Shown in pieces: positions 1 to 64,000 of a stretch of DNA of 64,000 nucleotides (its first letter is position 1; the number at the start of each line of letters is the position of its first letter). Under the pieces are notes generated by a model. It worked only from the letters and a program-made list of their open reading frames with translations, ran no database searches and was not told where the DNA came from. The DNA is taken from IMG/VR virus record IMGVR_UViG_3300042311_000920, positions 1-64,000 of that record. One strand, given 5' to 3'. The DNA comes from a virus. A program made the translations under genes and the position numbers.

Positions 1-1582
1 CCCAATCAGCTGTTACATCAAAGTTATAACTAAGTTCATCCGTAACTTCAAAATAATAAATCTCATTATCATTTTCGACAATTTCCAAAGTCTCAATCCA
101 ATCTTTTACAATTTCGTTTGTGAGTTCTGAAAATTCGGTTAATCCTAAATCTGATAGCGTTGTTGTGAAAAATATGTTTTTCTTAAAACTGCCTCCACCA
201 CTAGGTGTTCCATTAGCTAATAAGTGGTTGACACTCCAATATTCTACTCCTCCAACTACTTCAATTAATTTTAAAATAGCTAGTCCGTTGGTTGGGATTA
301 AAGGCGAACCGATAAATTCAATGTCTGTATCAAATAAAACCTCTCTCGGTGTAGGCGACGTATTTTTAATCCAAAATTCCGTGTTAGCTGTAAATCCTAA
401 ACTTAAAACGGGGTCAAACTCCGTTGTGATTGTTAGAAATTTATTGTCGTCAGATTGGATTAAAAAATACGGGTCTTCGTCTGTTACTAGTTTTACAGTT
501 CGGTTTCCTGCGTCCACTACTTCATTAACCACATTATTCCCGAAAACCTCAAAGTCTTCTTCGGTGGTTTGTAATTCATCAAATCCATAAGTTCCCCCTG
601 GTGCAAGAAATAAGTAATTGATAGATTCTCCGTCAATTAATGTTCTGAAAATACGATAGCCTTCTGATTGCTCTTGAATTACAAATGGTGCTTCTAAATT
701 GACAACATCCCAAATGTTGTTTCCTACTATTTCGCCAACATCTATAAATTGAGTACTGGGAAGTGATATGATGTCGTCAGCAGTTGCTTTCGAGTAATAA
801 GTCAATTCTATATCGCTTTCTAATATTTGTATTCCTCCCGTTCCGTAAGTGCCTTTTCCTTTGAGTTTAAAGTAAAACTTTTTAATTTCTACTACTTGTA
901 CATCAATAGCTACTTCTACGTCTTGAGTGATTACAATTAAAGGAATTTCAGTTTCGGTAACTGTGAACGTTGGCCCTGAATTTACAATGGATGCTATACT
1001 TACTTTTGGAGCATTTAACAATCGAGGTTCTAGTTGGTAGTAAATTGGTTTTACTAGATTGTCTTGATTTACTGAATTACCTTGAATCAAATCAAAATTA
1101 AAATAGTACGAACCGTTATTTATTAATTGCCCTAAATATAAATCACTTTTAACTGTTACGCCAAAAGTGTATCGGGCATCATCGCCTAATGTGATTTCAT
1201 TTATGACGAAATAAGCAAAGTTATTCGGGTCGTTGGAATTGCATAATTTGATTTCGAACTTGTCTATATTTCCTATCAGGTAATTGTAAAGTTCTTCTAA
1301 AAGTAAATCGGCTGCTGTTGTACTATTGAGTATAAGCGAAGTTACTTCTGTGAAATCTGTATTGTTTTCGTTGGAAAAAAAATAACCTTTGGAATAAGGC
1401 GTTAAACTATCGTCTGAACCGTTTGAATATAAGTAAGCGGTTTCATTCATTAAATTTAAAATAGCCTGAATGTAAACAGTTTTAGTTCTGTCAAAATCTT
1501 GACTGTCGTTGATTAAAAAGGAATCCGTATTCTTCGGAATCGGTTTTAAAGCGTACACCGACTGATTGTTCATTTTAGCCAT
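1..1582 (-). CDS. Large protein, probably virion/tail-associated, running off the window start
   Basis: Absent from the ORF track. Manual translation from ATG 1582 (MAKMNNQSVYALKPIPKNTDSFLINDSQ...) stays open for several hundred codons. Minus-strand TATATTTG promoter at 1608-1615. Confidence 0.65.
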   Translation of the reverse strand, partial: MAKMNNQSVYALKPIPKNTDSFLINDSQDFDRTKTVYIQAILNLMNETAYLYSNGSDDSLTPYSKGYFFSNENNTDFTEVTSLILNSTTAADLLLEELYNYLIGNIDKFEIKLCNSNDPNNFAYFVINEITLGDDARYTFGVTVKSDLYLGQLINNGSYYFNFDLIQGNSVNQDNLVKPIYYQLEPRLLNAPKVSIASIVNSGPTFTVTETEIPLIVITQDVEVAIDVQVVEIKKFYFKLKGKGTYGTGGIQILESDIELTYYSKATADDIISLPSTQFIDVGEIVGNNIWDVVNLEAPFVIQEQSEGYRIFRTLIDGESINYLFLAPGGTYGFDELQTTEEDFEVFGNNVVNEVVDAGNRTVKLVTDEDPYFLIQSDDNKFLTITTEFDPVLSLGFTANTEFWIKNTSPTPREVLFDTDIEFIGSPLIPTNGLAILKLIEVVGGVEYWSVNHLLANGTPSGGGSFKKNIFFTTTLSDLGLTEFSELTNEIVKDWIETLEIVENDNEIYYFEVTDELSYNFDVTADW

Positions 1583-1607
1583 GATAAATAATATCGATTG
1601 TTGTATG

Positions 1608-1638
1608 CAAATATAATAGATTTTAGTTATTATATTTG
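1608..1638. promoter_or_regulatory. Divergent Bacteroidota sigma70 -7 elements
   Basis: CAAATATA at 1608-1615 (minus) and TATATTTG at 1631-1638 (plus) match TAnnTTTG. Confidence 0.6.
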
Positions 1639-1667
1639 CTAATCAGATATATAAAATTTATAGTAAA

Positions 1668-2234
1668 ATGGAAAAATACTCACCGCTATATAATAATATT
1701 GCAGAAAATGCAAAGAACATTCTTGTGAAAAAGAAAGTGATACTTGAGAAAAATAGAAAAAAAGTTAAGTACAGTAAGACACTGTATTTGGTAGTAAGGG
1801 AAGGCTACGATATTTGCGAAAACCTAATGTTGGTAAGAGCTTACATTCTAAAAGAGTATGATGTAGATTTAAGATTGTTGGAAATATTTTTGTACTTGGG
1901 TCCAAAAAACTATTTTACCCAACAAGATTTTTTTGATATGCCAAAACCTTTTACATACAATCGCGTGAGTACGATGCTTAAAAAAGGACATATAATCATA
2001 GTTCAAAAAGGCAAAAACAGAGGTCAACACATTTACCAATTATCTGTTCAGGCACGTACTGTTGTAAGAAAATTTTACGAGCTTCTTTCGGGCGAATCAA
2101 AATTCCCAGAAGACTACAAAAAAAATCCAATGGCCAAAGTAAAAGTAAACGCCTTTGATAAAATAAAAATGGACATTATGCGAAAGGTTAATCAACTTGA
2201 ACCTTCGGAAACAAAAAAAGGACTGTATCAATAA
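1668..2234 (+). CDS. Hypothetical protein, possible winged-helix DNA-binding protein
   Basis: 188-aa basic ORF with its own promoter and terminator. Confidence 0.6.
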   Translation: MEKYSPLYNNIAENAKNILVKKKVILEKNRKKVKYSKTLYLVVREGYDICENLMLVRAYILKEYDVDLRLLEIFLYLGPKNYFTQQDFFDMPKPFTYNRVSTMLKKGHIIIVQKGKNRGQHIYQLSVQARTVVRKFYELLSGESKFPEDYKKNPMAKVKVNAFDKIKMDIMRKVNQLEPSETKKGLYQ

Positions 2235-2246
2235 CAGTCCTTTTTT
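2213..2246. terminator. Bidirectional intrinsic terminator
   Basis: A-run, GGACTGT/ACAGTCC stem, T-run between convergent genes. Confidence 0.75.
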
Positions 2247-2267
2247 GTTTTCTAGAGATAATATTTT

Positions 2268-2837
2268 TTATCCAAAAACCAAGAACTGTACTTTTGCAAC
2301 TGCGTTTAACACAGCGGTACCTACGTTTGTAACCACAACAACGAATGATCCATTTGCAACAGATTTTACACGAGTGACAATTGCCCCAGTAGTTCCTGCG
2401 TAAATTGGAGTTAACTGAATGTTTGAAGCCGTGGTAACCTTGGTATTTGTAACTACGAACTCAAAACTTGCATCAGCAGCATCTGTCAAGGCTACGGTAG
2501 TAATTACACCATTCAATGCAGAAAGTGTAACTCCCGTTGTTTTAGACGTTAATTGCGTTACGGTTCCTTTGTCATTTGCGATTGTAGTTTCCGCATCAGC
2601 CGAAGCGACAATAGTTGACAAGGCAGTTACAAAAGCATTGTAATTTGCGTAAGGCTGGTCTTCGGAGTCACGGAAATTTTGCCATTTTTTGTAATCGTTA
2701 CCTCCTCCGATAAGAATGCTTGTTTCTTTTTGGATGATTTTTACTTCCTCGTTTCGGTAATCGATAAAGAAATCTCCACGTTGGTATCTGTTTCCATCTA
2801 CCGCAAAAATTCTAGAATTTACTACTTCAATTTTCAT
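2268..2837 (-). CDS. Putative virion structural protein
   Basis: Thr/Val/Ala-rich beta-strand C-terminal domain (GTVTQLTSKTTGVTL). Confidence 0.55.
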   Translation of the reverse strand: MKIEVVNSRIFAVDGNRYQRGDFFIDYRNEEVKIIQKETSILIGGGNDYKKWQNFRDSEDQPYANYNAFVTALSTIVASADAETTIANDKGTVTQLTSKTTGVTLSALNGVITTVALTDAADASFEFVVTNTKVTTASNIQLTPIYAGTTGAIVTRVKSVANGSFVVVVTNVGTAVLNAVAKVQFLVFG

Positions 2838-2924
2838 AATTTAAAAGTTTTATAGATTATAATTATAATGTTTGTAAAAGTAATAAATTTTATTTATGTA
2901 ACTTATTTTCAGTCAATAAATTTA

Positions 2925-3188
2925 CTAATCGGGATTTACAAATTCGATTTCCGAACTTTCCTTTAGCAAAAAGCAGTCGATTCCGTTGTATTCAATTGGT
3001 GTTCCGGCTACGTTCTTGAATTTTCTCACGACATCGCCAATTTTGCAGTGTTTTACTTCTGTACCAAGTAGAACAACTTCAAAATCGTGTTCGTTCTTTG
3101 GTTTGTTTCCAAGGATTATCCCAGAAACGGTTTTGTTTTCTTCTTTTGGTAGTGGCTTGACCAAGATACGGTCTGATAGGATTTTCAT
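2925..3188 (-). CDS. groES: Co-chaperonin GroES-like protein
   Basis: MKILSDRILVKP...KTVSGIIL...VVLLG...KIGDVV matches the Cpn10 pattern. Confidence 0.85.
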   Translation of the reverse strand: MKILSDRILVKPLPKEENKTVSGIILGNKPKNEHDFEVVLLGTEVKHCKIGDVVRKFKNVAGTPIEYNGIDCFLLKESSEIEFVNPD

Positions 3189-3200
3189 GGTTATTTAGTT

Positions 3201-3440
3201 TTATTTACAGTTGCAATTTTTACATTCCTCACACTTCTTTTTTACAATCGGGGCGTATTCATTATCTTTCCAAACAACAACTAATCCGCTACTACACGAG
3301 TATGAATTAGAACTTTCATTGTAGTCAAATTTCGTGACGTGGTTGATGTTTAAAACTGTATTCAAATTCAAGCATCGGATTTCCTTTGCTTTTAAAAAGT
3401 GTTCTTTTACTTCTTCGGGAGTAGGTATTGTTGATTGCAT
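3201..3440 (-). CDS. Hypothetical protein with Cys-rich C-terminus
   Basis: ORF in a tightly packed leftward operon. Confidence 0.55.
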   Translation of the reverse strand: MQSTIPTPEEVKEHFLKAKEIRCLNLNTVLNINHVTKFDYNESSNSYSCSSGLVVVWKDNEYAPIVKKKCEECKNCNCK

Positions 3441-3648
3441 AAGGTTTAGTCTTTGACTTCTTCGATTTTTTTTGCTTCTTTCTGACTGTTTAGAAAGTTT
3501 TCTATGTCCGAATCAGAAACAACGTCGTGTTTTTCAGGATGTGATTCTTTACTCGCGCGGTCGTTTAATAAAAAGTTACCAAACGCTACTAAAAGTGATA
3601 TTTTTTTTCCCATAATAAAAATTAGATTTAACCTATACAATCGAGGTT

Positions 3649-4032
3649 TTAGTTTTTAATTACGTATTTCGAAATTTCTTCCAAATACTTACTTTTGATT
3701 CTGTTTTCGATTCTGCCAAGTCTGTCGGCTTCGGAAAGGTCTTCGTCTTTGGCGTCGTAAAATTGACCTCTTGCCGTATAATCGCTCCAAAATTTTTCGA
3801 TTTCTTTAAATTCAAAATGAATAAAATAAGATATTTTTTCGTGCTTACGAATAATTTCGTCTTGATCGGAAGTATCTGTTACTAATGCTGAACTTGGAGC
3901 AATGTGCAACAAAACGCCTTCAAGATAAAAAAGCGTTTGACCTGTATTCGGCATAAATTCTACCTTGTCGCTCTGTACGATTTCAGAACAGTTGTTGGCT
4001 GTAATTCTGTAATTTCTAATATTATTTCCCAT
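3649..4032 (-). CDS. Hypothetical protein
   Basis: 127-aa ORF in the operon. Confidence 0.6.
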   Translation of the reverse strand: MGNNIRNYRITANNCSEIVQSDKVEFMPNTGQTLFYLEGVLLHIAPSSALVTDTSDQDEIIRKHEKISYFIHFEFKEIEKFWSDYTARGQFYDAKDEDLSEADRLGRIENRIKSKYLEEISKYVIKN

Positions 4033-4038
4033 AAGTTT

Positions 4039-4308
4039 TTAATTTTCGCAGTAGTATTCCCCGACAGAAAAATTATTCACATAGAAAGAAATTCCGTTAT
4101 CGGTTGATAGTTGTTGCTCGTTGATTTTAAATTGATTTGTGATCGTATCTCCGCATTCAGAAACATACATCAGTTTTATTTCTTGCTGTTCCCGAAAGTG
4201 ACGTGTGTCGATTAATTTTCCGCAATTCTCTTTACAAGTCGCGTCTGGAATTCCTGACGTATCTGTACTGCAGGAAATAAGTAGAAGTAAAAGTGGTAGG
4301 TGTTTCAT
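4039..4308 (-). CDS. Putative lipoprotein
   Basis: MKHLPLLLLLISC signal peptide and lipobox. Confidence 0.6.
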   Translation of the reverse strand: MKHLPLLLLLISCSTDTSGIPDATCKENCGKLIDTRHFREQQEIKLMYVSECGDTITNQFKINEQQLSTDNGISFYVNNFSVGEYYCEN

Positions 4309-4312
4309 GGTT

Positions 4313-4606
4313 TTAATCGTTTTGGTTATTATCGATTGGATATGAATAGCCTAACTTTCCAGCTTGCGAATCGGGATGAATATATGTCGCATGCTTTAAA
4401 TTATTTTCGGATGCGTTCTCCAATTCTAATTTTGTCGATGCCAATGAACTTGATTTAGCTTTTACCATAATCAAGTGATATTTGTCGGTTTCTTTAAATT
4501 TTTTCCTGACGAGCGTGCATCCTGAAACTACATTTTCAGATAAAATTTTAAAATCCATTTTTGGATAAATGGGATAAATTGCTTTTAATTGTTGAGCTGT
4601 TTTCAT
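4313..4606 (-). CDS. Hypothetical protein
   Basis: 97-aa ORF in the operon. Confidence 0.55.
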   Translation of the reverse strand: MKTAQQLKAIYPIYPKMDFKILSENVVSGCTLVRKKFKETDKYHLIMVKAKSSSLASTKLELENASENNLKHATYIHPDSQAGKLGYSYPIDNNQND

Positions 4607-4612
4607 TGTATT

Positions 4613-4936
4613 TTAATTTAATGCAGTTATTTCAAATTCAAAAAACTCTTGTCCTTTTTTTGTAGGAACTTTTTTTATATTCATTTCAAAAATATCCTTG
4701 TCGTTGAATCCGTATTTCTTTTGAAAAATATCAATCAATAATTTTAACGGATTGTCGATATCGGAACCTGAATTACTGAACCCGAAAACAAAAGAAACTT
4801 TCAACTTTCCTTGTGGAATTTGCATTTTCGGCAACGTAAGTAAAAGTGTTTTTTCGTAGGATTTATATTCAGGTGTCTTGTAACGTTTTCCTTGCCACGC
4901 TTCATTAACCGACAACGGCTTGATAAACATTTTCAT
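4613..4936 (-). CDS. rusA: RusA-family Holliday junction resolvase
   Basis: KPLSVN start, SDIDNPLKLLID and FNDKDI catalytic Asp motifs. Start moved to the ATG at 4936. Confidence 0.8.
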   Translation of the reverse strand: MKMFIKPLSVNEAWQGKRYKTPEYKSYEKTLLLTLPKMQIPQGKLKVSFVFGFSNSGSDIDNPLKLLIDIFQKKYGFNDKDIFEMNIKKVPTKKGQEFFEFEITALN

Positions 4937-5067
4937 AATTAAGAAAGTATAAAAACAGTTACTAACACTCCAATCAAACAACCTAATGATGCAGCAGCAA
5001 TTACCGCTATTCCTATAGTTCTGGAAATCATATTTACTCTTTCATCGTCGTAGTTCATGGTGTTTAA

Positions 5068-5346
5068 TTATCTATTTTTAAATTTTACCTTTTCTTCTGG
5101 AGTCCAATGCTCTACATTTGCAACTAACTCCTGATTTTTTTCAAACGGAGCATACAGTCTTTTTATAGCGTCCATAAGATTATTTTGCTCAGTATCTTCC
5201 ACAGAAAACAAATATTCCATTTTTTCGCCGTAATAGAAAGAAACTATGTCGCATGAATTATTATGTTCTGCATAAAGAACTTGCTTGTCCCGACTTCCGT
5301 AAGAGCCCATTTCCGTGAATTCTGTTTTTACTAAATGTCTGCTCAT
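5068..5346 (-). CDS. Hypothetical protein
   Basis: 92-aa ORF. Confidence 0.55.
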   Translation of the reverse strand: MSRHLVKTEFTEMGSYGSRDKQVLYAEHNNSCDIVSFYYGEKMEYLFSVEDTEQNNLMDAIKRLYAPFEKNQELVANVEHWTPEEKVKFKNR

Positions 5347-5783
5347 TTCTTACAATTTTAATTTTTAATTTTTTAATAAATCGGCCTTGGCTCTCACTGC
5401 TTCGGCCGATTCTTCTCTCTAGCGGAACTCCTTTGCCAATTGTTTTTCTTTTTTATTTAACTTCTTTCACGAAATTTACAGGATAGAAATAAGCAATTAG
5501 TTCCCCGTTCAAGTAAAAATTAACTCCACATTCAGATGTAAATAAATCCGCATCAATAGTGTGTTCAATGAAATCACCATCCTTATCTGTCGATCTAGTT
5601 TGTACTAAAAATTTTTTCATGATTATATAAAATTGGTTAATAATTAAGCTTGTACAGTTTCCTGAATAACACAATCCGGATAAAGCGTTTTGAACTTCTG
5701 TTCAGCGTCAATAGAATCGTTCGCGTAACGTTCCGCTTTATTCACTCTCCCTAAATGGTCTTTGTAATTAATAATGAATTTTT

Positions 5784-6038
5784 TCATTGTGTTTCTGTTT
5801 TATTAAAATTAGATTTTCGAACGTAGTAGCTATAAATCTCGTGATTCTTTTCACTCATAATCATTATCTTTTTATCGTCGATAATTTTACGCACTGATAA
5901 TGTGAACATATACTCGTCGGTCGGGTCGTAAAAATCCAAAGCATCTGATTCCGAGCATTCGTGATTTGAATTAAAATGCAAAACTCCTTTCTCTAATTTT
6001 ACATTCTTGTGAAGCTTGTTTGTGTTTTCTTTTCCCAT
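5784..6038 (-). CDS. Hypothetical protein
   Basis: ORF in the leftward operon. Confidence 0.5.
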   Translation of the reverse strand: MGKENTNKLHKNVKLEKGVLHFNSNHECSESDALDFYDPTDEYMFTLSVRKIIDDKKIMIMSEKNHEIYSYYVRKSNFNKTETQ

Positions 6039-6050
6039 TTTATTTATAAG

Positions 6051-6263
6051 TTAATCCCGAAGCTCTGTGTTATCAGGTCCAGGATATGTGAATTGACTAA
6101 ATCCCAATTGAAAAGCAGTATAAATATAACCAACTTGTTTCTTCATAGTATGCCACTCATTCAACGTCATTTCTTTTTTTACTACTTCATCACCATTGGT
6201 TCTAATAACCTCGATTATCGTATCGCCTGATAAACCTATGTTAGTTGTATCACGCTTGGTCAT
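6051..6263 (-). CDS. Hypothetical protein
   Basis: Overlaps the neighbouring ORF, operon-like packing. Confidence 0.5.
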   Translation of the reverse strand: MTKRDTTNIGLSGDTIIEVIRTNGDEVVKKEMTLNEWHTMKKQVGYIYTAFQLGFSQFTYPGPDNTELRD

Positions 6264-6471
6264 TTAACAATTTTTCGTGTTCTTCTTTATCCTTTTCTGT
6301 AATGCAATACTTGCAAGAAAGTACTGATTTTACGTTCGGATGGATAATCTTATTTTCACTACAGTAAAATGACTTGTCGTAATCAATCCATATTTCTCCA
6401 ATTCCAAAATCCCCACAGTAAGGTTTCCAAAATCCAGGCTTGTAATCTAATATTTCTTGTATTTTACTCAT
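6250..6471 (-). CDS. Hypothetical protein
   Basis: Operon-like packing. Confidence 0.5.
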   Translation of the reverse strand: MSKIQEILDYKPGFWKPYCGDFGIGEIWIDYDKSFYCSENKIIHPNVKSVLSCKYCITEKDKEEHEKLLNDQA

Positions 6472-6772
6472 TTACTAACCTATCATAAAGTTCTTCCGGA
6501 CTTTCGTAATCATCCCCATTCTTCCCAAAATCCAAGAAAAAACAATAATGTTCAATATCACAAAATCCATCACCGTCAATAGGAAAATGTAACCGCAGTA
6601 ATTTCATCAAAGAAGACAAATACTTTGAATTGTCGTAAAGAACCGATGCTTCCATCCCAAATAGCTCTGAAACGCTCTGTGAATAACTCTTGTCGTAGTA
6701 ATGCTGAATCCGCATATCTTCAATTATTTCTACAAATAATGATTTTGTGATTCTTACATCCGTTATCCCATT
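6464..6772 (-). CDS. Hypothetical protein, first gene of the leftward operon
   Basis: Minus-strand TATATTTG at 6811-6818. The start is approximate. Confidence 0.5.
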   Translation of the reverse strand, partial: NGITDVRITKSLFVEIIEDMRIQHYYDKSYSQSVSELFGMEASVLYDNSKYLSSLMKLLRLHFPIDGDGFCDIEHYCFFLDFGKNGDDYESPEELYDRLVNE

Positions 6773-7679
6773 CATAAGTCCTGATTTTATAGTTTTTATT
6801 TTTCCCTTCACAAATATATGAATTTTTACACACAGTGAAGTTTTTGTGTAACTTTTTTCTGAAATATAGCTTTTGTTTCTTGAAATAATAAAAACACAAT
6901 AACAAGTCTTCTAAGAGGTTATCTTTTTCTCACAATGCTAACTTATATCTTTTTCTTTTTTTTTTGAAAAATGATGTGTGGTATAGGGTATGGGACGGTA
7001 TAGGGTGTGCAGGAATCGCGATCGAAAAAAGAAAATCGGATATTTCCGGGGTATGGGGGTGTGTTCCTGTCGTGTGATCCAAAAATTTTGGCTTTTTTAT
7101 CGTTGTTGGTTTTCAGTCATTTTTATTCAGCTATTTTCGTGTGTGTTCCTTTAATGGTCACATACTTTCAATGTAACGTACTGATATTTAGAAAACTAAC
7201 TTTTGTATTCTCTAAATCTGCACAGCTATTGTACAGTAATGCAAATTTGTGGATGAAATTAGATCGTTTCGATTGCGATATTTTTGGTGGATTTTTTTTG
7301 TCTCCACCGCGTGGACAAAGTAGACTAAACCCTCACCATTACTGACTTTATTTTTTTTGCTATTTTGGTCAAATTGTAGTCGTTTTACGTGTGTAACTTT
7401 AGCTACGTGATAGAACATTACTTAATCTCGCTTAAAAACAAACATAGTTTTATTTAAAATCTTACAATCTGGACCATCTTAACGGCTTTGTTTTTATTCA
7501 AGTGTAGTTTTGTGAAGTATCAATGCGAAATAAATAGTTATTCGCTTAAGCCTTATAAATAGTGGCTTCGTTGGTGTATCATAGATAAAACTTATCGAAT
7601 TTATTATTTCAATTAGTGATAAATTAGGGTTTTAAAGTGTTAAAAAATCAAAATGTGTTTTTTGTGTGCAATTAATATG

Positions 7680-7687
7680 TACATTTG
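7680..7687 (+). promoter_or_regulatory. Bacteroidota -7 promoter element for the rightward early transcript
   Basis: TACATTTG immediately before a structured leader. Confidence 0.55.
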
Positions 7688-7942
7688 TACAGCAATCAAT
7701 TGAGAGTTGTTTTACACATTGTTTGGGCTTCGCCCTTTGTGTTTTACTCTATTGAATTGTTTTGCTGGTTTAACCTCTATTACGTGGCGCGACCGACAAA
7801 ATTAACTAGGTTATGAAGTAGTAGCCAACAGCCGGGACAACAGGCGTAATAAGTTGCGGAAGTGGAAAACACTATAAAGCGGGTGTGGTTACTCTGGTTA
7901 ATTACCGAAACCCAGTAGTATTTTAAATATAAATACGCTGAT

Positions 7943-7993
7943 ACTGTACAGGATTGAGTGATCCTGCTGACGAGTTCAAAAGAACGAAACAGT
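7943..7993 (+). ncRNA. Type III hammerhead ribozyme
   Basis: ACTGTA (GUA cleavage triplet), stem I CAGGAT/ATCCTG, core CTGACGA, stem II GTTC-AAAA-GAAC, GAAA, then CAGT pairing with ACTG. All core elements and three stems are present. Confidence 0.85.
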
Positions 7994-8015
7994 TAACTAT
8001 TATATTTAATATATT

Positions 8016-8318
8016 ATGGCTAATCCATTAATTATCAAAGGAGGAATTTATTTTAACGGTACAATGTTATTAAAAGCTCATTATTCAGGCTTTTTTATGA
8101 TGGTTGATTGTACCGAATACAAGACAAAAAAGCAAATTAAACAGGACTACGACAGAGAAAAATCAAAGGAATTGTTATCAAAAGACAATTACTATTTAAT
8201 TAATGAAGGTGTTAAGTATTACGAATGCGAATACGGTCCGCGCCTTACAAATGATTTTGACTTGTTAAACGATGTTAGTAACTTATCGTTTACGGACGAA
8301 CAGTACGAGTTTGATTAA
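8016..8318 (+). CDS. Hypothetical early protein
   Basis: First ORF after the ribozyme. Confidence 0.6.
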   Translation: MANPLIIKGGIYFNGTMLLKAHYSGFFMMVDCTEYKTKKQIKQDYDREKSKELLSKDNYYLINEGVKYYECEYGPRLTNDFDLLNDVSNLSFTDEQYEFD

Positions 8319-8404
8319 TTGTCTCTTCCCTTCGGGGATTAACTATAACACTTTCACAACGTGGCGCGGTTGCGCTATTCAACTAACTTTTAAAAATTAA
8401 GATT

Positions 8405-8758
8405 ATGCAGACATTATCTACTTTATTACAAATCGAAAGACTAGAATATAATTTACACAAAATTGCAGCTAATAACAAGTTATTAATTGAAGTATTAACC
8501 GATAAAACGGTTTTAAACAAGGTCCAACAAAATAATTTTCATAATCTATTCAACGACACGCAGAAATTGATGTTAAGTACTTCAATTGATTTTTTGACCT
8601 TTAAAGGTAGAAAAAAACAGCTCGAAAAAATAACCGTCAATCCTTATATTAACGACGTCGTTAAAACTGTTAGAAAAACTTTACTAGAATTAAGAAAAGA
8701 GACCAAAGGCAAGTTTAACAAAAAATATATTGATTATATCAATACGGAGTTCAAGTGA
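8405..8758 (+). CDS. Hypothetical early protein
   Basis: 117-aa ORF with an A-rich start region. Confidence 0.6.
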   Translation: MQTLSTLLQIERLEYNLHKIAANNKLLIEVLTDKTVLNKVQQNNFHNLFNDTQKLMLSTSIDFLTFKGRKKQLEKITVNPYINDVVKTVRKTLLELRKETKGKFNKKYIDYINTEFK

Positions 8759-8885
8759 TTAAAAGATTCAACACGGCAAAAAGCCAATTCCAGAAAATTA
8801 GCAAAACGGAGGTGACCAATTTATTCGGCTGGGACACTCACAGCATCGAGCAATTAAAACTTAAAAATTTTATAAAATAATCATC

Positions 8886-9236
8886 ATGAACACAATACAA
8901 AAAGATAGAAACGGCTTTATTTCGATAGATTTAAAAGTTGCAAACATGCGAAACGAGCAAAATTTCACAATTTACCCCTACACGGGAGGCGACATATTAA
9001 CACTTCAATCAAGTAAAAGAATTATGTCTTTGAACCTACGGACCGGATCGGGAAAAATTAACCCTAAAAACGAACAAAACGGCGCGTATTCCATGCACTT
9101 AAGTTTCAAAACACTACCGTTTCAATTAGATGAAGAAACAAAAGTAAGTATTCAAGGTTATTTCTGGAATAACGAAGGCAAACAAGGAGGCGGGACGTGC
9201 TTAAAATGGGAAAACAAAGGACTTTTTTCTAACTAA
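8886..9236 (+). CDS. Hypothetical early protein
   Basis: 116-aa ORF. Confidence 0.6.
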   Translation: MNTIQKDRNGFISIDLKVANMRNEQNFTIYPYTGGDILTLQSSKRIMSLNLRTGSGKINPKNEQNGAYSMHLSFKTLPFQLDEETKVSIQGYFWNNEGKQGGGTCLKWENKGLFSN

Positions 9237-9249
9237 AAATTTACAAAAA

Positions 9250-9894
9250 ATGAACACTTACCACAAATACGCTGCAAATGTTTTTGTAGCAAAATGCGCA
9301 GAAATGCACGAGAAAGGCGAGACAATTATTTTAACAACTAAATACGGGCAAGAACACGAATGTATTGTATTTAATTTAGTCGGAAGAGACCGCGACGGAA
9401 ATTTTTACTACTCAATAGTAAGGGCAGACGGTTACAACGTCCAGGAACGTGCAAAAGCAAAAGCCGAAAGATACCAAAATTGGGCAAACTCCGCCGAAAA
9501 TCGCAGCACTGAATACTGGAAAGCTTCACACGAAGGAGCGGACTTTTTAAAACTTGCCGAGCCGATCAAAATAGGACACCACAGCGAAAAGCGACACAGA
9601 GCGTTAATAGACCGTAATTGGAACAGAATGTCAAAATGTGTTGAAGAAAGCAAAAAAGCCGAACAGCACGAAAGCAAAGCGGAATACTGGACACGTAAAG
9701 CCGACACTATTAATTTATCAATGCCAGAAAGTTTAGAGTTTTACGAATACAAATTAGAGGAAGCAAAAGCGAAGCACGAAAATTTAAAAAATAACCCTTC
9801 GGAGCGTTCGCACTCGTATTCGCTGACGTACGCAAAAAAAGCAGTTAACGAAGCCGAAAAGAATTTGCAAACAGCAAAAAAACTTTGGGAATAA
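9250..9894 (+). CDS. DUF3560 domain protein
   Basis: EPIKIGHHSEKRHR signature. Confidence 0.8.
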   Translation: MNTYHKYAANVFVAKCAEMHEKGETIILTTKYGQEHECIVFNLVGRDRDGNFYYSIVRADGYNVQERAKAKAERYQNWANSAENRSTEYWKASHEGADFLKLAEPIKIGHHSEKRHRALIDRNWNRMSKCVEESKKAEQHESKAEYWTRKADTINLSMPESLEFYEYKLEEAKAKHENLKNNPSERSHSYSLTYAKKAVNEAEKNLQTAKKLWE

Positions 9895-9903
9895 TTACTA
9901 ACC

Positions 9904-9927
9904 AACCGCCTCACAAGGGTGGTTTTT
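9904..9927 (+). terminator. Intrinsic terminator
   Basis: AACCGCC/GGTGGTT stem followed by a T-run. Confidence 0.55.
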
Positions 9928-10122
9928 AATTTCAAAACATAATGACAAATTTAAACGGATTTTTTTACTGGTTTATCAGTTTAGGCGGAGATACTGCCAA
10001 AGCCAATTTCAAAGAGGTACACGACAACGTTAACGCGATTAGCTTACAATTTAGCACGCTGAAAAATAGAGCTGCAGAAATCAAAGAAAAGTACAATTAT
10101 AAATTTATAAAAAACTAAAACC

Positions 10123-10365
10123 ATGAAAACAAGATACCTCATTTTAGCATTTTTAGGCGTTTTAATAGCTTCTTATTTATTCCTTCGCATTATTTGTAAT
10201 TCTATAGAAATATATGAATTAAAACAAAAAATAGCACTAATTGAAAGAGTTGATTATTTGATGATTGAGGAGGGATATACTAGAGACGCGGCCGAGCACA
10301 TCGCAAAAGTAGAATTAAAAATAATTCCAGAGGATGCTGAGTATATAGCGTTAATGGAAGATTAA
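10123..10365 (+). CDS. Hypothetical membrane-anchored protein
   Basis: N-terminal hydrophobic helix. Confidence 0.55.
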   Translation: MKTRYLILAFLGVLIASYLFLRIICNSIEIYELKQKIALIERVDYLMIEEGYTRDAAEHIAKVELKIIPEDAEYIALMED

Positions 10366-10487
10366 AAAAAAGCCGTTCGCTAAAGGCGTGAAATTCGATT
10401 TTAAAACGGCACAAATTTTTTTATTATATTTACAAACATTATTCATTTTACGGACGAGCCGACCGAGACAAACGGGCAATTATTATC

Positions 10488-11129
10488 ATGGTTTACAATA
10501 TCAACAAAAAAGGGTACATTTTGAACAATCGCGGGCAAATTGAAACAATTAGTTACAGAGATTATTTGCAGGAATTTGGAAGCGACGAAACAACAACACC
10601 AAGAGGTGTTGCGCCTAGGTTATACGTTGCAGGAAATACGATAATGACATGGGGCGTTCGCGGAAATAACCATGCTTTTTATGCTAGTTTTGCAAACAAA
10701 AGAGAAGCAATAGCAAGTCTTTACGAAATTTGGGAAAGAAACATTGATCAAGAATGCAATGTGCGAAGATTTTACGGAACCAAGAAAGAAATGTTTCAAC
10801 ACCTTGCGGATGTTTACGAAAAAGAAACAGCAGTAATAAAACGATATTTTAGACTGCAAAAATTCAACCTTGAAAGAGCGCAACAAGCAAAAATAAAACA
10901 CGACAACCGCCCGAGCTTCACAAAGGAAATGATGATTAATTTTATTAATCAAAACAAGGAAATAGTACTTTCTTCACTTAAAGAATTAGACGAGCTAAAA
11001 CAAGCCGAAAACAAGGAAATTTGGCAAGTAAAAGCAAATTCGTTAATTCAGAAAGTCAGTAACAACGACTTTAGAGTTTTGAACTGGAAAGAAATTTATA
11101 GTTTAATTCGAGAAAGTGCAAATTTGTAA
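10488..11129 (+). CDS. Hypothetical protein
   Basis: 213-aa ORF. Confidence 0.65.
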   Translation: MVYNINKKGYILNNRGQIETISYRDYLQEFGSDETTTPRGVAPRLYVAGNTIMTWGVRGNNHAFYASFANKREAIASLYEIWERNIDQECNVRRFYGTKKEMFQHLADVYEKETAVIKRYFRLQKFNLERAQQAKIKHDNRPSFTKEMMINFINQNKEIVLSSLKELDELKQAENKEIWQVKANSLIQKVSNNDFRVLNWKEIYSLIRESANL

Positions 11130-11152
11130 GCAAATATTTTTTTTAATCACAT

Positions 11153-11179
11153 AAACCGCTAGAAATAGCGGTTTTTTTT
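11153..11179 (+). terminator. Intrinsic terminator
   Basis: AAACCGCTA-GAAA-TAGCGGTTT followed by a T-run. Confidence 0.8.
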
Positions 11180-11249
11180 GTTGCAAAATTTCAAAAAGAA
11201 ACAATGCCCAAAACGGGAATTCTATTTTAATCAATTATAAATTTTAAAA

Positions 11250-11525
11250 ATGAAAAACGCAGAATTAATGAATTTATCAATCGAAGAATTGAGAGATTTA
11301 AACACAAGACTTATTGAAGTCTTGAAACTTAAAAAACAAACTATTGCTTTTGTTAATAAGGAAACACTAACAAAAGGAATGATTGCTGAATATGTAGGAA
11401 CTTCTACTAATGTTCGGTATAAAGAGTTTGAGATTGTAAAAATCAATAGAACGAAAGCTGAGTGTAAGTGTGTGGTAACTGGTAAACTTTGGAATATCCA
11501 AATAGCAAACTTAAAACCATCATAG
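11250..11525 (+). CDS. Hypothetical protein
   Basis: 91-aa ORF. Confidence 0.55.
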   Translation: MKNAELMNLSIEELRDLNTRLIEVLKLKKQTIAFVNKETLTKGMIAEYVGTSTNVRYKEFEIVKINRTKAECKCVVTGKLWNIQIANLKPS

Positions 11526-11539
11526 TTAATTTTTATTTT

Positions 11540-11872
11540 ATGGACACAGCGACCAAACCCCAAGCCATTCAGTACAGTTTGGCTTTTTTTGACCCTCCAG
11601 ACGCTCCGGACCGTGATCAAATTTTAACAAGCAAAGCCAACGCATTGCTCGAAGCTCTCAACGACGGACTAAAAACGAAAGATCACTATTTACCACAATA
11701 CACTTATCAAGAAGGAAATTTTATTATGCTAATCGCTTGCAACAAAGAAAAAGATATTATGCATAATATTCTGGACGTGGACGGAAATACACCGCCCGGA
11801 ATGTCCGCTTGTTGGAGAAATGCGTCACAAATCAAGCAAGATTTAAAAGAATTACAAATGCTTAACACCTAA
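11540..11872 (+). CDS. Hypothetical protein
   Basis: ORF, start moved to the ATG at 11540. Confidence 0.5.
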   Translation: MDTATKPQAIQYSLAFFDPPDAPDRDQILTSKANALLEALNDGLKTKDHYLPQYTYQEGNFIMLIACNKEKDIMHNILDVDGNTPPGMSACWRNASQIKQDLKELQMLNT

Positions 11873-11974
11873 ACCATGAAACGAATCATTTTAGAAAAGC
11901 CGATTATCATCGAGGCACGTTACGAAACTTATTTTCAAATCAATTTTTATTTAAACTAATCATTTTTTACAATC

Positions 11975-12430
11975 ATGAAAAAACTTTTTTTATTACTGTT
12001 ATTGCCTACTTTGGCAATTTCTCAAAACGTTGGAATCGGAACGAAAAACCCAACGGCTAAACTAGAAGTTAATGGAAACGTAAAACTAAAAGCGTCAATA
12101 GGTACGGTAAACGATACTATTTTAGTTATTCGAAATGGCGAAATAATGAAAGTGCCTGCATCTTTTTATCAATACACACCGCCTACAAATTGCCCCTTAC
12201 TCGTTACGGGTCAAGGTCAAAGTAATGGTTACTATTTGAAATTTCAATCAAACGTCCCAATTGTTAACCCAAGCGCTACACTCGTAATTCAGGGCAAAAC
12301 TTTTCAAGCAGCGGGAACGTGGGTAAGTAGCAATACCTACTTCTACTCTTACACTAATACGAGTGGTTCTCCTTTAAATATTAACCAGCCTTTTACCGTT
12401 AATTTTACGGGGCAAATTTGTCAGTATTAA
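11975..12430 (+). CDS. Secreted protein with a Bacteroidota VGIGT-type motif
   Basis: Signal peptide, then QNVGIGTKNPTAKLEVNG. Its TAA is the TAAC at which cassette array 1 begins. Confidence 0.65.
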   Translation: MKKLFLLLLLPTLAISQNVGIGTKNPTAKLEVNGNVKLKASIGTVNDTILVIRNGEIMKVPASFYQYTPPTNCPLLVTGQGQSNGYYLKFQSNVPIVNPSATLVIQGKTFQAAGTWVSSNTYFYSYTNTSGSPLNINQPFTVNFTGQICQY

Positions 12431-12557
12431 CAGCAAAGTATATAAGCAGTAGCGGAGTGAGTAGCACAGCACGTAAGAGGGAAGGCTGGAATTTCAAATG
12501 TGCATTGTCATTTCGGTATAACCAAGCCCCGCCCGCTATTTCTTATATTTATTGTTA
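12428..12557 (+). repeat. att-like hairpin site 1
   Basis: TAAC..TATAAGCAGTAGCGG / CCGCTATTTCTTATA..TGTTA. Confidence 0.65.
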
Positions 12558-12645
12558 TAAAATCCTTTTAATGTTTTACAACGTTTGGTGCTTTCTGTCT
12601 GTAGCGGATTTCAGCACCAAGCCATTAAAACACAAAACCAAAATT

Positions 12646-12873
12646 ATGGAATCACTTGAAAAATTTATAGAAAAAAGAATGCAACAATCGGAATTTTCAG
12701 CAATGATGATCCCTAGATATTTAGAAAAGCCAAATGCTTTTTTAGGTTCAAAAAATTACACTTTGGAAAAAGCGGCAGAATTTAAAGCAGATGCTGAGAA
12801 ATGCAAAGCATTAATGATGTTTTTAAAAGAATATAATAAACTTTTGAAAACCAAGCGTAACAATGGAAACTAA
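12646..12873 (+). CDS. Cassette hypothetical protein
   Basis: MESLEKFIEK..., TAA overlaps the next TAAC. Confidence 0.55.
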   Translation: MESLEKFIEKRMQQSEFSAMMIPRYLEKPNAFLGSKNYTLEKAAEFKADAEKCKALMMFLKEYNKLLKTKRNNGN

Positions 12874-12986
12874 CGTTGAATTATTGTCGTCAGGTGGCGA
12901 CAAACACAAAACAAAATATAAAAATGAAAGTAATGACAAAACATTCAGAGAATACCCAAACCGCCACTTGCGACAATAATTTGTTA
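12871..12986 (+). repeat. att-like hairpin site
   Basis: TAAC GTTG AATTATTGTCGTCAGGTGGCG / CGCCACTTGCGACAATAATT TGTTA. Confidence 0.8.
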
Positions 12987-13256
12987 GTAGATTATCATCC
13001 TTTTGACCTTAAGCCTCAACATAGAGATTTAGGAGGAAAAATACCTTTTGTTCATAATAAGACAGGTTTTACAGAATTGTATCCAAAAGCTTATAGTTAT
13101 CCGGCCAAAAGATGCGAAAATTGCTTGTTTTATAGAGTAGAGAGAAGTACTACTCCTGTTGCTTACTATTGTCGAATTGGTATGTTTTCAAGTTATGTAC
13201 AGGCAACCGCAAAAAGAGATGAAGACAAACCAACTGAATGTCAGGTTTATTGGTAA
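12924..13256 (+). CDS. Cassette hypothetical protein (CxxC)
   Basis: ATG inside the hairpin; cassette ends GTTAGTAGAT / ATCTACTAAC. Confidence 0.55.
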   Translation: MKVMTKHSENTQTATCDNNLLVDYHPFDLKPQHRDLGGKIPFVHNKTGFTELYPKAYSYPAKRCENCLFYRVERSTTPVAYYCRIGMFSSYVQATAKRDEDKPTECQVYW

Positions 13257-13263
13257 TATCTAC

Positions 13264-13390
13264 TAACGGATTGCGGTTTTGTCTTGTTGCCGAAAATACA
13301 AGACCAATTTTAATTTAAAAAACTATGAATACAAGTACAAAAAATTCATCAAATGAAGCCGAAAATGGCAATAAGTCAAAACCGCTGTTA
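13264..13390 (+). repeat. att-like hairpin site
   Basis: TAAC GGATT GCGGTTTTGTCTTGTTGCC / GGCAATAAGTCAAAACCGC T GTTA. Confidence 0.85.
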
Positions 13391-13558
13391 TATGATGGCA
13401 TTTTCGTAGGGCAGAAAGTTATTGATGAAGATTGCGATAAAGGAACGATAACAGAAATAGAAAATATCTACAATGTTTATGTAAAATATGATAATGGCGG
13501 AAGTGGTATTTCTTGTTTAAATGGTTGTTGCAACGACAGGTTGTATGCTATCATATAA
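13325..13558 (+). CDS. Cassette hypothetical protein
   Basis: ATG inside the hairpin; cassette ends GTTATATGATGGCAT / ATGCTATCATATAAC. Confidence 0.55.
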   Translation: MNTSTKNSSNEAENGNKSKPLLYDGIFVGQKVIDEDCDKGTITEIENIYNVYVKYDNGGSGISCLNGCCNDRLYAII

Positions 13559-13643
13559 CGTTTTCGGGCTTGGCGAAGTGCCGCTAACCGAAACTTAATT
13601 TTTAGCACTAACTGTCCTGCGGCATTTTGCCAAACCCGTGTTA
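13556..13643 (+). repeat. att-like hairpin site
   Basis: TAAC GTTTT CGGGCTTGGCGAAGTGCCGC / GCGGCATTTTGCCAAACCCG T GTTA. Confidence 0.85.
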
Positions 13644-13694
13644 TGGGATAGTTTTAAAAACCTTTTAGGGTGGGCATTTAAAAACAAAATTAAA

Positions 13695-14090
13695 ATGGGA
13701 ATGTACACAGAATTAATTTTTGGTGCTGAATTAAAAAAAGACACACCAAACCAAGTAATTGAAGCCTTGAAATATATGATAGGTGAAACAAAAGAAAAGC
13801 CAAGTGATTTCCCGTTACCTGATGGAAGATGTGAATGGTTATTTCAAGGCGGTAGCTATTACTTCGCTATCAATAATTCAGTAACAAAAATGTGGCTTGA
13901 TGATATTGATAAGCAATGGCATATTAGCACACGTTCAAATATTAAGAATTACGAAAGTGAAATTGAAACATTTTTAGACTGGATAAAGCCATACATTGAC
14001 GGTGGTTCTGGTGGTAGAGATTTATATGCCATTACCATTTATGAAGAACAAGACACACCAACTCTTTATTATTTGCACGATGCTGATTAG
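13695..14090 (+). CDS. Cassette hypothetical protein
   Basis: MGMYTELIFG..., flanked by a terminal inverted repeat of about 26 bp. Confidence 0.65.
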   Translation: MGMYTELIFGAELKKDTPNQVIEALKYMIGETKEKPSDFPLPDGRCEWLFQGGSYYFAINNSVTKMWLDDIDKQWHISTRSNIKNYESEIETFLDWIKPYIDGGSGGRDLYAITIYEEQDTPTLYYLHDAD

Positions 14091-14126
14091 TACGGTGCGG
14101 TGGGAAAAGGTTTTTAAAATTTCCCA

Positions 14127-14194
14127 TAACGTTTTGCAGATACACGCTGTGAGCGTTGAATTGAGGGAGGGGAAATAGCGTGTATCTGCTGTTA
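14127..14194 (+). repeat. att-like hairpin site
   Basis: TAAC GTTTT GCAGATACACGCT / AGCGTGTATCTGC T GTTA. Confidence 0.85.
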
Positions 14195-14234
14195 TGCCTT
14201 CGTTGCGGATTATTAACTTAAAAACTAAAATATA

Positions 14235-14561
14235 ATGGATAAATTTCCAAAATTCATCATAGAAGATGATAAATTAATACTAATGAAAGTAACATATCAT
14301 AAAGAGATTGCTACTGATTTAACTAAAGTAAAAGGCGGTGGTTGGTTTAAATATTTGCAACATACCGATATGTTTGTTTTTAGCGGAGAAAGCCACGATT
14401 TTGGCAAAGCTAAATTTGAAGATATAAAACAATGTGTTGCAAATTGCCAAGTATATTCAGATAACCGCCTTTACCGAAATATCAGTAATAATCACAATTT
14501 TGGATATGATACAGGAACAGAAATTATCGAATTGAAAACGGAATGTAGCAATGAGGCATAA
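14235..14561 (+). CDS. Cassette hypothetical protein
   Basis: Cassette ends GTTATGCCT / AGGCATAAC. Confidence 0.65.
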   Translation: MDKFPKFIIEDDKLILMKVTYHKEIATDLTKVKGGGWFKYLQHTDMFVFSGESHDFGKAKFEDIKQCVANCQVYSDNRLYRNISNNHNFGYDTGTEIIELKTECSNEA

Positions 14562-14686
14562 CGTTTTGCAGCTATATGTCTGTTGCCAAAAGTAAAAAAC
14601 AATGCTTCGATTAAGCACAAATAATCACAAGTACAAAACAAATTATAAATCAAGCCGAATGTGGCAATAAGTCAAAACCGCTGTTA
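14559..14686 (+). repeat. att-like hairpin site with mismatched (chimeric) arms
   Basis: Left arm GCAGCTATATGTCTGTTGCC, right arm GGCAATAAGTCAAAACCGC. Confidence 0.7.
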
Positions 14687-14700
14687 TAAGTAGTACGGAT

Positions 14701-14841
14701 ATGAAAATCACAAAAGAATTTTTAGAAAAAATAAAAAAAGAAAACAATATATTGATATTTAAACTAGCGTCGATTGAGGGTAAAATACCAAAAGAAATAC
14801 AAGACACATTACCTAAAGAAGTAATTACAAACAGATTGTAG
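14701..14841 (+). CDS. Cassette small protein (46 aa)
   Basis: MKITKEFLEKIKKENNILIF... fills the unit GTTATAAGTAGTAC / GTATTACTTATAAC. Confidence 0.5.
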   Translation: MKITKEFLEKIKKENNILIFKLASIEGKIPKEIQDTLPKEVITNRL

Positions 14842-14850
14842 TATTACTTA

Positions 14851-14942
14851 TAACGTTTTGCAGGTAGGCGATAGTGCCGCTTACCACAAACTTTAAATCA
14901 AAGCACTCAGGCTCATAGCGGCATTTTGCCTACCTGCTGTTA
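14851..14942 (+). repeat. att-like hairpin site
   Basis: TAAC GTTTT GCAGGTAGGCGATAGTGCCGCT / AGCGGCATTTTGCCTACCTGC T GTTA. Confidence 0.85.
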
Positions 14943-14996
14943 GGTGTCTGTAAAAAATAAATTTAGCGTGGGCTTAAACTTTAAATAACAAACAAA

Positions 14997-15482
14997 ATGG
15001 AATTACAAGAATTAATTGAAAAGAACAAACTGCAATTACGCACACAAGAAGATATTTCTGCAAAGTTTGACGAATTGCAAAATTCAGGTGGCTTTATGGA
15101 TTTTCGACCAGAAGTATTGATTAACTTTTTATCATTTGAAAACGCAAAGCCACATTTGAAAGAAGACTACGTGAAAGAAGTTGAAGCAGGAACAAAGCAA
15201 TGGGAGCAACATACTACGGTTGAAAAGGCTGCCGAAGAGTTTTTGGACTATATGAAATTTGCTTGGGGTAAAGCCGAAGATGAACGTGGAATTTCAGCAA
15301 GCCGTTCAGTTCAAAAACTAGGAATGTGGCTTTGGATTATGAACCGAGATGATTTGCGTAGAGTTATTGAGGATGATGATTTGTACAATCCTTATGGCGC
15401 ACCTGCTTTAATTGAAGTTTGCAATCAAATGGGTATAAAAGTTCCAAACTCATTAATCGAATTTGCTAAGATAAAATGCTAA
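14997..15482 (+). CDS. Cassette hypothetical protein
   Basis: 161 aa; cassette ends GTTAGGTG / CACCTAAC. Confidence 0.65.
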   Translation: MELQELIEKNKLQLRTQEDISAKFDELQNSGGFMDFRPEVLINFLSFENAKPHLKEDYVKEVEAGTKQWEQHTTVEKAAEEFLDYMKFAWGKAEDERGISASRSVQKLGMWLWIMNRDDLRRVIEDDDLYNPYGAPALIEVCNQMGIKVPNSLIEFAKIKC

Positions 15483-15522
15483 TTATGTTGGGTGCGGTGG
15501 GAAATTTATTTTTTATTGCACC

Positions 15523-15649
15523 TAACATTCTCGTGGCTTTGTCTTGTTGCCGAAAATACAAGACCAACTTTAAATTTATCACTATGAAAAATGACACAAA
15601 ACCAGCATTACCCGAAGCCGAAAACGGCAATAAGTCAAAACCACTGTTA
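15523..15649 (+). repeat. att-like hairpin site (same family as 13264)
   Basis: GTGGCTTTGTCTTGTTGCCG / CGGCAATAAGTCAAAACCAC T GTTA. Confidence 0.85.
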
Positions 15650-16021
15650 CAAGCAGTGTTTTTCGCTCCTTATTTGCCTTATTCGGTAAAAATAGCTTAT
15701 GATTATTTTGGAGATACACAAGAAATAGCAACATTAATAGGTGTTGAAGATAGAAATGGAGAAACTAGATTGCAAATTAATACTGGCGGAAGTGCTTTGT
15801 TAAAATATTGCAAACTTGTTTTAAAACCTTTTTCAGATTATACTGAAATATTAGAAATAACAGATGAAATGAATGATTATGAAATCCAAATGATTGAAGA
15901 TAATCCTGATTTAATAAAACGACTACCTTATGATGTGGTTGAAAAAATGTTTAAAAATCACATTGATGTTTTCGGACTTATTAATTTCGGTTTAGCCGTT
16001 TCAATTCACGATGTTGTGTAA
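15584..16021 (+). CDS. Cassette hypothetical phage protein
   Basis: ATG inside the hairpin; cassette ends GTTACAAGCAGTGTT / AACATTGCTTGTAAC. Confidence 0.6.
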   Translation: MKNDTKPALPEAENGNKSKPLLQAVFFAPYLPYSVKIAYDYFGDTQEIATLIGVEDRNGETRLQINTGGSALLKYCKLVLKPFSDYTEILEITDEMNDYEIQMIEDNPDLIKRLPYDVVEKMFKNHIDVFGLINFGLAVSIHDVV

Positions 16022-16030
16022 CATTGCTTG

Positions 16031-16159
16031 TAACGTTCCGCAACTACACGTCTGTTGCGTAAAAGTACAAAATTACCTTTCAGTTTAACACGGAATTGAA
16101 AGGTACAAAAACATCACTAAATTAATCACAAATCTAGCAATAGCGTGTAATTGCTGTTA
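16031..16159 (+). repeat. att-like hairpin site
   Basis: GCAACTACACGTCTGTTGC / GCAATAGCGTGTAATTGC T GTTA. Confidence 0.8.
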
Positions 16160-16174
16160 TCAAATCGGTTTATT

Positions 16175-16501
16175 ATGAAAAGATTACCTGTTATACACGA
16201 TGTAAAAGTTTGGAGTAGATTTTGGCAAAATCTAACTATCGAAGAAAAAAACTTTGAATTAAGAAAATTAGATAGAGATTATCAAGTAAATGATTATTTA
16301 CGATTGAATTTCTATTCAGAAGATTTAAAAGAAATTATAGAAACTGAAAAGCCTAAAATTGCTAAAATTCAATACATTTTAAAAGATGCTGAAATGTTTG
16401 GATTGCAAAAAGATTACGGAATATTATCCTTAAAATATTATAGTTCTTTTTCTTTTCAAGAAAGGGTAGAGTTTTTGAAAACGCAAACCCAAACTGTTTG
16501 A
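16175..16501 (+). CDS. Cassette DUF3850/ASCH-like protein
   Basis: HDVK...KNFELRKLDRDYQVNDYLRL motif. Confidence 0.7.
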   Translation: MKRLPVIHDVKVWSRFWQNLTIEEKNFELRKLDRDYQVNDYLRLNFYSEDLKEIIETEKPKIAKIQYILKDAEMFGLQKDYGILSLKYYSSFSFQERVEFLKTQTQTV

Positions 16502-16627
16502 TAACGGCTACGCATATACGCAGTAGCGGATTTAAAACACAAAAGTTTAATTAACAAATAAAAGTAAAATAGAATGAAAAAGTTTAAAATTAGCACAGTA
16601 GCCGCTATTGCCGTATATGCGATGTTA
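16502..16627 (+). repeat. att-like hairpin site
   Basis: CGCATATACGCAGTAGCGG / CCGCTATTGCCGTATATGCG AT GTTA. Confidence 0.85.
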
Positions 16628-16915
16628 GCGGTTGTTTTTACTTCTTGTGATGATGCAGGGGTAACTTCAAAAAGATTAAATGGCGATGAACAAAATTTGC
16701 CTGATGAACTGAAAGGACTAAAAATTTATTCAGTTTCGACAGGTAATGGGAATTATGTAAAAGTTGCCGTTTTAGACGGTAAGATAAACTCAACAACTTA
16801 CCAAGTAGGTAAAGTTCAAGAATCGACAGTAATAGTAAATAAACAAAACGGCAAACTTATAGAGGTTAGCCAAATTTTGGTTGAAAACGACAGCGTGATT
16901 GTCTGCCGAAAATAA
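16574..16915 (+). CDS. Cassette lipoprotein
   Basis: MKKFKISTVAAIAVYAMLAVVFTSC lipoprotein signal. Confidence 0.65.
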   Translation: MKKFKISTVAAIAVYAMLAVVFTSCDDAGVTSKRLNGDEQNLPDELKGLKIYSVSTGNGNYVKVAVLDGKINSTTYQVGKVQESTVIVNKQNGKLIEVSQILVENDSVIVCRK

Positions 16916-16919
16916 CCGC

Positions 16920-17038
16920 TAACGGTTCTCGGCTTTGTCGTCGTTGCGACTTATGAAAACTAATATTAATATTTTAAACTAAACGAAATGAAAAACGATA
17001 ATTCAACTAAACAAAGCAATGCGTCAAAACCGATGTTA
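16920..17038 (+). repeat. att-like hairpin site
   Basis: TCGGCTTTGTCGTCGTTGC / GCAATGCGTCAAAACCGA T GTTA. Confidence 0.8.
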
Positions 17039-17272
17039 GCGGAAGGCTGGATTTCTGTTAACGATAGAAGACCAAATGAAAATCAAACAGTATGGTGTTA
17101 TTCAGAAAACACATTTAACATATTTGTAGGAGTTTATATTTACCTTACAAATGAAGGTTGGTTTTGGGCTTCAAGTAACGGTTGCTTTTATATTGAAGAG
17201 GGAAAAATAATAACAGAATGTGAGATTGATGATTTTGATGTTACACATTGGTTTCCCGCTCCAGTTCTGTAG
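16988..17272 (+). CDS. Cassette DUF551-like protein
   Basis: WISVNDRRP...VTHW motif; ATG inside the hairpin. Confidence 0.7.
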   Translation: MKNDNSTKQSNASKPMLAEGWISVNDRRPNENQTVWCYSENTFNIFVGVYIYLTNEGWFWASSNGCFYIEEGKIITECEIDDFDVTHWFPAPVL

Positions 17273-17280
17273 CTTTCCGC

Positions 17281-17407
17281 TAACGTTTCTCGGCTTTGCT
17301 TTGTTGCGGAAAAGTAAGCCAAAACTTTAGATTTAAAAACAAAATTAACAAATACAAACCAAACATTCAGTTAAGCCTAAAACCGCAATAGAGCAAAACC
17401 GATGTTA
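17281..17407 (+). repeat. att-like hairpin site
   Basis: TCGGCTTTGCTTTGTTGCGG / CCGCAATAGAGCAAAACCGA T GTTA. Confidence 0.85.
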
Positions 17408-17499
17408 TAAGTAGCTTTTATTATGGATGAAATAATTTTATGTTTAGGAATGATTGTTGGATTAATATTATTTATAATTAGTATAAAACAAGAGTAAAA

Positions 17500-17772
17500 A
17501 TGGAAAGTAAAATAGAATATTTTAATAGATACAGTGATACGCATTTGCCTGATAAAATGAATAGATGGGCAAGAATAGCTGTATTTAAAAACATTAGAAT
17601 TGCTTGGATAAGTAAACATAAGATTAAAGAGCAAGATACATTTTGTGTAACGTGCCATTTTCCAACTATGCAAAATGATACAGCAAACGAAAGTAAAGTT
17701 TTCTTTAGTTTAGAAGATGCAAAAGATTTTGTTTCTGAAAGATGGAATTTTTTTTTAACCGCAGTTTCTTAA
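17500..17772 (+). CDS. Cassette hypothetical protein
   Basis: 90 aa, preceded in the same unit by a 24-codon hydrophobic ORF at 17423-17497. Confidence 0.6.
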   Translation: MESKIEYFNRYSDTHLPDKMNRWARIAVFKNIRIAWISKHKIKEQDTFCVTCHFPTMQNDTANESKVFFSLEDAKDFVSERWNFFLTAVS

Positions 17773-17781
17773 AGTTACTTA

Positions 17782-17854
17782 TAACGTTCCCACGATAGGG
17801 GCTGTTTGCCTATTTACAAAGTTGCTTTCGGCAAATAGCACTTATCGTGTGTTG
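17782..17854 (+). repeat. att-like hairpin site
   Basis: CACGATAGGGGCTGTTTGCC / GGCAAATAGCACTTATCGTG T GTTG. Confidence 0.85.
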
Positions 17855-17903
17855 TGCGATGGTGCTTTTAAATACAAATATTAACCAATTAAATTACAAT
17901 AAA

Positions 17904-18119
17904 ATGTCAAAACGAAAATACTCAAAAATGTCGGACAAAGTTGAAATAACACATTATGAATGTACTAATAGAAAGTGCAAGTGGCAAGGAACTAATAAAC
18001 AAAAAGGAACTCAATATTTAGATAATGGATTTACGGAATTGATTTGCCCTAAATGCTGTAATAATGAATTTTACGGATTACTTCCGTCTTATGTAGATTC
18101 TATTTCTGCGGTTTCGTAG
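17904..18119 (+). CDS. Cassette zinc-ribbon-like protein
   Basis: CxxxxC...CPKC; cassette ends GTTGTGCGA / TCGCACAAC. Confidence 0.55.
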   Translation: MSKRKYSKMSDKVEITHYECTNRKCKWQGTNKQKGTQYLDNGFTELICPKCCNNEFYGLLPSYVDSISAVS

Positions 18120-18128
18120 CATCTCGCA

Positions 18129-18254
18129 CAACGTATCGGTGCTATACGATGTGGCGGATTTTCGGCAGAAAGCCCAATACGAAGCACCACAGTTGAATTA
18201 AATAAAAATGTTTAATCGAAGCACGTCAGCCGCCATATTGTATAGCACTTGTTA
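18129..18254 (+). repeat. att-like hairpin site
   Basis: CAAC GTATC GGTGCTATACGATGTGGCGG / CCGCCATATTGTATAGCACT T GTTA. Confidence 0.85.
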
Positions 18255-18285
18255 GCGGATGCCGTTTCTTCACAACAATTTTAAA

Positions 18286-18522
18286 ATGGAATATAAAGCA
18301 CAAGAACTCAAAAAAGATTTAATAACAAAGCGTTGCATTGATAACGATATGACAATGGATGAAGCCTGTAAAGAAATAGGAATTTCAAAAGCCACTTTGT
18401 CAAGGTTGGAAAAGTCTAAACTGCCAGATGTTGAAACATTAGGTAAGGTTTGCACTTGGTTAGGAACTGAACCAAATAAATACTTTGTCATTATTCGTAA
18501 GCGTCAAGACGGTTTCCGCTAA
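18286..18522 (+). CDS. Cassette XRE-family HTH regulator
   Basis: TMDEACKEIGISKATLSRLEK...PDVETL. Confidence 0.8.
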   Translation: MEYKAQELKKDLITKRCIDNDMTMDEACKEIGISKATLSRLEKSKLPDVETLGKVCTWLGTEPNKYFVIIRKRQDGFR

Positions 18523-18644
18523 CCGTTCGGGGCTTGTAGCAGTAGGGGATTAGAAGCACTACTGTTCAACCTACCACAAAAGCTGATTAGAAGTACACAG
18601 CTTAATTAAAGCACTTCTGCCCCTATTGCTACAAACCCTTGTTA
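18520..18644 (+). repeat. att-like hairpin site
   Basis: GGGCTTGTAGCAGTAGGGG / CCCCTATTGCTACAAACCC TT GTTA. Confidence 0.85.
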
Positions 18645-18694
18645 GCAGAAGTGGCGGTTAATTTACAAGGGTGTCAATTTTAAAACGTAAAAAA

Positions 18695-18997
18695 ATGATT
18701 AAAAATTCAGAACAACCAATCAGTCCAATGCCTTACCAAAATCAAGATGGCTCTATTCAACACGATGTTTATTTTGGATTAACTAAAAGAGAACATATTG
18801 CTATTGAAGCAATGAAGGGCTTTTTAGCAAACCCATCTGAAACAGAAGTAAGTTCAACTTATGTATTGGAAGCAATCGGGTTGCCAAAAGAAACTAAGTA
18901 TTCATTTGATGAGCATTACACAAAGTATGTTTCACAAATAGCAGTCAAATATGCCGATGCCTTATTAAAGGAATTGTCAATCGGAGACGGTCGGTAG
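18695..18997 (+). CDS. Cassette hypothetical phage protein
   Basis: GLTKREHIAIEAMKG...AVKYADALLKEL, a motif common in phage proteins. Confidence 0.65.
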   Translation: MIKNSEQPISPMPYQNQDGSIQHDVYFGLTKREHIAIEAMKGFLANPSETEVSSTYVLEAIGLPKETKYSFDEHYTKYVSQIAVKYADALLKELSIGDGR

Positions 18998-19007
18998 CCA
19001 TTTCTGC

Positions 19008-19131
19008 TAACGGCTACGGCTATGTGCAGTAGCGGATTTAAAACACTAAACTTTAAATATAGAACGAATGATGATAGTAGAACAAATTTTGAATAACGCA
19101 CCGAACCCGCTATTGCATATAGCCGATGTTA
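19008..19131 (+). repeat. att-like hairpin site
   Basis: CGGCTATGTGCAGTAGCGG / CCGCTATTGCATATAGCCG AT GTTA. Confidence 0.85.
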
Positions 19132-19859
19132 GTGGCGGTGCTTTGTTCAATGCTGATTGTATGGATATTTTACCTCTTATTCCTAATAAATCGGTTCAAC
19201 TTATTTTGGCTGATTTGCCTTACGGAACAACAAGTTGTGCGTGGGATTGTATTATTCCATTTGACAAACTTTGGGCTGAATATGGTAGAATAATAAAAGA
19301 CAATGGTGCAATAGTTTTAACGGCTTCACAACCATTTACAAGTGCCTTAGTAAACAGTAAAATTGAATGGTTTAAATATGCTTTAGTTTGGGAAAAAGAA
19401 AGACCAAGCAACCCTGCACACGCAAAGATTAGATTTATGAAATGGCACGAAGATATTTTGATTTTTTCACCTAATAAAGAAAAGTTTAATCCACAAAAAG
19501 AAAAACGATTAGAGCAAAATAAAAGGAATAACAAACAAGGTGTATTTCATAAATCTGATGCTTATGGAGAACAAACAATACCACAAGGCGATGGGATGGC
19601 TGATGAAAAGTATTTGAGTAGCATATTAAAGGTAAATGTTGAAAGAGGGTTGCACCCAACGCAAAAGCCGTTAAAACTATTTAAAACATTGATTAGTGCC
19701 TTTACGGATGAAAATGATTATGTACTTGATAATACAATGGGAGTAGGCACAACTTGTTTAGGAGCAAAAGAGTTGAACCGTTCCTTTATTGGAATTGAAA
19801 AAGAGGTAAAATATTATGATTTGGCAGTTGGTCGGGTGTTCGGTCAGCATTGCCACTAA
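19068..19859 (+). CDS. Cassette beta-class N6A/N4C DNA methyltransferase
   Basis: DLPY, HPTQKP and DNTMGVGTT motifs. Confidence 0.9.
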   Translation: MMIVEQILNNAPNPLLHIADVSGGALFNADCMDILPLIPNKSVQLILADLPYGTTSCAWDCIIPFDKLWAEYGRIIKDNGAIVLTASQPFTSALVNSKIEWFKYALVWEKERPSNPAHAKIRFMKWHEDILIFSPNKEKFNPQKEKRLEQNKRNNKQGVFHKSDAYGEQTIPQGDGMADEKYLSSILKVNVERGLHPTQKPLKLFKTLISAFTDENDYVLDNTMGVGTTCLGAKELNRSFIGIEKEVKYYDLAVGRVFGQHCH

Positions 19860-19943
19860 CGGTTTCGGGCTTGGCGAAGGTGGGCTTGTAGGATGCTCAA
19901 TTTTAGCAGAATGTTTCTGCCCACTTTTGCCAAACCCGTGTTA
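19857..19943 (+). repeat. att-like hairpin site
   Basis: CGGGCTTGGCGAAGGTGGGC / GCCCACTTTTGCCAAACCCG T GTTA. Confidence 0.85.
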
Positions 19944-20013
19944 TGTGTAGTTGCGGTTGTTTATCAGGAACTTAAATTGAAAACGAATAAAAAAGAATTA
20001 GAAAAAAGAAGCG

Positions 20014-20715
20014 ATGGAATTAAATAAAATATATAACGAAGATTGCATTGAAGGTATGAAGAAAATACCATCTGCGAGTATTGATATGGTTCTAACTGAC
20101 CCACCATATACATCTCCAACTGTTCACGCATTCGGAAGGCAAAAAGTAAACCGATTATCAGATTTAGCAATACAAGAATTTTACTTTGCTGAAATCAAAA
20201 AGGAATGGGAACGAATACTGAAACCCAATGCACCTGTTTTGATTTTCTGCGATGATATTTATAGTGCTGTTTTGATGGGTTTGTTTTACGAATGGCAACA
20301 AAAGAATTTAGTTATTTGGGATAAGGGTAGAATTGGAATGGGAAACCCGTTTAGAAAACAGCACGAACTTGTATTTTATGCAAACAGAGGAAGTATTGAA
20401 TTGAATAAAACCAATATGAGCCACATTCCTACTGTAATAAAAGAAACGCTAACAAAAGAACATCACGGAGCAGAAAAGCCAGTAAAACTATTGATGAAAC
20501 TGATTGACGGACTTACAAAAGAAAATGCAACAGTTTTGGATTGCTTTATGGGAAGTGGCTCAACTGCGATTGCTTGTTTAGAAACGAAAAGAAACTATAT
20601 CGGTTTTGAACTTGATAAAAGCTATTATGAAACTTCACAAAATCGTATTTCTTCCTTGTGCGGTGGGCTTTTTTCTAATTCTTTTTCAACGGAAAGTTCA
20701 ATTGAAACGGGATGA
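20014..20715 (+). CDS. Cassette beta-class N6A/N4C DNA methyltransferase
   Basis: DPPY, HGAEKP and DCFMGSGST motifs. Confidence 0.9.
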   Translation: MELNKIYNEDCIEGMKKIPSASIDMVLTDPPYTSPTVHAFGRQKVNRLSDLAIQEFYFAEIKKEWERILKPNAPVLIFCDDIYSAVLMGLFYEWQQKNLVIWDKGRIGMGNPFRKQHELVFYANRGSIELNKTNMSHIPTVIKETLTKEHHGAEKPVKLLMKLIDGLTKENATVLDCFMGSGSTAIACLETKRNYIGFELDKSYYETSQNRISSLCGGLFSNSFSTESSIETG

Positions 20716-20728
20716 TAGCAATTACACA

Positions 20729-20777
20729 TAACGTTTTGCAGATTGGCGGTCGTTTTAATGCCGCCAATGTGCTGTTA
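20729..20777 (+). repeat. Minimal att-like hairpin site (49 bp)
   Basis: TAAC GTTTT GCAGATTGGCGG / CCGCCAATGTGC T GTTA. Confidence 0.8.
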
Positions 20778-20839
20778 CAGGTAGTAGGGATTTCTACCAC
20801 AAAACTTAATTAGAAGTACAAACAAAAAAGAATTTAAAA

Positions 20840-21715
20840 ATGAGCGAGGGCAAAAAAAGAAAAATTAAAGTATTATCATTATTCGATGGTATGAGTTGCG
20901 GACAAATAGCTTTAAACAAGCAAGGGATTGAATATGATGAATATTTTGCTTCTGAAATTGACAAAGAAGCTATAAAGGTAACTATGAAAAACTACCCAAA
21001 CACAAAACAATTAGGTAGTATTACGGAACTAAAAGGAATTGATTTGCCAAAAATAGATTTGCTATTTGGCGGAAGCCCTTGTCAAAGTTTTAGTAGAGCA
21101 GGAGATAACAGTGGATTTGACGGAAGTAGTAAATTGTTTTGGGAATTTGTAAGAGTTTTGAATGAAGTAGAACCTACTTACTTTTTACTTGAAAATGTAA
21201 TTATGAAAAAAGAATGGGAAGATGTAATTACGGAAGCGTTAGGAGTGAAACCTATTGAGATTACAAGTGCTAAATTTGTACCACAAGCAAGACGAAGATT
21301 ATATTGGACTAATATACCCAATGTAACGCAACCGAAACAATCTGAATACACTGTTTTAGACTTTATTGATGGTGATGGGTTTCCGACAAGTTGCGGAATT
21401 GATAGAGTTTTTAAACGCAAAGAAATATTTAATACTTTGACGGCAACTTATTGGAAAGGAATTAGAGGAAGTTCAAGACCAGCAGTAAGTATTAGAGAAG
21501 GATTTTTAGATGCGGACAGAGAAGCACACCGTATGCTAACACCAACAGAATGTGAACGACTACAAACAGTACCTATTGGATATACGGATTGTGTTGCTAA
21601 AACAAATAGATATAAGATGCTTGGTAATGGTTGGACAGTTGATGTGATTGCTCATATTTTTTCTTTTTTAAAGGAGGGGAAATTTTTAAATTCTTTTTCT
21701 GACGAAAATGTTTAA
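20840..21715 (+). CDS. Cassette C5-cytosine DNA methyltransferase
   Basis: LFDGMSCG, GGSPCQSFS, ENV, QARRRLYW, ECERLQ and LGNGW motifs. Confidence 0.9.
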   Translation: MSEGKKRKIKVLSLFDGMSCGQIALNKQGIEYDEYFASEIDKEAIKVTMKNYPNTKQLGSITELKGIDLPKIDLLFGGSPCQSFSRAGDNSGFDGSSKLFWEFVRVLNEVEPTYFLLENVIMKKEWEDVITEALGVKPIEITSAKFVPQARRRLYWTNIPNVTQPKQSEYTVLDFIDGDGFPTSCGIDRVFKRKEIFNTLTATYWKGIRGSSRPAVSIREGFLDADREAHRMLTPTECERLQTVPIGYTDCVAKTNRYKMLGNGWTVDVIAHIFSFLKEGKFLNSFSDENV

Positions 21716-21741
21716 TCAAAGCACTTCACCGCTATTACCTG

Positions 21742-21861
21742 TAACGGTTCTCGGCTTGGCGAAGTTGCCGAACACAAAACTTCATTAGAATTACAAATGT
21801 TTAAATCAAAGATAGAATGTCAAACGAAGCACAAAACGGCAATTTTGCCAAACCGATGTTA
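21742..21861 (+). repeat. att-like hairpin site
   Basis: TCGGCTTGGCGAAGTTGCCG / CGGCAATTTTGCCAAACCGA T GTTA. Confidence 0.85.
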
Positions 21862-22461
21862 GCACCAGTACGGGTTTTAAATCTATACGCTGGAATTGGA
21901 GGAAACCGAAAACATTGGGAAAATGTAGAAGTAACTGCAATAGAATACAACGAAGAAATTGCAAATGTTTACAAGAAATTACATCCAAACGATAATGTGA
22001 TAGTTACTGATGCACACGATTATTTGGCTAAAAATTGGAGAGAGTTTGATTTTATATGGAGTTCGCCACCATGTCAAAGTCATAGCAAAGTAAGAATGAT
22101 GGCAAGTAAAAGCGGAAGTTATGATGCTGTAATGCCTGATATGAAATTGTGGAGTGAAATAATTTTTTTACAGAACTTTACTAAAAACACAGATATAAAG
22201 TTTGTAGTTGAAAATGTAAAGCCTTATTACGAACCATTTGTAAAACCAACTGCAAAACTTGGTAGGCATTTATTTTGGGCAAACTTTGAAATACCTGAAG
22301 CCGAAATAAAAGATGGATTAACCCACAATGAAAGAGGAAGTTCTGAAAAAGGTTATTTTGACTTACGAGAATATAAAATAAAACACAGAAAAGACCAAAT
22401 AATTCGTAATTGCGTTGACCCAAATGTAGGACAATATGTTCTCGGTTGTGCAGTTTCGTAG
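21817..22461 (+). CDS. Cassette short C5-methyltransferase-like protein
   Basis: LYAGIGG, SPPCQ and ENV motifs; ATG inside the hairpin. Confidence 0.8.
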   Translation: MSNEAQNGNFAKPMLAPVRVLNLYAGIGGNRKHWENVEVTAIEYNEEIANVYKKLHPNDNVIVTDAHDYLAKNWREFDFIWSSPPCQSHSKVRMMASKSGSYDAVMPDMKLWSEIIFLQNFTKNTDIKFVVENVKPYYEPFVKPTAKLGRHLFWANFEIPEAEIKDGLTHNERGSSEKGYFDLREYKIKHRKDQIIRNCVDPNVGQYVLGCAVS

Positions 22462-22470
22462 TATTGGTGC

Positions 22471-22494
22471 TAACTAATCGCTAATCGCTATAAA
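22471..22494. other. Conserved array-terminal site (attI-like candidate)
   Basis: TAACTAATCGCTAATCGCTATAAA, 20/24 identical to 34783-34806. Confidence 0.6.
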
Positions 22495-22505
22495 ACCAAA
22501 TCAAA

Positions 22506-22730
22506 ATGAATACAATATCAGTAAGTTATGATTTGAAATGGCAAATAAAAAGTAATGAAAAATACAAGTGGACAACTTGCAAGAAACTTTTCAACACTCA
22601 AACAGGTCGCCAAATAAAAAAGACAATGAATTGCAGAAGTATTGGCTACTGGATAGGAAAACAATTTGTCACTTTGGAAAATTTAAAAAATCAACTAGAA
22701 TTAATCCCAAAAGAAAATACACCTTTTTAA
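22506..22730 (+). CDS. Hypothetical basic protein
   Basis: 74-aa ORF directly after the array-terminal site. Confidence 0.55.
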   Translation: MNTISVSYDLKWQIKSNEKYKWTTCKKLFNTQTGRQIKKTMNCRSIGYWIGKQFVTLENLKNQLELIPKENTPF

Positions 22731-22731
22731 A

Positions 22732-23190
22732 ATGAAAAAAATATTATTTTTGCTGTTAGTTGCTGGAGTAACGACAGCGCAGTACAACAATAAAATCAAC
22801 TTCAATCTATTAGTTGATAAAACCGCTCATATGGTTGCAGAAATCGAGGGAATTGAAGGTAAGATGTATCTTAAACAATCTTTAGAATTTGCCCCAAACA
22901 TCCAAGGAGGATATTTAGCAACCGGAACATCTGTTGGATTCAGTACCGAATTAGGAATGTTTCAACAGTACCGACTATACACAGCCCCGAAGCTTCAATT
23001 TATTTCAAGAGGCGGGAATGTTTATCCTTCCGCCGGATTTGAATTAGGAATTGATAAAACTTTTGATTCAGGTTTAATTATTGGAGTTCGCGGTACCTAT
23101 GACTACCGTAGCGATTTTGAGTATTGGGATAAATACGCATCCGAATGGAGACCGTCAGGATTTATTAAAATCGGGTGGAGAATAAGATAA
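22732..23190 (+). CDS. Putative small outer-membrane beta-barrel protein
   Basis: Signal peptide, alternating amphipathic strands, C-terminal FIKIGWRIR. Confidence 0.6.
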   Translation: MKKILFLLLVAGVTTAQYNNKINFNLLVDKTAHMVAEIEGIEGKMYLKQSLEFAPNIQGGYLATGTSVGFSTELGMFQQYRLYTAPKLQFISRGGNVYPSAGFELGIDKTFDSGLIIGVRGTYDYRSDFEYWDKYASEWRPSGFIKIGWRIR

Positions 23191-23205
23191 AATAAACTAA
23201 AAAAA

Positions 23206-23427
23206 ATGGCACAAAAAAAGACACTCTCAGAAGAGTTTGCAACATTCCTAAAAGAAAAACGAATGCGACTAGGAATGACACAAGCCCAACTTTCAGAATT
23301 AATTTACGGCGATCCTAAACGTGCCGAGTACATCGGACGAATCGAAAACGGTAAAAGAGAAATATCTGTTTCAACTATGGGGTTGATGCTTGAAAAAATG
23401 AACGCTTGGGTAGAATTTATTGAATAA
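23206..23427 (+). CDS. XRE-family HTH regulator
   Basis: LKEKRMRLGMTQAQLSE...IGRIENGKREIS. Confidence 0.8.
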   Translation: MAQKKTLSEEFATFLKEKRMRLGMTQAQLSELIYGDPKRAEYIGRIENGKREISVSTMGLMLEKMNAWVEFIE

Positions 23428-23471
23428 CTGTACAAAAATAAATAGTCGGGAAAACTATTAAAAACTAAAAT

Positions 23472-24770
23472 ATGGCAACAATTAAATTTACCGTGCGAGG
23501 GAAGAAAAACCCGTCGCCCATCTACATCCGTTTTGCAGAGGGAAAAAATATAGACCTTCACGAAAAATCTGGACTTTATGTAAATCCAATTTTTTGGGAC
23601 CAGAAAAAGCAACAGATCCGGAAAGTTCTCGAAGTAGCAAACAAAGACGATATCAATTCCAATCTTCGGAAACTTGAAATTTATTTGATTGATGAATTTA
23701 ATCAATCATTTATGACCGGCCAAGTAATAAATAAGCAATGGCTGTTGCAATCTATCCAAAAATTCTTTAATCGCCCTAAAAACGAAGAAAAACTACAAAA
23801 TTTAAAGCATCACATTTATTTTTCAGATTACGCCCAACACTGGATTGATAACAAGGCTAAAAAATTCAAAGTTGCCGCCAATAAATATATGGACGAAACA
23901 ACGATAGGACATTATCAGCAAGTTTTGGATAACTTCAAAGATTTCGAAGGAAAAAACAAAGTAAAACTATGCGATTTAAGCAACTTAAAATTAGACGAGT
24001 TCTCTTTATACCTTTCAGATACTAAAAGCTATTCAGAATCTACTAGCAAGCGTAAAGTTGGACGCGTTAAGTTCTTTTGCGCACGTGCCGAAAGCGACAA
24101 TTTAGAAGTCAACAAACAATACAAAGAAAGAGTTTTCGTCAAAGAGCAAGAAATCGAATACAAGCAGCCTTATTTAAACGAAGATGAAATTAACAACATT
24201 TTTAAATTGAAACTAGAACCTAATTGTCCAATGGATCATGTTCGAGATAATTTAATAATTGGATTATGGACTGGCTTAAGGGTGTCAGACTTTCTAACGA
24301 GATTAAACGTCTCCAATATTCAAGATGGTTTTATCAAAATAAAAACAATGAAAACAAAAACATTTGTCAATATTCCGATACACTCACAAGTAGCTTTTAT
24401 TTTGAATAAAAGAAACGGACAACTACCTAATAAAATATCAGAGCAAAAGTTTAACGACCACATAAAAACCTTGACGCAGATAGTAGGTATTGATGATTTA
24501 ATGATTGGAGGAGTGATGAAAGTTGACGAAAAAACTAAAGTTAAAAGGAAAGTAATTGATACATATAAAAAGTGGGAGTTAATGACCTCTCACGTTGGGC
24601 GCAGATCATTTGCTACAAATTTGTTCGGAAAAGTATCTAATAAAACCATTTGTGACGTATGCGGCTGGTCAAATGAAGATATGCTTTTTGCTTACAACAA
24701 AACCACGAACATGGAATCAGCGAATGTACTTAAGGATTACTGGGATAAAAAATACGAATCAAAAATATAA
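23472..24770 (+). CDS. int: Tyrosine recombinase/integrase of Bacteroidota type (arm-binding, SAM-like and catalytic domains)
   Basis: TGLRVSD (R), KTMKT (K), SHVGRRSFAT (HxxR), CGWS (W), FAY (Y). Confidence 0.9.
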   Translation: MATIKFTVRGKKNPSPIYIRFAEGKNIDLHEKSGLYVNPIFWDQKKQQIRKVLEVANKDDINSNLRKLEIYLIDEFNQSFMTGQVINKQWLLQSIQKFFNRPKNEEKLQNLKHHIYFSDYAQHWIDNKAKKFKVAANKYMDETTIGHYQQVLDNFKDFEGKNKVKLCDLSNLKLDEFSLYLSDTKSYSESTSKRKVGRVKFFCARAESDNLEVNKQYKERVFVKEQEIEYKQPYLNEDEINNIFKLKLEPNCPMDHVRDNLIIGLWTGLRVSDFLTRLNVSNIQDGFIKIKTMKTKTFVNIPIHSQVAFILNKRNGQLPNKISEQKFNDHIKTLTQIVGIDDLMIGGVMKVDEKTKVKRKVIDTYKKWELMTSHVGRRSFATNLFGKVSNKTICDVCGWSNEDMLFAYNKTTNMESANVLKDYWDKKYESKI

Positions 24771-24772
24771 CC

Positions 24773-25027
24773 ATGAAAGAAATGAACGATATTGCGTTAA
24801 ACAAAATGATAAATAAACTCCCTTTTGTTTTTGACTGGGTTAATTACAAAGGCGAAGATGTTGTGGCGCAGATTAATTTAGAAGCAACAAAAAAAGCAAA
24901 AAAACCGATGTTAGATATTAGCTACTGTATGACTAAAGCTATTAACCAGGTAATTATAGCCACGGTTCAATTTGACAAAAGTAAGTTTAAAAAATCTTCT
25001 CTTTCTGACACTAATTGGACTCAATAA
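24773..25027 (+). CDS. Hypothetical protein
   Basis: 84-aa ORF coupled to int. Confidence 0.55.
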   Translation: MKEMNDIALNKMINKLPFVFDWVNYKGEDVVAQINLEATKKAKKPMLDISYCMTKAINQVIIATVQFDKSKFKKSSLSDTNWTQ

Positions 25028-25052
25028 AATACCCATAAATTAAACTATAACT

Positions 25053-25253
25053 ATGGAAAAAGATATTGAAGACAAAGATATTCTCCGCAACGTGATAAAT
25101 GCTCTCAACCTGAAACGAAAAGAGTTCCACGTAAAAATCGGGTACTGACAAACAATCATTTATAAAATTTTGAACGGAGACGCTCGCATATCAAATCAAA
25201 GAAAAAGTATAAAAAGTGAAATTATTTTTCACACAAGTGTTGTTTATGTGTAA
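25053..25253 (+). pseudogene. HTH regulator with an internal TGA
   Basis: MEKDIEDKDILRNVINALNLKRKEFHVKIGY*QTIIYKILNGDARIS, stop at 25146-25148. Confidence 0.5.
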
Positions 25254-25261
25254 AATGTACT

Positions 25262-25387
25262 TATATTTGTCCTTGAATCAGTCTGGGTGGAATCAGATTT
25301 GATTATCTGACAATACACCAGTACTGATGCAAAAAAAGATAATCCTTAATCAAGCTCCTCCACCCGGCAAGATTAAGGTTTTTTTTG
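25262..25387 (+). ncRNA. Promoter plus structured small RNA or attenuator ending in a terminator
   Basis: TATATTTG at 25262, a hairpin carrying GGGTGGA, and a terminator hairpin CCTTAATC/GATTAAGG plus T-run whose loop holds the complementary TCCACCC. Confidence 0.5.
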
Positions 25388-25991
25388 TGCCTTATTTTAA
25401 ACAAAAAGCTATATACTGAAGGGATTAAAAGAGTGAAGCGGTATATTTCTAATGCGTTACTTCGGGGGTGGTTAAATAAAGCGCAGCTGTGACATAAAGG
25501 AAAGAGCAGTAGATTTAACAGGCAAGGTAATTTGTCTTAAAATAGATTCCACGTTTAACCGCATTACTGACGAGTTAAATAGTTCGACGAGCCGACGAAA
25601 ACTCACTGCAGTTTTTTAAAGTAATCTGAGAATTAGATGCACCTGAAACGAAAGTTTTAGGGTGCTATATCACATCTAATTCTCAAATCCTCCTCATCCT
25701 CTTGCAGTTATAATTTATATAGTAATTGTATATATTATAACAACAAATTTTAAAATTTTTTCACAAAAAAAACAAAAATGACCGAACTTAGGAATATTGA
25801 ATTTATTTGGATTCCTATAGCTTACAATACGGTCGCAGACGAATTGTTAAGATAACATTCACTTTGTCCAAAAAACCATTAGAAAATCCTACCATTTGGC
25901 AAAACTTACTCTTACTAATTCCTTTGTATTCAACTACTTGTAAAATTCTATCAATAATCATAAAAATAATTGAGATTTAAATCTAAAATAA

Positions 25992-26023
25992 TTTGTTTAT
26001 TTAGCCTATACTCTATATATTTG
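25992..26023 (+). promoter_or_regulatory. Consensus Bacteroidota promoter
   Basis: TTTG at 25992-25995, a 20-bp spacer, then TATATTTG at 26016-26023. Confidence 0.7.
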
Positions 26024-26366
26024 CCTTGTCTTGTTACAAAATAACAATTTAATGTTACACAATAACAATGCATTATGTTCTGGTATTTACTGAAAGTTAA
26101 CGGGGCAGTCAGCCTTTGAGTGCGAAGCCTCCTAAACTTGTATTTAGGAGGAAGTCTTTACAGCTCATACGCCACCCAAGAAACGTTAATTAGCCACTGT
26201 GGGCCGAACGAATACACTGCGTTAAAAAATAAAAACAAACTCTAAAACCCTAGTTTTAAAATGTTTGGCGACAGGAAAAACTAGGTCTTAACTTAACAAA
26301 GATATAAAATAAATTGTAACACTTGTAACATTTGTATTAAAACTTTGTTAATAAAAAGTAAATCAA

Positions 26367-26957
26367 ATGGATAAGTCTTTAAAACTTACCGATATAGCTA
26401 CTATTAAAAGACATAAAAGGTCTTTAAGATTGTGGAAATTGTGTGTTTTAGCAAACGCATACTACAAATACCAAATCTTCTATCTCAACGAATGTTTATT
26501 GAAACACGACACAGATTATAAGCAGGCCGAAAATACTTCAATGCTTATCAATTCAATTTTCAACGGAGAAACTGTTCCGGCTGATTTTGTAAAATCACAA
26601 GAAGAATCAGAAAACGAGTTAATTGAAAAACACCAAGACTACCAAGATTATCTCAATCAAAGTATGTTAGATAAAGAAACTGTTGATGCGTTTTGCAAAG
26701 CTTCTGAACACGGTAAATCTTCGTTACTAAAAATCAATTCGATTATTTTCGTAAAGCAAATAGAAACTCTTTTAACTTACAACTTCGGCTTAATCACCAA
26801 AGAACAGGCAGAAAAAGGTATTTTAGATTATTGCATATTTTCTCGTAAGCCTAAAAAACTAAACACAAAACTTTTTAAAAATACAGTCTACTTTATTGAA
26901 AGGCTATACAATGAAATAGAATCTAAAAAAAATTTCAGAACCCAAAATAAAACTTGA
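26367..26957 (+). CDS. Hypothetical protein
   Basis: 196-aa ORF. Confidence 0.6.
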   Translation: MDKSLKLTDIATIKRHKRSLRLWKLCVLANAYYKYQIFYLNECLLKHDTDYKQAENTSMLINSIFNGETVPADFVKSQEESENELIEKHQDYQDYLNQSMLDKETVDAFCKASEHGKSSLLKINSIIFVKQIETLLTYNFGLITKEQAEKGILDYCIFSRKPKKLNTKLFKNTVYFIERLYNEIESKKNFRTQNKT

Positions 26958-26958
26958 A

Positions 26959-27714
26959 ATGGGAAATCTAATAAGCAACAGTCAAGAGCAAGTTACAAGT
27001 TTAGAACTTGTAAAGCAAATAAATCTTTTCAGAGTAAAAGAAGGTAATCGTTCAGAGTTAGAACATAAAAACCTTTTAGCTATAATTCGTGATGAATTTG
27101 ATGAAGAAATCTCACGGCTAAAAATTCAGCCGTCCTCTTATAAAAATTCTCGAAACAAAGAACAACCAATGTTCGTTTTAACAATTTCCCAAGCCAAACA
27201 AGTTTTGGTCCGGGAGAGTAAGTTTGTCAGAAAAGCAATTGTAAAGCATTTAGAATCGCTAGAGGAAAAATTAAATTCCACTCCAACACAACCACAACTA
27301 CCACAAAACTACATTGAAGCATTAAAAGCCTTAGTTGTTAGTGAAGAAGAAAAAGTTGTACTTCAAAAACAAATCAAAAACAACGAAGTCAAAATTCAAT
27401 TTATTGATCGTGTTACGCAATCCACCGATACAGTCGACATCGGGCAATATGCCAAAATTTTAGAACTCAACTTCGGGCGTAATACCTTATTCAAAGAATT
27501 ACGAGAGCGTGGCGTGTTTTTTAAGCAACGCAACGAACCAAAACAGAACTTCATCGACCGTGGTTATTTTAAACTCAAGGAAGAGTTTATTCAAACCAAA
27601 AATCACGGAACCAAGACAATCATCAAAGTATTAGTAACCCAAAGAGGACTAGGATATTTAAGCACTATTTTCGGTGTCGTTCCTGACCCTTCTAAACCCG
27701 CATTATTAGTATAA
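26959..27714 (+). CDS. Phage antirepressor (Rha-like N-terminus plus KilAC/ANT C-terminus)
   Basis: VTSLEL...EHKNLL at the N-terminus; AKILELNFGRNTLFKELRE...PKQNFIDRGYF...VTQRG at the C-terminus. Confidence 0.85.
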   Translation: MGNLISNSQEQVTSLELVKQINLFRVKEGNRSELEHKNLLAIIRDEFDEEISRLKIQPSSYKNSRNKEQPMFVLTISQAKQVLVRESKFVRKAIVKHLESLEEKLNSTPTQPQLPQNYIEALKALVVSEEEKVVLQKQIKNNEVKIQFIDRVTQSTDTVDIGQYAKILELNFGRNTLFKELRERGVFFKQRNEPKQNFIDRGYFKLKEEFIQTKNHGTKTIIKVLVTQRGLGYLSTIFGVVPDPSKPALLV

Positions 27715-27941
27715 TGGAAGAAAATAAAATAAAAGTCGTAGCGACAAAAAAAGCATGCGAATTACTCGAATGCAGCCGTCAAGATTTTCACAGAAAATAC
27801 CGCCCGAAATTAAAAGTACTGAAAGCCGAGAACGGATTCAATACTTTATATGAACTCCGACAAATTGAGGCCCTGGTCGAACAGAAACGTCTCAAGAAAG
27901 AAAATAGGCTGGAAAAAGGAACTTATGTAGAAGTTAAATAA
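27714..27941 (+). CDS. Small HTH/excisionase-like protein
   Basis: ATKKACELLECSRQ...YELRQIE. Confidence 0.55.
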   Translation: MEENKIKVVATKKACELLECSRQDFHRKYRPKLKVLKAENGFNTLYELRQIEALVEQKRLKKENRLEKGTYVEVK

Positions 27942-28101
27942 TGGAAGCCTATACTGTCCAAATCTGGTACCGATACGCTGGCGGAGACGAAAAAGATTTC
28001 TTTGAAACAGAAATTGAAGCCGAAACCATCGAAGAAGTAATTACTAAAGCAAAATCATTAAGAAACAATGTAACGAGAATTTACATCAAAAAGAAAAACC
28101 A

Positions 28102-29421
28102 ATGGCAAAAGATAAATTAATTACGTTAGACGATTTCAACGTAAACGCACTAGCCGAAATTCAAGGCAAAAAAGACCAACAACTTAAATTGGTAAAAGAA
28201 AATCCATTTGTCGAAATTACCGACAACGCAACATGGGAAGTTGCAAAAAAATCCAGAACCTTACTTCGTACCGGACGTACCGATCTTGAAAAAGAAAAAA
28301 AATCCGTTTTAAGTAAAATCAAAGAAGTCATTACGGAGCCGGTCAGTAAAACTTACGATTCCTTCATTGAAATCTCAAAGCCACACGAAGACAAGCAACA
28401 GGAAGAAGTTAAACGTTACGAGGACATCAAGGAAAACGAGCGTAAAGAACGAGAACGCATCGACAACGAACGTAAAGAAAAGCACCGAACAACAATCGAT
28501 GCTTTTTTTGTTTCTACAAAACAGCAAATTGAATCGTTGACTTTTGAAACAGCGAAAACCTTTGAGTTTAAAATTAAAGTTGACAGCGAAAACGTAACCG
28601 CAGAACATTTCGAAGAGTTCCAAGATTTATTTGAAGGTAAATTAGAAGTCTTGAAAATGCAATTGCACGAAAAGCGAACAATGCTTCAAGAGCGAGAAGA
28701 TATTCGTGTAGAGCAAGAAAAAATTGTTGCAGCGCAAGCGGAACAAGAACGTGTTGAAAATATTAAAAAATCAATTGATGTATTTTTTACTCGTTGGAGT
28801 AATGGAATATCGCAGTTGACTTTTGGAAATATATCTTCATTTGAAAAGAGTTTTAGATGTGAATACGCAGAAGATTTGCAAGAATTTCAACCGCTTTTTA
28901 CCGAAAAACGTGCCGAACTACAAAAACAAATTGAAGCAAAAGTTCAGTTTCTACAAGACCAAGAACAACTTCGAATCGACCGTGAAGCCGTAGCAAAGCA
29001 AAAACAAGAAAATCTTATCGCTTCCAGAACAAACGAACTGATTTCGTTAGGATTTGATAAAGACGGAACCTACGAGACACCTGTATTCAAAATGATTGTA
29101 TCAGAAGATGATTTGCTTTGCGAAGAATCAGAATGGATCAACTTTATTTCTGAAACTAAAGAACGTATCAGAATCGCAAATATCCCCGTTATCGAAGAAG
29201 AAGTTGTAGAAGTAGAAGTTCCTAGTACAGAACCTGAAACCGTTAGTACAGAAGTTGAAGTTGTTACTACAGAACCTACCGTTTCCGAAGTCGATTACGA
29301 AGGAAATATTCCAGAACCTACCAAAGAAGAACTTCAAGAATTACTCACAAAATGGATTGCGGAATCTTCTAAAAAGCAATTGCTACAGTTGTGCCGTGAT
29401 TTATTTTTAATCAAAGAGTAA
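28102..29421 (+). CDS. Coiled-coil hypothetical protein
   Basis: 439-aa E/K/Q-rich helical ORF in the recombination block. Confidence 0.7.
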   Translation: MAKDKLITLDDFNVNALAEIQGKKDQQLKLVKENPFVEITDNATWEVAKKSRTLLRTGRTDLEKEKKSVLSKIKEVITEPVSKTYDSFIEISKPHEDKQQEEVKRYEDIKENERKERERIDNERKEKHRTTIDAFFVSTKQQIESLTFETAKTFEFKIKVDSENVTAEHFEEFQDLFEGKLEVLKMQLHEKRTMLQEREDIRVEQEKIVAAQAEQERVENIKKSIDVFFTRWSNGISQLTFGNISSFEKSFRCEYAEDLQEFQPLFTEKRAELQKQIEAKVQFLQDQEQLRIDREAVAKQKQENLIASRTNELISLGFDKDGTYETPVFKMIVSEDDLLCEESEWINFISETKERIRIANIPVIEEEVVEVEVPSTEPETVSTEVEVVTTEPTVSEVDYEGNIPEPTKEELQELLTKWIAESSKKQLLQLCRDLFLIKE

Positions 29422-29423
29422 CC

Positions 29424-29699
29424 ATGGAACACATGCCAAGACTACACCCCGACGACCTCAAGGAACTCGGGGAAATGGTTTCAAATAACCTTTCAATCGT
29501 ATTTAACGAGCTACATTCCAAAAAAGAGACACTATCAAAAGCCTCTACTTTCAACGTACAAGAAGTGGCCAACATCGTAGGAAAGCACCCGACAACCATT
29601 CTACATCACATCAAGAACAATATTTTAAAAGCAACAAAACCAGGCAAAAGTTGGATTGTTTCCCAAAAAGCCTTAAACGACTACACCAATGGAAAATAA
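29424..29699 (+). CDS. Excisionase-family HTH protein
   Basis: FNVQEVANIVGKHPTTILHHIKNNILKATKPGKSWIV. Confidence 0.75.
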   Translation: MEHMPRLHPDDLKELGEMVSNNLSIVFNELHSKKETLSKASTFNVQEVANIVGKHPTTILHHIKNNILKATKPGKSWIVSQKALNDYTNGK

Positions 29700-29943
29700 A
29701 ATGTATTCCGCACCCGTAGAGCAAGAAATAATCGACCGCTTAGCAAGTATAGGATTCGATCAATTAGAAGACAGCATCGAGGACGAACTAGAAGATTTCT
29801 GCATCATCATCAATGCCGAAGAAAAGCTCTTTTGGATTTCAGACCAAACCAATCTTGAAATGACCGATGAAATTTGCCAAGAAAGATACGACCAATCAAT
29901 TTTACAAACCAATTTTAAAACCATATCATCATGGCTGAATTAA
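29689..29943 (+). CDS. Hypothetical acidic protein
   Basis: Coupled ORF. Confidence 0.5.
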   Translation: MENKMYSAPVEQEIIDRLASIGFDQLEDSIEDELEDFCIIINAEEKLFWISDQTNLEMTDEICQERYDQSILQTNFKTISSWLN

Positions 29944-30842
29944 GCACAATATCACAAGACCAAGAATTAGTTTCTCAGGAATTAAACAACCAAGTTTTAG
30001 CAGTGCTAAGCAACAAGGTAGAAGGGTTCCAAAAAGCATTTATAATGGCAAGCGCTATTCAAGTCCTAAAAGACAGACTGTCTCCTGAATTCATGAAGCC
30101 AATTATGGCTTTACAAGGTTCAAATCTTGGATTTAAAACTGACAAAGACAAATCTAGCGGTTATCCGGAAGTAGAAGTAAAAGCGTGTTTAATTGACGCA
30201 GTGCTTTTAGGGCTACAACCCACGGGAAACGAATTTAACATTATAGCGGGTAATATGTACCCTACTAGACAAGGTTTTGGGTCATTATTGAAAAAGATAA
30301 ATGGATTGAAATACTCAATTTCGTATTCAAATCCAATCTTCACTCAAGACAAGTCTTCTGCAACGTGCGTAACCACAATCAAATGGGAATTAAACGGAGA
30401 GAAAAACCAACAAGAAGTTGAGTTCGCGATTAAATCAAATGCCTACGCTACCGCTGATGCTATTTTAGGAAAAGCAGAAAGGAAAGCCAGAAGATGGCTT
30501 TTTAATACGGTTGAAGGAACTGATATTCCTGACGGTGACGTTACTGATATCCCACACACGGAAGTAAAATCAACCATTAACCCCGAAAGAATCGCCAAGG
30601 AAAAAGAACGTGAGCGTGTTATAAAACACATCACTAATTCCAAAAACGTTTCCGAACTAGAACGTTGTGTTTCGAAAATAGACAAAGACGACACTGAATT
30701 AGTAGAACAATACGTTACCAAGCACGTAGAACTTTCAACGTCCCTAGATGAACTTCAGAAATGCTTGTCATTAATTCCAGAAGACGATCACAACCTTACT
30801 ATTCTGTACGCTGATAAGAAACGAGAACTTGCAAAATCGTAA
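29931..30842 (+). CDS. Putative RecT/Redbeta-like single-strand annealing protein
   Basis: AVLLGLQP...EFNII...Y motif and position in the recombination module. Confidence 0.55.
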   Translation: MAELSTISQDQELVSQELNNQVLAVLSNKVEGFQKAFIMASAIQVLKDRLSPEFMKPIMALQGSNLGFKTDKDKSSGYPEVEVKACLIDAVLLGLQPTGNEFNIIAGNMYPTRQGFGSLLKKINGLKYSISYSNPIFTQDKSSATCVTTIKWELNGEKNQQEVEFAIKSNAYATADAILGKAERKARRWLFNTVEGTDIPDGDVTDIPHTEVKSTINPERIAKEKERERVIKHITNSKNVSELERCVSKIDKDDTELVEQYVTKHVELSTSLDELQKCLSLIPEDDHNLTILYADKKRELAKS

Positions 30843-30845
30843 TCA

Positions 30846-31289
30846 ATGAATTTCGCTTTAAAAACCTGCAAAGTTTCAGGAGCTCTATGGAAGCAATACA
30901 ATAGTCTTCAAAAATGTCCTTGCGTAATTTGCGTAAAAAGACGTGAAAAGCGACCAAATCTAAAACTGAAATCGCTATACAAACCTATCAATCGGGTAAG
31001 TAAAAAAAGGCAAGTTCAGGAACTGCAATACGCAGCCGACCGCATCATATTCCTAGCAAAACCCGAAAATAAAATTTGTCCAATAACAGGACAACCAACA
31101 ACAGAAATACACCACGTCCGTAAAAGACGTGGTTTTGCTGATGAATGGGCAAGGCTAAATAACATTCCATTACTTTTAGACCAACGTTATTGGCTTGCTG
31201 TTTCCAGAATTGGTCATCAAAAAATCGAAGAAAATCCAACGTGGGCGTACGAAAAAGGTTACTCCCAAAAAAACAACACAACATTATGA
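30846..31289 (+). CDS. HNH-like/Nin-region nuclease-fold protein
   Basis: CPITGQPTTEIHH...WLAVSRIGHQKIE. Confidence 0.55.
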   Translation: MNFALKTCKVSGALWKQYNSLQKCPCVICVKRREKRPNLKLKSLYKPINRVSKKRQVQELQYAADRIIFLAKPENKICPITGQPTTEIHHVRKRRGFADEWARLNNIPLLLDQRYWLAVSRIGHQKIEENPTWAYEKGYSQKNNTTL

Positions 31290-31446
31290 AAAACAATCTA
31301 TCATTTTTAGAGTTCAGTCGCTACTTATACGGCTACAACGTTTACAGTAAAAAAACAGAACAAGTAATCCCAAGGTATCAATTGTATTGGGCAGGCTACA
31401 CGATCGAGAGAATCAAACAGAATTTTAACCTTAAGCCAAGAGTAAA

Positions 31447-31626
31447 ATGACAACTTACGGACAAATAGTTGACGGTAAAAGAATAACACTAAATGACTTT
31501 GAAAAACAAGTTCGAGAAGGCGTTTCTGGCATCGTAACTAACCTAACATCAGCGGAAATAGCCAAACGTTACCGTAAAGGCGAATCCGTGGATAATGCAG
31601 TGAGTTATTTTATAATGCACAAGTAA
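31447..31626 (+). CDS. Small hypothetical protein (59 aa)
   Basis: MTTYGQIVDGKR...; its TAA is the TAAC at which array 2 begins. Confidence 0.5.
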   Translation: MTTYGQIVDGKRITLNDFEKQVREGVSGIVTNLTSAEIAKRYRKGESVDNAVSYFIMHK

Positions 31627-31704
31627 CGTCCTGTGGCTTTGTCTAGTGGCGTTGAATTAAGACTAGACACAACAAAAATACACTAATTATTAAATTTAAA
31701 AATT

Positions 31705-32025
31705 ATGATTTCAGATAACACCCAATCCAAGCCATTAAACAAAACGACTGTTAGCGGTTCGGTTACTGACAATATGACCTTTAAAGACGCTTTAAAGTCA
31801 TTAGGAATAGAAGATTATGCTGAACGGATTTTTAATAGTAATTCACACGGAGAATTATTTCATATTCAACAGTATTTTACTTTAGCAAAGGTTCTAAAAG
31901 GAAATTCAGAGTGGTTTAGAGAATGGTTTGAAAAAGTTGTGAAATGGGCAGAAGAAAATTGGGAACGACCAGAATCAATTTTCCAACACATTAGTCAAAT
32001 TTTAGTAGATAGTCGTTCTAACTGA
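31705..32025 (+). CDS. Cassette hypothetical protein
   Basis: ATG inside hairpin 31624-31753. Confidence 0.6.
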   Translation: MISDNTQSKPLNKTTVSGSVTDNMTFKDALKSLGIEDYAERIFNSNSHGELFHIQQYFTLAKVLKGNSEWFREWFEKVVKWAEENWERPESIFQHISQILVDSRSN

Positions 32026-32031
32026 CGGCTA

Positions 32032-32148
32032 ACTGATTTACCTGATTACAACGGGAAAAGAGCTTTTGGATTAGGTTCGGTAGACGAAATTTGGATTATA
32101 GATGATTTTGAATATTGTACGGAATATCCTGATTTACCGATGCGATAA
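32032..32148 (+). pseudogene. 3' remnant of a cassette gene
   Basis: Open frame TDLPDYNGKRAFGLGSVDEIWIIDDFEYCTEYPDLPMR* with no start codon and no hairpin. Confidence 0.5.
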
Positions 32149-32313
32149 CATTACCACTAACGTTTTGCAACTTGCATTAGTGCCTTGCAAACAAGCGAGT
32201 AGTTTCGGATTAAGACTAAACACAACAAAGAAAAACAAAATATAAATTAATAACCAAGCCAAAGGCATTGATGCAAATTGCTGTTATCACTTCGGCTTTT
32301 TATTCCAAAAAAT

Positions 32314-32556
32314 ATGACAACAGATGAAATGCTTATCGAAATTGTAAATTACAATTACAAATCCGCTGGTTTTCCTTATGTATTTTTAGACTACTCACAA
32401 TCTTTTAAATATTGGGCAATTACTTGGCGAAATCCAGTTGATTTTTCAAATGAAAAACAAACTAATGCACCAACTCCAAATGAGGCGTGTAAAAAAGCAC
32501 TCGAATTTATAAAAAGCAATCCGAGTATTTTTAGCCGTTCCAACCAAGCTGAGTGA
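32314..32556 (+). CDS. Cassette hypothetical protein
   Basis: Cassette ends GTTATCACTTCGGCTT / AAGCTGAGTGATAAC. Confidence 0.6.
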   Translation: MTTDEMLIEIVNYNYKSAGFPYVFLDYSQSFKYWAITWRNPVDFSNEKQTNAPTPNEACKKALEFIKSNPSIFSRSNQAE

Positions 32557-32717
32557 TAACGTTTCCACGCTTGGCGAAGGTGGCGATTTTAACCACAAAT
32601 ACTGATGCGTAGAACGAAATTTGAATATAGCAATAATTGTCAAGCGGAGTACTGCACCGCCACTTTTGCCAAACGTGTGTTATGCGTTCGGCTTTTTTGG
32701 AACTTAAAAATTTGATT

Positions 32718-33107
32718 ATGAAAGAAAGTATTATTAGATGTCCAATTTGCAGTAAGATTACAGCGTTGGAAAAAAATGGACGAACTCAAAAAATAGAGCA
32801 AGTTCACGGAATTTGTTGGGATAAAATTGGCTATTCGATTGGTGGGTGGGGAAGCCGAAGAGATTTTATTCACGGATTTTCTGGCGAAGTTTGTAATGAT
32901 TGTTTCACAGCTTTAAAAACAAAAATCAATGAATTTAAAGAAGTTGTTAACCAAAGAACAAACTCCTGCGAAGAAGGGGTATGTATTTACAAAACATCAA
33001 AAGACAAATCAACAGGGGATAACCTGTCTGACCTGCAACAAGACGAGTTACAATCCAAACGACATAAAACACCTTTATTGCGGTTGCTGTCATCGTTTTC
33101 ACGATAG
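32718..33107 (+). CDS. Cassette Cys-rich hypothetical protein
   Basis: CPIC...CNDC; cassette ends GTTATGCGTTCGGCTT / AAGCTGACGCATAAC. Confidence 0.55.
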   Translation: MKESIIRCPICSKITALEKNGRTQKIEQVHGICWDKIGYSIGGWGSRRDFIHGFSGEVCNDCFTALKTKINEFKEVVNQRTNSCEEGVCIYKTSKDKSTGDNLSDLQQDELQSKRHKTPLLRLLSSFSR

Positions 33108-33120
33108 CGTTGTAAGCTGA
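32929..33120 (+). CDS. Small zinc-finger-like protein overlapping the previous ORF
   Basis: ITCLTCNKTSYNPNDIKHLYCGCCHRFH. Confidence 0.5.
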   Translation: MNLKKLLTKEQTPAKKGYVFTKHQKTNQQGITCLTCNKTSYNPNDIKHLYCGCCHRFHDSVVS

Positions 33121-33187
33121 CGCATAACGTTTCGCGGCTACACGAGGTTTGGGACTAAATTAGCAATAATTTTTAAATTTAATACAA

Positions 33188-34021
33188 ATGATAGAGATAC
33201 AAAACCAACTTGAAATTAAGCCTGAAACGGCAATAGCACAAAACCGATGTTACCAGCAGTGTTTTTTGTCGGACAATTTGGATTTAATGAAAACAATAGA
33301 AAGCAATACCATTGATTTGATTTACTGCGATATTCTTTACGGAACTGGCAGAAACTTTAGCGACTACCAAGACTTAAAACCGATTAGAAGTGAAATTGAA
33401 GCACATTATTTACCACGATTAAAAGAAATGTATCGAATACTAAAACCAACAGGGAGTATTTATTTACAAATGGATACAAGAATAAACCATTGGATGCGAA
33501 TTTTAATGGATGATATTTTTGGCTATGATAGAATGTTGAATGAAATTGTAGTTTGTATTAGTAAAGGAAATCAAACAAACAAACACTTTGCAAAAAGGCA
33601 CGATATTTTACTTTATTACACAAAAACAAAAGAATGGATTTATAATTTAGATGCTGTTTCAAAAGAAAATCCTGAACATAAAAGGTATAAATACCAAGAT
33701 GAAAAAGGAATGTATAGATGGCATATTGAAAGCATCAAAGATTATAAAATGTATCTTAAAAAACAAAATATAAACGATGTTTGGAGTGATGTAGGAATTG
33801 TTCAAGGCAACTCAATAGAAAATACAGGTTATTCTACACAAAAACCAAAATCATTGATTGAACGAATTATAAAAGCAAGTAGTAACGAAGGAGATTTAGT
33901 TGCTGATTTCTATGCTGGAAGTTTTACAACAGCAGTGGTTTGTAAAGAACTAAATAGGAATTTTATCGGATGCGATATTAATCCTTTGGCTTTGGAGATT
34001 TCAAAACAACGATTGGCTTAA
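33188..34021 (+). CDS. Cassette beta-class DNA methyltransferase (DILY variant)
   Basis: IDLIYCDILY, YSTQKP and DFYAGSFTT motifs. Confidence 0.85.
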   Translation: MIEIQNQLEIKPETAIAQNRCYQQCFLSDNLDLMKTIESNTIDLIYCDILYGTGRNFSDYQDLKPIRSEIEAHYLPRLKEMYRILKPTGSIYLQMDTRINHWMRILMDDIFGYDRMLNEIVVCISKGNQTNKHFAKRHDILLYYTKTKEWIYNLDAVSKENPEHKRYKYQDEKGMYRWHIESIKDYKMYLKKQNINDVWSDVGIVQGNSIENTGYSTQKPKSLIERIIKASSNEGDLVADFYAGSFTTAVVCKELNRNFIGCDINPLALEISKQRLA

Positions 34022-34170
34022 CATTGCTGGTAACGTTTGTGGCTTTGCTTAGTGGCTGAAAAGCAAGCCTAAATTATTGAATTAAAAACAAATTTTACAA
34101 ACACAAAACAGTGTTGAAATTTTGCCCGAAACAGCCATTGAGCAAAACCACTGTTATAAACAGGCTTTTT

Positions 34171-34785
34171 ATGAAAATACTTAATTTATATTGTGGTATT
34201 GGTGGAAATAGAAAACTTTGGGGAAACGAACACGAAATAACTGCTGTTGAATTTGAACCAAAAATAGCTGAAAAATACAAAACTTTATTTCCAAATGATA
34301 CGGTAATAGTTGCAGATGCACATCAGTATTTACTTGACCATTATTCAGAGTTTGACTTTATATGGACTTCTCCACCTTGCCAAACACATAGCCGAGCAAA
34401 TTATTTTATAAATTATATTACTAATTCTCGTTACCCAAAAATGGAATTATGGCAAGAAATAATATTCTTAAAATCATTTTTTAAAGGCAAATTTTGTGTT
34501 GAAAATGTAGTTAGTTATTATGAATTTTTTATACCACCGACTGCTGAAATAGGAAGGCATTATTTATGGTCTAATTTTAAAATACCAAAAATACCATTGC
34601 CAAAAGATGAAGTAGGAACTATGATGAAAGAATATGTAGGCAAAAAAAATCACGCACATAGTAAGAAATTAGAAGATAGAAACGCTGTTAATTCAGATTT
34701 AGGACTTCATATTTTAAATTGCGCAACAGAAAGTTATAATCAAAATAATGTTGAACAGATAGGTTTGTTCAAAGCTTGTTTATAA
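34171..34785 (+). CDS. Cassette short C5-methyltransferase-like protein (paralog of 21817)
   Basis: LYCGIGG, SPPCQ, ENV and GRHYLW motifs. Confidence 0.8.
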   Translation: MKILNLYCGIGGNRKLWGNEHEITAVEFEPKIAEKYKTLFPNDTVIVADAHQYLLDHYSEFDFIWTSPPCQTHSRANYFINYITNSRYPKMELWQEIIFLKSFFKGKFCVENVVSYYEFFIPPTAEIGRHYLWSNFKIPKIPLPKDEVGTMMKEYVGKKNHAHSKKLEDRNAVNSDLGLHILNCATESYNQNNVEQIGLFKACL

Positions 34786-34806
34786 CTAATTTATAACCGC
34801 TATAAA
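34783..34806. other. Conserved array-terminal site (attI-like candidate)
   Basis: TAACTAATTTATAACCGCTATAAA. Confidence 0.6.
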
Positions 34807-34817
34807 TGTATTACAAA

Positions 34818-35003
34818 ATGACAAAAATACTAACAAAAACAAAGGTTATAAGAGTTTCATAAACGCAACACAAAACTTTGCAAAAAATGAAATCTTATAA
34901 CGTAGATGTAGGTAAATTCATCAGAGATGCAATAGCTGAAAAAATTAAAAAAGAGTATTCGGAATTAGTGCCAAAACCTAAAAAATCAGATTGTCCATTT
35001 TAA
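34818..35003 (+). pseudogene. Ribbon-helix-helix-like small gene with an internal TAA
   Basis: MTKILTKTKVIRVS*TQHKTLQKMKSYNVDVGKFIRDAIAEKI...CPF. Confidence 0.5.
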
Positions 35004-35015
35004 TAAAAACCACCC

Positions 35016-35249
35016 ATGGGAAGACTAGACCACGCTCGTCAAATAAAATTAGAGCCAGAAAGAATAAACTTCGCACTTCAACAAGTAAGAAGTCTCGGCT
35101 ATGTAATAACGCACCAAGACCGTACTAAAATAGAATTTGAATTCAACGGAGATACGGTACAATACTATCCATATTCAGGATGGCATTCAGGAAAAACAAT
35201 CACCGACGGTCGTGGTTGGAACAAACTCAAAAAACAAATTGAACCATGA
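35016..35249 (+). CDS. Hypothetical phage protein
   Basis: 77-aa ORF (YYPYSGWHSGK...DGRG). Confidence 0.6.
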   Translation: MGRLDHARQIKLEPERINFALQQVRSLGYVITHQDRTKIEFEFNGDTVQYYPYSGWHSGKTITDGRGWNKLKKQIEP

Positions 35250-36025
35250 ACGAAATTCAAAAATTTCAGCAAGAGGAAGTCAGGCAAGACTTACCCGCAC
35301 AGCAAGAAATCTGGAAAGATATCCCCGGCTACAGAAAATATTACCAGGCTAGTAATTTAGGAAGGATAAGAAGTTTACCTCGTATGATTAAAAATACTAG
35401 CAAAAGCAGTCACTTATCTAAGCTAAGAGTATTAAAAGCGCACCCATCAACAAAAGGATATCTCACTGTTGTTTTATGTAAAAATAGTAAAACTAAAAGT
35501 TTCGGGGTTCATAGGTTGGTCGCTTGTGCTTTTTTAGGACACAAGTTAAATCTAGGTTTCTCGGTTGTTGTCGATCATATAAATAACATAAATACAGATA
35601 ACAGACTAGAAAATCTTCAACTAGTATCAGTTAGAACCAACACAACGAAAGATAAACCTGTTAATTCTAGCGGATATCTTGGTGTTGTAAAACGGGAAAC
35701 CCGATACTACGCAGTTATTGTCATTGATGGAAAATCTAAAAAACTAGGCTCGTATAAAACTCCATTAGAAGCACATAAAATGTACTTAAAAGCCGTAAAT
35801 GCTTTAAAAAACAAAGAAGAAGTAGTTTTTCAAAAAAAAGTTTATACCTCTAAATACAAAGGAATTAGTTACGCTAAGCACGTAAATAAATGGGTCGCCT
35901 ATCATTACTACAAAAAATCCCAAACGTTGGTAGGTTATTTCGAACACGAAGAACAAGCGTATCAGGAATTATTAAAATATAAAAACAAAATATCGAAAAA
36001 GTATAACCCTAAAATTATTGAGTAA
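35246..36025 (+). CDS. NUMOD4-HNH-AP2 homing endonuclease
   Basis: EIWKDIPGY...YQASNLGRIRS, VHRLVA, VDHINNINTDNRLENLQ. Confidence 0.9.
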   Translation: MNEIQKFQQEEVRQDLPAQQEIWKDIPGYRKYYQASNLGRIRSLPRMIKNTSKSSHLSKLRVLKAHPSTKGYLTVVLCKNSKTKSFGVHRLVACAFLGHKLNLGFSVVVDHINNINTDNRLENLQLVSVRTNTTKDKPVNSSGYLGVVKRETRYYAVIVIDGKSKKLGSYKTPLEAHKMYLKAVNALKNKEEVVFQKKVYTSKYKGISYAKHVNKWVAYHYYKKSQTLVGYFEHEEQAYQELLKYKNKISKKYNPKIIE

Positions 36026-36561
36026 TGGAAGAAGAAATTTGGAAAGATATTCCTAATTACGAAGGTATATATCAAGTAAGTAATATGGGAAATGTTAAAA
36101 GCTTAAAAAGAGTGTTATTAAATCACGGTAAGCATCCATTTTTTAGCAAAGAAATGATATTAAAATCAGCCATCGATAGCACAGGTTATAAATCGGTAAG
36201 GCTATGTAAAGATTCAAAGCCAAAGTCTCTTAAAGTTCATCAACTTGTGGCAGTGACATTCTTAAATCACATTCCCGATGGATATAAAATAGTTGTTGAT
36301 CATATTAATACAAATAAGTTAGATAATCGTGTTGAAAATCTCCAATTAATAACTCATAGAGAAAACTGCTCAAAAGACCGAACAGGTTCTAGTAAATATA
36401 CTGGCGTATGTTTAGATAGAAACTGTGGTAAATGGCGTTCTTCTATAAGAATAAACGGAAAAATAAAAAATCTCGGACGATTTTCTAAAGAACAAGACGC
36501 GTCTTTAGCTTACCAAAATGCTTTAAAAAGTTTACTTCAAAATAATTTAAAACATCAATAA
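36025..36561 (+). CDS. NUMOD4-HNH-AP2 homing endonuclease
   Basis: EIWKDIPNYEGIYQVSNMG, VDHINTNKLDNRVENLQ, SSKYTGV. Confidence 0.9.
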   Translation: MEEEIWKDIPNYEGIYQVSNMGNVKSLKRVLLNHGKHPFFSKEMILKSAIDSTGYKSVRLCKDSKPKSLKVHQLVAVTFLNHIPDGYKIVVDHINTNKLDNRVENLQLITHRENCSKDRTGSSKYTGVCLDRNCGKWRSSIRINGKIKNLGRFSKEQDASLAYQNALKSLLQNNLKHQ

Positions 36562-36563
36562 CC

Positions 36564-37496
36564 ATGGACAGTTTATTCACAGATTGGCGCCCACGCGCGT
36601 CGTCGTTTGGCTTATTACTTACAAACCTTCCCGAACCGTTCACAAATGAAGACGAAAAACGTCTCAAAGAAATTCAGTACGAAAAAGAAACGGGAATAAT
36701 GCCAAGCGGAAGTAAAAACCGTGGATGGTCCGAAACAAAACAAACTGAACTTGACAAGTACCTTAAAAAGAAAGACGGCAAAGATTCACTTCCCGATGGA
36801 GCCATCACAAAACTTGAAGAAATCTTCGATGATATTTTCTGGAAACGTAAAAAACTTCTCAATAACAAGTACCTCGAAAAAGGTTTAATAGTTGAGGAAG
36901 ATTCCCTTGAATTACTTTCAGAAATTGACGACGTTACCTATTGGAAAAACGACGAGCAAATTGAAAATGAGTTCGCGCAAGGTTGCCCTGATAATATCGA
37001 CGGTCGCGTTCGTGATGCTAAATCAAATTACGATTACTTCACGTTCAAAAATGCGGAACTTTCAAATCTATACGCTTGGCAAATCAAGTGTTATATATGG
37101 ATTTTACTTTCGCTAGGTCGAAAAATCGACCGCACCGGAGAACTTTGTTATTGCCTTGTAAACAGCCCGGCACATCGTATTGAAGCCGAGAAGAAATCAA
37201 TCTACTTTTCAATGGGTCAACCTGATTACGAAGAGGAACGTTTTATCAAAGCTGCATCACAACTTGAACGCAACCACATTTTTGACATTCAGAAATTCAA
37301 AGAAGATTATCCGAACGTTGATTTAATCAATACACATTGGCGCGACGTTCCGAAGCATATGCGTTTAAAAAGATTCGAGGTAACGTTGGAAGACAAAGAC
37401 ATCGAACACATGACACGTCGTTCAAAAATGGCTAAGAAGTGGTTATTAGAAAGAGAGCAAAAAGAGTTAGAAGTAATCAACAGTAAAGAATGGTAA
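36564..37496 (+). CDS. YqaJ/lambda-exonuclease-like protein
   Basis: RASS, KG..VEE, GCPD, DAKS and YAWQIKCY motifs. Confidence 0.75.
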   Translation: MDSLFTDWRPRASSFGLLLTNLPEPFTNEDEKRLKEIQYEKETGIMPSGSKNRGWSETKQTELDKYLKKKDGKDSLPDGAITKLEEIFDDIFWKRKKLLNNKYLEKGLIVEEDSLELLSEIDDVTYWKNDEQIENEFAQGCPDNIDGRVRDAKSNYDYFTFKNAELSNLYAWQIKCYIWILLSLGRKIDRTGELCYCLVNSPAHRIEAEKKSIYFSMGQPDYEEERFIKAASQLERNHIFDIQKFKEDYPNVDLINTHWRDVPKHMRLKRFEVTLEDKDIEHMTRRSKMAKKWLLEREQKELEVINSKEW

Positions 37497-37705
37497 CCAT
37501 GGAACAATTAGAATTTTTAGAGCAAGAATTAAACATGATGCTTGAAAACATCAAACGCATCAAAGAGTACCAAAAGTCAGAAGAAAATATACAGTGGCGT
37601 CCGTGTTCTTCTAGAGTTATGGGAGAACTAAAACACCGTGCCGTTTCTTTAAAACAAAGATTAACATTAGTATCAAGCATAACCACTAACGATTTATTTA
37701 GATAA
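37490..37705 (+). CDS. Hypothetical protein
   Basis: Coupled ORF. Confidence 0.5.
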   Translation: MVTMEQLEFLEQELNMMLENIKRIKEYQKSEENIQWRPCSSRVMGELKHRAVSLKQRLTLVSSITTNDLFR

Positions 37706-37707
37706 TC

Positions 37708-37983
37708 ATGCAAATATCAGGAAATTTAAAATTAGTAAAGTCAGTACAGCAAATTACCGAGAAATTCTCTAAAAGAGAATTTGTAATAGTCACGAACGAA
37801 CAATACGCTCAAACGATTCTACTTGAATTACAAGGACAGAATTGTGATATCATTGATGCTTATGCAGAAGGTCAGGGAATCATTTGTAACATAGAATTTA
37901 AAGGTCGAGTTTGGACAAATCCACAGGGCGAAGACAAGTATTTCAACACAATCGTATGTACGGGTATTCAACCTACTAATTAG
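37708..37983 (+). CDS. DUF3127 (SSB-like OB-fold) protein
   Basis: FSKREFVIVTNEQYAQ...KGRVW...KYFNTI. Confidence 0.8.
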   Translation: MQISGNLKLVKSVQQITEKFSKREFVIVTNEQYAQTILLELQGQNCDIIDAYAEGQGIICNIEFKGRVWTNPQGEDKYFNTIVCTGIQPTN

Positions 37984-38072
37984 CAATCGTAAGCCAAAAA
38001 AATTTTCATTAATCTAGTGTAAAAAGTGTAGTTTTGACGCTGTACTTTTTACACTTTTACAACAGTTTTAAT

Positions 38073-38474
38073 ATGAACAAGCAACTTAAAGAACTGTACG
38101 ACTGGCTTGACATTCCGCAACAGTTAACACGTAAGATTATAAAAGACAAGATAGTTGAGATTGACAACAGCCTCAAAAAAACCAGAGCACCACGTTCACT
38201 TTTTACACCGCCAACCGTTGTTGATATTTCAGAGTACTGCACTTTGAGAAACAACGGGATTAACGCAGACCATTTTTACGACCATTATCAAGCCAAAGGT
38301 TGGGTTGTAGGACGCGTCAAAATGAAAGATTGGCAAGCAGCAGTCCGCACGTGGGAGAAAAACAACATCAATAAACCAAACCAACAATCAGATGGAAGAC
38401 AACAACCACTACTTGGTCGACAGACAGCAGATACAGTTAGAGCAAATGCAACAGGCTGGGACAGTCTTGGATGA
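38073..38474 (+). CDS. Replication-initiator C-terminal-like protein
   Basis: FTPPT...FYDHYQAKGW.VG..KMKDWQAAVRTWE. Confidence 0.65.
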   Translation: MNKQLKELYDWLDIPQQLTRKIIKDKIVEIDNSLKKTRAPRSLFTPPTVVDISEYCTLRNNGINADHFYDHYQAKGWVVGRVKMKDWQAAVRTWEKNNINKPNQQSDGRQQPLLGRQTADTVRANATGWDSLG

Positions 38475-39318
38475 AATCTCCAAAAAAACCGAACTGCCCA
38501 CCTTAACGTTTCTCAAAGAAAATTACGATTTTGAAACCATTCGCAAACGACAATTCCAACCCAATTTCACACAGTTGATCGGGGTAATGATTACGAAGCT
38601 TTCAATTTTAGCGGGAATAAAAAACGAAATTGATTTTGCAAATAAGTCCGACTTGCTTCGTTTTGTAAAAACCCGATGTAGCGCACTCACGCTCGAAGAA
38701 TTTTACAAAGCTTTTGAACTCGAAAGATTTGGACTGTACGAAACCAAAACAGAGCATTACGGATTATTTAACGCTGAATATTGTGCAGCAATCATAAACA
38801 AGTACCTAAAATGGAAAAAAACCTCGCTAATCGACCACAATATAACGAGGAACATTAATAACGTACTTCCAGAAGTAACCCCATCGGCACAAAAAGAAGT
38901 AATGAATAATGCGCTCGTTCGGGTATTCAATGAATTCAAAGAAACAAAGCAAATTCCAAGACCCAACAATTACATTTTTGACGAACTCGTTGAACGTGAA
39001 ATTATTCTCCTTGGCGTGACAGATAAACTCGTGGCTTACTACGAAAAAACAACCCGAATAGCAAGGTCGCAATTATTACGTGAACTTGAAGCTACTAAAA
39101 AATCAGCACTAGACAAAGCTGAAAACCGGTCAATCAAAGAGCAAATCGAAAAAATCCAAAAAGGCGGCTCCAATTCTGTTTACGCCCGAGTAAAAGAAAT
39201 TGTCTTGACAGAATTTTTTCAGAAACTCATACTTCAAGAAAAGGACATTCAAGAAATAATCCTAGAAAACGATGAAACACGGCAAAATATACCATCAGCT
39301 GGAAATAATCCGACCTAA
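38392..39318 (+). CDS. Hypothetical replication-region protein
   Basis: 308-aa ORF overlapping the initiator-like gene. Confidence 0.6.
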   Translation: MEDNNHYLVDRQQIQLEQMQQAGTVLDEISKKTELPTLTFLKENYDFETIRKRQFQPNFTQLIGVMITKLSILAGIKNEIDFANKSDLLRFVKTRCSALTLEEFYKAFELERFGLYETKTEHYGLFNAEYCAAIINKYLKWKKTSLIDHNITRNINNVLPEVTPSAQKEVMNNALVRVFNEFKETKQIPRPNNYIFDELVEREIILLGVTDKLVAYYEKTTRIARSQLLRELEATKKSALDKAENRSIKEQIEKIQKGGSNSVYARVKEIVLTEFFQKLILQEKDIQEIILENDETRQNIPSAGNNPT

Positions 39319-39634
39319 AAAAGACCAATTTGTAACTATGGAACATTTCGAAATATACAACAGTCAATTAAACTACCTAGAAATAACAGAAGAAGATATG
39401 GCATTATTTAAACACCGTGAACCGGAAACAGAAATTCAAGAAAAAGAAAAAGCTTCTATAAGTGAATTCATAAAAGCAGTAAAAGAGGAATTGAAATTCC
39501 TTGGCTACACAATAGACGAGCTTGCATCATCTACCTACATCAACAACGAAAGATTGCGATCATTGCTTCAAGGAAAAATGAAATTCACTCCCGAGGAAAT
39601 CAAAGAAATCAAGAAAAAATTATACATGGATTAA
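39272..39634 (+). CDS. Hypothetical protein with C-terminal HTH
   Basis: GYTIDELASSTYINNERLRSLLQGK. Confidence 0.55.
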   Translation: MKHGKIYHQLEIIRPKKDQFVTMEHFEIYNSQLNYLEITEEDMALFKHREPETEIQEKEKASISEFIKAVKEELKFLGYTIDELASSTYINNERLRSLLQGKMKFTPEEIKEIKKKLYMD

Positions 39635-39722
39635 AACAATCAAAAATGACTATCGAAGCTTACAATACGGACCCAAAAGCTATCGAAGAAATTGTAAAAA
39701 AAGTTTTAAAAAATAAGCAACT

Positions 39723-40094
39723 ATGAAAATAAACGAACTAGCAAAACAAGAGATTGACGCTATCGACCAATCTAAAAACTTCGACCAAGAAGTAGAAAAA
39801 ACACTCGACCGCGTTCGTGAATTGCTAATTACAAAAGGTAAAGAATACCGACGTAACAACGACCCTTTTCACAACTTCGAAGTAGGTGCTTCAATGACAG
39901 GAAAAACCCGAGAAGAAGTACTGTACGGTTTTCTATTAAAGCACCTTATTTCAGCCCAAGACATCAGAAACGATATTGCTAACGGAACACTGCCAAGCCG
40001 TGAAAAAGTAAAAGAAAAATGGGATGACATCATCACGTATTTCACAATCGAAAAAGCCAGTATTCTGGATAGAATTTCAAAACTAAAAATTTAA
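39723..40094 (+). CDS. Hypothetical all-alpha protein, possibly nucleotide-modification associated
   Basis: LITKGKEY...DPFHNF...KH...EKWDDIITY. Confidence 0.55.
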   Translation: MKINELAKQEIDAIDQSKNFDQEVEKTLDRVRELLITKGKEYRRNNDPFHNFEVGASMTGKTREEVLYGFLLKHLISAQDIRNDIANGTLPSREKVKEKWDDIITYFTIEKASILDRISKLKI

Positions 40095-40132
40095 CTTAAG
40101 ACCCCTCGACGGAGGCAAAACGTAAAATTATC

Positions 40133-40384
40133 ATGTACATGAAAGATTTAGTAGAGGTTGTAGCAAACAACACAAACGTTTCAAAAAAGCAAGCTAAAGA
40201 TAACGTTACGGCTGTTATCGAAGCAATTCAACAAGGACTTGCAAAGGAAGGAAAAGTTCAAATCCGTGAATTCGGCACGTTCAAAGTTGTAACTCGTAAA
40301 GCAAGAGAAGGTCGAAATCCACAAACAGGTGTGGCTATTCAAATCGCAGAAAAGCAAGTAGTGAAATTCACGCCTGCAAAGTAA
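40133..40384 (+). CDS. hup: HU family DNA-binding protein
   Basis: FGTFKV..RKAREGRNPQTG...VVKFTP. Confidence 0.9.
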   Translation: MYMKDLVEVVANNTNVSKKQAKDNVTAVIEAIQQGLAKEGKVQIREFGTFKVVTRKAREGRNPQTGVAIQIAEKQVVKFTPAK

Positions 40385-40389
40385 AAATT

Positions 40390-40420
40390 TTGGGTCGGCA
40401 TACGTCGGCCCAATTTTTTT
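40390..40420 (+). terminator. Intrinsic terminator
   Basis: TTGGGTCGGC/GTCGGCCCAA stem followed by a T-run. Confidence 0.7.
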
Positions 40421-40557
40421 AAATAAAAAATCAATTAATATGGAAATTTTAAAAACAATCGGCCACGTACTGATCATTTGCACAGGAATAGGATTTATAA
40501 CAACAGTAATTTACGTGATTACTGTTTTTATAGTCCAAAATAAAAAATAACAAAACA

Positions 40558-40974
40558 ATGAAAGTAAAAATCAAAAAATTATCAGAGAACGCAGTAATCC
40601 CGACTTATTCAAAAGAAGGCGATGCAGCAATGGATTTAACCGTAACATCAATGGAAATTGTAGATTACGAACATATTAAGTACGGATTTGGTATCGCAAT
40701 TGAAATTCCAATCGGGTACGTAGGTTTTGTATTTCCTAGATCAAGTTGCTACAAGCAAAGACAAATATTAAGTAATGCCGTAGGGGTAATTGACAGCGGA
40801 TATCGTGGCGAAATTTCAGCAGTAATGATAGGTACTTCATCACATAGTTATAAAGTCGGGGAACGTGCAGCACAATTAATAATCTTGCCTTATCCTAAAA
40901 TCGAATTCGAGGAAGTATCTGAATTGTCAGAAACCGAACGAGGCGAAGGTGGATATGGAAGTACAGGAAAATAA
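40558..40974 (+). CDS. dut: Trimeric dUTPase
   Basis: AMDL, PRSS, GVIDSGYRGE, AQL and RGEGGYGSTG motifs. Confidence 0.95.
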   Translation: MKVKIKKLSENAVIPTYSKEGDAAMDLTVTSMEIVDYEHIKYGFGIAIEIPIGYVGFVFPRSSCYKQRQILSNAVGVIDSGYRGEISAVMIGTSSHSYKVGERAAQLIILPYPKIEFEEVSELSETERGEGGYGSTGK

Positions 40975-40988
40975 AGCAAACATCAACC

Positions 40989-41016
40989 AACCCGGCACGT
41001 AATTGTCGGGTTTTTT
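40989..41016 (+). terminator. Intrinsic terminator
   Basis: AACCCGGCA/TGTCGGGTT stem followed by a T-run. Confidence 0.7.
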
Positions 41017-41031
41017 AATACCTAAAAACCA

Positions 41032-41304
41032 ATGGCAATAAATGTACACAACAGTTGCGACGGAAAAATAAGATATGAAAACGAAATAGCAGTTCAGTAC
41101 CATTTACATTCAAATAACATTGAAGGAATAGAAGATTATTACGTTTGTCAATTCTGCGGTGGATTTCACGCTTATACCATTCCAGGCAAAAAGACTTTGA
41201 GTTCAAAAAAAACCGTCCGAAACTATCAGTTGAAAAACAAGACCGAGCCACGAAAAATGAAAATGAGCAAAAGTAAAAGCGGTAGAAAAGGAAGAAAAAA
41301 TTAA
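41032..41304 (+). CDS. Small zinc-binding phage protein
   Basis: C.GKIRY...YVCQFCGGFH. Confidence 0.6.
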   Translation: MAINVHNSCDGKIRYENEIAVQYHLHSNNIEGIEDYYVCQFCGGFHAYTIPGKKTLSSKKTVRNYQLKNKTEPRKMKMSKSKSGRKGRKN

Positions 41305-41527
41305 TATATTTACATTATGAATAAAAGAAAATTATTAAAAATAATCGCAAGATTTACTGTATTTTTTAGAATGACAATTATCCGAGATTGTAGAGTAGCT
41401 TTGATTGAGTATAAATATCAAACATTAAAAAATTGTTACTATCAAATTGACACGGATATTTCTCAACAAAAACAAATACTTGAAAAACAAGATTTAAAAT
41501 TAAAACAACTTAATATTAAATAACAAA

Positions 41528-41551
41528 AAACCCTCTTTAATTAGAGGGTTT
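41528..41551. terminator. Bidirectional terminator between the early and late blocks
   Basis: AAACCCTCT/AGAGGGTTT stem. Confidence 0.6.
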
Positions 41552-44500
41552 GTTATTTATTTTATTATATTTTTCAATTTCTTTTTTAAATAACTCTTTA
41601 TTTTTATAAAAATTAACTAATATCTTTTTAATATTCTTATCTCCTTTATAGTTTATGGCTATTTTTTGTTTAAATTGTTTTATACTTTGAGTTGATAACG
41701 GAGTTAATTCAGGTATTTTATTTTTCAACAAATCGTTAATTGCTTTATTTGATAATTTAGAAGACTTTAAACTAACTTCAATATCATCATCAGTCATACC
41801 CATCTTTTTTCCTGCGTTAACAATATTAAGCATCTTTTTATAGTTTACTTCGTGATATTTAGCATAATCTTTAACAATGCTTTCTACTTCATCTTTCTCA
41901 AGTAATTTTGATGTTTTTACTAATTTTGAAGCGCTACTTTTGTCTGCGGATTCTGAATCTTTAACTTGATATGCAAAACTTGACATTGCTGCACTGTAAT
42001 TAATTACCGATAACCTCATTCCGAATAAACCCAATAAAGCTTCTTGGTTTGTATATTCTTTACCATAAGAACTAAATTTATCGCCTACATATTGAGAGCC
42101 TATTTCATTGGCTCTCATAAATTCAGTTGCATTATTATAAACACCAGGGCCAGCTTGTTTCATTAAAAAATTAATAATCTTATTCGGTTCGTTAATTATT
42201 GCGTCAAATAAATTATTACTTTGATATATTTTTTGATTATACTCATTTTCATTTTCACTTACACTTATTAGTGTTTTAAATGAAATATCCTGTGAAATAT
42301 AAGGAGAAAGTATTTCGTTTAATGATTGTTTTAATTTGTTATCAAAATCTCTTCCTGCTCTTTGTTCAAACAATGTAGATATTGGTTTCATTAGTGTTTC
42401 GCTTGCGAAAAAAGCCGTTCCGTCTATAAACATAGGTTTTCCGTTTTTAGTTCCTATGTATATTAATTTTGAATTTATTTGCCATTCTGGAAGCATATCT
42501 CTAATAGCATCATCATCTTCATCACTAATTCCTAACATAGACATTGTTAACATACTCAAACCGCTTAAAGTAGCATTTGCAACAATCATTCCTGTAGCTC
42601 TTTGAAATGCCATTTTATTTCGACCCGCTTCAATATCTTCTTTAACAAACAAAAGATTGTTTTTAGTGGTTCTAATCGCTTCATAAGGAAAAGAAACAAA
42701 CGTTCCTACTAATGGAACTCTTCTTAATCTTTGCATGTTTTTTGGTAAATAGGAATAAGTTGGATAACCGTTATTTATTCTGTAGGCTGCTTTTTTTTCT
42801 GCCTCTGCTTTACTCATTCCTGACTTTATAAAATTATCGGTTTCAATGTAAAAACCCGCTACTTTATAAAAATCATCGCCAAAAGCATATAGTTTTTTAG
42901 CAAAATCAAAAACTTTTTCAGTAGTGTTTTTACTTATCATTCTATCTACTTCTTTACTGAAATCATTTAATACAGCCATTAACTCCCCAGAATTTGCTCC
43001 ATCACCCAAAACCCCTAGTTTAATTAATTTCTGACGTTCATCAAATAATTGTGTTTGAGATATTTTCGTGGTTAAGGCTTGGTTAAAAGCTTCTGCAATA
43101 CGTTCTGGTTTCATTAAGAATAAATGTCCTGAATTTGCTCCTAAAAAAACACCGCTTATTAAATTTCTCGCTGTGGTTGTTGGAGACAAAACAGTTTTAT
43201 TTAATTTTACATAACCTGCAATTTTTATCCACGCTTTGTAAAAACCACTTTCGATAGTTTTCAAAGGTTGCATATCCTCAAACGCCTCTTTAAACTCAAC
43301 AGGAACATAAATGTCGTTTAATATCTTCCATCCATCTCCATCTGCTAATTTAACATATCCTAATTTCGCTTCGGTGCTTGCAATATTGTTGGCTATTAAA
43401 TTTTCTCTTAATTTTGACTGATACTCTATATTGCCTAAATATTGACTTATTTTATATACGGTATTTACGTAGTTATAAACAGGGTCTTTACTTTCTCCGA
43501 GCAACTCTCTAAATTCTAAAGGGATATTTTTCCTCTTTTTAAAGAAGTTAGAAACTGCATTTCCGTTTGAACTAAGTTGAAAATCGCTTTTACCTTTTCT
43601 TATATCTGCAAGATATTCAGCAACGGCTTCGGTAGCTTCGTTTCTACTCATCCCTTCTTCTCGTATCAAAAAGTTTATAGCATTTCTGATACGTAGCTGC
43701 CCTTCTTTGCTGATATTTTTAAAATCCCCAGTAATAATATCACGATAATTATCATCAGAAAATATCTGATAATTTCTGGTGATGTAAGTATCCATGTTTG
43801 CTTTAATAGTGTCAATAAGGTTTTGAGTTGAATCAATACTATTTTGGTTTTTCATTTTAGATAAATTATCTTCCAAAATATCAACCAACGCAGTAGACAA
43901 ACCATTTATTCGTTCTCTAAAATAATCTAATTGGTTTATTTGTTCTTGGGATAAAAAAGAAACATCAGCTCCTTTTTCACCGGCCAAATAATCATTTATT
44001 GACAACAAATTATTGTTAATATTATTTTTGTCTAAATTTTTTACTGCTTTTATTATTTTATGAAAAGCATTAACTTCACTGTTTATATGGTCTGAAAACG
44101 CAGCTATTGTTCTGTTTCTGCTTCTAACAACTTCGGCTGTTGTATTATTTAATCCGCTGTTACTTTTAAAAGTATTAGCCCAAACTCTTTTAAAATATCT
44201 TTGAAAAGGAAAACGAAACTTAACAGGCCCATTATCTGACAACAGTAAGTCTCTTTGATTTTGATTGCTACTTCCTAAAAAACCTTGCGATATCGCTTCG
44301 GAATCGTCTTCTAAATCCGAATTATCAAATTCATTGTTGTCTTCTATACTTGGTCCTACTTCTTCGTTTGGTTTTTCAACATCTTCTTGATTGGGTTGTT
44401 GCTCGATGACTTCTCCTTCAATAACTCCATTTTCTGGTCCATCTTCTTTTGCATCGACAACGGCATCGCTTCGTAAATTGTTTGGAACTTGCTTTTTTCG

Positions 44501-47500
44501 GTCGCTGATTGTTTCATTTGATTTATCTCTTTTAGTCGTTATTCCTTCGTCTTCAACTTTAAATATATCGGGTTGACCAACATTGTTATTATAATTTTGC
44601 AACCATTTTTTAAATCCAGCATCTGAAATAGCTAGTATTACTGCATACTCATCAATATTTGGAGTAAATTTTTCTCCAAAAATATCAGGTTGATCTAAAT
44701 ATTCTTCAATTGTTTGCTTTGTAGTTTTTAACTGATAGATAACTTCAATCGCTTTTGCAATTTCATTACCTAACTGGTAAGCGGAATCTAATTTACCATT
44801 ATTTATTAAACCAACAAGGCTTTGAAGAATTTTATTTCTAATATCTCCCATTCCTTGAATTGACAAAGTATTAATTGTTTTTTCATTAAATACGCTTCCT
44901 AATGCAATATTTTCCATTAAAGAAACACCTTCTTTGGTCATTACGTTTTTATCAACATCAAAATATCTCGGTATTTCATTACTTTGAATTATATTATCGT
45001 TAAGCAAAATATCTCTCAATTGCTTTACTGATTTTGGGTCAGAAGTAACATCGGACGGACGTTCTGCGGAATCGTAAACTTCTGCGATTTGTCTTTTGGT
45101 TTTATCGCTTAATGTCTTGCTGTATTCTACTGCTTTTCCAGCACTTGATTTTTCTTTTTTATCTTGCTTATTAAACTTGGATAAAGTTTCAGTAGTATAT
45201 GGTAGATTTCTTTCTGCTTCAAAAACCATAATTGGATTTTTAATAGCAGAAATAGCATCAGGGTCAATGCCATACATATCCGCATCTTGTATAAGAGCTT
45301 CTTTGTATTTAGTATCAGTTCCTTTTTTTGCAGCCAACTTTCTACTCATTACACGATTATTGCCATCAACAGCAATACCATCAGTAGTAACTACAGGTGT
45401 TTGCTGAATTGCTCTTCCGTCATAATCTTGAGCAATTTTAACCACTTCCACTTGAGCGTTTTTATCTTTTTCGTAATCACGGTCGTTAATGGTTTCTCCT
45501 CGTTCGTTAACCGGATAACCGTTAGTTTTAGAGAAATTATCCTCATTATGCGAGGCTAAAATATCATCAGCCGAAACAACTTTGTATTGTCCTTTAATTT
45601 TAGAACCATCAGCAATTGTTATCTCTCGTTTTCTACCTACTACTTGTGATTTTTTATTTTTGTAATTTTCAGTACCTATTCCGCTTACGTCAATTTTCGC
45701 TTCAACATTTTCTACTGCAACACTTTCAGATTGAGTAGTAGGTGTAGGTTGTTCTTTAGATAGTAGGGATTCTGATTTTGATTTTTCAATTATGAATATT
45801 GATTCAGGATTAAAAACAACATAATTATACGCTTCCCCTTTCCCTGCATTTGATTTAAACCTTACACCATCAATTCCAACTTCTACCATTATACGGGTTG
45901 CTTCTTTTTGTCCAAAGGCATCAGCTAAATCAGAATAAACTGCCCCAGCTTGTAAAGGTCTTTCGTCTATGACTAAGTCTTCGTTAAATAATGATTCCGC
46001 TGCCCCTGTATGTGATTTGTCATTTTCTGTTTCAGATAAATATTTTTCGTACTCTGCTTTTTTACTTGCGACTACTTTTGATATTTTTTCTGCTTGACTA
46101 TTATCTAAAGCATCTCTCCATTCAAGCCAATCCTTAGTCCTGCCGTCTTTTACTGTTACTTTGTAAACCTTCCCTTCTTTATCAGTAGATAATTTTTCGG
46201 CATATTGTTTTGCGATTTTATTTGATTCGGTAAAATATAATCCCCAACCAAATGCTTGATTGCCTTCTCCCGTACCAATCTTATCTAATTGAAACTTATC
46301 AAAGTCGTGCGGTGTACCATGCTCTAAAATCAAATCCTTATTGTTACTTCTAAAATCGGATAAATCCTTATCTGCCGCATCCAACTCTTTCTTTGCGGCA
46401 TTATATTCGTTACTTGACTTATCCATTTTACTAACCTTCCCATTCAAGTCCTTCCATTTATTATACAGTTCACCGTCTATTCTATTGTAGTCAGCATTTG
46501 AATTTACATCTCTTAATGCATTACTAGTTGATTCTACATCCATTAATGGGTTTTTTATTTGACTAGGATTTGGAATTGTCTCGTTATTCTCTTCTAAAAC
46601 CGCATTATCATTGACTTCGTTTATTTGACGGTTATTTGATTCACGAACCTCGCTGTTGTAAATCTGCACGGCACGTTTTACAATTTCAGCATCTTCAATC
46701 TTTACGGTTTTCGTGCCGTCAGGATTTTTCTCTTTCATTAATTCACGCGAAGCCAAATTTTTCAATCGAACTACTTCTTTGTCTGATAATTCTGTCAATG
46801 AATTATAACCACCTTCAAGTGTAGAGTTTCGTTTTTCTTCAAGCGAATTAAATTCGTTTTCAAGTTCTTTTATTTTCGCTTTTTTAATGGATTCAGAAAA
46901 ATTTGAATTCGAAACTTCCTTCGCTTTTGCTTTTAAATCGGTTTGTCGTTGGTTTACTTCAACTAAAAATGATTTTGCCTGAATAGGTAATTCAATCCCT
47001 TTTTTGGCGTTCTTTTCAACGATTGCAAACGCTTCGTTATTTAACTTGTTATTTTGTTGGTAAAGGTCTTTACGTTCTGCATCAGTTAAATTTTGATTAT
47101 TTTCAATCTCGTCGTTGATCGCGTTTATTTGCGAGAATATTTTTTGAACTTCTGCAATATCTTTTTTGTCGGAATATAGTTTGGATTGCGTAACGCCTAA
47201 ACCTATCAATCCGCCCGTCATTGTCATCACACCACCCATTAATCCACCTGCAACTCCACTTTCAAAACGCATTTCGTTCTTTTCGGCTTGCGTACGAACC
47301 ACGCCAAGTAATTCTTGGTCAATGGTAATTTGTCCTTCGGCTGTAATTAATTCTGTACCGCCTTCAAGTCCTACATTGTAAGCGGTTTTGCCTAGGCCTT
47401 TGTAAGTAGTTTTCAAAAAGCTATCAGTAAACATTCTTCTCGAAGCTGTAGATGCAGCCGAAACTGTTTTTTCAAGGTCTTTTAAAATTCTTGCCGTACC

Positions 47501-49030
47501 AAATACCCCTGGGAAATATTCGGCACCGGCGTATAACAATCCGGCCAATAGTTTTTCGCCATCGGAATACACTCTTCCAAAAGGTTTTTTGGCATCTTCC
47601 TCAAGTTGATTTATTTTTTGACCTCCTGACGAAGCACTTACCGCGACAAGCCCTGTTGTTCCGCCAAGATAAATAGAAGCAAGTATTGGTATTTGTTCGG
47701 CACCTAATTGAAAAACGAATGAACCAAGATCAGACCAACTGTTTATTTGAGAAGCTTTGTAGCGGTAAAATTGCGTATTATCTTTTTCGGCTTCGTTCAT
47801 AAGTTCGCTACCGATTTCAGACATAGCGTTTAAAGGCGTTGACATTTCCTCTTGATTGAGATTATTTGCTGCAAACTTTAATCCTTCCGAAGCTAGTTTT
47901 ACAGTTCCTCCTACAATATATTTAGCACTGTTTTTAAGTAATGAGGTTTCTTTTTCGAAGTCATTGTAATTGTACTTAAATAACTCAAGTTTTTCTTGGT
48001 CGGTATTTGCTTTTTGTAAATAATTGTCGAAGTTTTTGGCAAGGTATTCTAGTCCTTTGATTGCTTGTTTTGCCTTTTCTCTTACATCTTCCAATTCCTT
48101 AAATCTATCTCCTGATACGCCATTTTTCTTCTCTTCTGGAGTAAGGCTTGCGTAAAAATTATCAAGTTCTTGCATTTGTGCTTTATAAACTTCGGCACTT
48201 GCTACTGCGGAGCGTAACGCGTCGTTACTTCGTAATGATTCTAGTTTCAATTCTTTCCAAACGCCTTCTCTGTCGTAACCACTTGGTAAAGCTTCGTCGA
48301 TAAGTTGAATCATTTGCTCTTGCATGTCTTTTTCAATAAAAAGTTGCTTGGCACGTTCAGATATTATTTCGTCATTTATAACAACGCTTTTGTCTGATTT
48401 TTTTTCTTGCTCTAAATCTTTTAAGGCTTGTTTTTTTTCGCGTTCAAGAGGAACGTATTTTTTAGCACGAAAATCCTTGTTGCCACCCAATAACGTATTA
48501 ACCAAAGTTAATGGAGTACCTACCGAAGTATTGTAGGCGTTTTTAAATCCTTGAGCAATCTTATCAGTCCATTGATTATTATCAACTTCGTCGTTTATTT
48601 TTTTAAGAGAATTTTCTTTACTGACGTTTTGCTTGGCGTATTCAAAAGCTTTATTGGCTACTTCAAGGTTTTTATTTTGAGCAGAAGTAGGTTTTAAGGT
48701 TTTTGTTTTTCCATCAATGGTTTTGTATTCGTTCTTGAAAACATTTGGTTGAGTAATTTGTTCTGTGAAGGTATCACGTTTTGCACCAACCGAAGAACCA
48801 TTTTGAGGTGCCGATTCCGATTTTGTTTTTGGAACAGCAGAAACGGATTCGTCTTTTTTTTTTATATCGCCAAAAACTACCTGGTTTTTATATTCAGGAT
48901 ATTTTTCAATCATTTTTTGAGCCAACAAAACATCGTCCACATCTTTATATTGTGGATATTTTTCTTTAACTTTTTTAGAAAATTCTTGTGGCGAAATTGG
49001 ATTTTTGCCTTGTGGTTCGTTTTCTTGCAT
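41537..49030 (-). CDS. Large polyvalent internal virion (ejection) protein with ART-like and ddrB/ParB-like domains
   Basis: HGTPHDFDKF..DKIGTGEG.QAFGWGLYF (ART-PolyVal-like); ASH...NDRDY...PVV..DG...DGNNR (ParB-like); last gene of the virion module. Confidence 0.8.
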   Translation of the reverse strand: MQENEPQGKNPISPQEFSKKVKEKYPQYKDVDDVLLAQKMIEKYPEYKNQVVFGDIKKKDESVSAVPKTKSESAPQNGSSVGAKRDTFTEQITQPNVFKNEYKTIDGKTKTLKPTSAQNKNLEVANKAFEYAKQNVSKENSLKKINDEVDNNQWTDKIAQGFKNAYNTSVGTPLTLVNTLLGGNKDFRAKKYVPLEREKKQALKDLEQEKKSDKSVVINDEIISERAKQLFIEKDMQEQMIQLIDEALPSGYDREGVWKELKLESLRSNDALRSAVASAEVYKAQMQELDNFYASLTPEEKKNGVSGDRFKELEDVREKAKQAIKGLEYLAKNFDNYLQKANTDQEKLELFKYNYNDFEKETSLLKNSAKYIVGGTVKLASEGLKFAANNLNQEEMSTPLNAMSEIGSELMNEAEKDNTQFYRYKASQINSWSDLGSFVFQLGAEQIPILASIYLGGTTGLVAVSASSGGQKINQLEEDAKKPFGRVYSDGEKLLAGLLYAGAEYFPGVFGTARILKDLEKTVSAASTASRRMFTDSFLKTTYKGLGKTAYNVGLEGGTELITAEGQITIDQELLGVVRTQAEKNEMRFESGVAGGLMGGVMTMTGGLIGLGVTQSKLYSDKKDIAEVQKIFSQINAINDEIENNQNLTDAERKDLYQQNNKLNNEAFAIVEKNAKKGIELPIQAKSFLVEVNQRQTDLKAKAKEVSNSNFSESIKKAKIKELENEFNSLEEKRNSTLEGGYNSLTELSDKEVVRLKNLASRELMKEKNPDGTKTVKIEDAEIVKRAVQIYNSEVRESNNRQINEVNDNAVLEENNETIPNPSQIKNPLMDVESTSNALRDVNSNADYNRIDGELYNKWKDLNGKVSKMDKSSNEYNAAKKELDAADKDLSDFRSNNKDLILEHGTPHDFDKFQLDKIGTGEGNQAFGWGLYFTESNKIAKQYAEKLSTDKEGKVYKVTVKDGRTKDWLEWRDALDNSQAEKISKVVASKKAEYEKYLSETENDKSHTGAAESLFNEDLVIDERPLQAGAVYSDLADAFGQKEATRIMVEVGIDGVRFKSNAGKGEAYNYVVFNPESIFIIEKSKSESLLSKEQPTPTTQSESVAVENVEAKIDVSGIGTENYKNKKSQVVGRKREITIADGSKIKGQYKVVSADDILASHNEDNFSKTNGYPVNERGETINDRDYEKDKNAQVEVVKIAQDYDGRAIQQTPVVTTDGIAVDGNNRVMSRKLAAKKGTDTKYKEALIQDADMYGIDPDAISAIKNPIMVFEAERNLPYTTETLSKFNKQDKKEKSSAGKAVEYSKTLSDKTKRQIAEVYDSAERPSDVTSDPKSVKQLRDILLNDNIIQSNEIPRYFDVDKNVMTKEGVSLMENIALGSVFNEKTINTLSIQGMGDIRNKILQSLVGLINNGKLDSAYQLGNEIAKAIEVIYQLKTTKQTIEEYLDQPDIFGEKFTPNIDEYAVILAISDAGFKKWLQNYNNNVGQPDIFKVEDEGITTKRDKSNETISDRKKQVPNNLRSDAVVDAKEDGPENGVIEGEVIEQQPNQEDVEKPNEEVGPSIEDNNEFDNSDLEDDSEAISQGFLGSSNQNQRDLLLSDNGPVKFRFPFQRYFKRVWANTFKSNSGLNNTTAEVVRSRNRTIAAFSDHINSEVNAFHKIIKAVKNLDKNNINNNLLSINDYLAGEKGADVSFLSQEQINQLDYFRERINGLSTALVDILEDNLSKMKNQNSIDSTQNLIDTIKANMDTYITRNYQIFSDDNYRDIITGDFKNISKEGQLRIRNAINFLIREEGMSRNEATEAVAEYLADIRKGKSDFQLSSNGNAVSNFFKKRKNIPLEFRELLGESKDPVYNYVNTVYKISQYLGNIEYQSKLRENLIANNIASTEAKLGYVKLADGDGWKILNDIYVPVEFKEAFEDMQPLKTIESGFYKAWIKIAGYVKLNKTVLSPTTTARNLISGVFLGANSGHLFLMKPERIAEAFNQALTTKISQTQLFDERQKLIKLGVLGDGANSGELMAVLNDFSKEVDRMISKNTTEKVFDFAKKLYAFGDDFYKVAGFYIETDNFIKSGMSKAEAEKKAAYRINNGYPTYSYLPKNMQRLRRVPLVGTFVSFPYEAIRTTKNNLLFVKEDIEAGRNKMAFQRATGMIVANATLSGLSMLTMSMLGISDEDDDAIRDMLPEWQINSKLIYIGTKNGKPMFIDGTAFFASETLMKPISTLFEQRAGRDFDNKLKQSLNEILSPYISQDISFKTLISVSENENEYNQKIYQSNNLFDAIINEPNKIINFLMKQAGPGVYNNATEFMRANEIGSQYVGDKFSSYGKEYTNQEALLGLFGMRLSVINYSAAMSSFAYQVKDSESADKSSASKLVKTSKLLEKDEVESIVKDYAKYHEVNYKKMLNIVNAGKKMGMTDDDIEVSLKSSKLSNKAINDLLKNKIPELTPLSTQSIKQFKQKIAINYKGDKNIKKILVNFYKNKELFKKEIEKYNKINNKPSN

Positions 49031-49039
49031 GGTTATTTC

Positions 49040-50482
49040 TTATAATCCCAACCCTAAAGGGTCGTTGTTATTTGTAGTTGTGTTTTTTTTAAAACCTCCT
49101 AGTTTATCCCTAAATTCATCAATAGTTTTTACAAATTCCCCTGTTTCTGGGTCTTTAAATCTTTGAACAAAATAAGCTACTTCGTCAGCTTCCTTTTTTG
49201 AATTATATGTTTTTTTGACAATTCTATTATTTCCAGTTTCATCTTTTTCAGAAATATCTACTGTAACATTGACAGATCCATCTTTTGAAATAGAGAACGA
49301 TCTTAAACTTTCTTTTGCTGTACCTGTTTCTCTAACTATTTTTATATTTCCTTGATACACTTGTTCTTTTACATCGCCTTTTTTTATTACGTTGCCTTTA
49401 GAGTCTTTAGTTACATCACGTTTTACGGCTGTCTGTTTTAAGTCTGACATAGAAAAATCTTTTGACTTACCGCTTCCTGTTTTTTCTTTGTTGTCTTTGG
49501 CTTGTTTTCTCGCTCTTTCTGCTGCTGCATTTATAGCGGAGTTATCAACCTTCGTAGTGTTTTCAGTGTCTTTGGTGTCAAGCATTATTCTAGTAGCCTT
49601 AGCTTCCATTTCGTCAAGAACTGCTTGTGGAACGTTTTTCCAATCCGATATTCTTTTGTTTTCGTAAATCCAAGATTTTGCTATGGGTGTCAAATTTCCG
49701 CTTGGGTCGTATAAACTAGCCTTTGCGGTTCTTTGTGCAAATTCAATTGGCGTGAATTTTTTAGTATTTTCTACAAAGTTCCTGTCAGTACCTATTTTAG
49801 TTGAACCTAATTTTTCTCCTAATCCCTGAAATGTAGTAGTGAAATTTACTTTTGGAATAAGTTCCCCTAGCATTTGTCCCGAAATTATTTTATCGTAGGA
49901 TAGAATATCTGGCTTACCGTCGCCTTTACCATCAACACCGTCTTTGTCCCATAATCCAATCATAGGCATCATGTCGTCGTCAAGCTCAAATGATGAATAA
50001 CCTTCTGAAAGGCTATGAAGCATTTTTAATTGTTTTTCTGTTGGCTGAATTTCTCCTTTCGCTACTTTGTCTTGAAACGCTGTCATTTCAGCCACAAAAG
50101 CTTCGTTAGACATTTTTATGTAATCAGCAAGGTTGTCTAGTTTTTTATCCTGAATCATAAGGCTAGCATATTCCTCATTTGAAATTCCAGGCTTAAGTTT
50201 TTTGTAGATTTCTAATTTTTTGTCTTTTCCTTTCATCAACAACTGTGCGTTTATTTCGTCAACAGAGCGCACCTTAGTTGTAGCGATATCAAAATCTTTA
50301 ATTTTGCTTAGTCTTTTTTCATACTCTAACTGCTCTTTCTCTTTTTTTGCGTCTTGAATTTTAGCGATTTCCCTTTGCTCGGTTCTGTAATCAAAATCCA
50401 TTTTTTCCTGACCAGCTACCCAATCAGAAACATTACCTTGAAGTGGTTGTGCGCCTGCAAAAACATTGTTACTATTTGCCAT
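49040..50482 (-). CDS. Putative internal virion protein
   Basis: 480 aa, directly upstream of the large ejection protein. Confidence 0.6.
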   Translation of the reverse strand: MANSNNVFAGAQPLQGNVSDWVAGQEKMDFDYRTEQREIAKIQDAKKEKEQLEYEKRLSKIKDFDIATTKVRSVDEINAQLLMKGKDKKLEIYKKLKPGISNEEYASLMIQDKKLDNLADYIKMSNEAFVAEMTAFQDKVAKGEIQPTEKQLKMLHSLSEGYSSFELDDDMMPMIGLWDKDGVDGKGDGKPDILSYDKIISGQMLGELIPKVNFTTTFQGLGEKLGSTKIGTDRNFVENTKKFTPIEFAQRTAKASLYDPSGNLTPIAKSWIYENKRISDWKNVPQAVLDEMEAKATRIMLDTKDTENTTKVDNSAINAAAERARKQAKDNKEKTGSGKSKDFSMSDLKQTAVKRDVTKDSKGNVIKKGDVKEQVYQGNIKIVRETGTAKESLRSFSISKDGSVNVTVDISEKDETGNNRIVKKTYNSKKEADEVAYFVQRFKDPETGEFVKTIDEFRDKLGGFKKNTTTNNNDPLGLGL

Positions 50483-51201
50483 TAGAAATTGATTTGATTA
50501 GTTACCATATCTTTACGTCTCAATTGATTTCTAAATGTATCTTCATCAAAAATACTACTTAATGCAGAGTAAGGCGTACTGCTTGCAAATGGAACGCTCG
50601 CAGTTGGTAGTGGCGCATCAAATGGTACAACTACAACTCCGTTTGGATTCGTAGTGGCAGTTCCTTCTAATTGCATTCGTTCTGCAGGAGTGCCTTTAGC
50701 TGAATTAATATTTCTATTCGCATAAGCTAAACTACTTGCAACACCCATCATTCCGCTCCACATATCTTGATTTCCTGCTTGGATTTTAGAGCCAATAGCA
50801 TTGATGTTTTGAATATCTCTGTTTTCGGTAATTCCTTCGATACGTGAGTTATCTCCCGCAATAGCGTATTCACGATTAATAGCCTGGTCGTCGATAAGTT
50901 TAGCTGCTTGTTGGTTGATTTGATTTGTAGCACCTACTACTTTTGGAATAGCACCGATTATTGAACGTGAACCGCCTTGACGTGCCACATCAATAAGTCC
51001 TGCTGATGTACGTGCGTTTTCTTCACGAAGTAAATCTGAGCCATAAGTACTTAAGGAAATTTCTTTGAAAGCATTGTCAAGTTCTTGACGCTCGTATTCG
51101 CTTAGTTCTCGCTGACCTTCTTTTTTTTGCTTGGATCCTTGGTAGATTTGATACCCCGCCATCCCAACACCTAAAGCCGCCGATGTAATTGCTGCACACA
51201 T
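50482..51201 (-). CDS. Putative internal virion/ejection protein
   Basis: Gly/Ala-rich hydrophobic N-terminus and Gln-rich helices. Confidence 0.6.
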   Translation of the reverse strand: MCAAITSAALGVGMAGYQIYQGSKQKKEGQRELSEYERQELDNAFKEISLSTYGSDLLREENARTSAGLIDVARQGGSRSIIGAIPKVVGATNQINQQAAKLIDDQAINREYAIAGDNSRIEGITENRDIQNINAIGSKIQAGNQDMWSGMMGVASSLAYANRNINSAKGTPAERMQLEGTATTNPNGVVVVPFDAPLPTASVPFASSTPYSALSSIFDEDTFRNQLRRKDMVTNQINF

Positions 51202-51261
51202 AATTTTATAATTTTCCGTGATTCACATCACTGATTAATAGCTAAGTACTATTGTATTCTA

Positions 51262-51269
51262 CAAATGTA
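51262..51269 (-). promoter_or_regulatory. Bacteroidota -7 element
   Basis: TACATTTG on the minus strand upstream of the ejection genes. Confidence 0.45.
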
Positions 51270-51279
51270 TAAATAAAAT

Positions 51280-51681
51280 CTATAACTTGATTATCATTTC
51301 GGTTGTATTATTACTTCCTTTAGAATATCCGCACGCTTCGTAGTGTTTTATTAACCCTTGATGTTTTACTGATGTAAACACTGCCGAAAACCCCTTACGT
51401 TTTGCAATCTCGGTTAATTCTGAAATCAAAAATACAATTGCGTCTTTTCGGTCGCTCTCTCGGTAGTCAGGATTTGATACGATAAATTCCAGCCATGCTA
51501 GTTTTGAATTGGTAAAATATAAAAATCCCGCACAAATATCAATGCCGTCTTTCGTTACCATAATTCCACCAAGTCCGTCGTTAGGTAAATACTCTTTTTC
51601 GGGTGCAGAAAATCTAAAAAATTTCCACCACTTGCATAATTCAGGGTAATCGTTTTCGGTCAATGCTCTAATATTAAACAT
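51280..51681 (-). CDS. GNAT-like acetyltransferase in the virion module
   Basis: IRALTENDY...AKRKGF...YEACGY. Confidence 0.65.
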   Translation of the reverse strand: MFNIRALTENDYPELCKWWKFFRFSAPEKEYLPNDGLGGIMVTKDGIDICAGFLYFTNSKLAWLEFIVSNPDYRESDRKDAIVFLISELTEIAKRKGFSAVFTSVKHQGLIKHYEACGYSKGSNNTTEMIIKL

Positions 51682-52405
51682 AACTTTTCACTGAATTGGT
51701 TGATACTGCAAATAATTCTCCTGCCTCGGTATTAGTATTTGATAGTTCCACTTCCAAATAATAACCTCTCACTTCCTCGCCTTCAATACGGCTGTCTTTT
51801 TTAGCGAAAAAGTAAAAACCTACTTCGGGGTCGGTAACGATAATATCTACCGTTATTGTATTGTTTGTAGTGTTAATCGCTGTAATTTCTCCAATCTCTT
51901 CTTGTGCTTGTCCATTTAATTGAAATAAGATGTCGCCCACGGAAATTAAACTTGGAATAGTACTGAATGATACCAAGTTAGAAGCCGCCGCAGAAGCAAC
52001 ACCAATTCCTTGTGCAGCATTACCCGTCAACGCTCCCGACCGTTCATTTCCTCTAATAAAAGAAAATTGCCGACTTTCACGCGTATTGAAATTTGATGTT
52101 GTCAAACTGCTTTCGGTTAAGTTCGTAACGAGTGTAGCGTTCCATTTTTGATTTGATTCCAATACCAATGTTTTGAAAATCTTATCTTCGGTCATAGCGT
52201 CGTTAATCACTGTTTTTACAGAAGAGGCATATTGCGTTCCGTATAAGTTATTACGAACTGGATTTTCAACATCGTTATGAATCCAAAGTTGTCCGTTTTT
52301 AATTGTGAAAAATCGGTTGTTTAATCTCAAAAACAAATCAGGAATGTAGGACCAAAAACTATTCCAACCTTTATTTTTTTCGCTATGGCTAATTGTGTAC
52401 TGCAT
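51674..52405 (-). CDS. Tail stabilisation/nozzle protein, C-terminal part
   Basis: TISHSEKNKGWNSFWSYIP...DKIFKTL.LES...RGYYLEV.L. Confidence 0.6.
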   Translation of the reverse strand: MQYTISHSEKNKGWNSFWSYIPDLFLRLNNRFFTIKNGQLWIHNDVENPVRNNLYGTQYASSVKTVINDAMTEDKIFKTLVLESNQKWNATLVTNLTESSLTTSNFNTRESRQFSFIRGNERSGALTGNAAQGIGVASAAASNLVSFSTIPSLISVGDILFQLNGQAQEEIGEITAINTTNNTITVDIIVTDPEVGFYFFAKKDSRIEGEEVRGYYLEVELSNTNTEAGELFAVSTNSVKSYV

Positions 52406-52415
52406 ATCCTTGTTT

Positions 52416-55400
52416 TTAAATTGTTCCTGTGCTTAATATTGTTCCGTCTGAATCTATTTTCCACCACGTCACGCCGTCGTTGATAAATTTATTTGTTGAA
52501 GTCCATCCGTAGACTGTAAAATTCACATTGCCCAAAAAGTTTGTATAGAATTTTGCAGGTGAAGTCCCTAAAAACAAACCAATCGATTTTGTCGTTAAAT
52601 CCTTGTCTGCATCAACAAAAAATCCATAAACAAATTTATCTACACCGTCAAGTAATTCTTCTTCTGGAATAGGGCAAATGCCAGTAATAGACCATCCTGT
52701 CATTTCAAAAGGACCTGTTACAACTACTTTTATAGCTGTGGGTAGCGCAGTAGTTTTATTAAAATAAAGCACTCCGTTTCCGTCAGTCGGCTCTGTTAAG
52801 TTATCAGCAATATCATCTTGAATAACATCAATAGCTACCGTATCGCCCGTAGGCACAAAATCAGTTCCGTTGTAAGAAAGTACATCTAAGGTTCTTGGAC
52901 CTAATAAACCTCCAAAAGCAGGCGGTATTCCCGTAATGCCGTCGCCAACATATTTACTATCAGCGACCAATACATCATCGTAATACATTTGGAATCTATC
53001 AGGAATGTTTTCTGCGTTGTATTTTATTCCGGTGCGACCTACAGCGGTTCCTACATTTAATAAAAATTCATAAATACCCATTCCGCCACCAGCGTCTAGA
53101 CCTTCTGAACAAGACACTCCGATACTTATAATAACTTTCGCTACTGACGAGCACCCGTTATCAGTAACTTGATAAGTAAATTCATCATCAAAATTAGCAG
53201 TTCCGTCGTGTGTGTATGTAACGATTTGATCAAGATTTACGACAGCAGTTCCGTGTAATGGTTGTACGGTAATTTCTACAGTAGCATCTACTGAAACTTC
53301 ATCATTAGCCAACACATCAATTACAACCTCTCCACCTACTGTAACCGAAGCCGAATCGTTTGTAAGAACTGGATTTCTATCTGTATAATCCCAAATCAAA
53401 TATAATTTTTCTGACGTGGACGTTCGGTTGAAAATAAAATTACCTGATACGGTAGAAGAAAAATCTTCTTCGCCTGTTTCTGTTACTGTAATGAATTGCG
53501 TATCGGCATCGTTTATAATATCCAAGTAATCCGCCTCTTCGTAATCTGCATCACTGATTAAAAATCCAAGTCGGTTGCATTTGGTTAAATCAAGTTTTCC
53601 GCTGTTAGAACTATCTTTGAATGACTGAATTATCATTATGTCGTCGTTCGTAGGGAATGAGCCAACACCTTCTGTACCAATAATACTTTGAAATCTCGTA
53701 ACTGGACCTTCATTAAAAATATCATCATTTGAAATAAATGACGAAGACAATCTCCTAAATCGGTTTGTTATGGTTTGTTCGTTGTCTAAATTATCATTCA
53801 ATACCACCATTACAATTTCTAATTCCGTACCAATAGGACAAGTATTAAAAATAGAATAAGTAATTGGACCACCAATAGGAGTTACGATAATAGTTGCAAT
53901 ATTTTCAACCAAACTATTTCTAACAACTACAATATTTCCCGTACCTGTAACATTAGAAACCACGGTAGTTGCTTCATTAAATACTACTTGAATTGTAGCG
54001 TTTCCTGAAGTAATATTGTAGCTTAAAATAATATCTCCGCCAAGGTTATTCAATAGTAAATTATAACTAAACGGTACGTCCTGATTTGTTTTGATTACTT
54101 CATTTGAGCAATTAAACAGCGGTATTCTTTCAGGTTCATTTCCGATTGAAAATACGGTTTGTTCCAAAAACGGATCGAAGCCTGAAATAATTCTTGCGTT
54201 AGGTTGAGCAATGAATAAATCTCGAAAGAAAGATTTTACACCATAAACAATATCTTCGATACCATCAAGTGAAAGTCTACTTATTGAGCCATTTCTTATT
54301 GATGCAAATTTAATTCGTCCATCGTCGTCAACTGAAAAGCTTTCAGGGTTTTTTCCAATACCCCTATTCCCTTGATACGGCACCCATTGACCAAGTACTC
54401 CTGGAACAGAAGTTAATGCTGCATTACCGTCAGCTGTGAATATAGCGTCTTTGTCAAATAATACTTTTCCAGCCTTCTCTTCTTGCAGTACCACAATATC
54501 ATTTTGACGTGAATGTAACTTCTGAACACTTCCGTATTGCTTATCAAGGTCGTCTTTAAAATTAGCAGTTGATAAATTAAATACATTCAAACCATTAATA
54601 CTTGAACTTTCTACAAATGATTCGCTGTAAGTTAAATCTGCGGCACGTCTAATTTCTTTATACTCTTCAATCGAAGTAGAAGTTGGTTTTGTGTCAATGT
54701 TTAAATAATTTTTATTCAATCCGTCTTTCACACGGTAACTTTCGGCACCGTTTCCTTGAACGTAGCAATTAAAAAAATCTAATTCAAATTCAGCGGGAAG
54801 TAAATCAGTTTGGTTTTGTAAATTACCTAAGTGTTTGCCGTCAACAATGTCGTAAGACTGTTCGGTCTCGTAGTAAATTTCGTCTTCACTTTGTTTCGGT
54901 TCGGTTTCGAATATTACAAAGCCATCTACTAAACGTATGGTAACTGTACTTGTGAGAAAACCATTTCTACGACCTCCATTACCTGGAGTGATACCTTCTG
55001 AAATCATATATAAATAACCATCAGGGTCTGGAGTGTAGTCGTTTGCTCCTATCGGAATACCTCTAATTACAAAAACGTTGCTATACGCCTCCACTTCGTT
55101 TTCTTTAATAGATAAAGGCATATTTGGCAATACATTAGCATCAAACCATAGCTTAAAATTATCATAGTCAGAATCAGAAATATAAGTTTTTTCAAAAGTT
55201 TTTTTACCTCGACTACGTCCGTCGCTCTCTAGTTTAATTGTGATAACCGAACCTTGTGGTATTTTTAAGTCAACAATAGTAGTTCCGACTAATTTTGAAA
55301 AACCTTCATTCCTGACTACTGGACGACCTACCGGAGTGTATCTATTTTTTTCATTAAAGAAAAATTCATCAAGGGAGTAATCTATAAAAATTCCTTGTGG

Positions 55401-57464
55401 TTTAATTTTAATATACGTGCCGAGTGGCTCGATTATTTCGGCTCCGTCCTCGTCATTGTTACCGGTAATAAAATCTGTGTCTTGAACTTTCTTTTCGAGT
55501 ACGTTTACTTTAATTACATCTTGCAACGCTCCTTGAATATCTTTTTTTACAATAAGAACATCGCCTTCTTTTACTTTGTCTTTATTATCGCCTTCAAGTT
55601 TTATCCATCGGTACAATCCGTCTTCAAAGAAAACAGATGCGTAAATAGTTTGGTACGTCAACGGAGTTTGCTTGATTACAAATTTAAAACTCTTGGCCCA
55701 ATATGGAGGCAAACTATCGAGCGATACTTTGATTGTATTCTTATTAATGCTGAATGTTTGCGGAATGTAAATCGTGTTTTTCTTACTTGTAATGACTGTT
55801 GTTTTTCTTTTGAATTCATCCATATAAAGCAATCCAACATCGTAACTTCTATTCGATTTTACTGAACTTGACACTGCAAAATTTCTGTAAAACACAGTCG
55901 ATTGGCTTTTAAAAAACCAATTATATGCTCTAGTTCCAAAAGAATCATCTAATGGGTCAGCAGGAGTTGCATCTATTTCATAAACAAAAACGGGCGCGGT
56001 AATAGTAAGTACGTTTCCTACACTAGAAAACCCAAAAGGAGTACTACTTGTTAATACGCTATTGTCAGGTGGCGTAAATTCTACTTTTGAATTAAAGTTT
56101 GTAGTTAGTGTATCTGTAAGAAAAGTAATGAATTCTGGATCTGCAACAAAAGCATCTAAGTCGGTATAATCTTGAGCCAAAACATAATCAATTGTCCAAC
56201 TGTAACTTCCTGTTTTTACTAATATACCAAGAAAACCTTCGTAAGCTGATTCCATTTCAAAACCAAAACGAATGCTATTTCCTTTTTTGAATGAAATTCC
56301 CGTAAAATCAATATTTACAACACGTCCTCCTTCGCTATATGGCGTAGTGAGTGTATAATCTAAATTACTTCCTGTAATATCCCTTGAGATTATTGAAAGT
56401 GTATAATTCGCATTTATTTTTTTTAAATTCTCGTCAAGTAAATTATAGCCTTCAAGGTAATTCCCAAATACAACTTTGTTTCCAATAATAGTTTGAGCCA
56501 ATGATTTTCTAGGAACATTATCGAACGTTCTGAAAAGTTCGCGTTCTGGCAATGCTTGGTATATTTTTTCGTTCGCAAATACAAAACTTTGATTCGTGTC
56601 GTCTCCCCATTGCTCGTCCTCTTTATTGAATGTTTCAATAAGGTACGGAACGTTTGAGTTTGTTTTTTTGAGTATTAATTGAATATCAGTAACGCGTTTA
56701 TCTCCGGTATTGAAAGTAATTCGAACGGCATTGAAACGGTTTATCATTCCAATATTTTCCATACTTTGCAAATCCAATTCAAATTCCCCAGGTGCAAACT
56801 GATAATTTGTAAAATCCGAAAATGCGGAATACTCTCCGTCAAGGTATTTGTATCGGTAGCCGAATAATTGGAAAGTTTCTTCCATGTAATTTTCAAGGCC
56901 ACCCGTGTAAGTCAAAGAAACATTTGGATGATTTTTTGGCGGACTTTTAATCAAGTAAATATCTTCTTTCTCAAAGCCGTTTTCTCCGTATGTTTTTGCT
57001 CTGGAAATATTAATACACAACGGCTCCATATTGTTTTCCGTCAATAATATTAATTCTTTATTCGGGTCCTCGTGAGCGATGATATTTATAGCAGTACAAG
57101 GAAAGTCTTTTTTTAAATCAAATACTCTTGAACCGATAGCACGTGTTTCTTTTAAAAGAAACGAGGTAGTATTTGAATTTGCATCGTATTCAATTAAGAA
57201 CGATCCGCTATCAGAAAGCACAAGCCAATAGATTCGATTTCTGGCATTATAAGTAAAGCCGCCTAATGTAATTGGATTGACGCCAAGGTTTAAGTTTGTG
57301 AGCCGTTTGTTGCTGTATGATTTCGTAATACCTCCTTCTTCTCCAATCTCGTTATTAATTACAATTACGTTGGTCGCTTCACGGTATTCGCCATCAGGCA
57401 ACAAACGATTATCGACGTCGAGTTGCATTCTACCTGAACTAAATGTTTTTCTGAATATTGGCAT
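52416..57464 (-). CDS. Tail stabilisation/nozzle protein with C-terminal Ig-like extension
   Basis: F.SGRMQLDVDNRLLPDGEYREA, FGYRYKYLDGEYS, FDNVP, FGNY; cadherin-like VVIDVLAND...FTYQVTD. Confidence 0.7.
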   Translation of the reverse strand: MPIFRKTFSSGRMQLDVDNRLLPDGEYREATNVIVINNEIGEEGGITKSYSNKRLTNLNLGVNPITLGGFTYNARNRIYWLVLSDSGSFLIEYDANSNTTSFLLKETRAIGSRVFDLKKDFPCTAINIIAHEDPNKELILLTENNMEPLCINISRAKTYGENGFEKEDIYLIKSPPKNHPNVSLTYTGGLENYMEETFQLFGYRYKYLDGEYSAFSDFTNYQFAPGEFELDLQSMENIGMINRFNAVRITFNTGDKRVTDIQLILKKTNSNVPYLIETFNKEDEQWGDDTNQSFVFANEKIYQALPERELFRTFDNVPRKSLAQTIIGNKVVFGNYLEGYNLLDENLKKINANYTLSIISRDITGSNLDYTLTTPYSEGGRVVNIDFTGISFKKGNSIRFGFEMESAYEGFLGILVKTGSYSWTIDYVLAQDYTDLDAFVADPEFITFLTDTLTTNFNSKVEFTPPDNSVLTSSTPFGFSSVGNVLTITAPVFVYEIDATPADPLDDSFGTRAYNWFFKSQSTVFYRNFAVSSSVKSNRSYDVGLLYMDEFKRKTTVITSKKNTIYIPQTFSINKNTIKVSLDSLPPYWAKSFKFVIKQTPLTYQTIYASVFFEDGLYRWIKLEGDNKDKVKEGDVLIVKKDIQGALQDVIKVNVLEKKVQDTDFITGNNDEDGAEIIEPLGTYIKIKPQGIFIDYSLDEFFFNEKNRYTPVGRPVVRNEGFSKLVGTTIVDLKIPQGSVITIKLESDGRSRGKKTFEKTYISDSDYDNFKLWFDANVLPNMPLSIKENEVEAYSNVFVIRGIPIGANDYTPDPDGYLYMISEGITPGNGGRRNGFLTSTVTIRLVDGFVIFETEPKQSEDEIYYETEQSYDIVDGKHLGNLQNQTDLLPAEFELDFFNCYVQGNGAESYRVKDGLNKNYLNIDTKPTSTSIEEYKEIRRAADLTYSESFVESSSINGLNVFNLSTANFKDDLDKQYGSVQKLHSRQNDIVVLQEEKAGKVLFDKDAIFTADGNAALTSVPGVLGQWVPYQGNRGIGKNPESFSVDDDGRIKFASIRNGSISRLSLDGIEDIVYGVKSFFRDLFIAQPNARIISGFDPFLEQTVFSIGNEPERIPLFNCSNEVIKTNQDVPFSYNLLLNNLGGDIILSYNITSGNATIQVVFNEATTVVSNVTGTGNIVVVRNSLVENIATIIVTPIGGPITYSIFNTCPIGTELEIVMVVLNDNLDNEQTITNRFRRLSSSFISNDDIFNEGPVTRFQSIIGTEGVGSFPTNDDIMIIQSFKDSSNSGKLDLTKCNRLGFLISDADYEEADYLDIINDADTQFITVTETGEEDFSSTVSGNFIFNRTSTSEKLYLIWDYTDRNPVLTNDSASVTVGGEVVIDVLANDEVSVDATVEITVQPLHGTAVVNLDQIVTYTHDGTANFDDEFTYQVTDNGCSSVAKVIISIGVSCSEGLDAGGGMGIYEFLLNVGTAVGRTGIKYNAENIPDRFQMYYDDVLVADSKYVGDGITGIPPAFGGLLGPRTLDVLSYNGTDFVPTGDTVAIDVIQDDIADNLTEPTDGNGVLYFNKTTALPTAIKVVVTGPFEMTGWSITGICPIPEEELLDGVDKFVYGFFVDADKDLTTKSIGLFLGTSPAKFYTNFLGNVNFTVYGWTSTNKFINDGVTWWKIDSDGTILSTGTI

Positions 57465-58363
57465 TACAAAGTCATAGTATTAGCACGAAGTGTACGTGCG
57501 ATTCGTAATAAATCAAAGTTTGCTAAAGCCATTTTTGCTTGATGCAATGTTGTTTTGTACCTTCTCAAAGCACGGTCTTTTTCATTTTGTGGCACGTTTC
57601 TTCTACGTTCAATGCACGAAAAGTAAACCCAATTTTCAATAGTATCTCGCAAGTATTTATGTACTGTAATTTCCTCGTCAAGAAATCCTGCTTGCAATCC
57701 GTCTGAAACGTATTCAATTACAATTTCTCTATCGGATAAATCCGAACTAAACAAAAACATTCCGCGTCGTTCATCGGGTGTAAATTCCCCAAACTGACTC
57801 AACTTAGAGGTATTTAAAGTAGGTTGGTATTCGGTTGAAAAATTATATTTTTTGTAAGGTTTTGCGTAACCGTTGGAACTGTCTGCGGTAATAATCAATC
57901 CATCTTCGTCGAAAATAATATCAGCATTATTATCTTGAAGATAACCAATTGCTGTGTTTATTTTGTAGTTTACGTCCAATGGTTGCAGTCGTAAACTTCC
58001 CGTAACGCTATCGTATTCAACAACTGAGACTCTAGCGTAATTCACATAATCTTGTGGCATTGGCCAACACAAAGAACCTGGAACTGTAACTTCAATTGCA
58101 ATTACGTCATTAGCAACTTGTCGTGTTACTTCTCGAATAGCTTGTTTTGCGTGACGTATCAGTTTACTTCTTGGCGTATTCTTTAAAAAACTGTCGTCGT
58201 CCTGTGCTTCCAAAAGCATAGAATCTATAATATCTTTCAGGTTCGTATATTGGTACGATCCGAAATTATCTTCATTGCTGTAATATTGCTCGGGAGTTTG
58301 TGGTAATCCCGAATCAATATTATTTTGCTGAATGAAATTATATGTGTTTGAAAGTATTACCAT
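57464..58363 (-). CDS. Tail ring/adaptor protein
   Basis: FGSYQY..LKDII, MPQDYVNYARVS, IEYVSDGL; position in the module. Confidence 0.65.
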   Translation of the reverse strand: MVILSNTYNFIQQNNIDSGLPQTPEQYYSNEDNFGSYQYTNLKDIIDSMLLEAQDDDSFLKNTPRSKLIRHAKQAIREVTRQVANDVIAIEVTVPGSLCWPMPQDYVNYARVSVVEYDSVTGSLRLQPLDVNYKINTAIGYLQDNNADIIFDEDGLIITADSSNGYAKPYKKYNFSTEYQPTLNTSKLSQFGEFTPDERRGMFLFSSDLSDREIVIEYVSDGLQAGFLDEEITVHKYLRDTIENWVYFSCIERRRNVPQNEKDRALRRYKTTLHQAKMALANFDLLRIARTLRANTMTL

Positions 58364-58369
58364 GGCTTT

Positions 58370-58813
58370 TTATATTAATTCAGCTTTCCAATACCCAGCA
58401 ATACCTACATATGTAAATCGATATGTTTCATTGTTTGCTAATGTTACTTTTGTTAAAAAAGTACCCATTGTTATAAAGATTTTTGCTTCGTTTGCTTCGT
58501 TAGACCAGATATCAATATTAGCAGATAAAGCCGTTACGAAAATTTCTTTTCCTATTACCGGTGTTGGAGGTAAAAAAGCTTGCCCTCCACCAAAGTTACA
58601 GAAATTAAAATCCGAAGTAAGTACTTGCTGAGTTCCTGTTAACGTATAAGCAGAGCTTGTTTTTACCCCTATTGGTAGATTTTCAATTTGCTCGTCAACA
58701 TAGTCGACTATTTTTTTTCTGTTAGCACCATCAACAGTAGGTGTTATACTCGCTGCGGTTGTTTTATTTGTGATATCAGCATCAATCTGAGTATTTAATT
58801 CTGCTCTTGTCAT
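58370..58813 (-). CDS. Putative structural protein
   Basis: 147 aa, in the virion module. Confidence 0.55.
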   Translation of the reverse strand: MTRAELNTQIDADITNKTTAASITPTVDGANRKKIVDYVDEQIENLPIGVKTSSAYTLTGTQQVLTSDFNFCNFGGGQAFLPPTPVIGKEIFVTALSANIDIWSNEANEAKIFITMGTFLTKVTLANNETYRFTYVGIAGYWKAELI

Positions 58814-58827
58814 TTTTTTTTGTTTTA

Positions 58828-59094
58828 TTAGTTGTAAACGGGACTGTAAACGCTTGTGTATATTCTTGCGTCAGTTTCGGTGTAATCTGTACCAAGTCTG
58901 ATAAAGAAATTCCCGTATGTAATTCCATTGACTGTAATAGGACTTGTGAAATTATTTAAAGCCACCGGCGAATTCCAATTCACATTATCAAGTGATGTTT
59001 GGTAAAACAAATTCTCTAAGTTAAAATCAGCAGTAAAAGATACTTCGTGACTAGATCCTACTTTTTGAACATTGGTAATGATTATCTGTGGCAT
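58828..59094 (-). CDS. Putative structural protein
   Basis: 88 aa, beta-rich. Confidence 0.5.
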   Translation of the reverse strand: MPQIIITNVQKVGSSHEVSFTADFNLENLFYQTSLDNVNWNSPVALNNFTSPITVNGITYGNFFIRLGTDYTETDARIYTSVYSPVYN

Positions 59095-59096
59095 AA

Positions 59097-59807
59097 TTAC
59101 GAAGCGTTTTCTTGGTTAAAGTCTTGTGCCGTTTCGTTTGTCGTCACGGCAACTAGGTCGTTTTCTTTTAGATTTATTCCAAATCTTTTCAGTGTCCGAA
59201 GCACTACGTTTGATTCCTCGCTTGGGTGCAAATCAATGTCCTGAAAATCGGATGCGGAAGGATTAAAAAGTTCTACTCCGTCAATTACTGTAAAAGTCCA
59301 ATTTGCAAACTTTGGTTTTCGTAAATAAGATACGGTAACGCTGTTGTTTATTGACGCAGGAGCGATTTTAATCTTATCCCCTACAAGTAATCCAATTGGA
59401 TAATTTATTGTTGGTTTAGTGTCAGCGTAATTCGCTATAAGTTTAAATTCTTTGTTGTCTTTACAAAATTCAACCTCGTTGTTGCTTTGGTAAAATACAC
59501 TATCAATAAATTGCAAGTCTGTTGGTAGTTTAAAGTAAGGCGTTTCAAATACTAAAACCACGTCTTCTTTTAGGAAGTGTAAAATTTTTTCTCTCGTTCG
59601 GTCGGGCAAGTTTACCAATCCACCGCTGATTAGACCTCTGTTCTCCCGATTAATCAATCTATTTACGTCAGCGAAGTATTCATCTATAATCTCGTGAACT
59701 ACGTCGTCAATCGCTAAACGTGCGTCACTAGGCTTTACATTACCTCGAATATCGCTGTTAGTGAACGTTAATACTTTTTTATATACTTTGTCGATTGAGA
59801 TAGCCAT
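59097..59807 (-). CDS. Head-tail adaptor/ring protein
   Basis: MAISIDKVYKKVL...SYLRKP...W...DIDLHPSEE. Confidence 0.65.
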   Translation of the reverse strand: MAISIDKVYKKVLTFTNSDIRGNVKPSDARLAIDDVVHEIIDEYFADVNRLINRENRGLISGGLVNLPDRTREKILHFLKEDVVLVFETPYFKLPTDLQFIDSVFYQSNNEVEFCKDNKEFKLIANYADTKPTINYPIGLLVGDKIKIAPASINNSVTVSYLRKPKFANWTFTVIDGVELFNPSASDFQDIDLHPSEESNVVLRTLKRFGINLKENDLVAVTTNETAQDFNQENAS

Positions 59808-59820
59808 AATTCATATTTTA

Positions 59821-59847
59821 AAAAAAAGCCTTGCCATAAGACAAGGC
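59821..59847 (-). terminator. Intrinsic terminator
   Basis: GCCTTG/CAAGGC stem with an A-run on the plus strand. Confidence 0.55.
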
Positions 59848-59897
59848 ATTTTCACTTCGGGAAAAAATTGCACTAAAAACTAAAAATAGTGGTTCTG

Positions 59898-60887
59898 TTA
59901 CTCTTGAAGTTTTTTATTAATCCATTCAAGATTTGTTTTATATGGGGCTGGTAGTTGCTTGTTAAATTTCGCTACGTACTGCTCTTGAGCTTCTTTTAGC
60001 ACGTCCAAATCAGTTGCTTCTTCATTAGCGAATGTTGCGGTTGGCGCAATGTTTCCATAATTAACAAGCATTGCTTTTAACTCGGCAATTTCTCTGTCTT
60101 TTTCAGATAGTTTGCTTTGAATCTCATTATCCTTTGCAGCTTTATTCAATTTAGTATCAAGCCTTTCTTGAAACTCTTGCATCAATATCAAAGATTCTGG
60201 CGATTGTTTCCGTAAGAACTCGGAAAGTTTATCCAATCCGTTCTCTCCTTGCGCAACGTGAACGATAACTCCTTCGCTGTCCGACCATACGATTGCCGTG
60301 TGTGTCTGATTAATTTTTACGATACCAGAAACCAATGCTAATCCGGCTACGAATTTTGTTTCGTACGTATCGGCTTCTATAGTGTCGATAATCTCTTTTG
60401 GACTACTGACAGCTTTTGCTTTTAATTCTGCGGAACATTGTGTATTTGATTTATAGAAATACGTCAATCCAAATATCGCCATTGCAATAGCTTTAATCTT
60501 ATCTTCGTCTGATTGTTTAATGTATTCAAGCGCTTTTTCAACATCGTCGAATTTCATCAAACTCTCTTTAGCCTCAAGTTCTTTACTGAAAATTTTCCAT
60601 TTTCTGTTTGCCCAAGGATGTTGTTTTGTTAAATAATTAAACAAAGAAATATCAGAATCGTCAAATGTCAATTCAGTTGCTTTTGCAAGCGCATTGTAAG
60701 TAAAATCAGGAACCTTTGATGGCTTAATGTCTTTATTGGTAATATCTTCCGTAAAGTTAGAATCTTGACCTGGATAGTAATTTATGTACTTTTTTCCCTT
60801 GTTTTCTTTGGTAGCCATTACGCCTTCTTGCGGAACAGACCACGTAAGAGGAGTATCTTGACCTGTTAATCTTAAAGTAACTTTCAT
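59898..60887 (-). CDS. Hypothetical protein downstream of the capsid gene
   Basis: 329-aa ORF. Confidence 0.65.
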   Translation of the reverse strand: MKVTLRLTGQDTPLTWSVPQEGVMATKENKGKKYINYYPGQDSNFTEDITNKDIKPSKVPDFTYNALAKATELTFDDSDISLFNYLTKQHPWANRKWKIFSKELEAKESLMKFDDVEKALEYIKQSDEDKIKAIAMAIFGLTYFYKSNTQCSAELKAKAVSSPKEIIDTIEADTYETKFVAGLALVSGIVKINQTHTAIVWSDSEGVIVHVAQGENGLDKLSEFLRKQSPESLILMQEFQERLDTKLNKAAKDNEIQSKLSEKDREIAELKAMLVNYGNIAPTATFANEEATDLDVLKEAQEQYVAKFNKQLPAPYKTNLEWINKKLQE

Positions 60888-60912
60888 TTTTTTTAGTTTT
60901 TTAATTTTAAGT

Positions 60913-60942
60913 AAAAAATGCCGAGACTTTGAAATCTCGGCA
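60913..60942 (-). terminator. Terminator after the major capsid gene
   Basis: TGCCGAGA/TCTCGGCA stem with an A-run on the plus strand. Confidence 0.7.
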
Positions 60943-60954
60943 TCAATCTATTTA

Positions 60955-62316
60955 TTAATAAAATTCAGTTTTTCTACCCACGAAGAAGGCGTTTACACCT
61001 GCCATGTCAACTGTAAGTTCTGACAAAAGCTGTACGTGAGAAGCGTCTCTTGTAACTGGAGTTCCAAGAACACCAAAAGCTTTCATTTGACGCTTACGAT
61101 TAACAGTACCGCTAGTTCTGTAACGTAGGTTGATGTATGGTTTAGAAGATGTAACTCCATTTTCCATTACTGCAGAATTTCCTGTTGGAATCAACACATA
61201 CGCAATAGAAGTAGTATCAAACAATTCAGCAGCCATAAGTGTAGGGTCATCCAACAAAGCCCATGATGCAAAGTGAAATTGAACACCATCAATAAATACA
61301 GATACGAAATCCAAGTTCAAAGCCATGTCTTTACTGTTATTGAACGCTCCGTAGTGAGATCCATTCATAAATGAAGAGTTCAAACCAGCACAAAGGATTC
61401 GCAATCTAGCCATTTGGTCGTGACCACACCACATTGTGTATTCTCTACAAGAAGTCCCTTGTCTTTTGATTCTTTTCGCTAAATCGGAAAGATCGTCCTG
61501 AGTAGTAATAAAATCATTAGAAATATTTCCTCGACTTTCAATTGTAGGAATTACACCGTTCAAACCTTGAGCATTACCAGCTACTGTAGAAGGCGCGTTG
61601 TCAGCAGCTCTCTTATGGAAAATAGCAGTCAATTCGATTTTATTGTCAAACTTTGTGTAAGTTCTGTCCAATTCGAAATTCCACCACATAGGTCCTGCAC
61701 CAGTCTGTACCCAAGTTTTTTGCGCCAAGTCTGAATCGGAAATTTCATAGAATTCCTGAACGATTTGCGGGTGAAACTTGTAAGTCAACATACTTTGTTT
61801 TTTACCTTCTGTAAAAGCATCATCACCTTTAAGGAATCTACTTGAGAAGTCAGCTTGAACACTCACAGGAGTAGCTGAAAAAGCAAATGCAACACCGTCA
61901 GAAAGAGCGGTAAATACAGTTCCAGAATTAATAGCAGATACAATACCTTGGTATTCATCAGTACCATCAGAAATTCTAACAACATCTTTTACTCGCAATC
62001 CGTGAGCCTCGCCACAAGTAAAAACATTATTTGTAGCGCTAACGCCAGTAAGGATTTTGTGAAGTCTGTTTACTTCGGCGTGTTGTACGTAATCACTTTC
62101 AAAAGTGCTTTCTGTACCGTTTGTAACAGCTCTCATAAATCCAAGAATACTTCCCTTTCCGTTTGCATACATTAATTCAGGAACAAGTTCCGGAACGTTT
62201 TGTGACAAATAATCAAATGAAGACGCAAAGTTTTCTGGCAATGCGCGAAGGGAGCTTAAATTGTCTGTAATAACGGCTACTCCAGAGCCATTAAAATCTT
62301 TTAAATCAAATGCCAT
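60955..62316 (-). CDS. Major capsid protein
   Basis: 453 aa after an acidic scaffold gene and before a terminator; YGAFNNSKDMALNLDF motif. Confidence 0.8.
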   Translation of the reverse strand: MAFDLKDFNGSGVAVITDNLSSLRALPENFASSFDYLSQNVPELVPELMYANGKGSILGFMRAVTNGTESTFESDYVQHAEVNRLHKILTGVSATNNVFTCGEAHGLRVKDVVRISDGTDEYQGIVSAINSGTVFTALSDGVAFAFSATPVSVQADFSSRFLKGDDAFTEGKKQSMLTYKFHPQIVQEFYEISDSDLAQKTWVQTGAGPMWWNFELDRTYTKFDNKIELTAIFHKRAADNAPSTVAGNAQGLNGVIPTIESRGNISNDFITTQDDLSDLAKRIKRQGTSCREYTMWCGHDQMARLRILCAGLNSSFMNGSHYGAFNNSKDMALNLDFVSVFIDGVQFHFASWALLDDPTLMAAELFDTTSIAYVLIPTGNSAVMENGVTSSKPYINLRYRTSGTVNRKRQMKAFGVLGTPVTRDASHVQLLSELTVDMAGVNAFFVGRKTEFY

Positions 62317-62335
62317 GATTGTAGTTTTTTATAAA

Positions 62336-63409
62336 TTATCTTAATCCGAATACCTCGTGTATCGGCTTAACAACAACACCATCAATTTTTTGTTTTTCGA
62401 GCGTTCTATGGGTTTCGTAATTTACGTTCCCTCTCTGCTTCAAAATCTCTTCTGTGTTCTTGGCTACTGCCTTGTGAACAATGGAAGCAATTGCTTTTTC
62501 CCTGTTGTTTTTGTTTCTCCAAAACATATCCTCACCGAATTGTTTATGGTTGAAACTTTCTTTCGGTCCGTAATCTTTTAGAATTTCAGCATCAATATTT
62601 GACACGTTTGACAACATACTATGCTTGTCTTTTTCGTCAAAATCATAACTAAAAACTTCTTTTCTTTCGGTTCCGTTATCGTCAAATACTACTTCAAAAG
62701 CGGAAGCGGCAACACTGTTCACTGCTTCTTTTGCAATCTCAATAGTTTTTTGACTTTCTTTCTCCAAAATTTCTAAATCAGATTTAAGCATCACGGAACC
62801 ATTTGGTAATCGCACATACTCGTTTTTTTCTTGATTTTGATTTTCTGGTTTATTTTCAATTGGCTTGCGGTATTTCTCCTGCTCGGCTTTTTTTTCTTCT
62901 AAAATGGATTTGGTGTATTGAGCCAATTTGATTTGGTCAGACCCACTCATGTCTTCAATGTCAATACCTAAAGTATCTGCAAGGTATTCATCGGCTTGTT
63001 CGTCAGTAAGTGTAGTTAAACCACTTTCTTTTCTAACTTTTTCACGTGCCAAGTTGATTCTAGGAAGTTCATCAAGATTTGAATTTAAAGCTTCAAAATC
63101 TTTACGACCTCGACCCGTTTCTTTTTTGTAAGTCAAATAAGCTTTATCATCGTCATCAAGAATATCCTCATACGGATTCACTTCTTTTGTTTCAATGATT
63201 TTTTCGGGAACGCGTTTTAAGTCTTCAATGGTTTCAAATTCGAAGCCTTGCTCTTTTAGGTAAGCCGTGGCGATTTCAGCCTGTGTAGGCTGTGTAGTTT
63301 CTTGGGAGTTCTGATTCTCTTGAGAAGCATCAAGATTATTTGATAAATCTTGAGTTTGATTCTCTTGGTTTTCAGCCCCTGTCATCTCGACGTTGGCATT
63401 ATTTTCCAT
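62336..63409 (-). CDS. Capsid scaffolding protein
   Basis: Acidic helical protein between portal and capsid genes; promoter at 63431-63438. Confidence 0.7.
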   Translation of the reverse strand: MENNANVEMTGAENQENQTQDLSNNLDASQENQNSQETTQPTQAEIATAYLKEQGFEFETIEDLKRVPEKIIETKEVNPYEDILDDDDKAYLTYKKETGRGRKDFEALNSNLDELPRINLAREKVRKESGLTTLTDEQADEYLADTLGIDIEDMSGSDQIKLAQYTKSILEEKKAEQEKYRKPIENKPENQNQEKNEYVRLPNGSVMLKSDLEILEKESQKTIEIAKEAVNSVAASAFEVVFDDNGTERKEVFSYDFDEKDKHSMLSNVSNIDAEILKDYGPKESFNHKQFGEDMFWRNKNNREKAIASIVHKAVAKNTEEILKQRGNVNYETHRTLEKQKIDGVVVKPIHEVFGLR

Positions 63410-63486
63410 ACTGTATTTAGTTTTCGATTACAAATATAATTGTTTTTATCTATTGTAATGCAATTTGTTATAAATTTTATTTATTG

Positions 63487-64000
63487 TTAGCTCATAAACC
63501 AATCTTCTTCGGCTTCAAAATCAATAGGCTCGTCATTTTCATTAGCTTGCTTCATTTTACTTTGTTGGCTTGCTTGAATTTTTGTCCTATCGTCCTTTCT
63601 CGATTCCTTAAATTCCTCTTTATCTAACGAAGTCATTGATTCGATTTTTTTCAAGTAAACTTCTTGCTCGAATTCACGTTGTTCTTTTGGTACGGCTAAT
63701 TGCTGTAAAGCTTGTGCTTTGGTTAATTCAATGCTTGTAGCTCTTTCAAGGAATTTTAAATCAATCTCCTTCATAGCTTGGTAAGATTGCAATTTTGCCA
63801 TTTCAGCTGCTTGATTAGACATAGCGTCGTTCTTGCTTTTTTCTTGAGCTAACATTACTTGTTCTTCCTGACGTTGCTTCATTCGTTTTCTTCGGTGGTA
63901 CATCAAATATTCAGTTGCTTTTTTGATGTTTACCTTGGCGATTTGTTTTGCTTGGTAAGCTACTTCTACGTCGATGGTTTGTTCTTGAACCGCAAGAGTA
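63487..64000 (-). CDS. Portal protein C-terminus (truncated by the window end)
   Basis: Gln-rich coiled coil ending KESRKDDRTKIQASQQS...PIDFE; the frame continues past the window. Confidence 0.7.
   Translation of the reverse strand, partial: TLAVQEQTIDVEVAYQAKQIAKVNIKKATEYLMYHRRKRMKQRQEEQVMLAQEKSKNDAMSNQAAEMAKLQSYQAMKEIDLKFLERATSIELTKAQALQQLAVPKEQREFEQEVYLKKIESMTSLDKEEFKESRKDDRTKIQASQQSKMKQANENDEPIDFEAEEDWFMS

Follow-up and report, generated by a model that had tools for sequence, protein, structure and literature searches.

A 24-bp attI-like candidate site closes two integron-like cassette arrays in a flavobacterial-type phage

The phage analyzed here is of flavobacterial type and carries two integron-like cassette arrays, both of which close on copies of one 24-bp site. 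We consider it probable that this site is the attI-like end site of phage integron-like arrays whose cassettes are exchanged by site-specific recombination. This reading draws on the observed anatomy of the arrays, covariation within their hairpins, cassette-specific inverted repeats that extend to the terminal TAAC, association of the site with array ends in other viral contigs, and a one-cassette polymorphism at the site. With respect to position and role, the attI-like interpretation holds for the most part, and the 24-bp class is one of at least two end-site classes of a phage-borne integron-like cassette system.

Results

Two arrays of hairpins and small genes occupy the plus strand of the phage. 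The window, by which we mean the whole stretch of 64,000 nt that was analyzed, comprises bases 1–64000 of a virus record of 73,439 nt, complete according to CheckV. The plus strand between approximately 8 and 41.5 kb is occupied by early, replication, and accessory genes. From 41.5 kb on, the minus strand carries the structural genes, and a 2,497-aa open reading frame (ORF; 41537–49030, minus strand) stands where the structural module begins. At the DNA level, Flavobacterium phages are the closest relatives in culture, the likeness being confined to a methyltransferase gene. Array 1 (12428–21861, plus strand) holds 19 hairpin units with a small gene after each, the units starting at 12428, 12871, 13264, 13556, 14127, 14559, 14851, 15523, 16031, 16502, 16920, 17281, 17782, 18129, 18520, 19008, 19857, 20729, and 21742. 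Its plus-strand cargo includes N6/N4 methyltransferases (19068–19859 and 20014–20715), C5 methyltransferases (20840–21715 and 21817–22461), and DUF3850 and DUF551 proteins. Array 2 (31624–34156, plus strand) holds five units (starting at 31624, 32158, 32557, 33125, and 34031), and its cargo, on the same strand, includes an N6/N4 methyltransferase (33188–34021) and a short C5-methyltransferase-like gene (34111–34785). Two tandem NUMOD4/HNH homing-endonuclease genes lie right after array 2 (35246–36561), and HNH genes also adjoin the arrays of the cultured phages Freya and P12002L (below).

The hairpin units have the form of attC sites. Searched with a covariance model derived from the units, the 73,439-nt record has 24 of them, all on the plus strand and all within arrays 1 and 2. 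They are 49–130 nt long, lie between small plus-strand genes, and follow one design: a 5′ TAAC-G, a bulge of 3–5 nt confined to the 5′ side, a stem of 4 bp, a C x A mismatch (14/23 aligned units), a second stem of some 14 bp, a variable loop rich in A, and a return strand that ends in T-GTTA. Across 23 units, 90.7% of stem cells are paired, compared with 35–52% when the partner columns are slid, and 16/18 stem pairs show compensatory changes. AAC/GTT is invariant (23/23) and the outer T-A pair nearly so (21/23), so that covariation on these 23 units identifies what characterizes attC, an imperfect hairpin with a conserved outer AAC...GTT and little else. The arrays likewise have the make-up of a CALIN (at least two attC-type sites in series with no IntI nearby), with 19 and 5 units in a record that holds no IntI. 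Two G.T pairs are fixed or nearly so (G5.T140 in 20/23 units and G25.T125 in 23/23), and together with the bulge on the 5′ arm only and the C x A mismatch they form asymmetries that may correspond to the unpaired spacer and extrahelical bases by which attC sets strand and orientation. Over all wobble pairs, G.T outnumbers A.C by 59 to 9, or by 16 to 9 when the two fixed positions are left aside, a bias that is at most suggestive as an indicator of strand choice.

Hairpins frequently include the start codon of their gene, which then lies in the A-rich loop. The similar units at 16502 and 19008 extend over the N-terminal parts of two proteins that are unrelated and are read in different frames; conservation of the units therefore acts at the nucleic-acid level. 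A short unit form of 48–49 nt with the loop GGTCGTTTTAATGCC occurs in many loci: it lies at 20729–20777 in the window and on the minus strand of P12002L (L108, 29960–30095), and its scores are near-identical (30.4–30.8 bits) in L012, L020, L021, L031, L039, and L043. The first unit and cassette of array 1 (12428–12870) are atypical, with a low model score (52.8 bits), and they could represent the former distal end of array 1.

Each array terminates at a copy of the 24-bp site. Site 1 (22471–22494, TAACTAATCGCTAATCGCTATAAA) and site 2 (34783–34806, TAACTAATTTATAACCGCTATAAA), both on the plus strand, consist of TAAC followed by three 7-nt repeats; beyond site 2, the conservation seen in relatives runs on through TGTATTACAA to 34816. 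The initial annotation had described the two 24-mers as 20/24 identical, as starting at the array-terminal AAC, and as lacking a hairpin, and it was right on all of these points. The sites differ at four positions, TAAC comes directly after the last array gene in both cases, and folding of either strand as single-stranded DNA yields −1.1 to −3.1 kcal/mol, with z-scores of +0.12 to −0.90. With up to three mismatches allowed, the pattern proposed in that annotation matches only sites 1 and 2 in the window, where shuffled sequences predict 0.02 matches; this count is circular, the pattern having been derived from both sites, and independent support comes from other contigs. The pattern test and the recurrence in other contigs rule out chance or low complexity as the source of the likeness. 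The 9-mer CGCTATAAA is not enriched in the window (29 found, 21.6 expected) and is therefore no general promoter word.

Small ORFs follow both sites and share a C-terminal ending, PK-x(3–6)-PF, as had been noticed before. After site 1, a 74-aa ORF (22506–22730, plus strand; phrog_35066, no family assignment) ends in IPKENTPF. After site 2, the ending is VPKPKKSDCPF, and the 38-aa ORF that bears it (34887–35003) is the C-terminal piece of a conserved gene of about 60 aa (34818–35003). The ending (I/V)PK-x(3–6)-PF is common to these two seemingly unrelated small proteins and to intact homologues of the second, and it may be a short interaction motif.

Cassette-specific inverted repeats place the crossover at the AAC/GTT triplet. 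Each gene is bracketed by a repeat of the form GTTA-N11...N11′-TAAC that is particular to its cassette, in nearly every internal cassette and up to both terminal TAACs. Over the first six nucleotides, cognate arms match at 5.25/6 positions on average (21/24 pairs at five or more), compared with 2.12/6 for non-cognate pairs (2% at five or more) and 2.2/6 for the two flanks of one unit; the first cassette of array 1 (12558–12870) is without the repeat (0/6). Positions 1–5 are Watson-Crick paired in 22–23/23 pairs, position 7 is G.T in 15/23, positions 8–11 are paired in 16–18/23, and pairing past position 11 is random. The fourth base of the outer box also co-varies across the gene (GTTG...CAAC at 17854/18129).

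In the last cassette of array 1, the plus-strand arms are GTTA + GCACCAGTACG (21858–21872) and AGTATTGGTGC + TAAC (22460–22474), this TAAC being the first four nucleotides of site 1. In the last cassette of array 2 they are GTTA + TAAACAGGCTT (34153–34167) and AAGCTTGTTTA + TAAC (34772–34786), likewise on the plus strand, with 10/11 Watson-Crick pairs and the conserved G.T at position 7. The parts of these repeats nearest the boxes read GTTA-GCACCA...TGGTGC-TAAC at 22471 and GTTA-TAAACA...TGTTTA-TAAC at 34783. The terminal TAACs thus take part in cassette repeats, and both are therefore real cassette junctions. By the classical integron argument, bases outside the AAC/GTT triplet belong to the neighboring cassette and the crossover therefore falls at the triplet; the junctions of Freya_1/Freya_10, G002/G003, and L078/L107 (below) also share only AAC or TAAC. 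The arrays open with a hairpin and close with a gene, TAAC, and non-hairpin DNA, so a cassette is a hairpin plus a gene and the fixed site stands at the downstream end. The previously proposed reading of the minus strand, on which the site runs into GTT like an attI that faces its array, agrees with a fixed end at TAAC and with 11-nt repeats that reach both terminal TAACs.

Many cassettes, including window 22450–22470 and those of many other loci, end in the module (AATCGAAGCAC)...GTAGYATT-N5 before TAAC, in which ATT forms positions 6–8 of the inverted repeat and carries the fixed G.T. Three loci (L013, L019, and L049) share ...CGTAGTATTGGTGC before TAAC with the last cassette of array 1. We considered and dropped the idea that they end in that same cassette, since their sequences differ farther upstream and since the module is common to many cassette ends.

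The site recurs in other viral contigs and is tied to array ends. The strict 24-mer is present in three other viral contigs, G001 and G002/G003 among them, behind different, unrelated last genes. The generalized site TAACTA-N3-GCTAA-N2-GCTATAAA occupies 57 distinct places in public viral contigs (two scans pooled), with the consensus ..ATT..... up to the TAAC boundary and TAACTA-yyN-GCTAAyM-GCTATAAA from it onwards. A right-anchored scan (18-nt right-flank anchor) yielded 45 loci, of which 44 were aligned (L005, near-identical to L004, was omitted), and 37/44 have xAAC and the left half in register with unrelated sequence before them; a left-anchored scan, in which the right flank was left free, yielded 47 loci. 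Among sites with at least 1.5 kb of upstream sequence, 29/38 have a unit no more than 3 kb upstream, compared with 2/38 shuffled segments, and only 5/49 have a unit within 3 kb downstream. Complementarity of at least 5 over N6 with the last detected unit is found at 21/29 unit-bearing sites. Weak units that escaped detection are a possible cause of the misses, namely the 9/38 sites with no detected unit within 3 kb upstream and the 8/29 with no N6 match. The association with array ends that the initial annotation had proposed to test holds for the generalized site; the pattern it gave is too narrow, positions 7–8 being variable. That annotation had also counted against itself any arrays of this type lacking the motif, or motifs lying mostly away from arrays: most arrays do end otherwise, yet the sites themselves are array-linked in the proportion just given.

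Gain or loss of one cassette is visible exactly at the site. The contigs L078 and L107 show 100% identity across the 937 nt upstream and 99% across the 756 nt downstream; exactly between two TAACs at the site, L107 has one extra cassette of 354 bp. The extra cassette is made up of a hairpin, GTTA-GCAGTA, a 68-codon ORF, and TACTGC. These alignments support the view that the 24-bp site is an array-terminal recombination junction, with one-cassette gain or loss exactly at its TAAC. Two further contigs, L109 (5.8 kb) and L118 (7.5 kb), carry two sites of the 24-bp class each, in opposite orientation.

A second, larger class of array end lies beside a small tyrosine recombinase gene. This end, TAACTATTATATATA, was found at 34 distinct sites, 40–61 nt (mostly 47 or 56) before the recombinase ATG, and the two classes share TAACTA. 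In G002/G003, which also carry the 24-bp site, another array stops 47 nt before the gene for a 267-aa tyrosine recombinase. G002 and G003 are 99.98% identical downstream, while their last cassettes differ, and identity resumes exactly at TAAC. Relatives of the 267-aa recombinase occur at 53 loci, and in the 51 that were searched for units all 169 of 169 matches lie on the recombinase strand. The linked arrays have 2–17 units and, at every locus with upstream DNA, stop 0.2–1.2 kb short of the gene. The pairs L043/L044, L053/L054, and L032/L033 are 92–100% identical across the recombinase gene and differ in their proximal cassettes, with L053 and L054 having a distal segment in common. None of the 51 recombinase-linked loci contains the strict 24-mer; only three chance-like matches with four mismatches occur in them, so the 24-mer is not universal to such arrays.

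Judged by profile scores and alignments, the 267-aa enzyme is Xer/IntI-like and falls below all curated cut-offs. It scores 171 bits against the XerA model (cut-off 220), 156 bits against XerC (cut-off 335), 152 bits against XerD (cut-off 330), and 150 bits against the integron integrase model TIGR02249 (cut-off 265). Its alignment to XerA (4a8e) runs end to end in one block, while that to IntI4 (2a3v) falls into two blocks separated by 31 residues, compared with 79 in IntI4. Given this short stretch and the one-block XerA alignment, the enzyme is therefore strictly no integron integrase.

No enzyme of this kind is encoded in the phage record. The sole tyrosine recombinase there is a 432-aa arm-type integrase (23472–24770, plus strand), which is probably a lysogeny integrase. 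No homologue of the small recombinase was found in the window by tblastn at E values up to 10, and there is no further PF00589 match in the whole record. PHROGs and Pfam searches of the neighboring genes gave no further recombinase; the matches were confined to HNH endonucleases, an antirepressor, an exonuclease, and proteins of unknown function. An Rfam search over 11–36 kb gave no relevant family and none that matches the hairpin units. An integron integrase with the IntI-specific extra domain is seen neither in the window record nor in the relatives’ recombinase. The association between the 24-bp site and recombinase genes that had been suggested earlier is absent from the 35 other records with this class, none of which (0/35) has a PF00589 match, including seven with an estimated completeness of at least 90%; a gene for the Xer/IntI-like enzyme is present in G002/G003, two phages that also carry the site. 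From the lack of an Xer-like recombinase in this record and the 35 others, we infer that the enzyme acts in trans or that the arrays are passive. The claim of a primary, sequence-recognized insertion site stands as far as the terminal junction and the gain and loss of cassettes at its TAAC are concerned, while no recombinase that would recognize the site is encoded here.

In most relatives, a small gene of RHH-like appearance comes next after the site. The gene encodes about 60 aa and starts 11–25 nt (mostly 12–14) past the site; its resemblance rests on phrog_25647, a weak DUF6290 match (E 1.5e-3 and 19 bits, under the cut-off of 27), and our own reading of its beta-strand/helix pattern. In the window, the gene after site 2 (34818–35003, plus strand; phrog_25647 in relatives) has an in-frame TAA at codon 15. 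The gene in L074 stops at the same position and the G002/G003 copy is frameshifted; the gene has thus been broken repeatedly, with an intact site ahead of it each time. Three 7-nt repeats make up the right two thirds of the 24-mer, in the register nnCTAnn x3 in the consensus. These repeats are probably protein-binding sites, for the recombinase or for the RHH-like protein, and the right part of the 24-mer may serve as an operator, as an accessory site of recombination, or as both. By way of comparison, direct repeats in attI1 bind the recombinase. A gene for a 151-aa secreted-looking protein (MKKLF...) lies immediately left of array 1 in the window (11975–12430), where it is preceded by AAACTAATCATTTTTTACAATC, which bears a faint likeness to the 24-bp site; in G002/G003, the same gene adjoins the 24-bp site and its RHH remnant on their right (L006:15904–16359).

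Related arrays are present in cultured phages. A homologue with 37% identity to the recombinase is encoded by the Polaribacter phages Freya_1 to Freya_10, whose genomes vary in length by up to 4.9 kb. Freya_1 has an empty site, TTTAC-AAC-ACCCC, 50 nt before the integrase ATG; at this very point Freya_10 carries an insert of 4,942 bp that contains 12 genes and is flanked by AAC on both sides, and other Freya isolates have subsets of the Freya_10 insert. The Polaribacter phages named Danklef, which belong to a different genus from Freya and infect a different host strain, contain 38% of the queried 4.2 kb of the Freya_10 (L062) array at 97% identity, upstream of the integrase. Cassettes thus appear, to judge from these identities, to be exchanged between phage genera. 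The small integrases of Freya-type phages are read as a possible sign of lysogeny in the parts of Bartlau et al. 2021 consulted here.

One cultured phage has previously been connected with integron sites. According to the consulted parts of Qi et al. 2023 (PMC9892861), Polaribacter phage P12002L carries an integrase-less attC cluster with two methyltransferase genes, and IntI1 was able to recombine one of these attC sites with attI1. In P12002L, short hairpins of the window design, with the loop of unit 20729, lie between methyltransferase genes and are candidates for the published attC1 and attC2, and the array ends in ...TTGTGCC/TAAC. Beyond Qi et al. 2023 (PMC9892861), we found no description of this system in searches of the literature.

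Discussion

Our favored model assigns a distinct role to each part of the array. On the plus strand, a cassette is an attC-like imperfect hairpin followed by one gene, and the 24-bp site would be the non-hairpin, attI-like partner at the downstream end of each array. Cassettes would enter or leave at this site by a crossover that falls within or beside the AAC of TAAC; taken on the minus strand, the site reads ...GTTA into the array. The exchange would be carried out by a tyrosine recombinase of the Xer/IntI kind, such as the one encoded beside the other class of array end, and this phage would have to obtain it in trans, whether from its host, from a prophage, or from a co-infecting phage.

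Integrons are regarded as bacterial, IntI-dependent devices, and the phage arrays resemble them in several respects. Both have single-gene cassettes, imperfect hairpins with AAC/GTT, and cassette-specific complementarity of core sites at the triplet; both have one non-hairpin site at one array end, where cassettes are gained and lost; and the end site of the sister class adjoins a tyrosine recombinase gene. The differences are equally plain. There is no IntI, and the relatives’ enzyme has 267 aa, one stretch being about 48 residues shorter than in IntI4. Phage cassette genes point towards the end site, whereas those of integrons point away; the hairpin of a phage cassette stands on the 5′ side of its gene, overlapping its start codon; and the relatives’ recombinase gene is co-directional with the array and downstream of it. 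The phage cassette repeat covers 15 nt with a fixed G.T, and the window has no linked recombinase at all. An attI beside a divergent intI, with cassettes transcribed away from it, is thus not what the window holds, since no recombinase gene adjoins its sites.

Comparison with other systems is informative as well. Elements that exploit Xer and dif use a simple Xer-like recombinase, possibly supplied in trans, and in CTX-type phages a folded single strand. The phage arrays would share with them the Xer-like enzyme, a possible dependence on a recombinase in trans, and the use of a folded single strand, and differ in that we identified no dif-like two-arm site in the window. The CALIN of P12002L is close to the window, its methyltransferase genes being split by hairpins of the same design with no integrase. 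In the consulted parts of the P12002L account (PMC9892861), the sites are treated as ordinary attC usable by IntI1, and those parts describe no dedicated small recombinase, terminal site, or inverted gene orientation.

Several alternatives explain part of the evidence. Likeness between the two sites could be the mere flank of a duplicated gene, given that the last genes (21817–22461 and 34111–34785) are paralogous short C5 methyltransferases, approximately 70% identical over 98 nt (family D8) and both PF00145. However, the 10–25 nt between gene end and TAAC differ between sites 1 and 2, and the site follows unrelated last genes in G001, G002/G003, and dozens of other contigs, a recurrence that refutes this idea, to which we give next to no credence. 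A role as cassette recombinase for the 432-aa integrase, encoded 1 kb downstream of site 1, with the 24-mer as its target, is highly improbable. Although the minus-strand order of integrase gene, site, and array near site 1 is that of an integron, no integrase lies near site 2, none of the 35 other records with the 24-bp class carries any tyrosine recombinase, and the protein has the arm-binding architecture of lysogeny integrases, with a best match to a Xer-type model of merely 24 bits. We regard it as unlikely that the 24-mer is mainly an operator or promoter of the RHH-like gene, which the arrays abut and of which only TAAC serves recombination. This reading draws on the position of the ORF (phrog_25647), whose ATG lies at a short distance beyond the site at most loci, on the visible nnCTAnn x3 register, and on conservation of the site where the spacer and the RHH-like protein diverge. 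Yet unrelated genes follow site 1 of the window and the sites in L067, L082, L087, L102, L106, L132, L003, L089, and L120, the sites are intact where the gene is broken (the window, L074, and G002/G003), and an operator leaves it unexplained that array ends fall exactly here. The operator and recombination-site readings are compatible, and both can hold together.

For the stem-loops of T4-type phages, gene shuffling by homologous recombination has been proposed, and units and end sites might similarly be RNA signals (processing signals, terminators, or translation insulators) among which genes are shuffled by homologous recombination. All units lie on the coding strand, the start codon is often in the A-rich loop, and the invariant G.T pairs, together with the excess of G.T over A.C pairs reported above, would be G.U in RNA. 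Against this, cassette-specific 11-nt inverted repeats around genes are unexpected for RNA signals, indel junctions fall on AAC without flanking homology on the cassette side, arrays are tightly linked to a tyrosine recombinase gene, and there is no Rfam match and no folding of the terminal site. We judge this explanation improbable, while an additional RNA role of the hairpins is possible.

Site-specific exchange at an attI-like end site, the reading we prefer, bears on the biology of these phages. Phages with such arrays appear to own a gene-capture system. More specifically, and only tentatively, Flavobacteriia phages may have an integron-like capture system of their own, Xer-like rather than IntI-dependent, with cassettes that bring their own translation start; in this possible but doubtful combination, the 24-bp class would be its recombinase-less form, with a heptad site and an RHH-like protein that recruits a recombinase in trans from the host or another phage. 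Integron logic, that is folded hairpins, an AAC/GTT crossover, and one fixed end, recurs in many phage contigs, with departures that include a small Xer-like enzyme or none in cis, reversed genes, and hairpins that double as translation starts. The temperate life style that the consulted parts of Bartlau et al. 2021 read from small integrases may need revisiting. If a recombinase is indeed recruited in trans in this way, the cassettes, largely DNA methyltransferases and small proteins of unknown function, would form a pool shared among co-infecting phages. The methyltransferases of the cargo are plausibly anti-restriction genes, and the system would explain fast swapping of such genes. Freya_1 to Freya_10 and Danklef, which differ by whole cassettes, offer a laboratory system for the mechanism.
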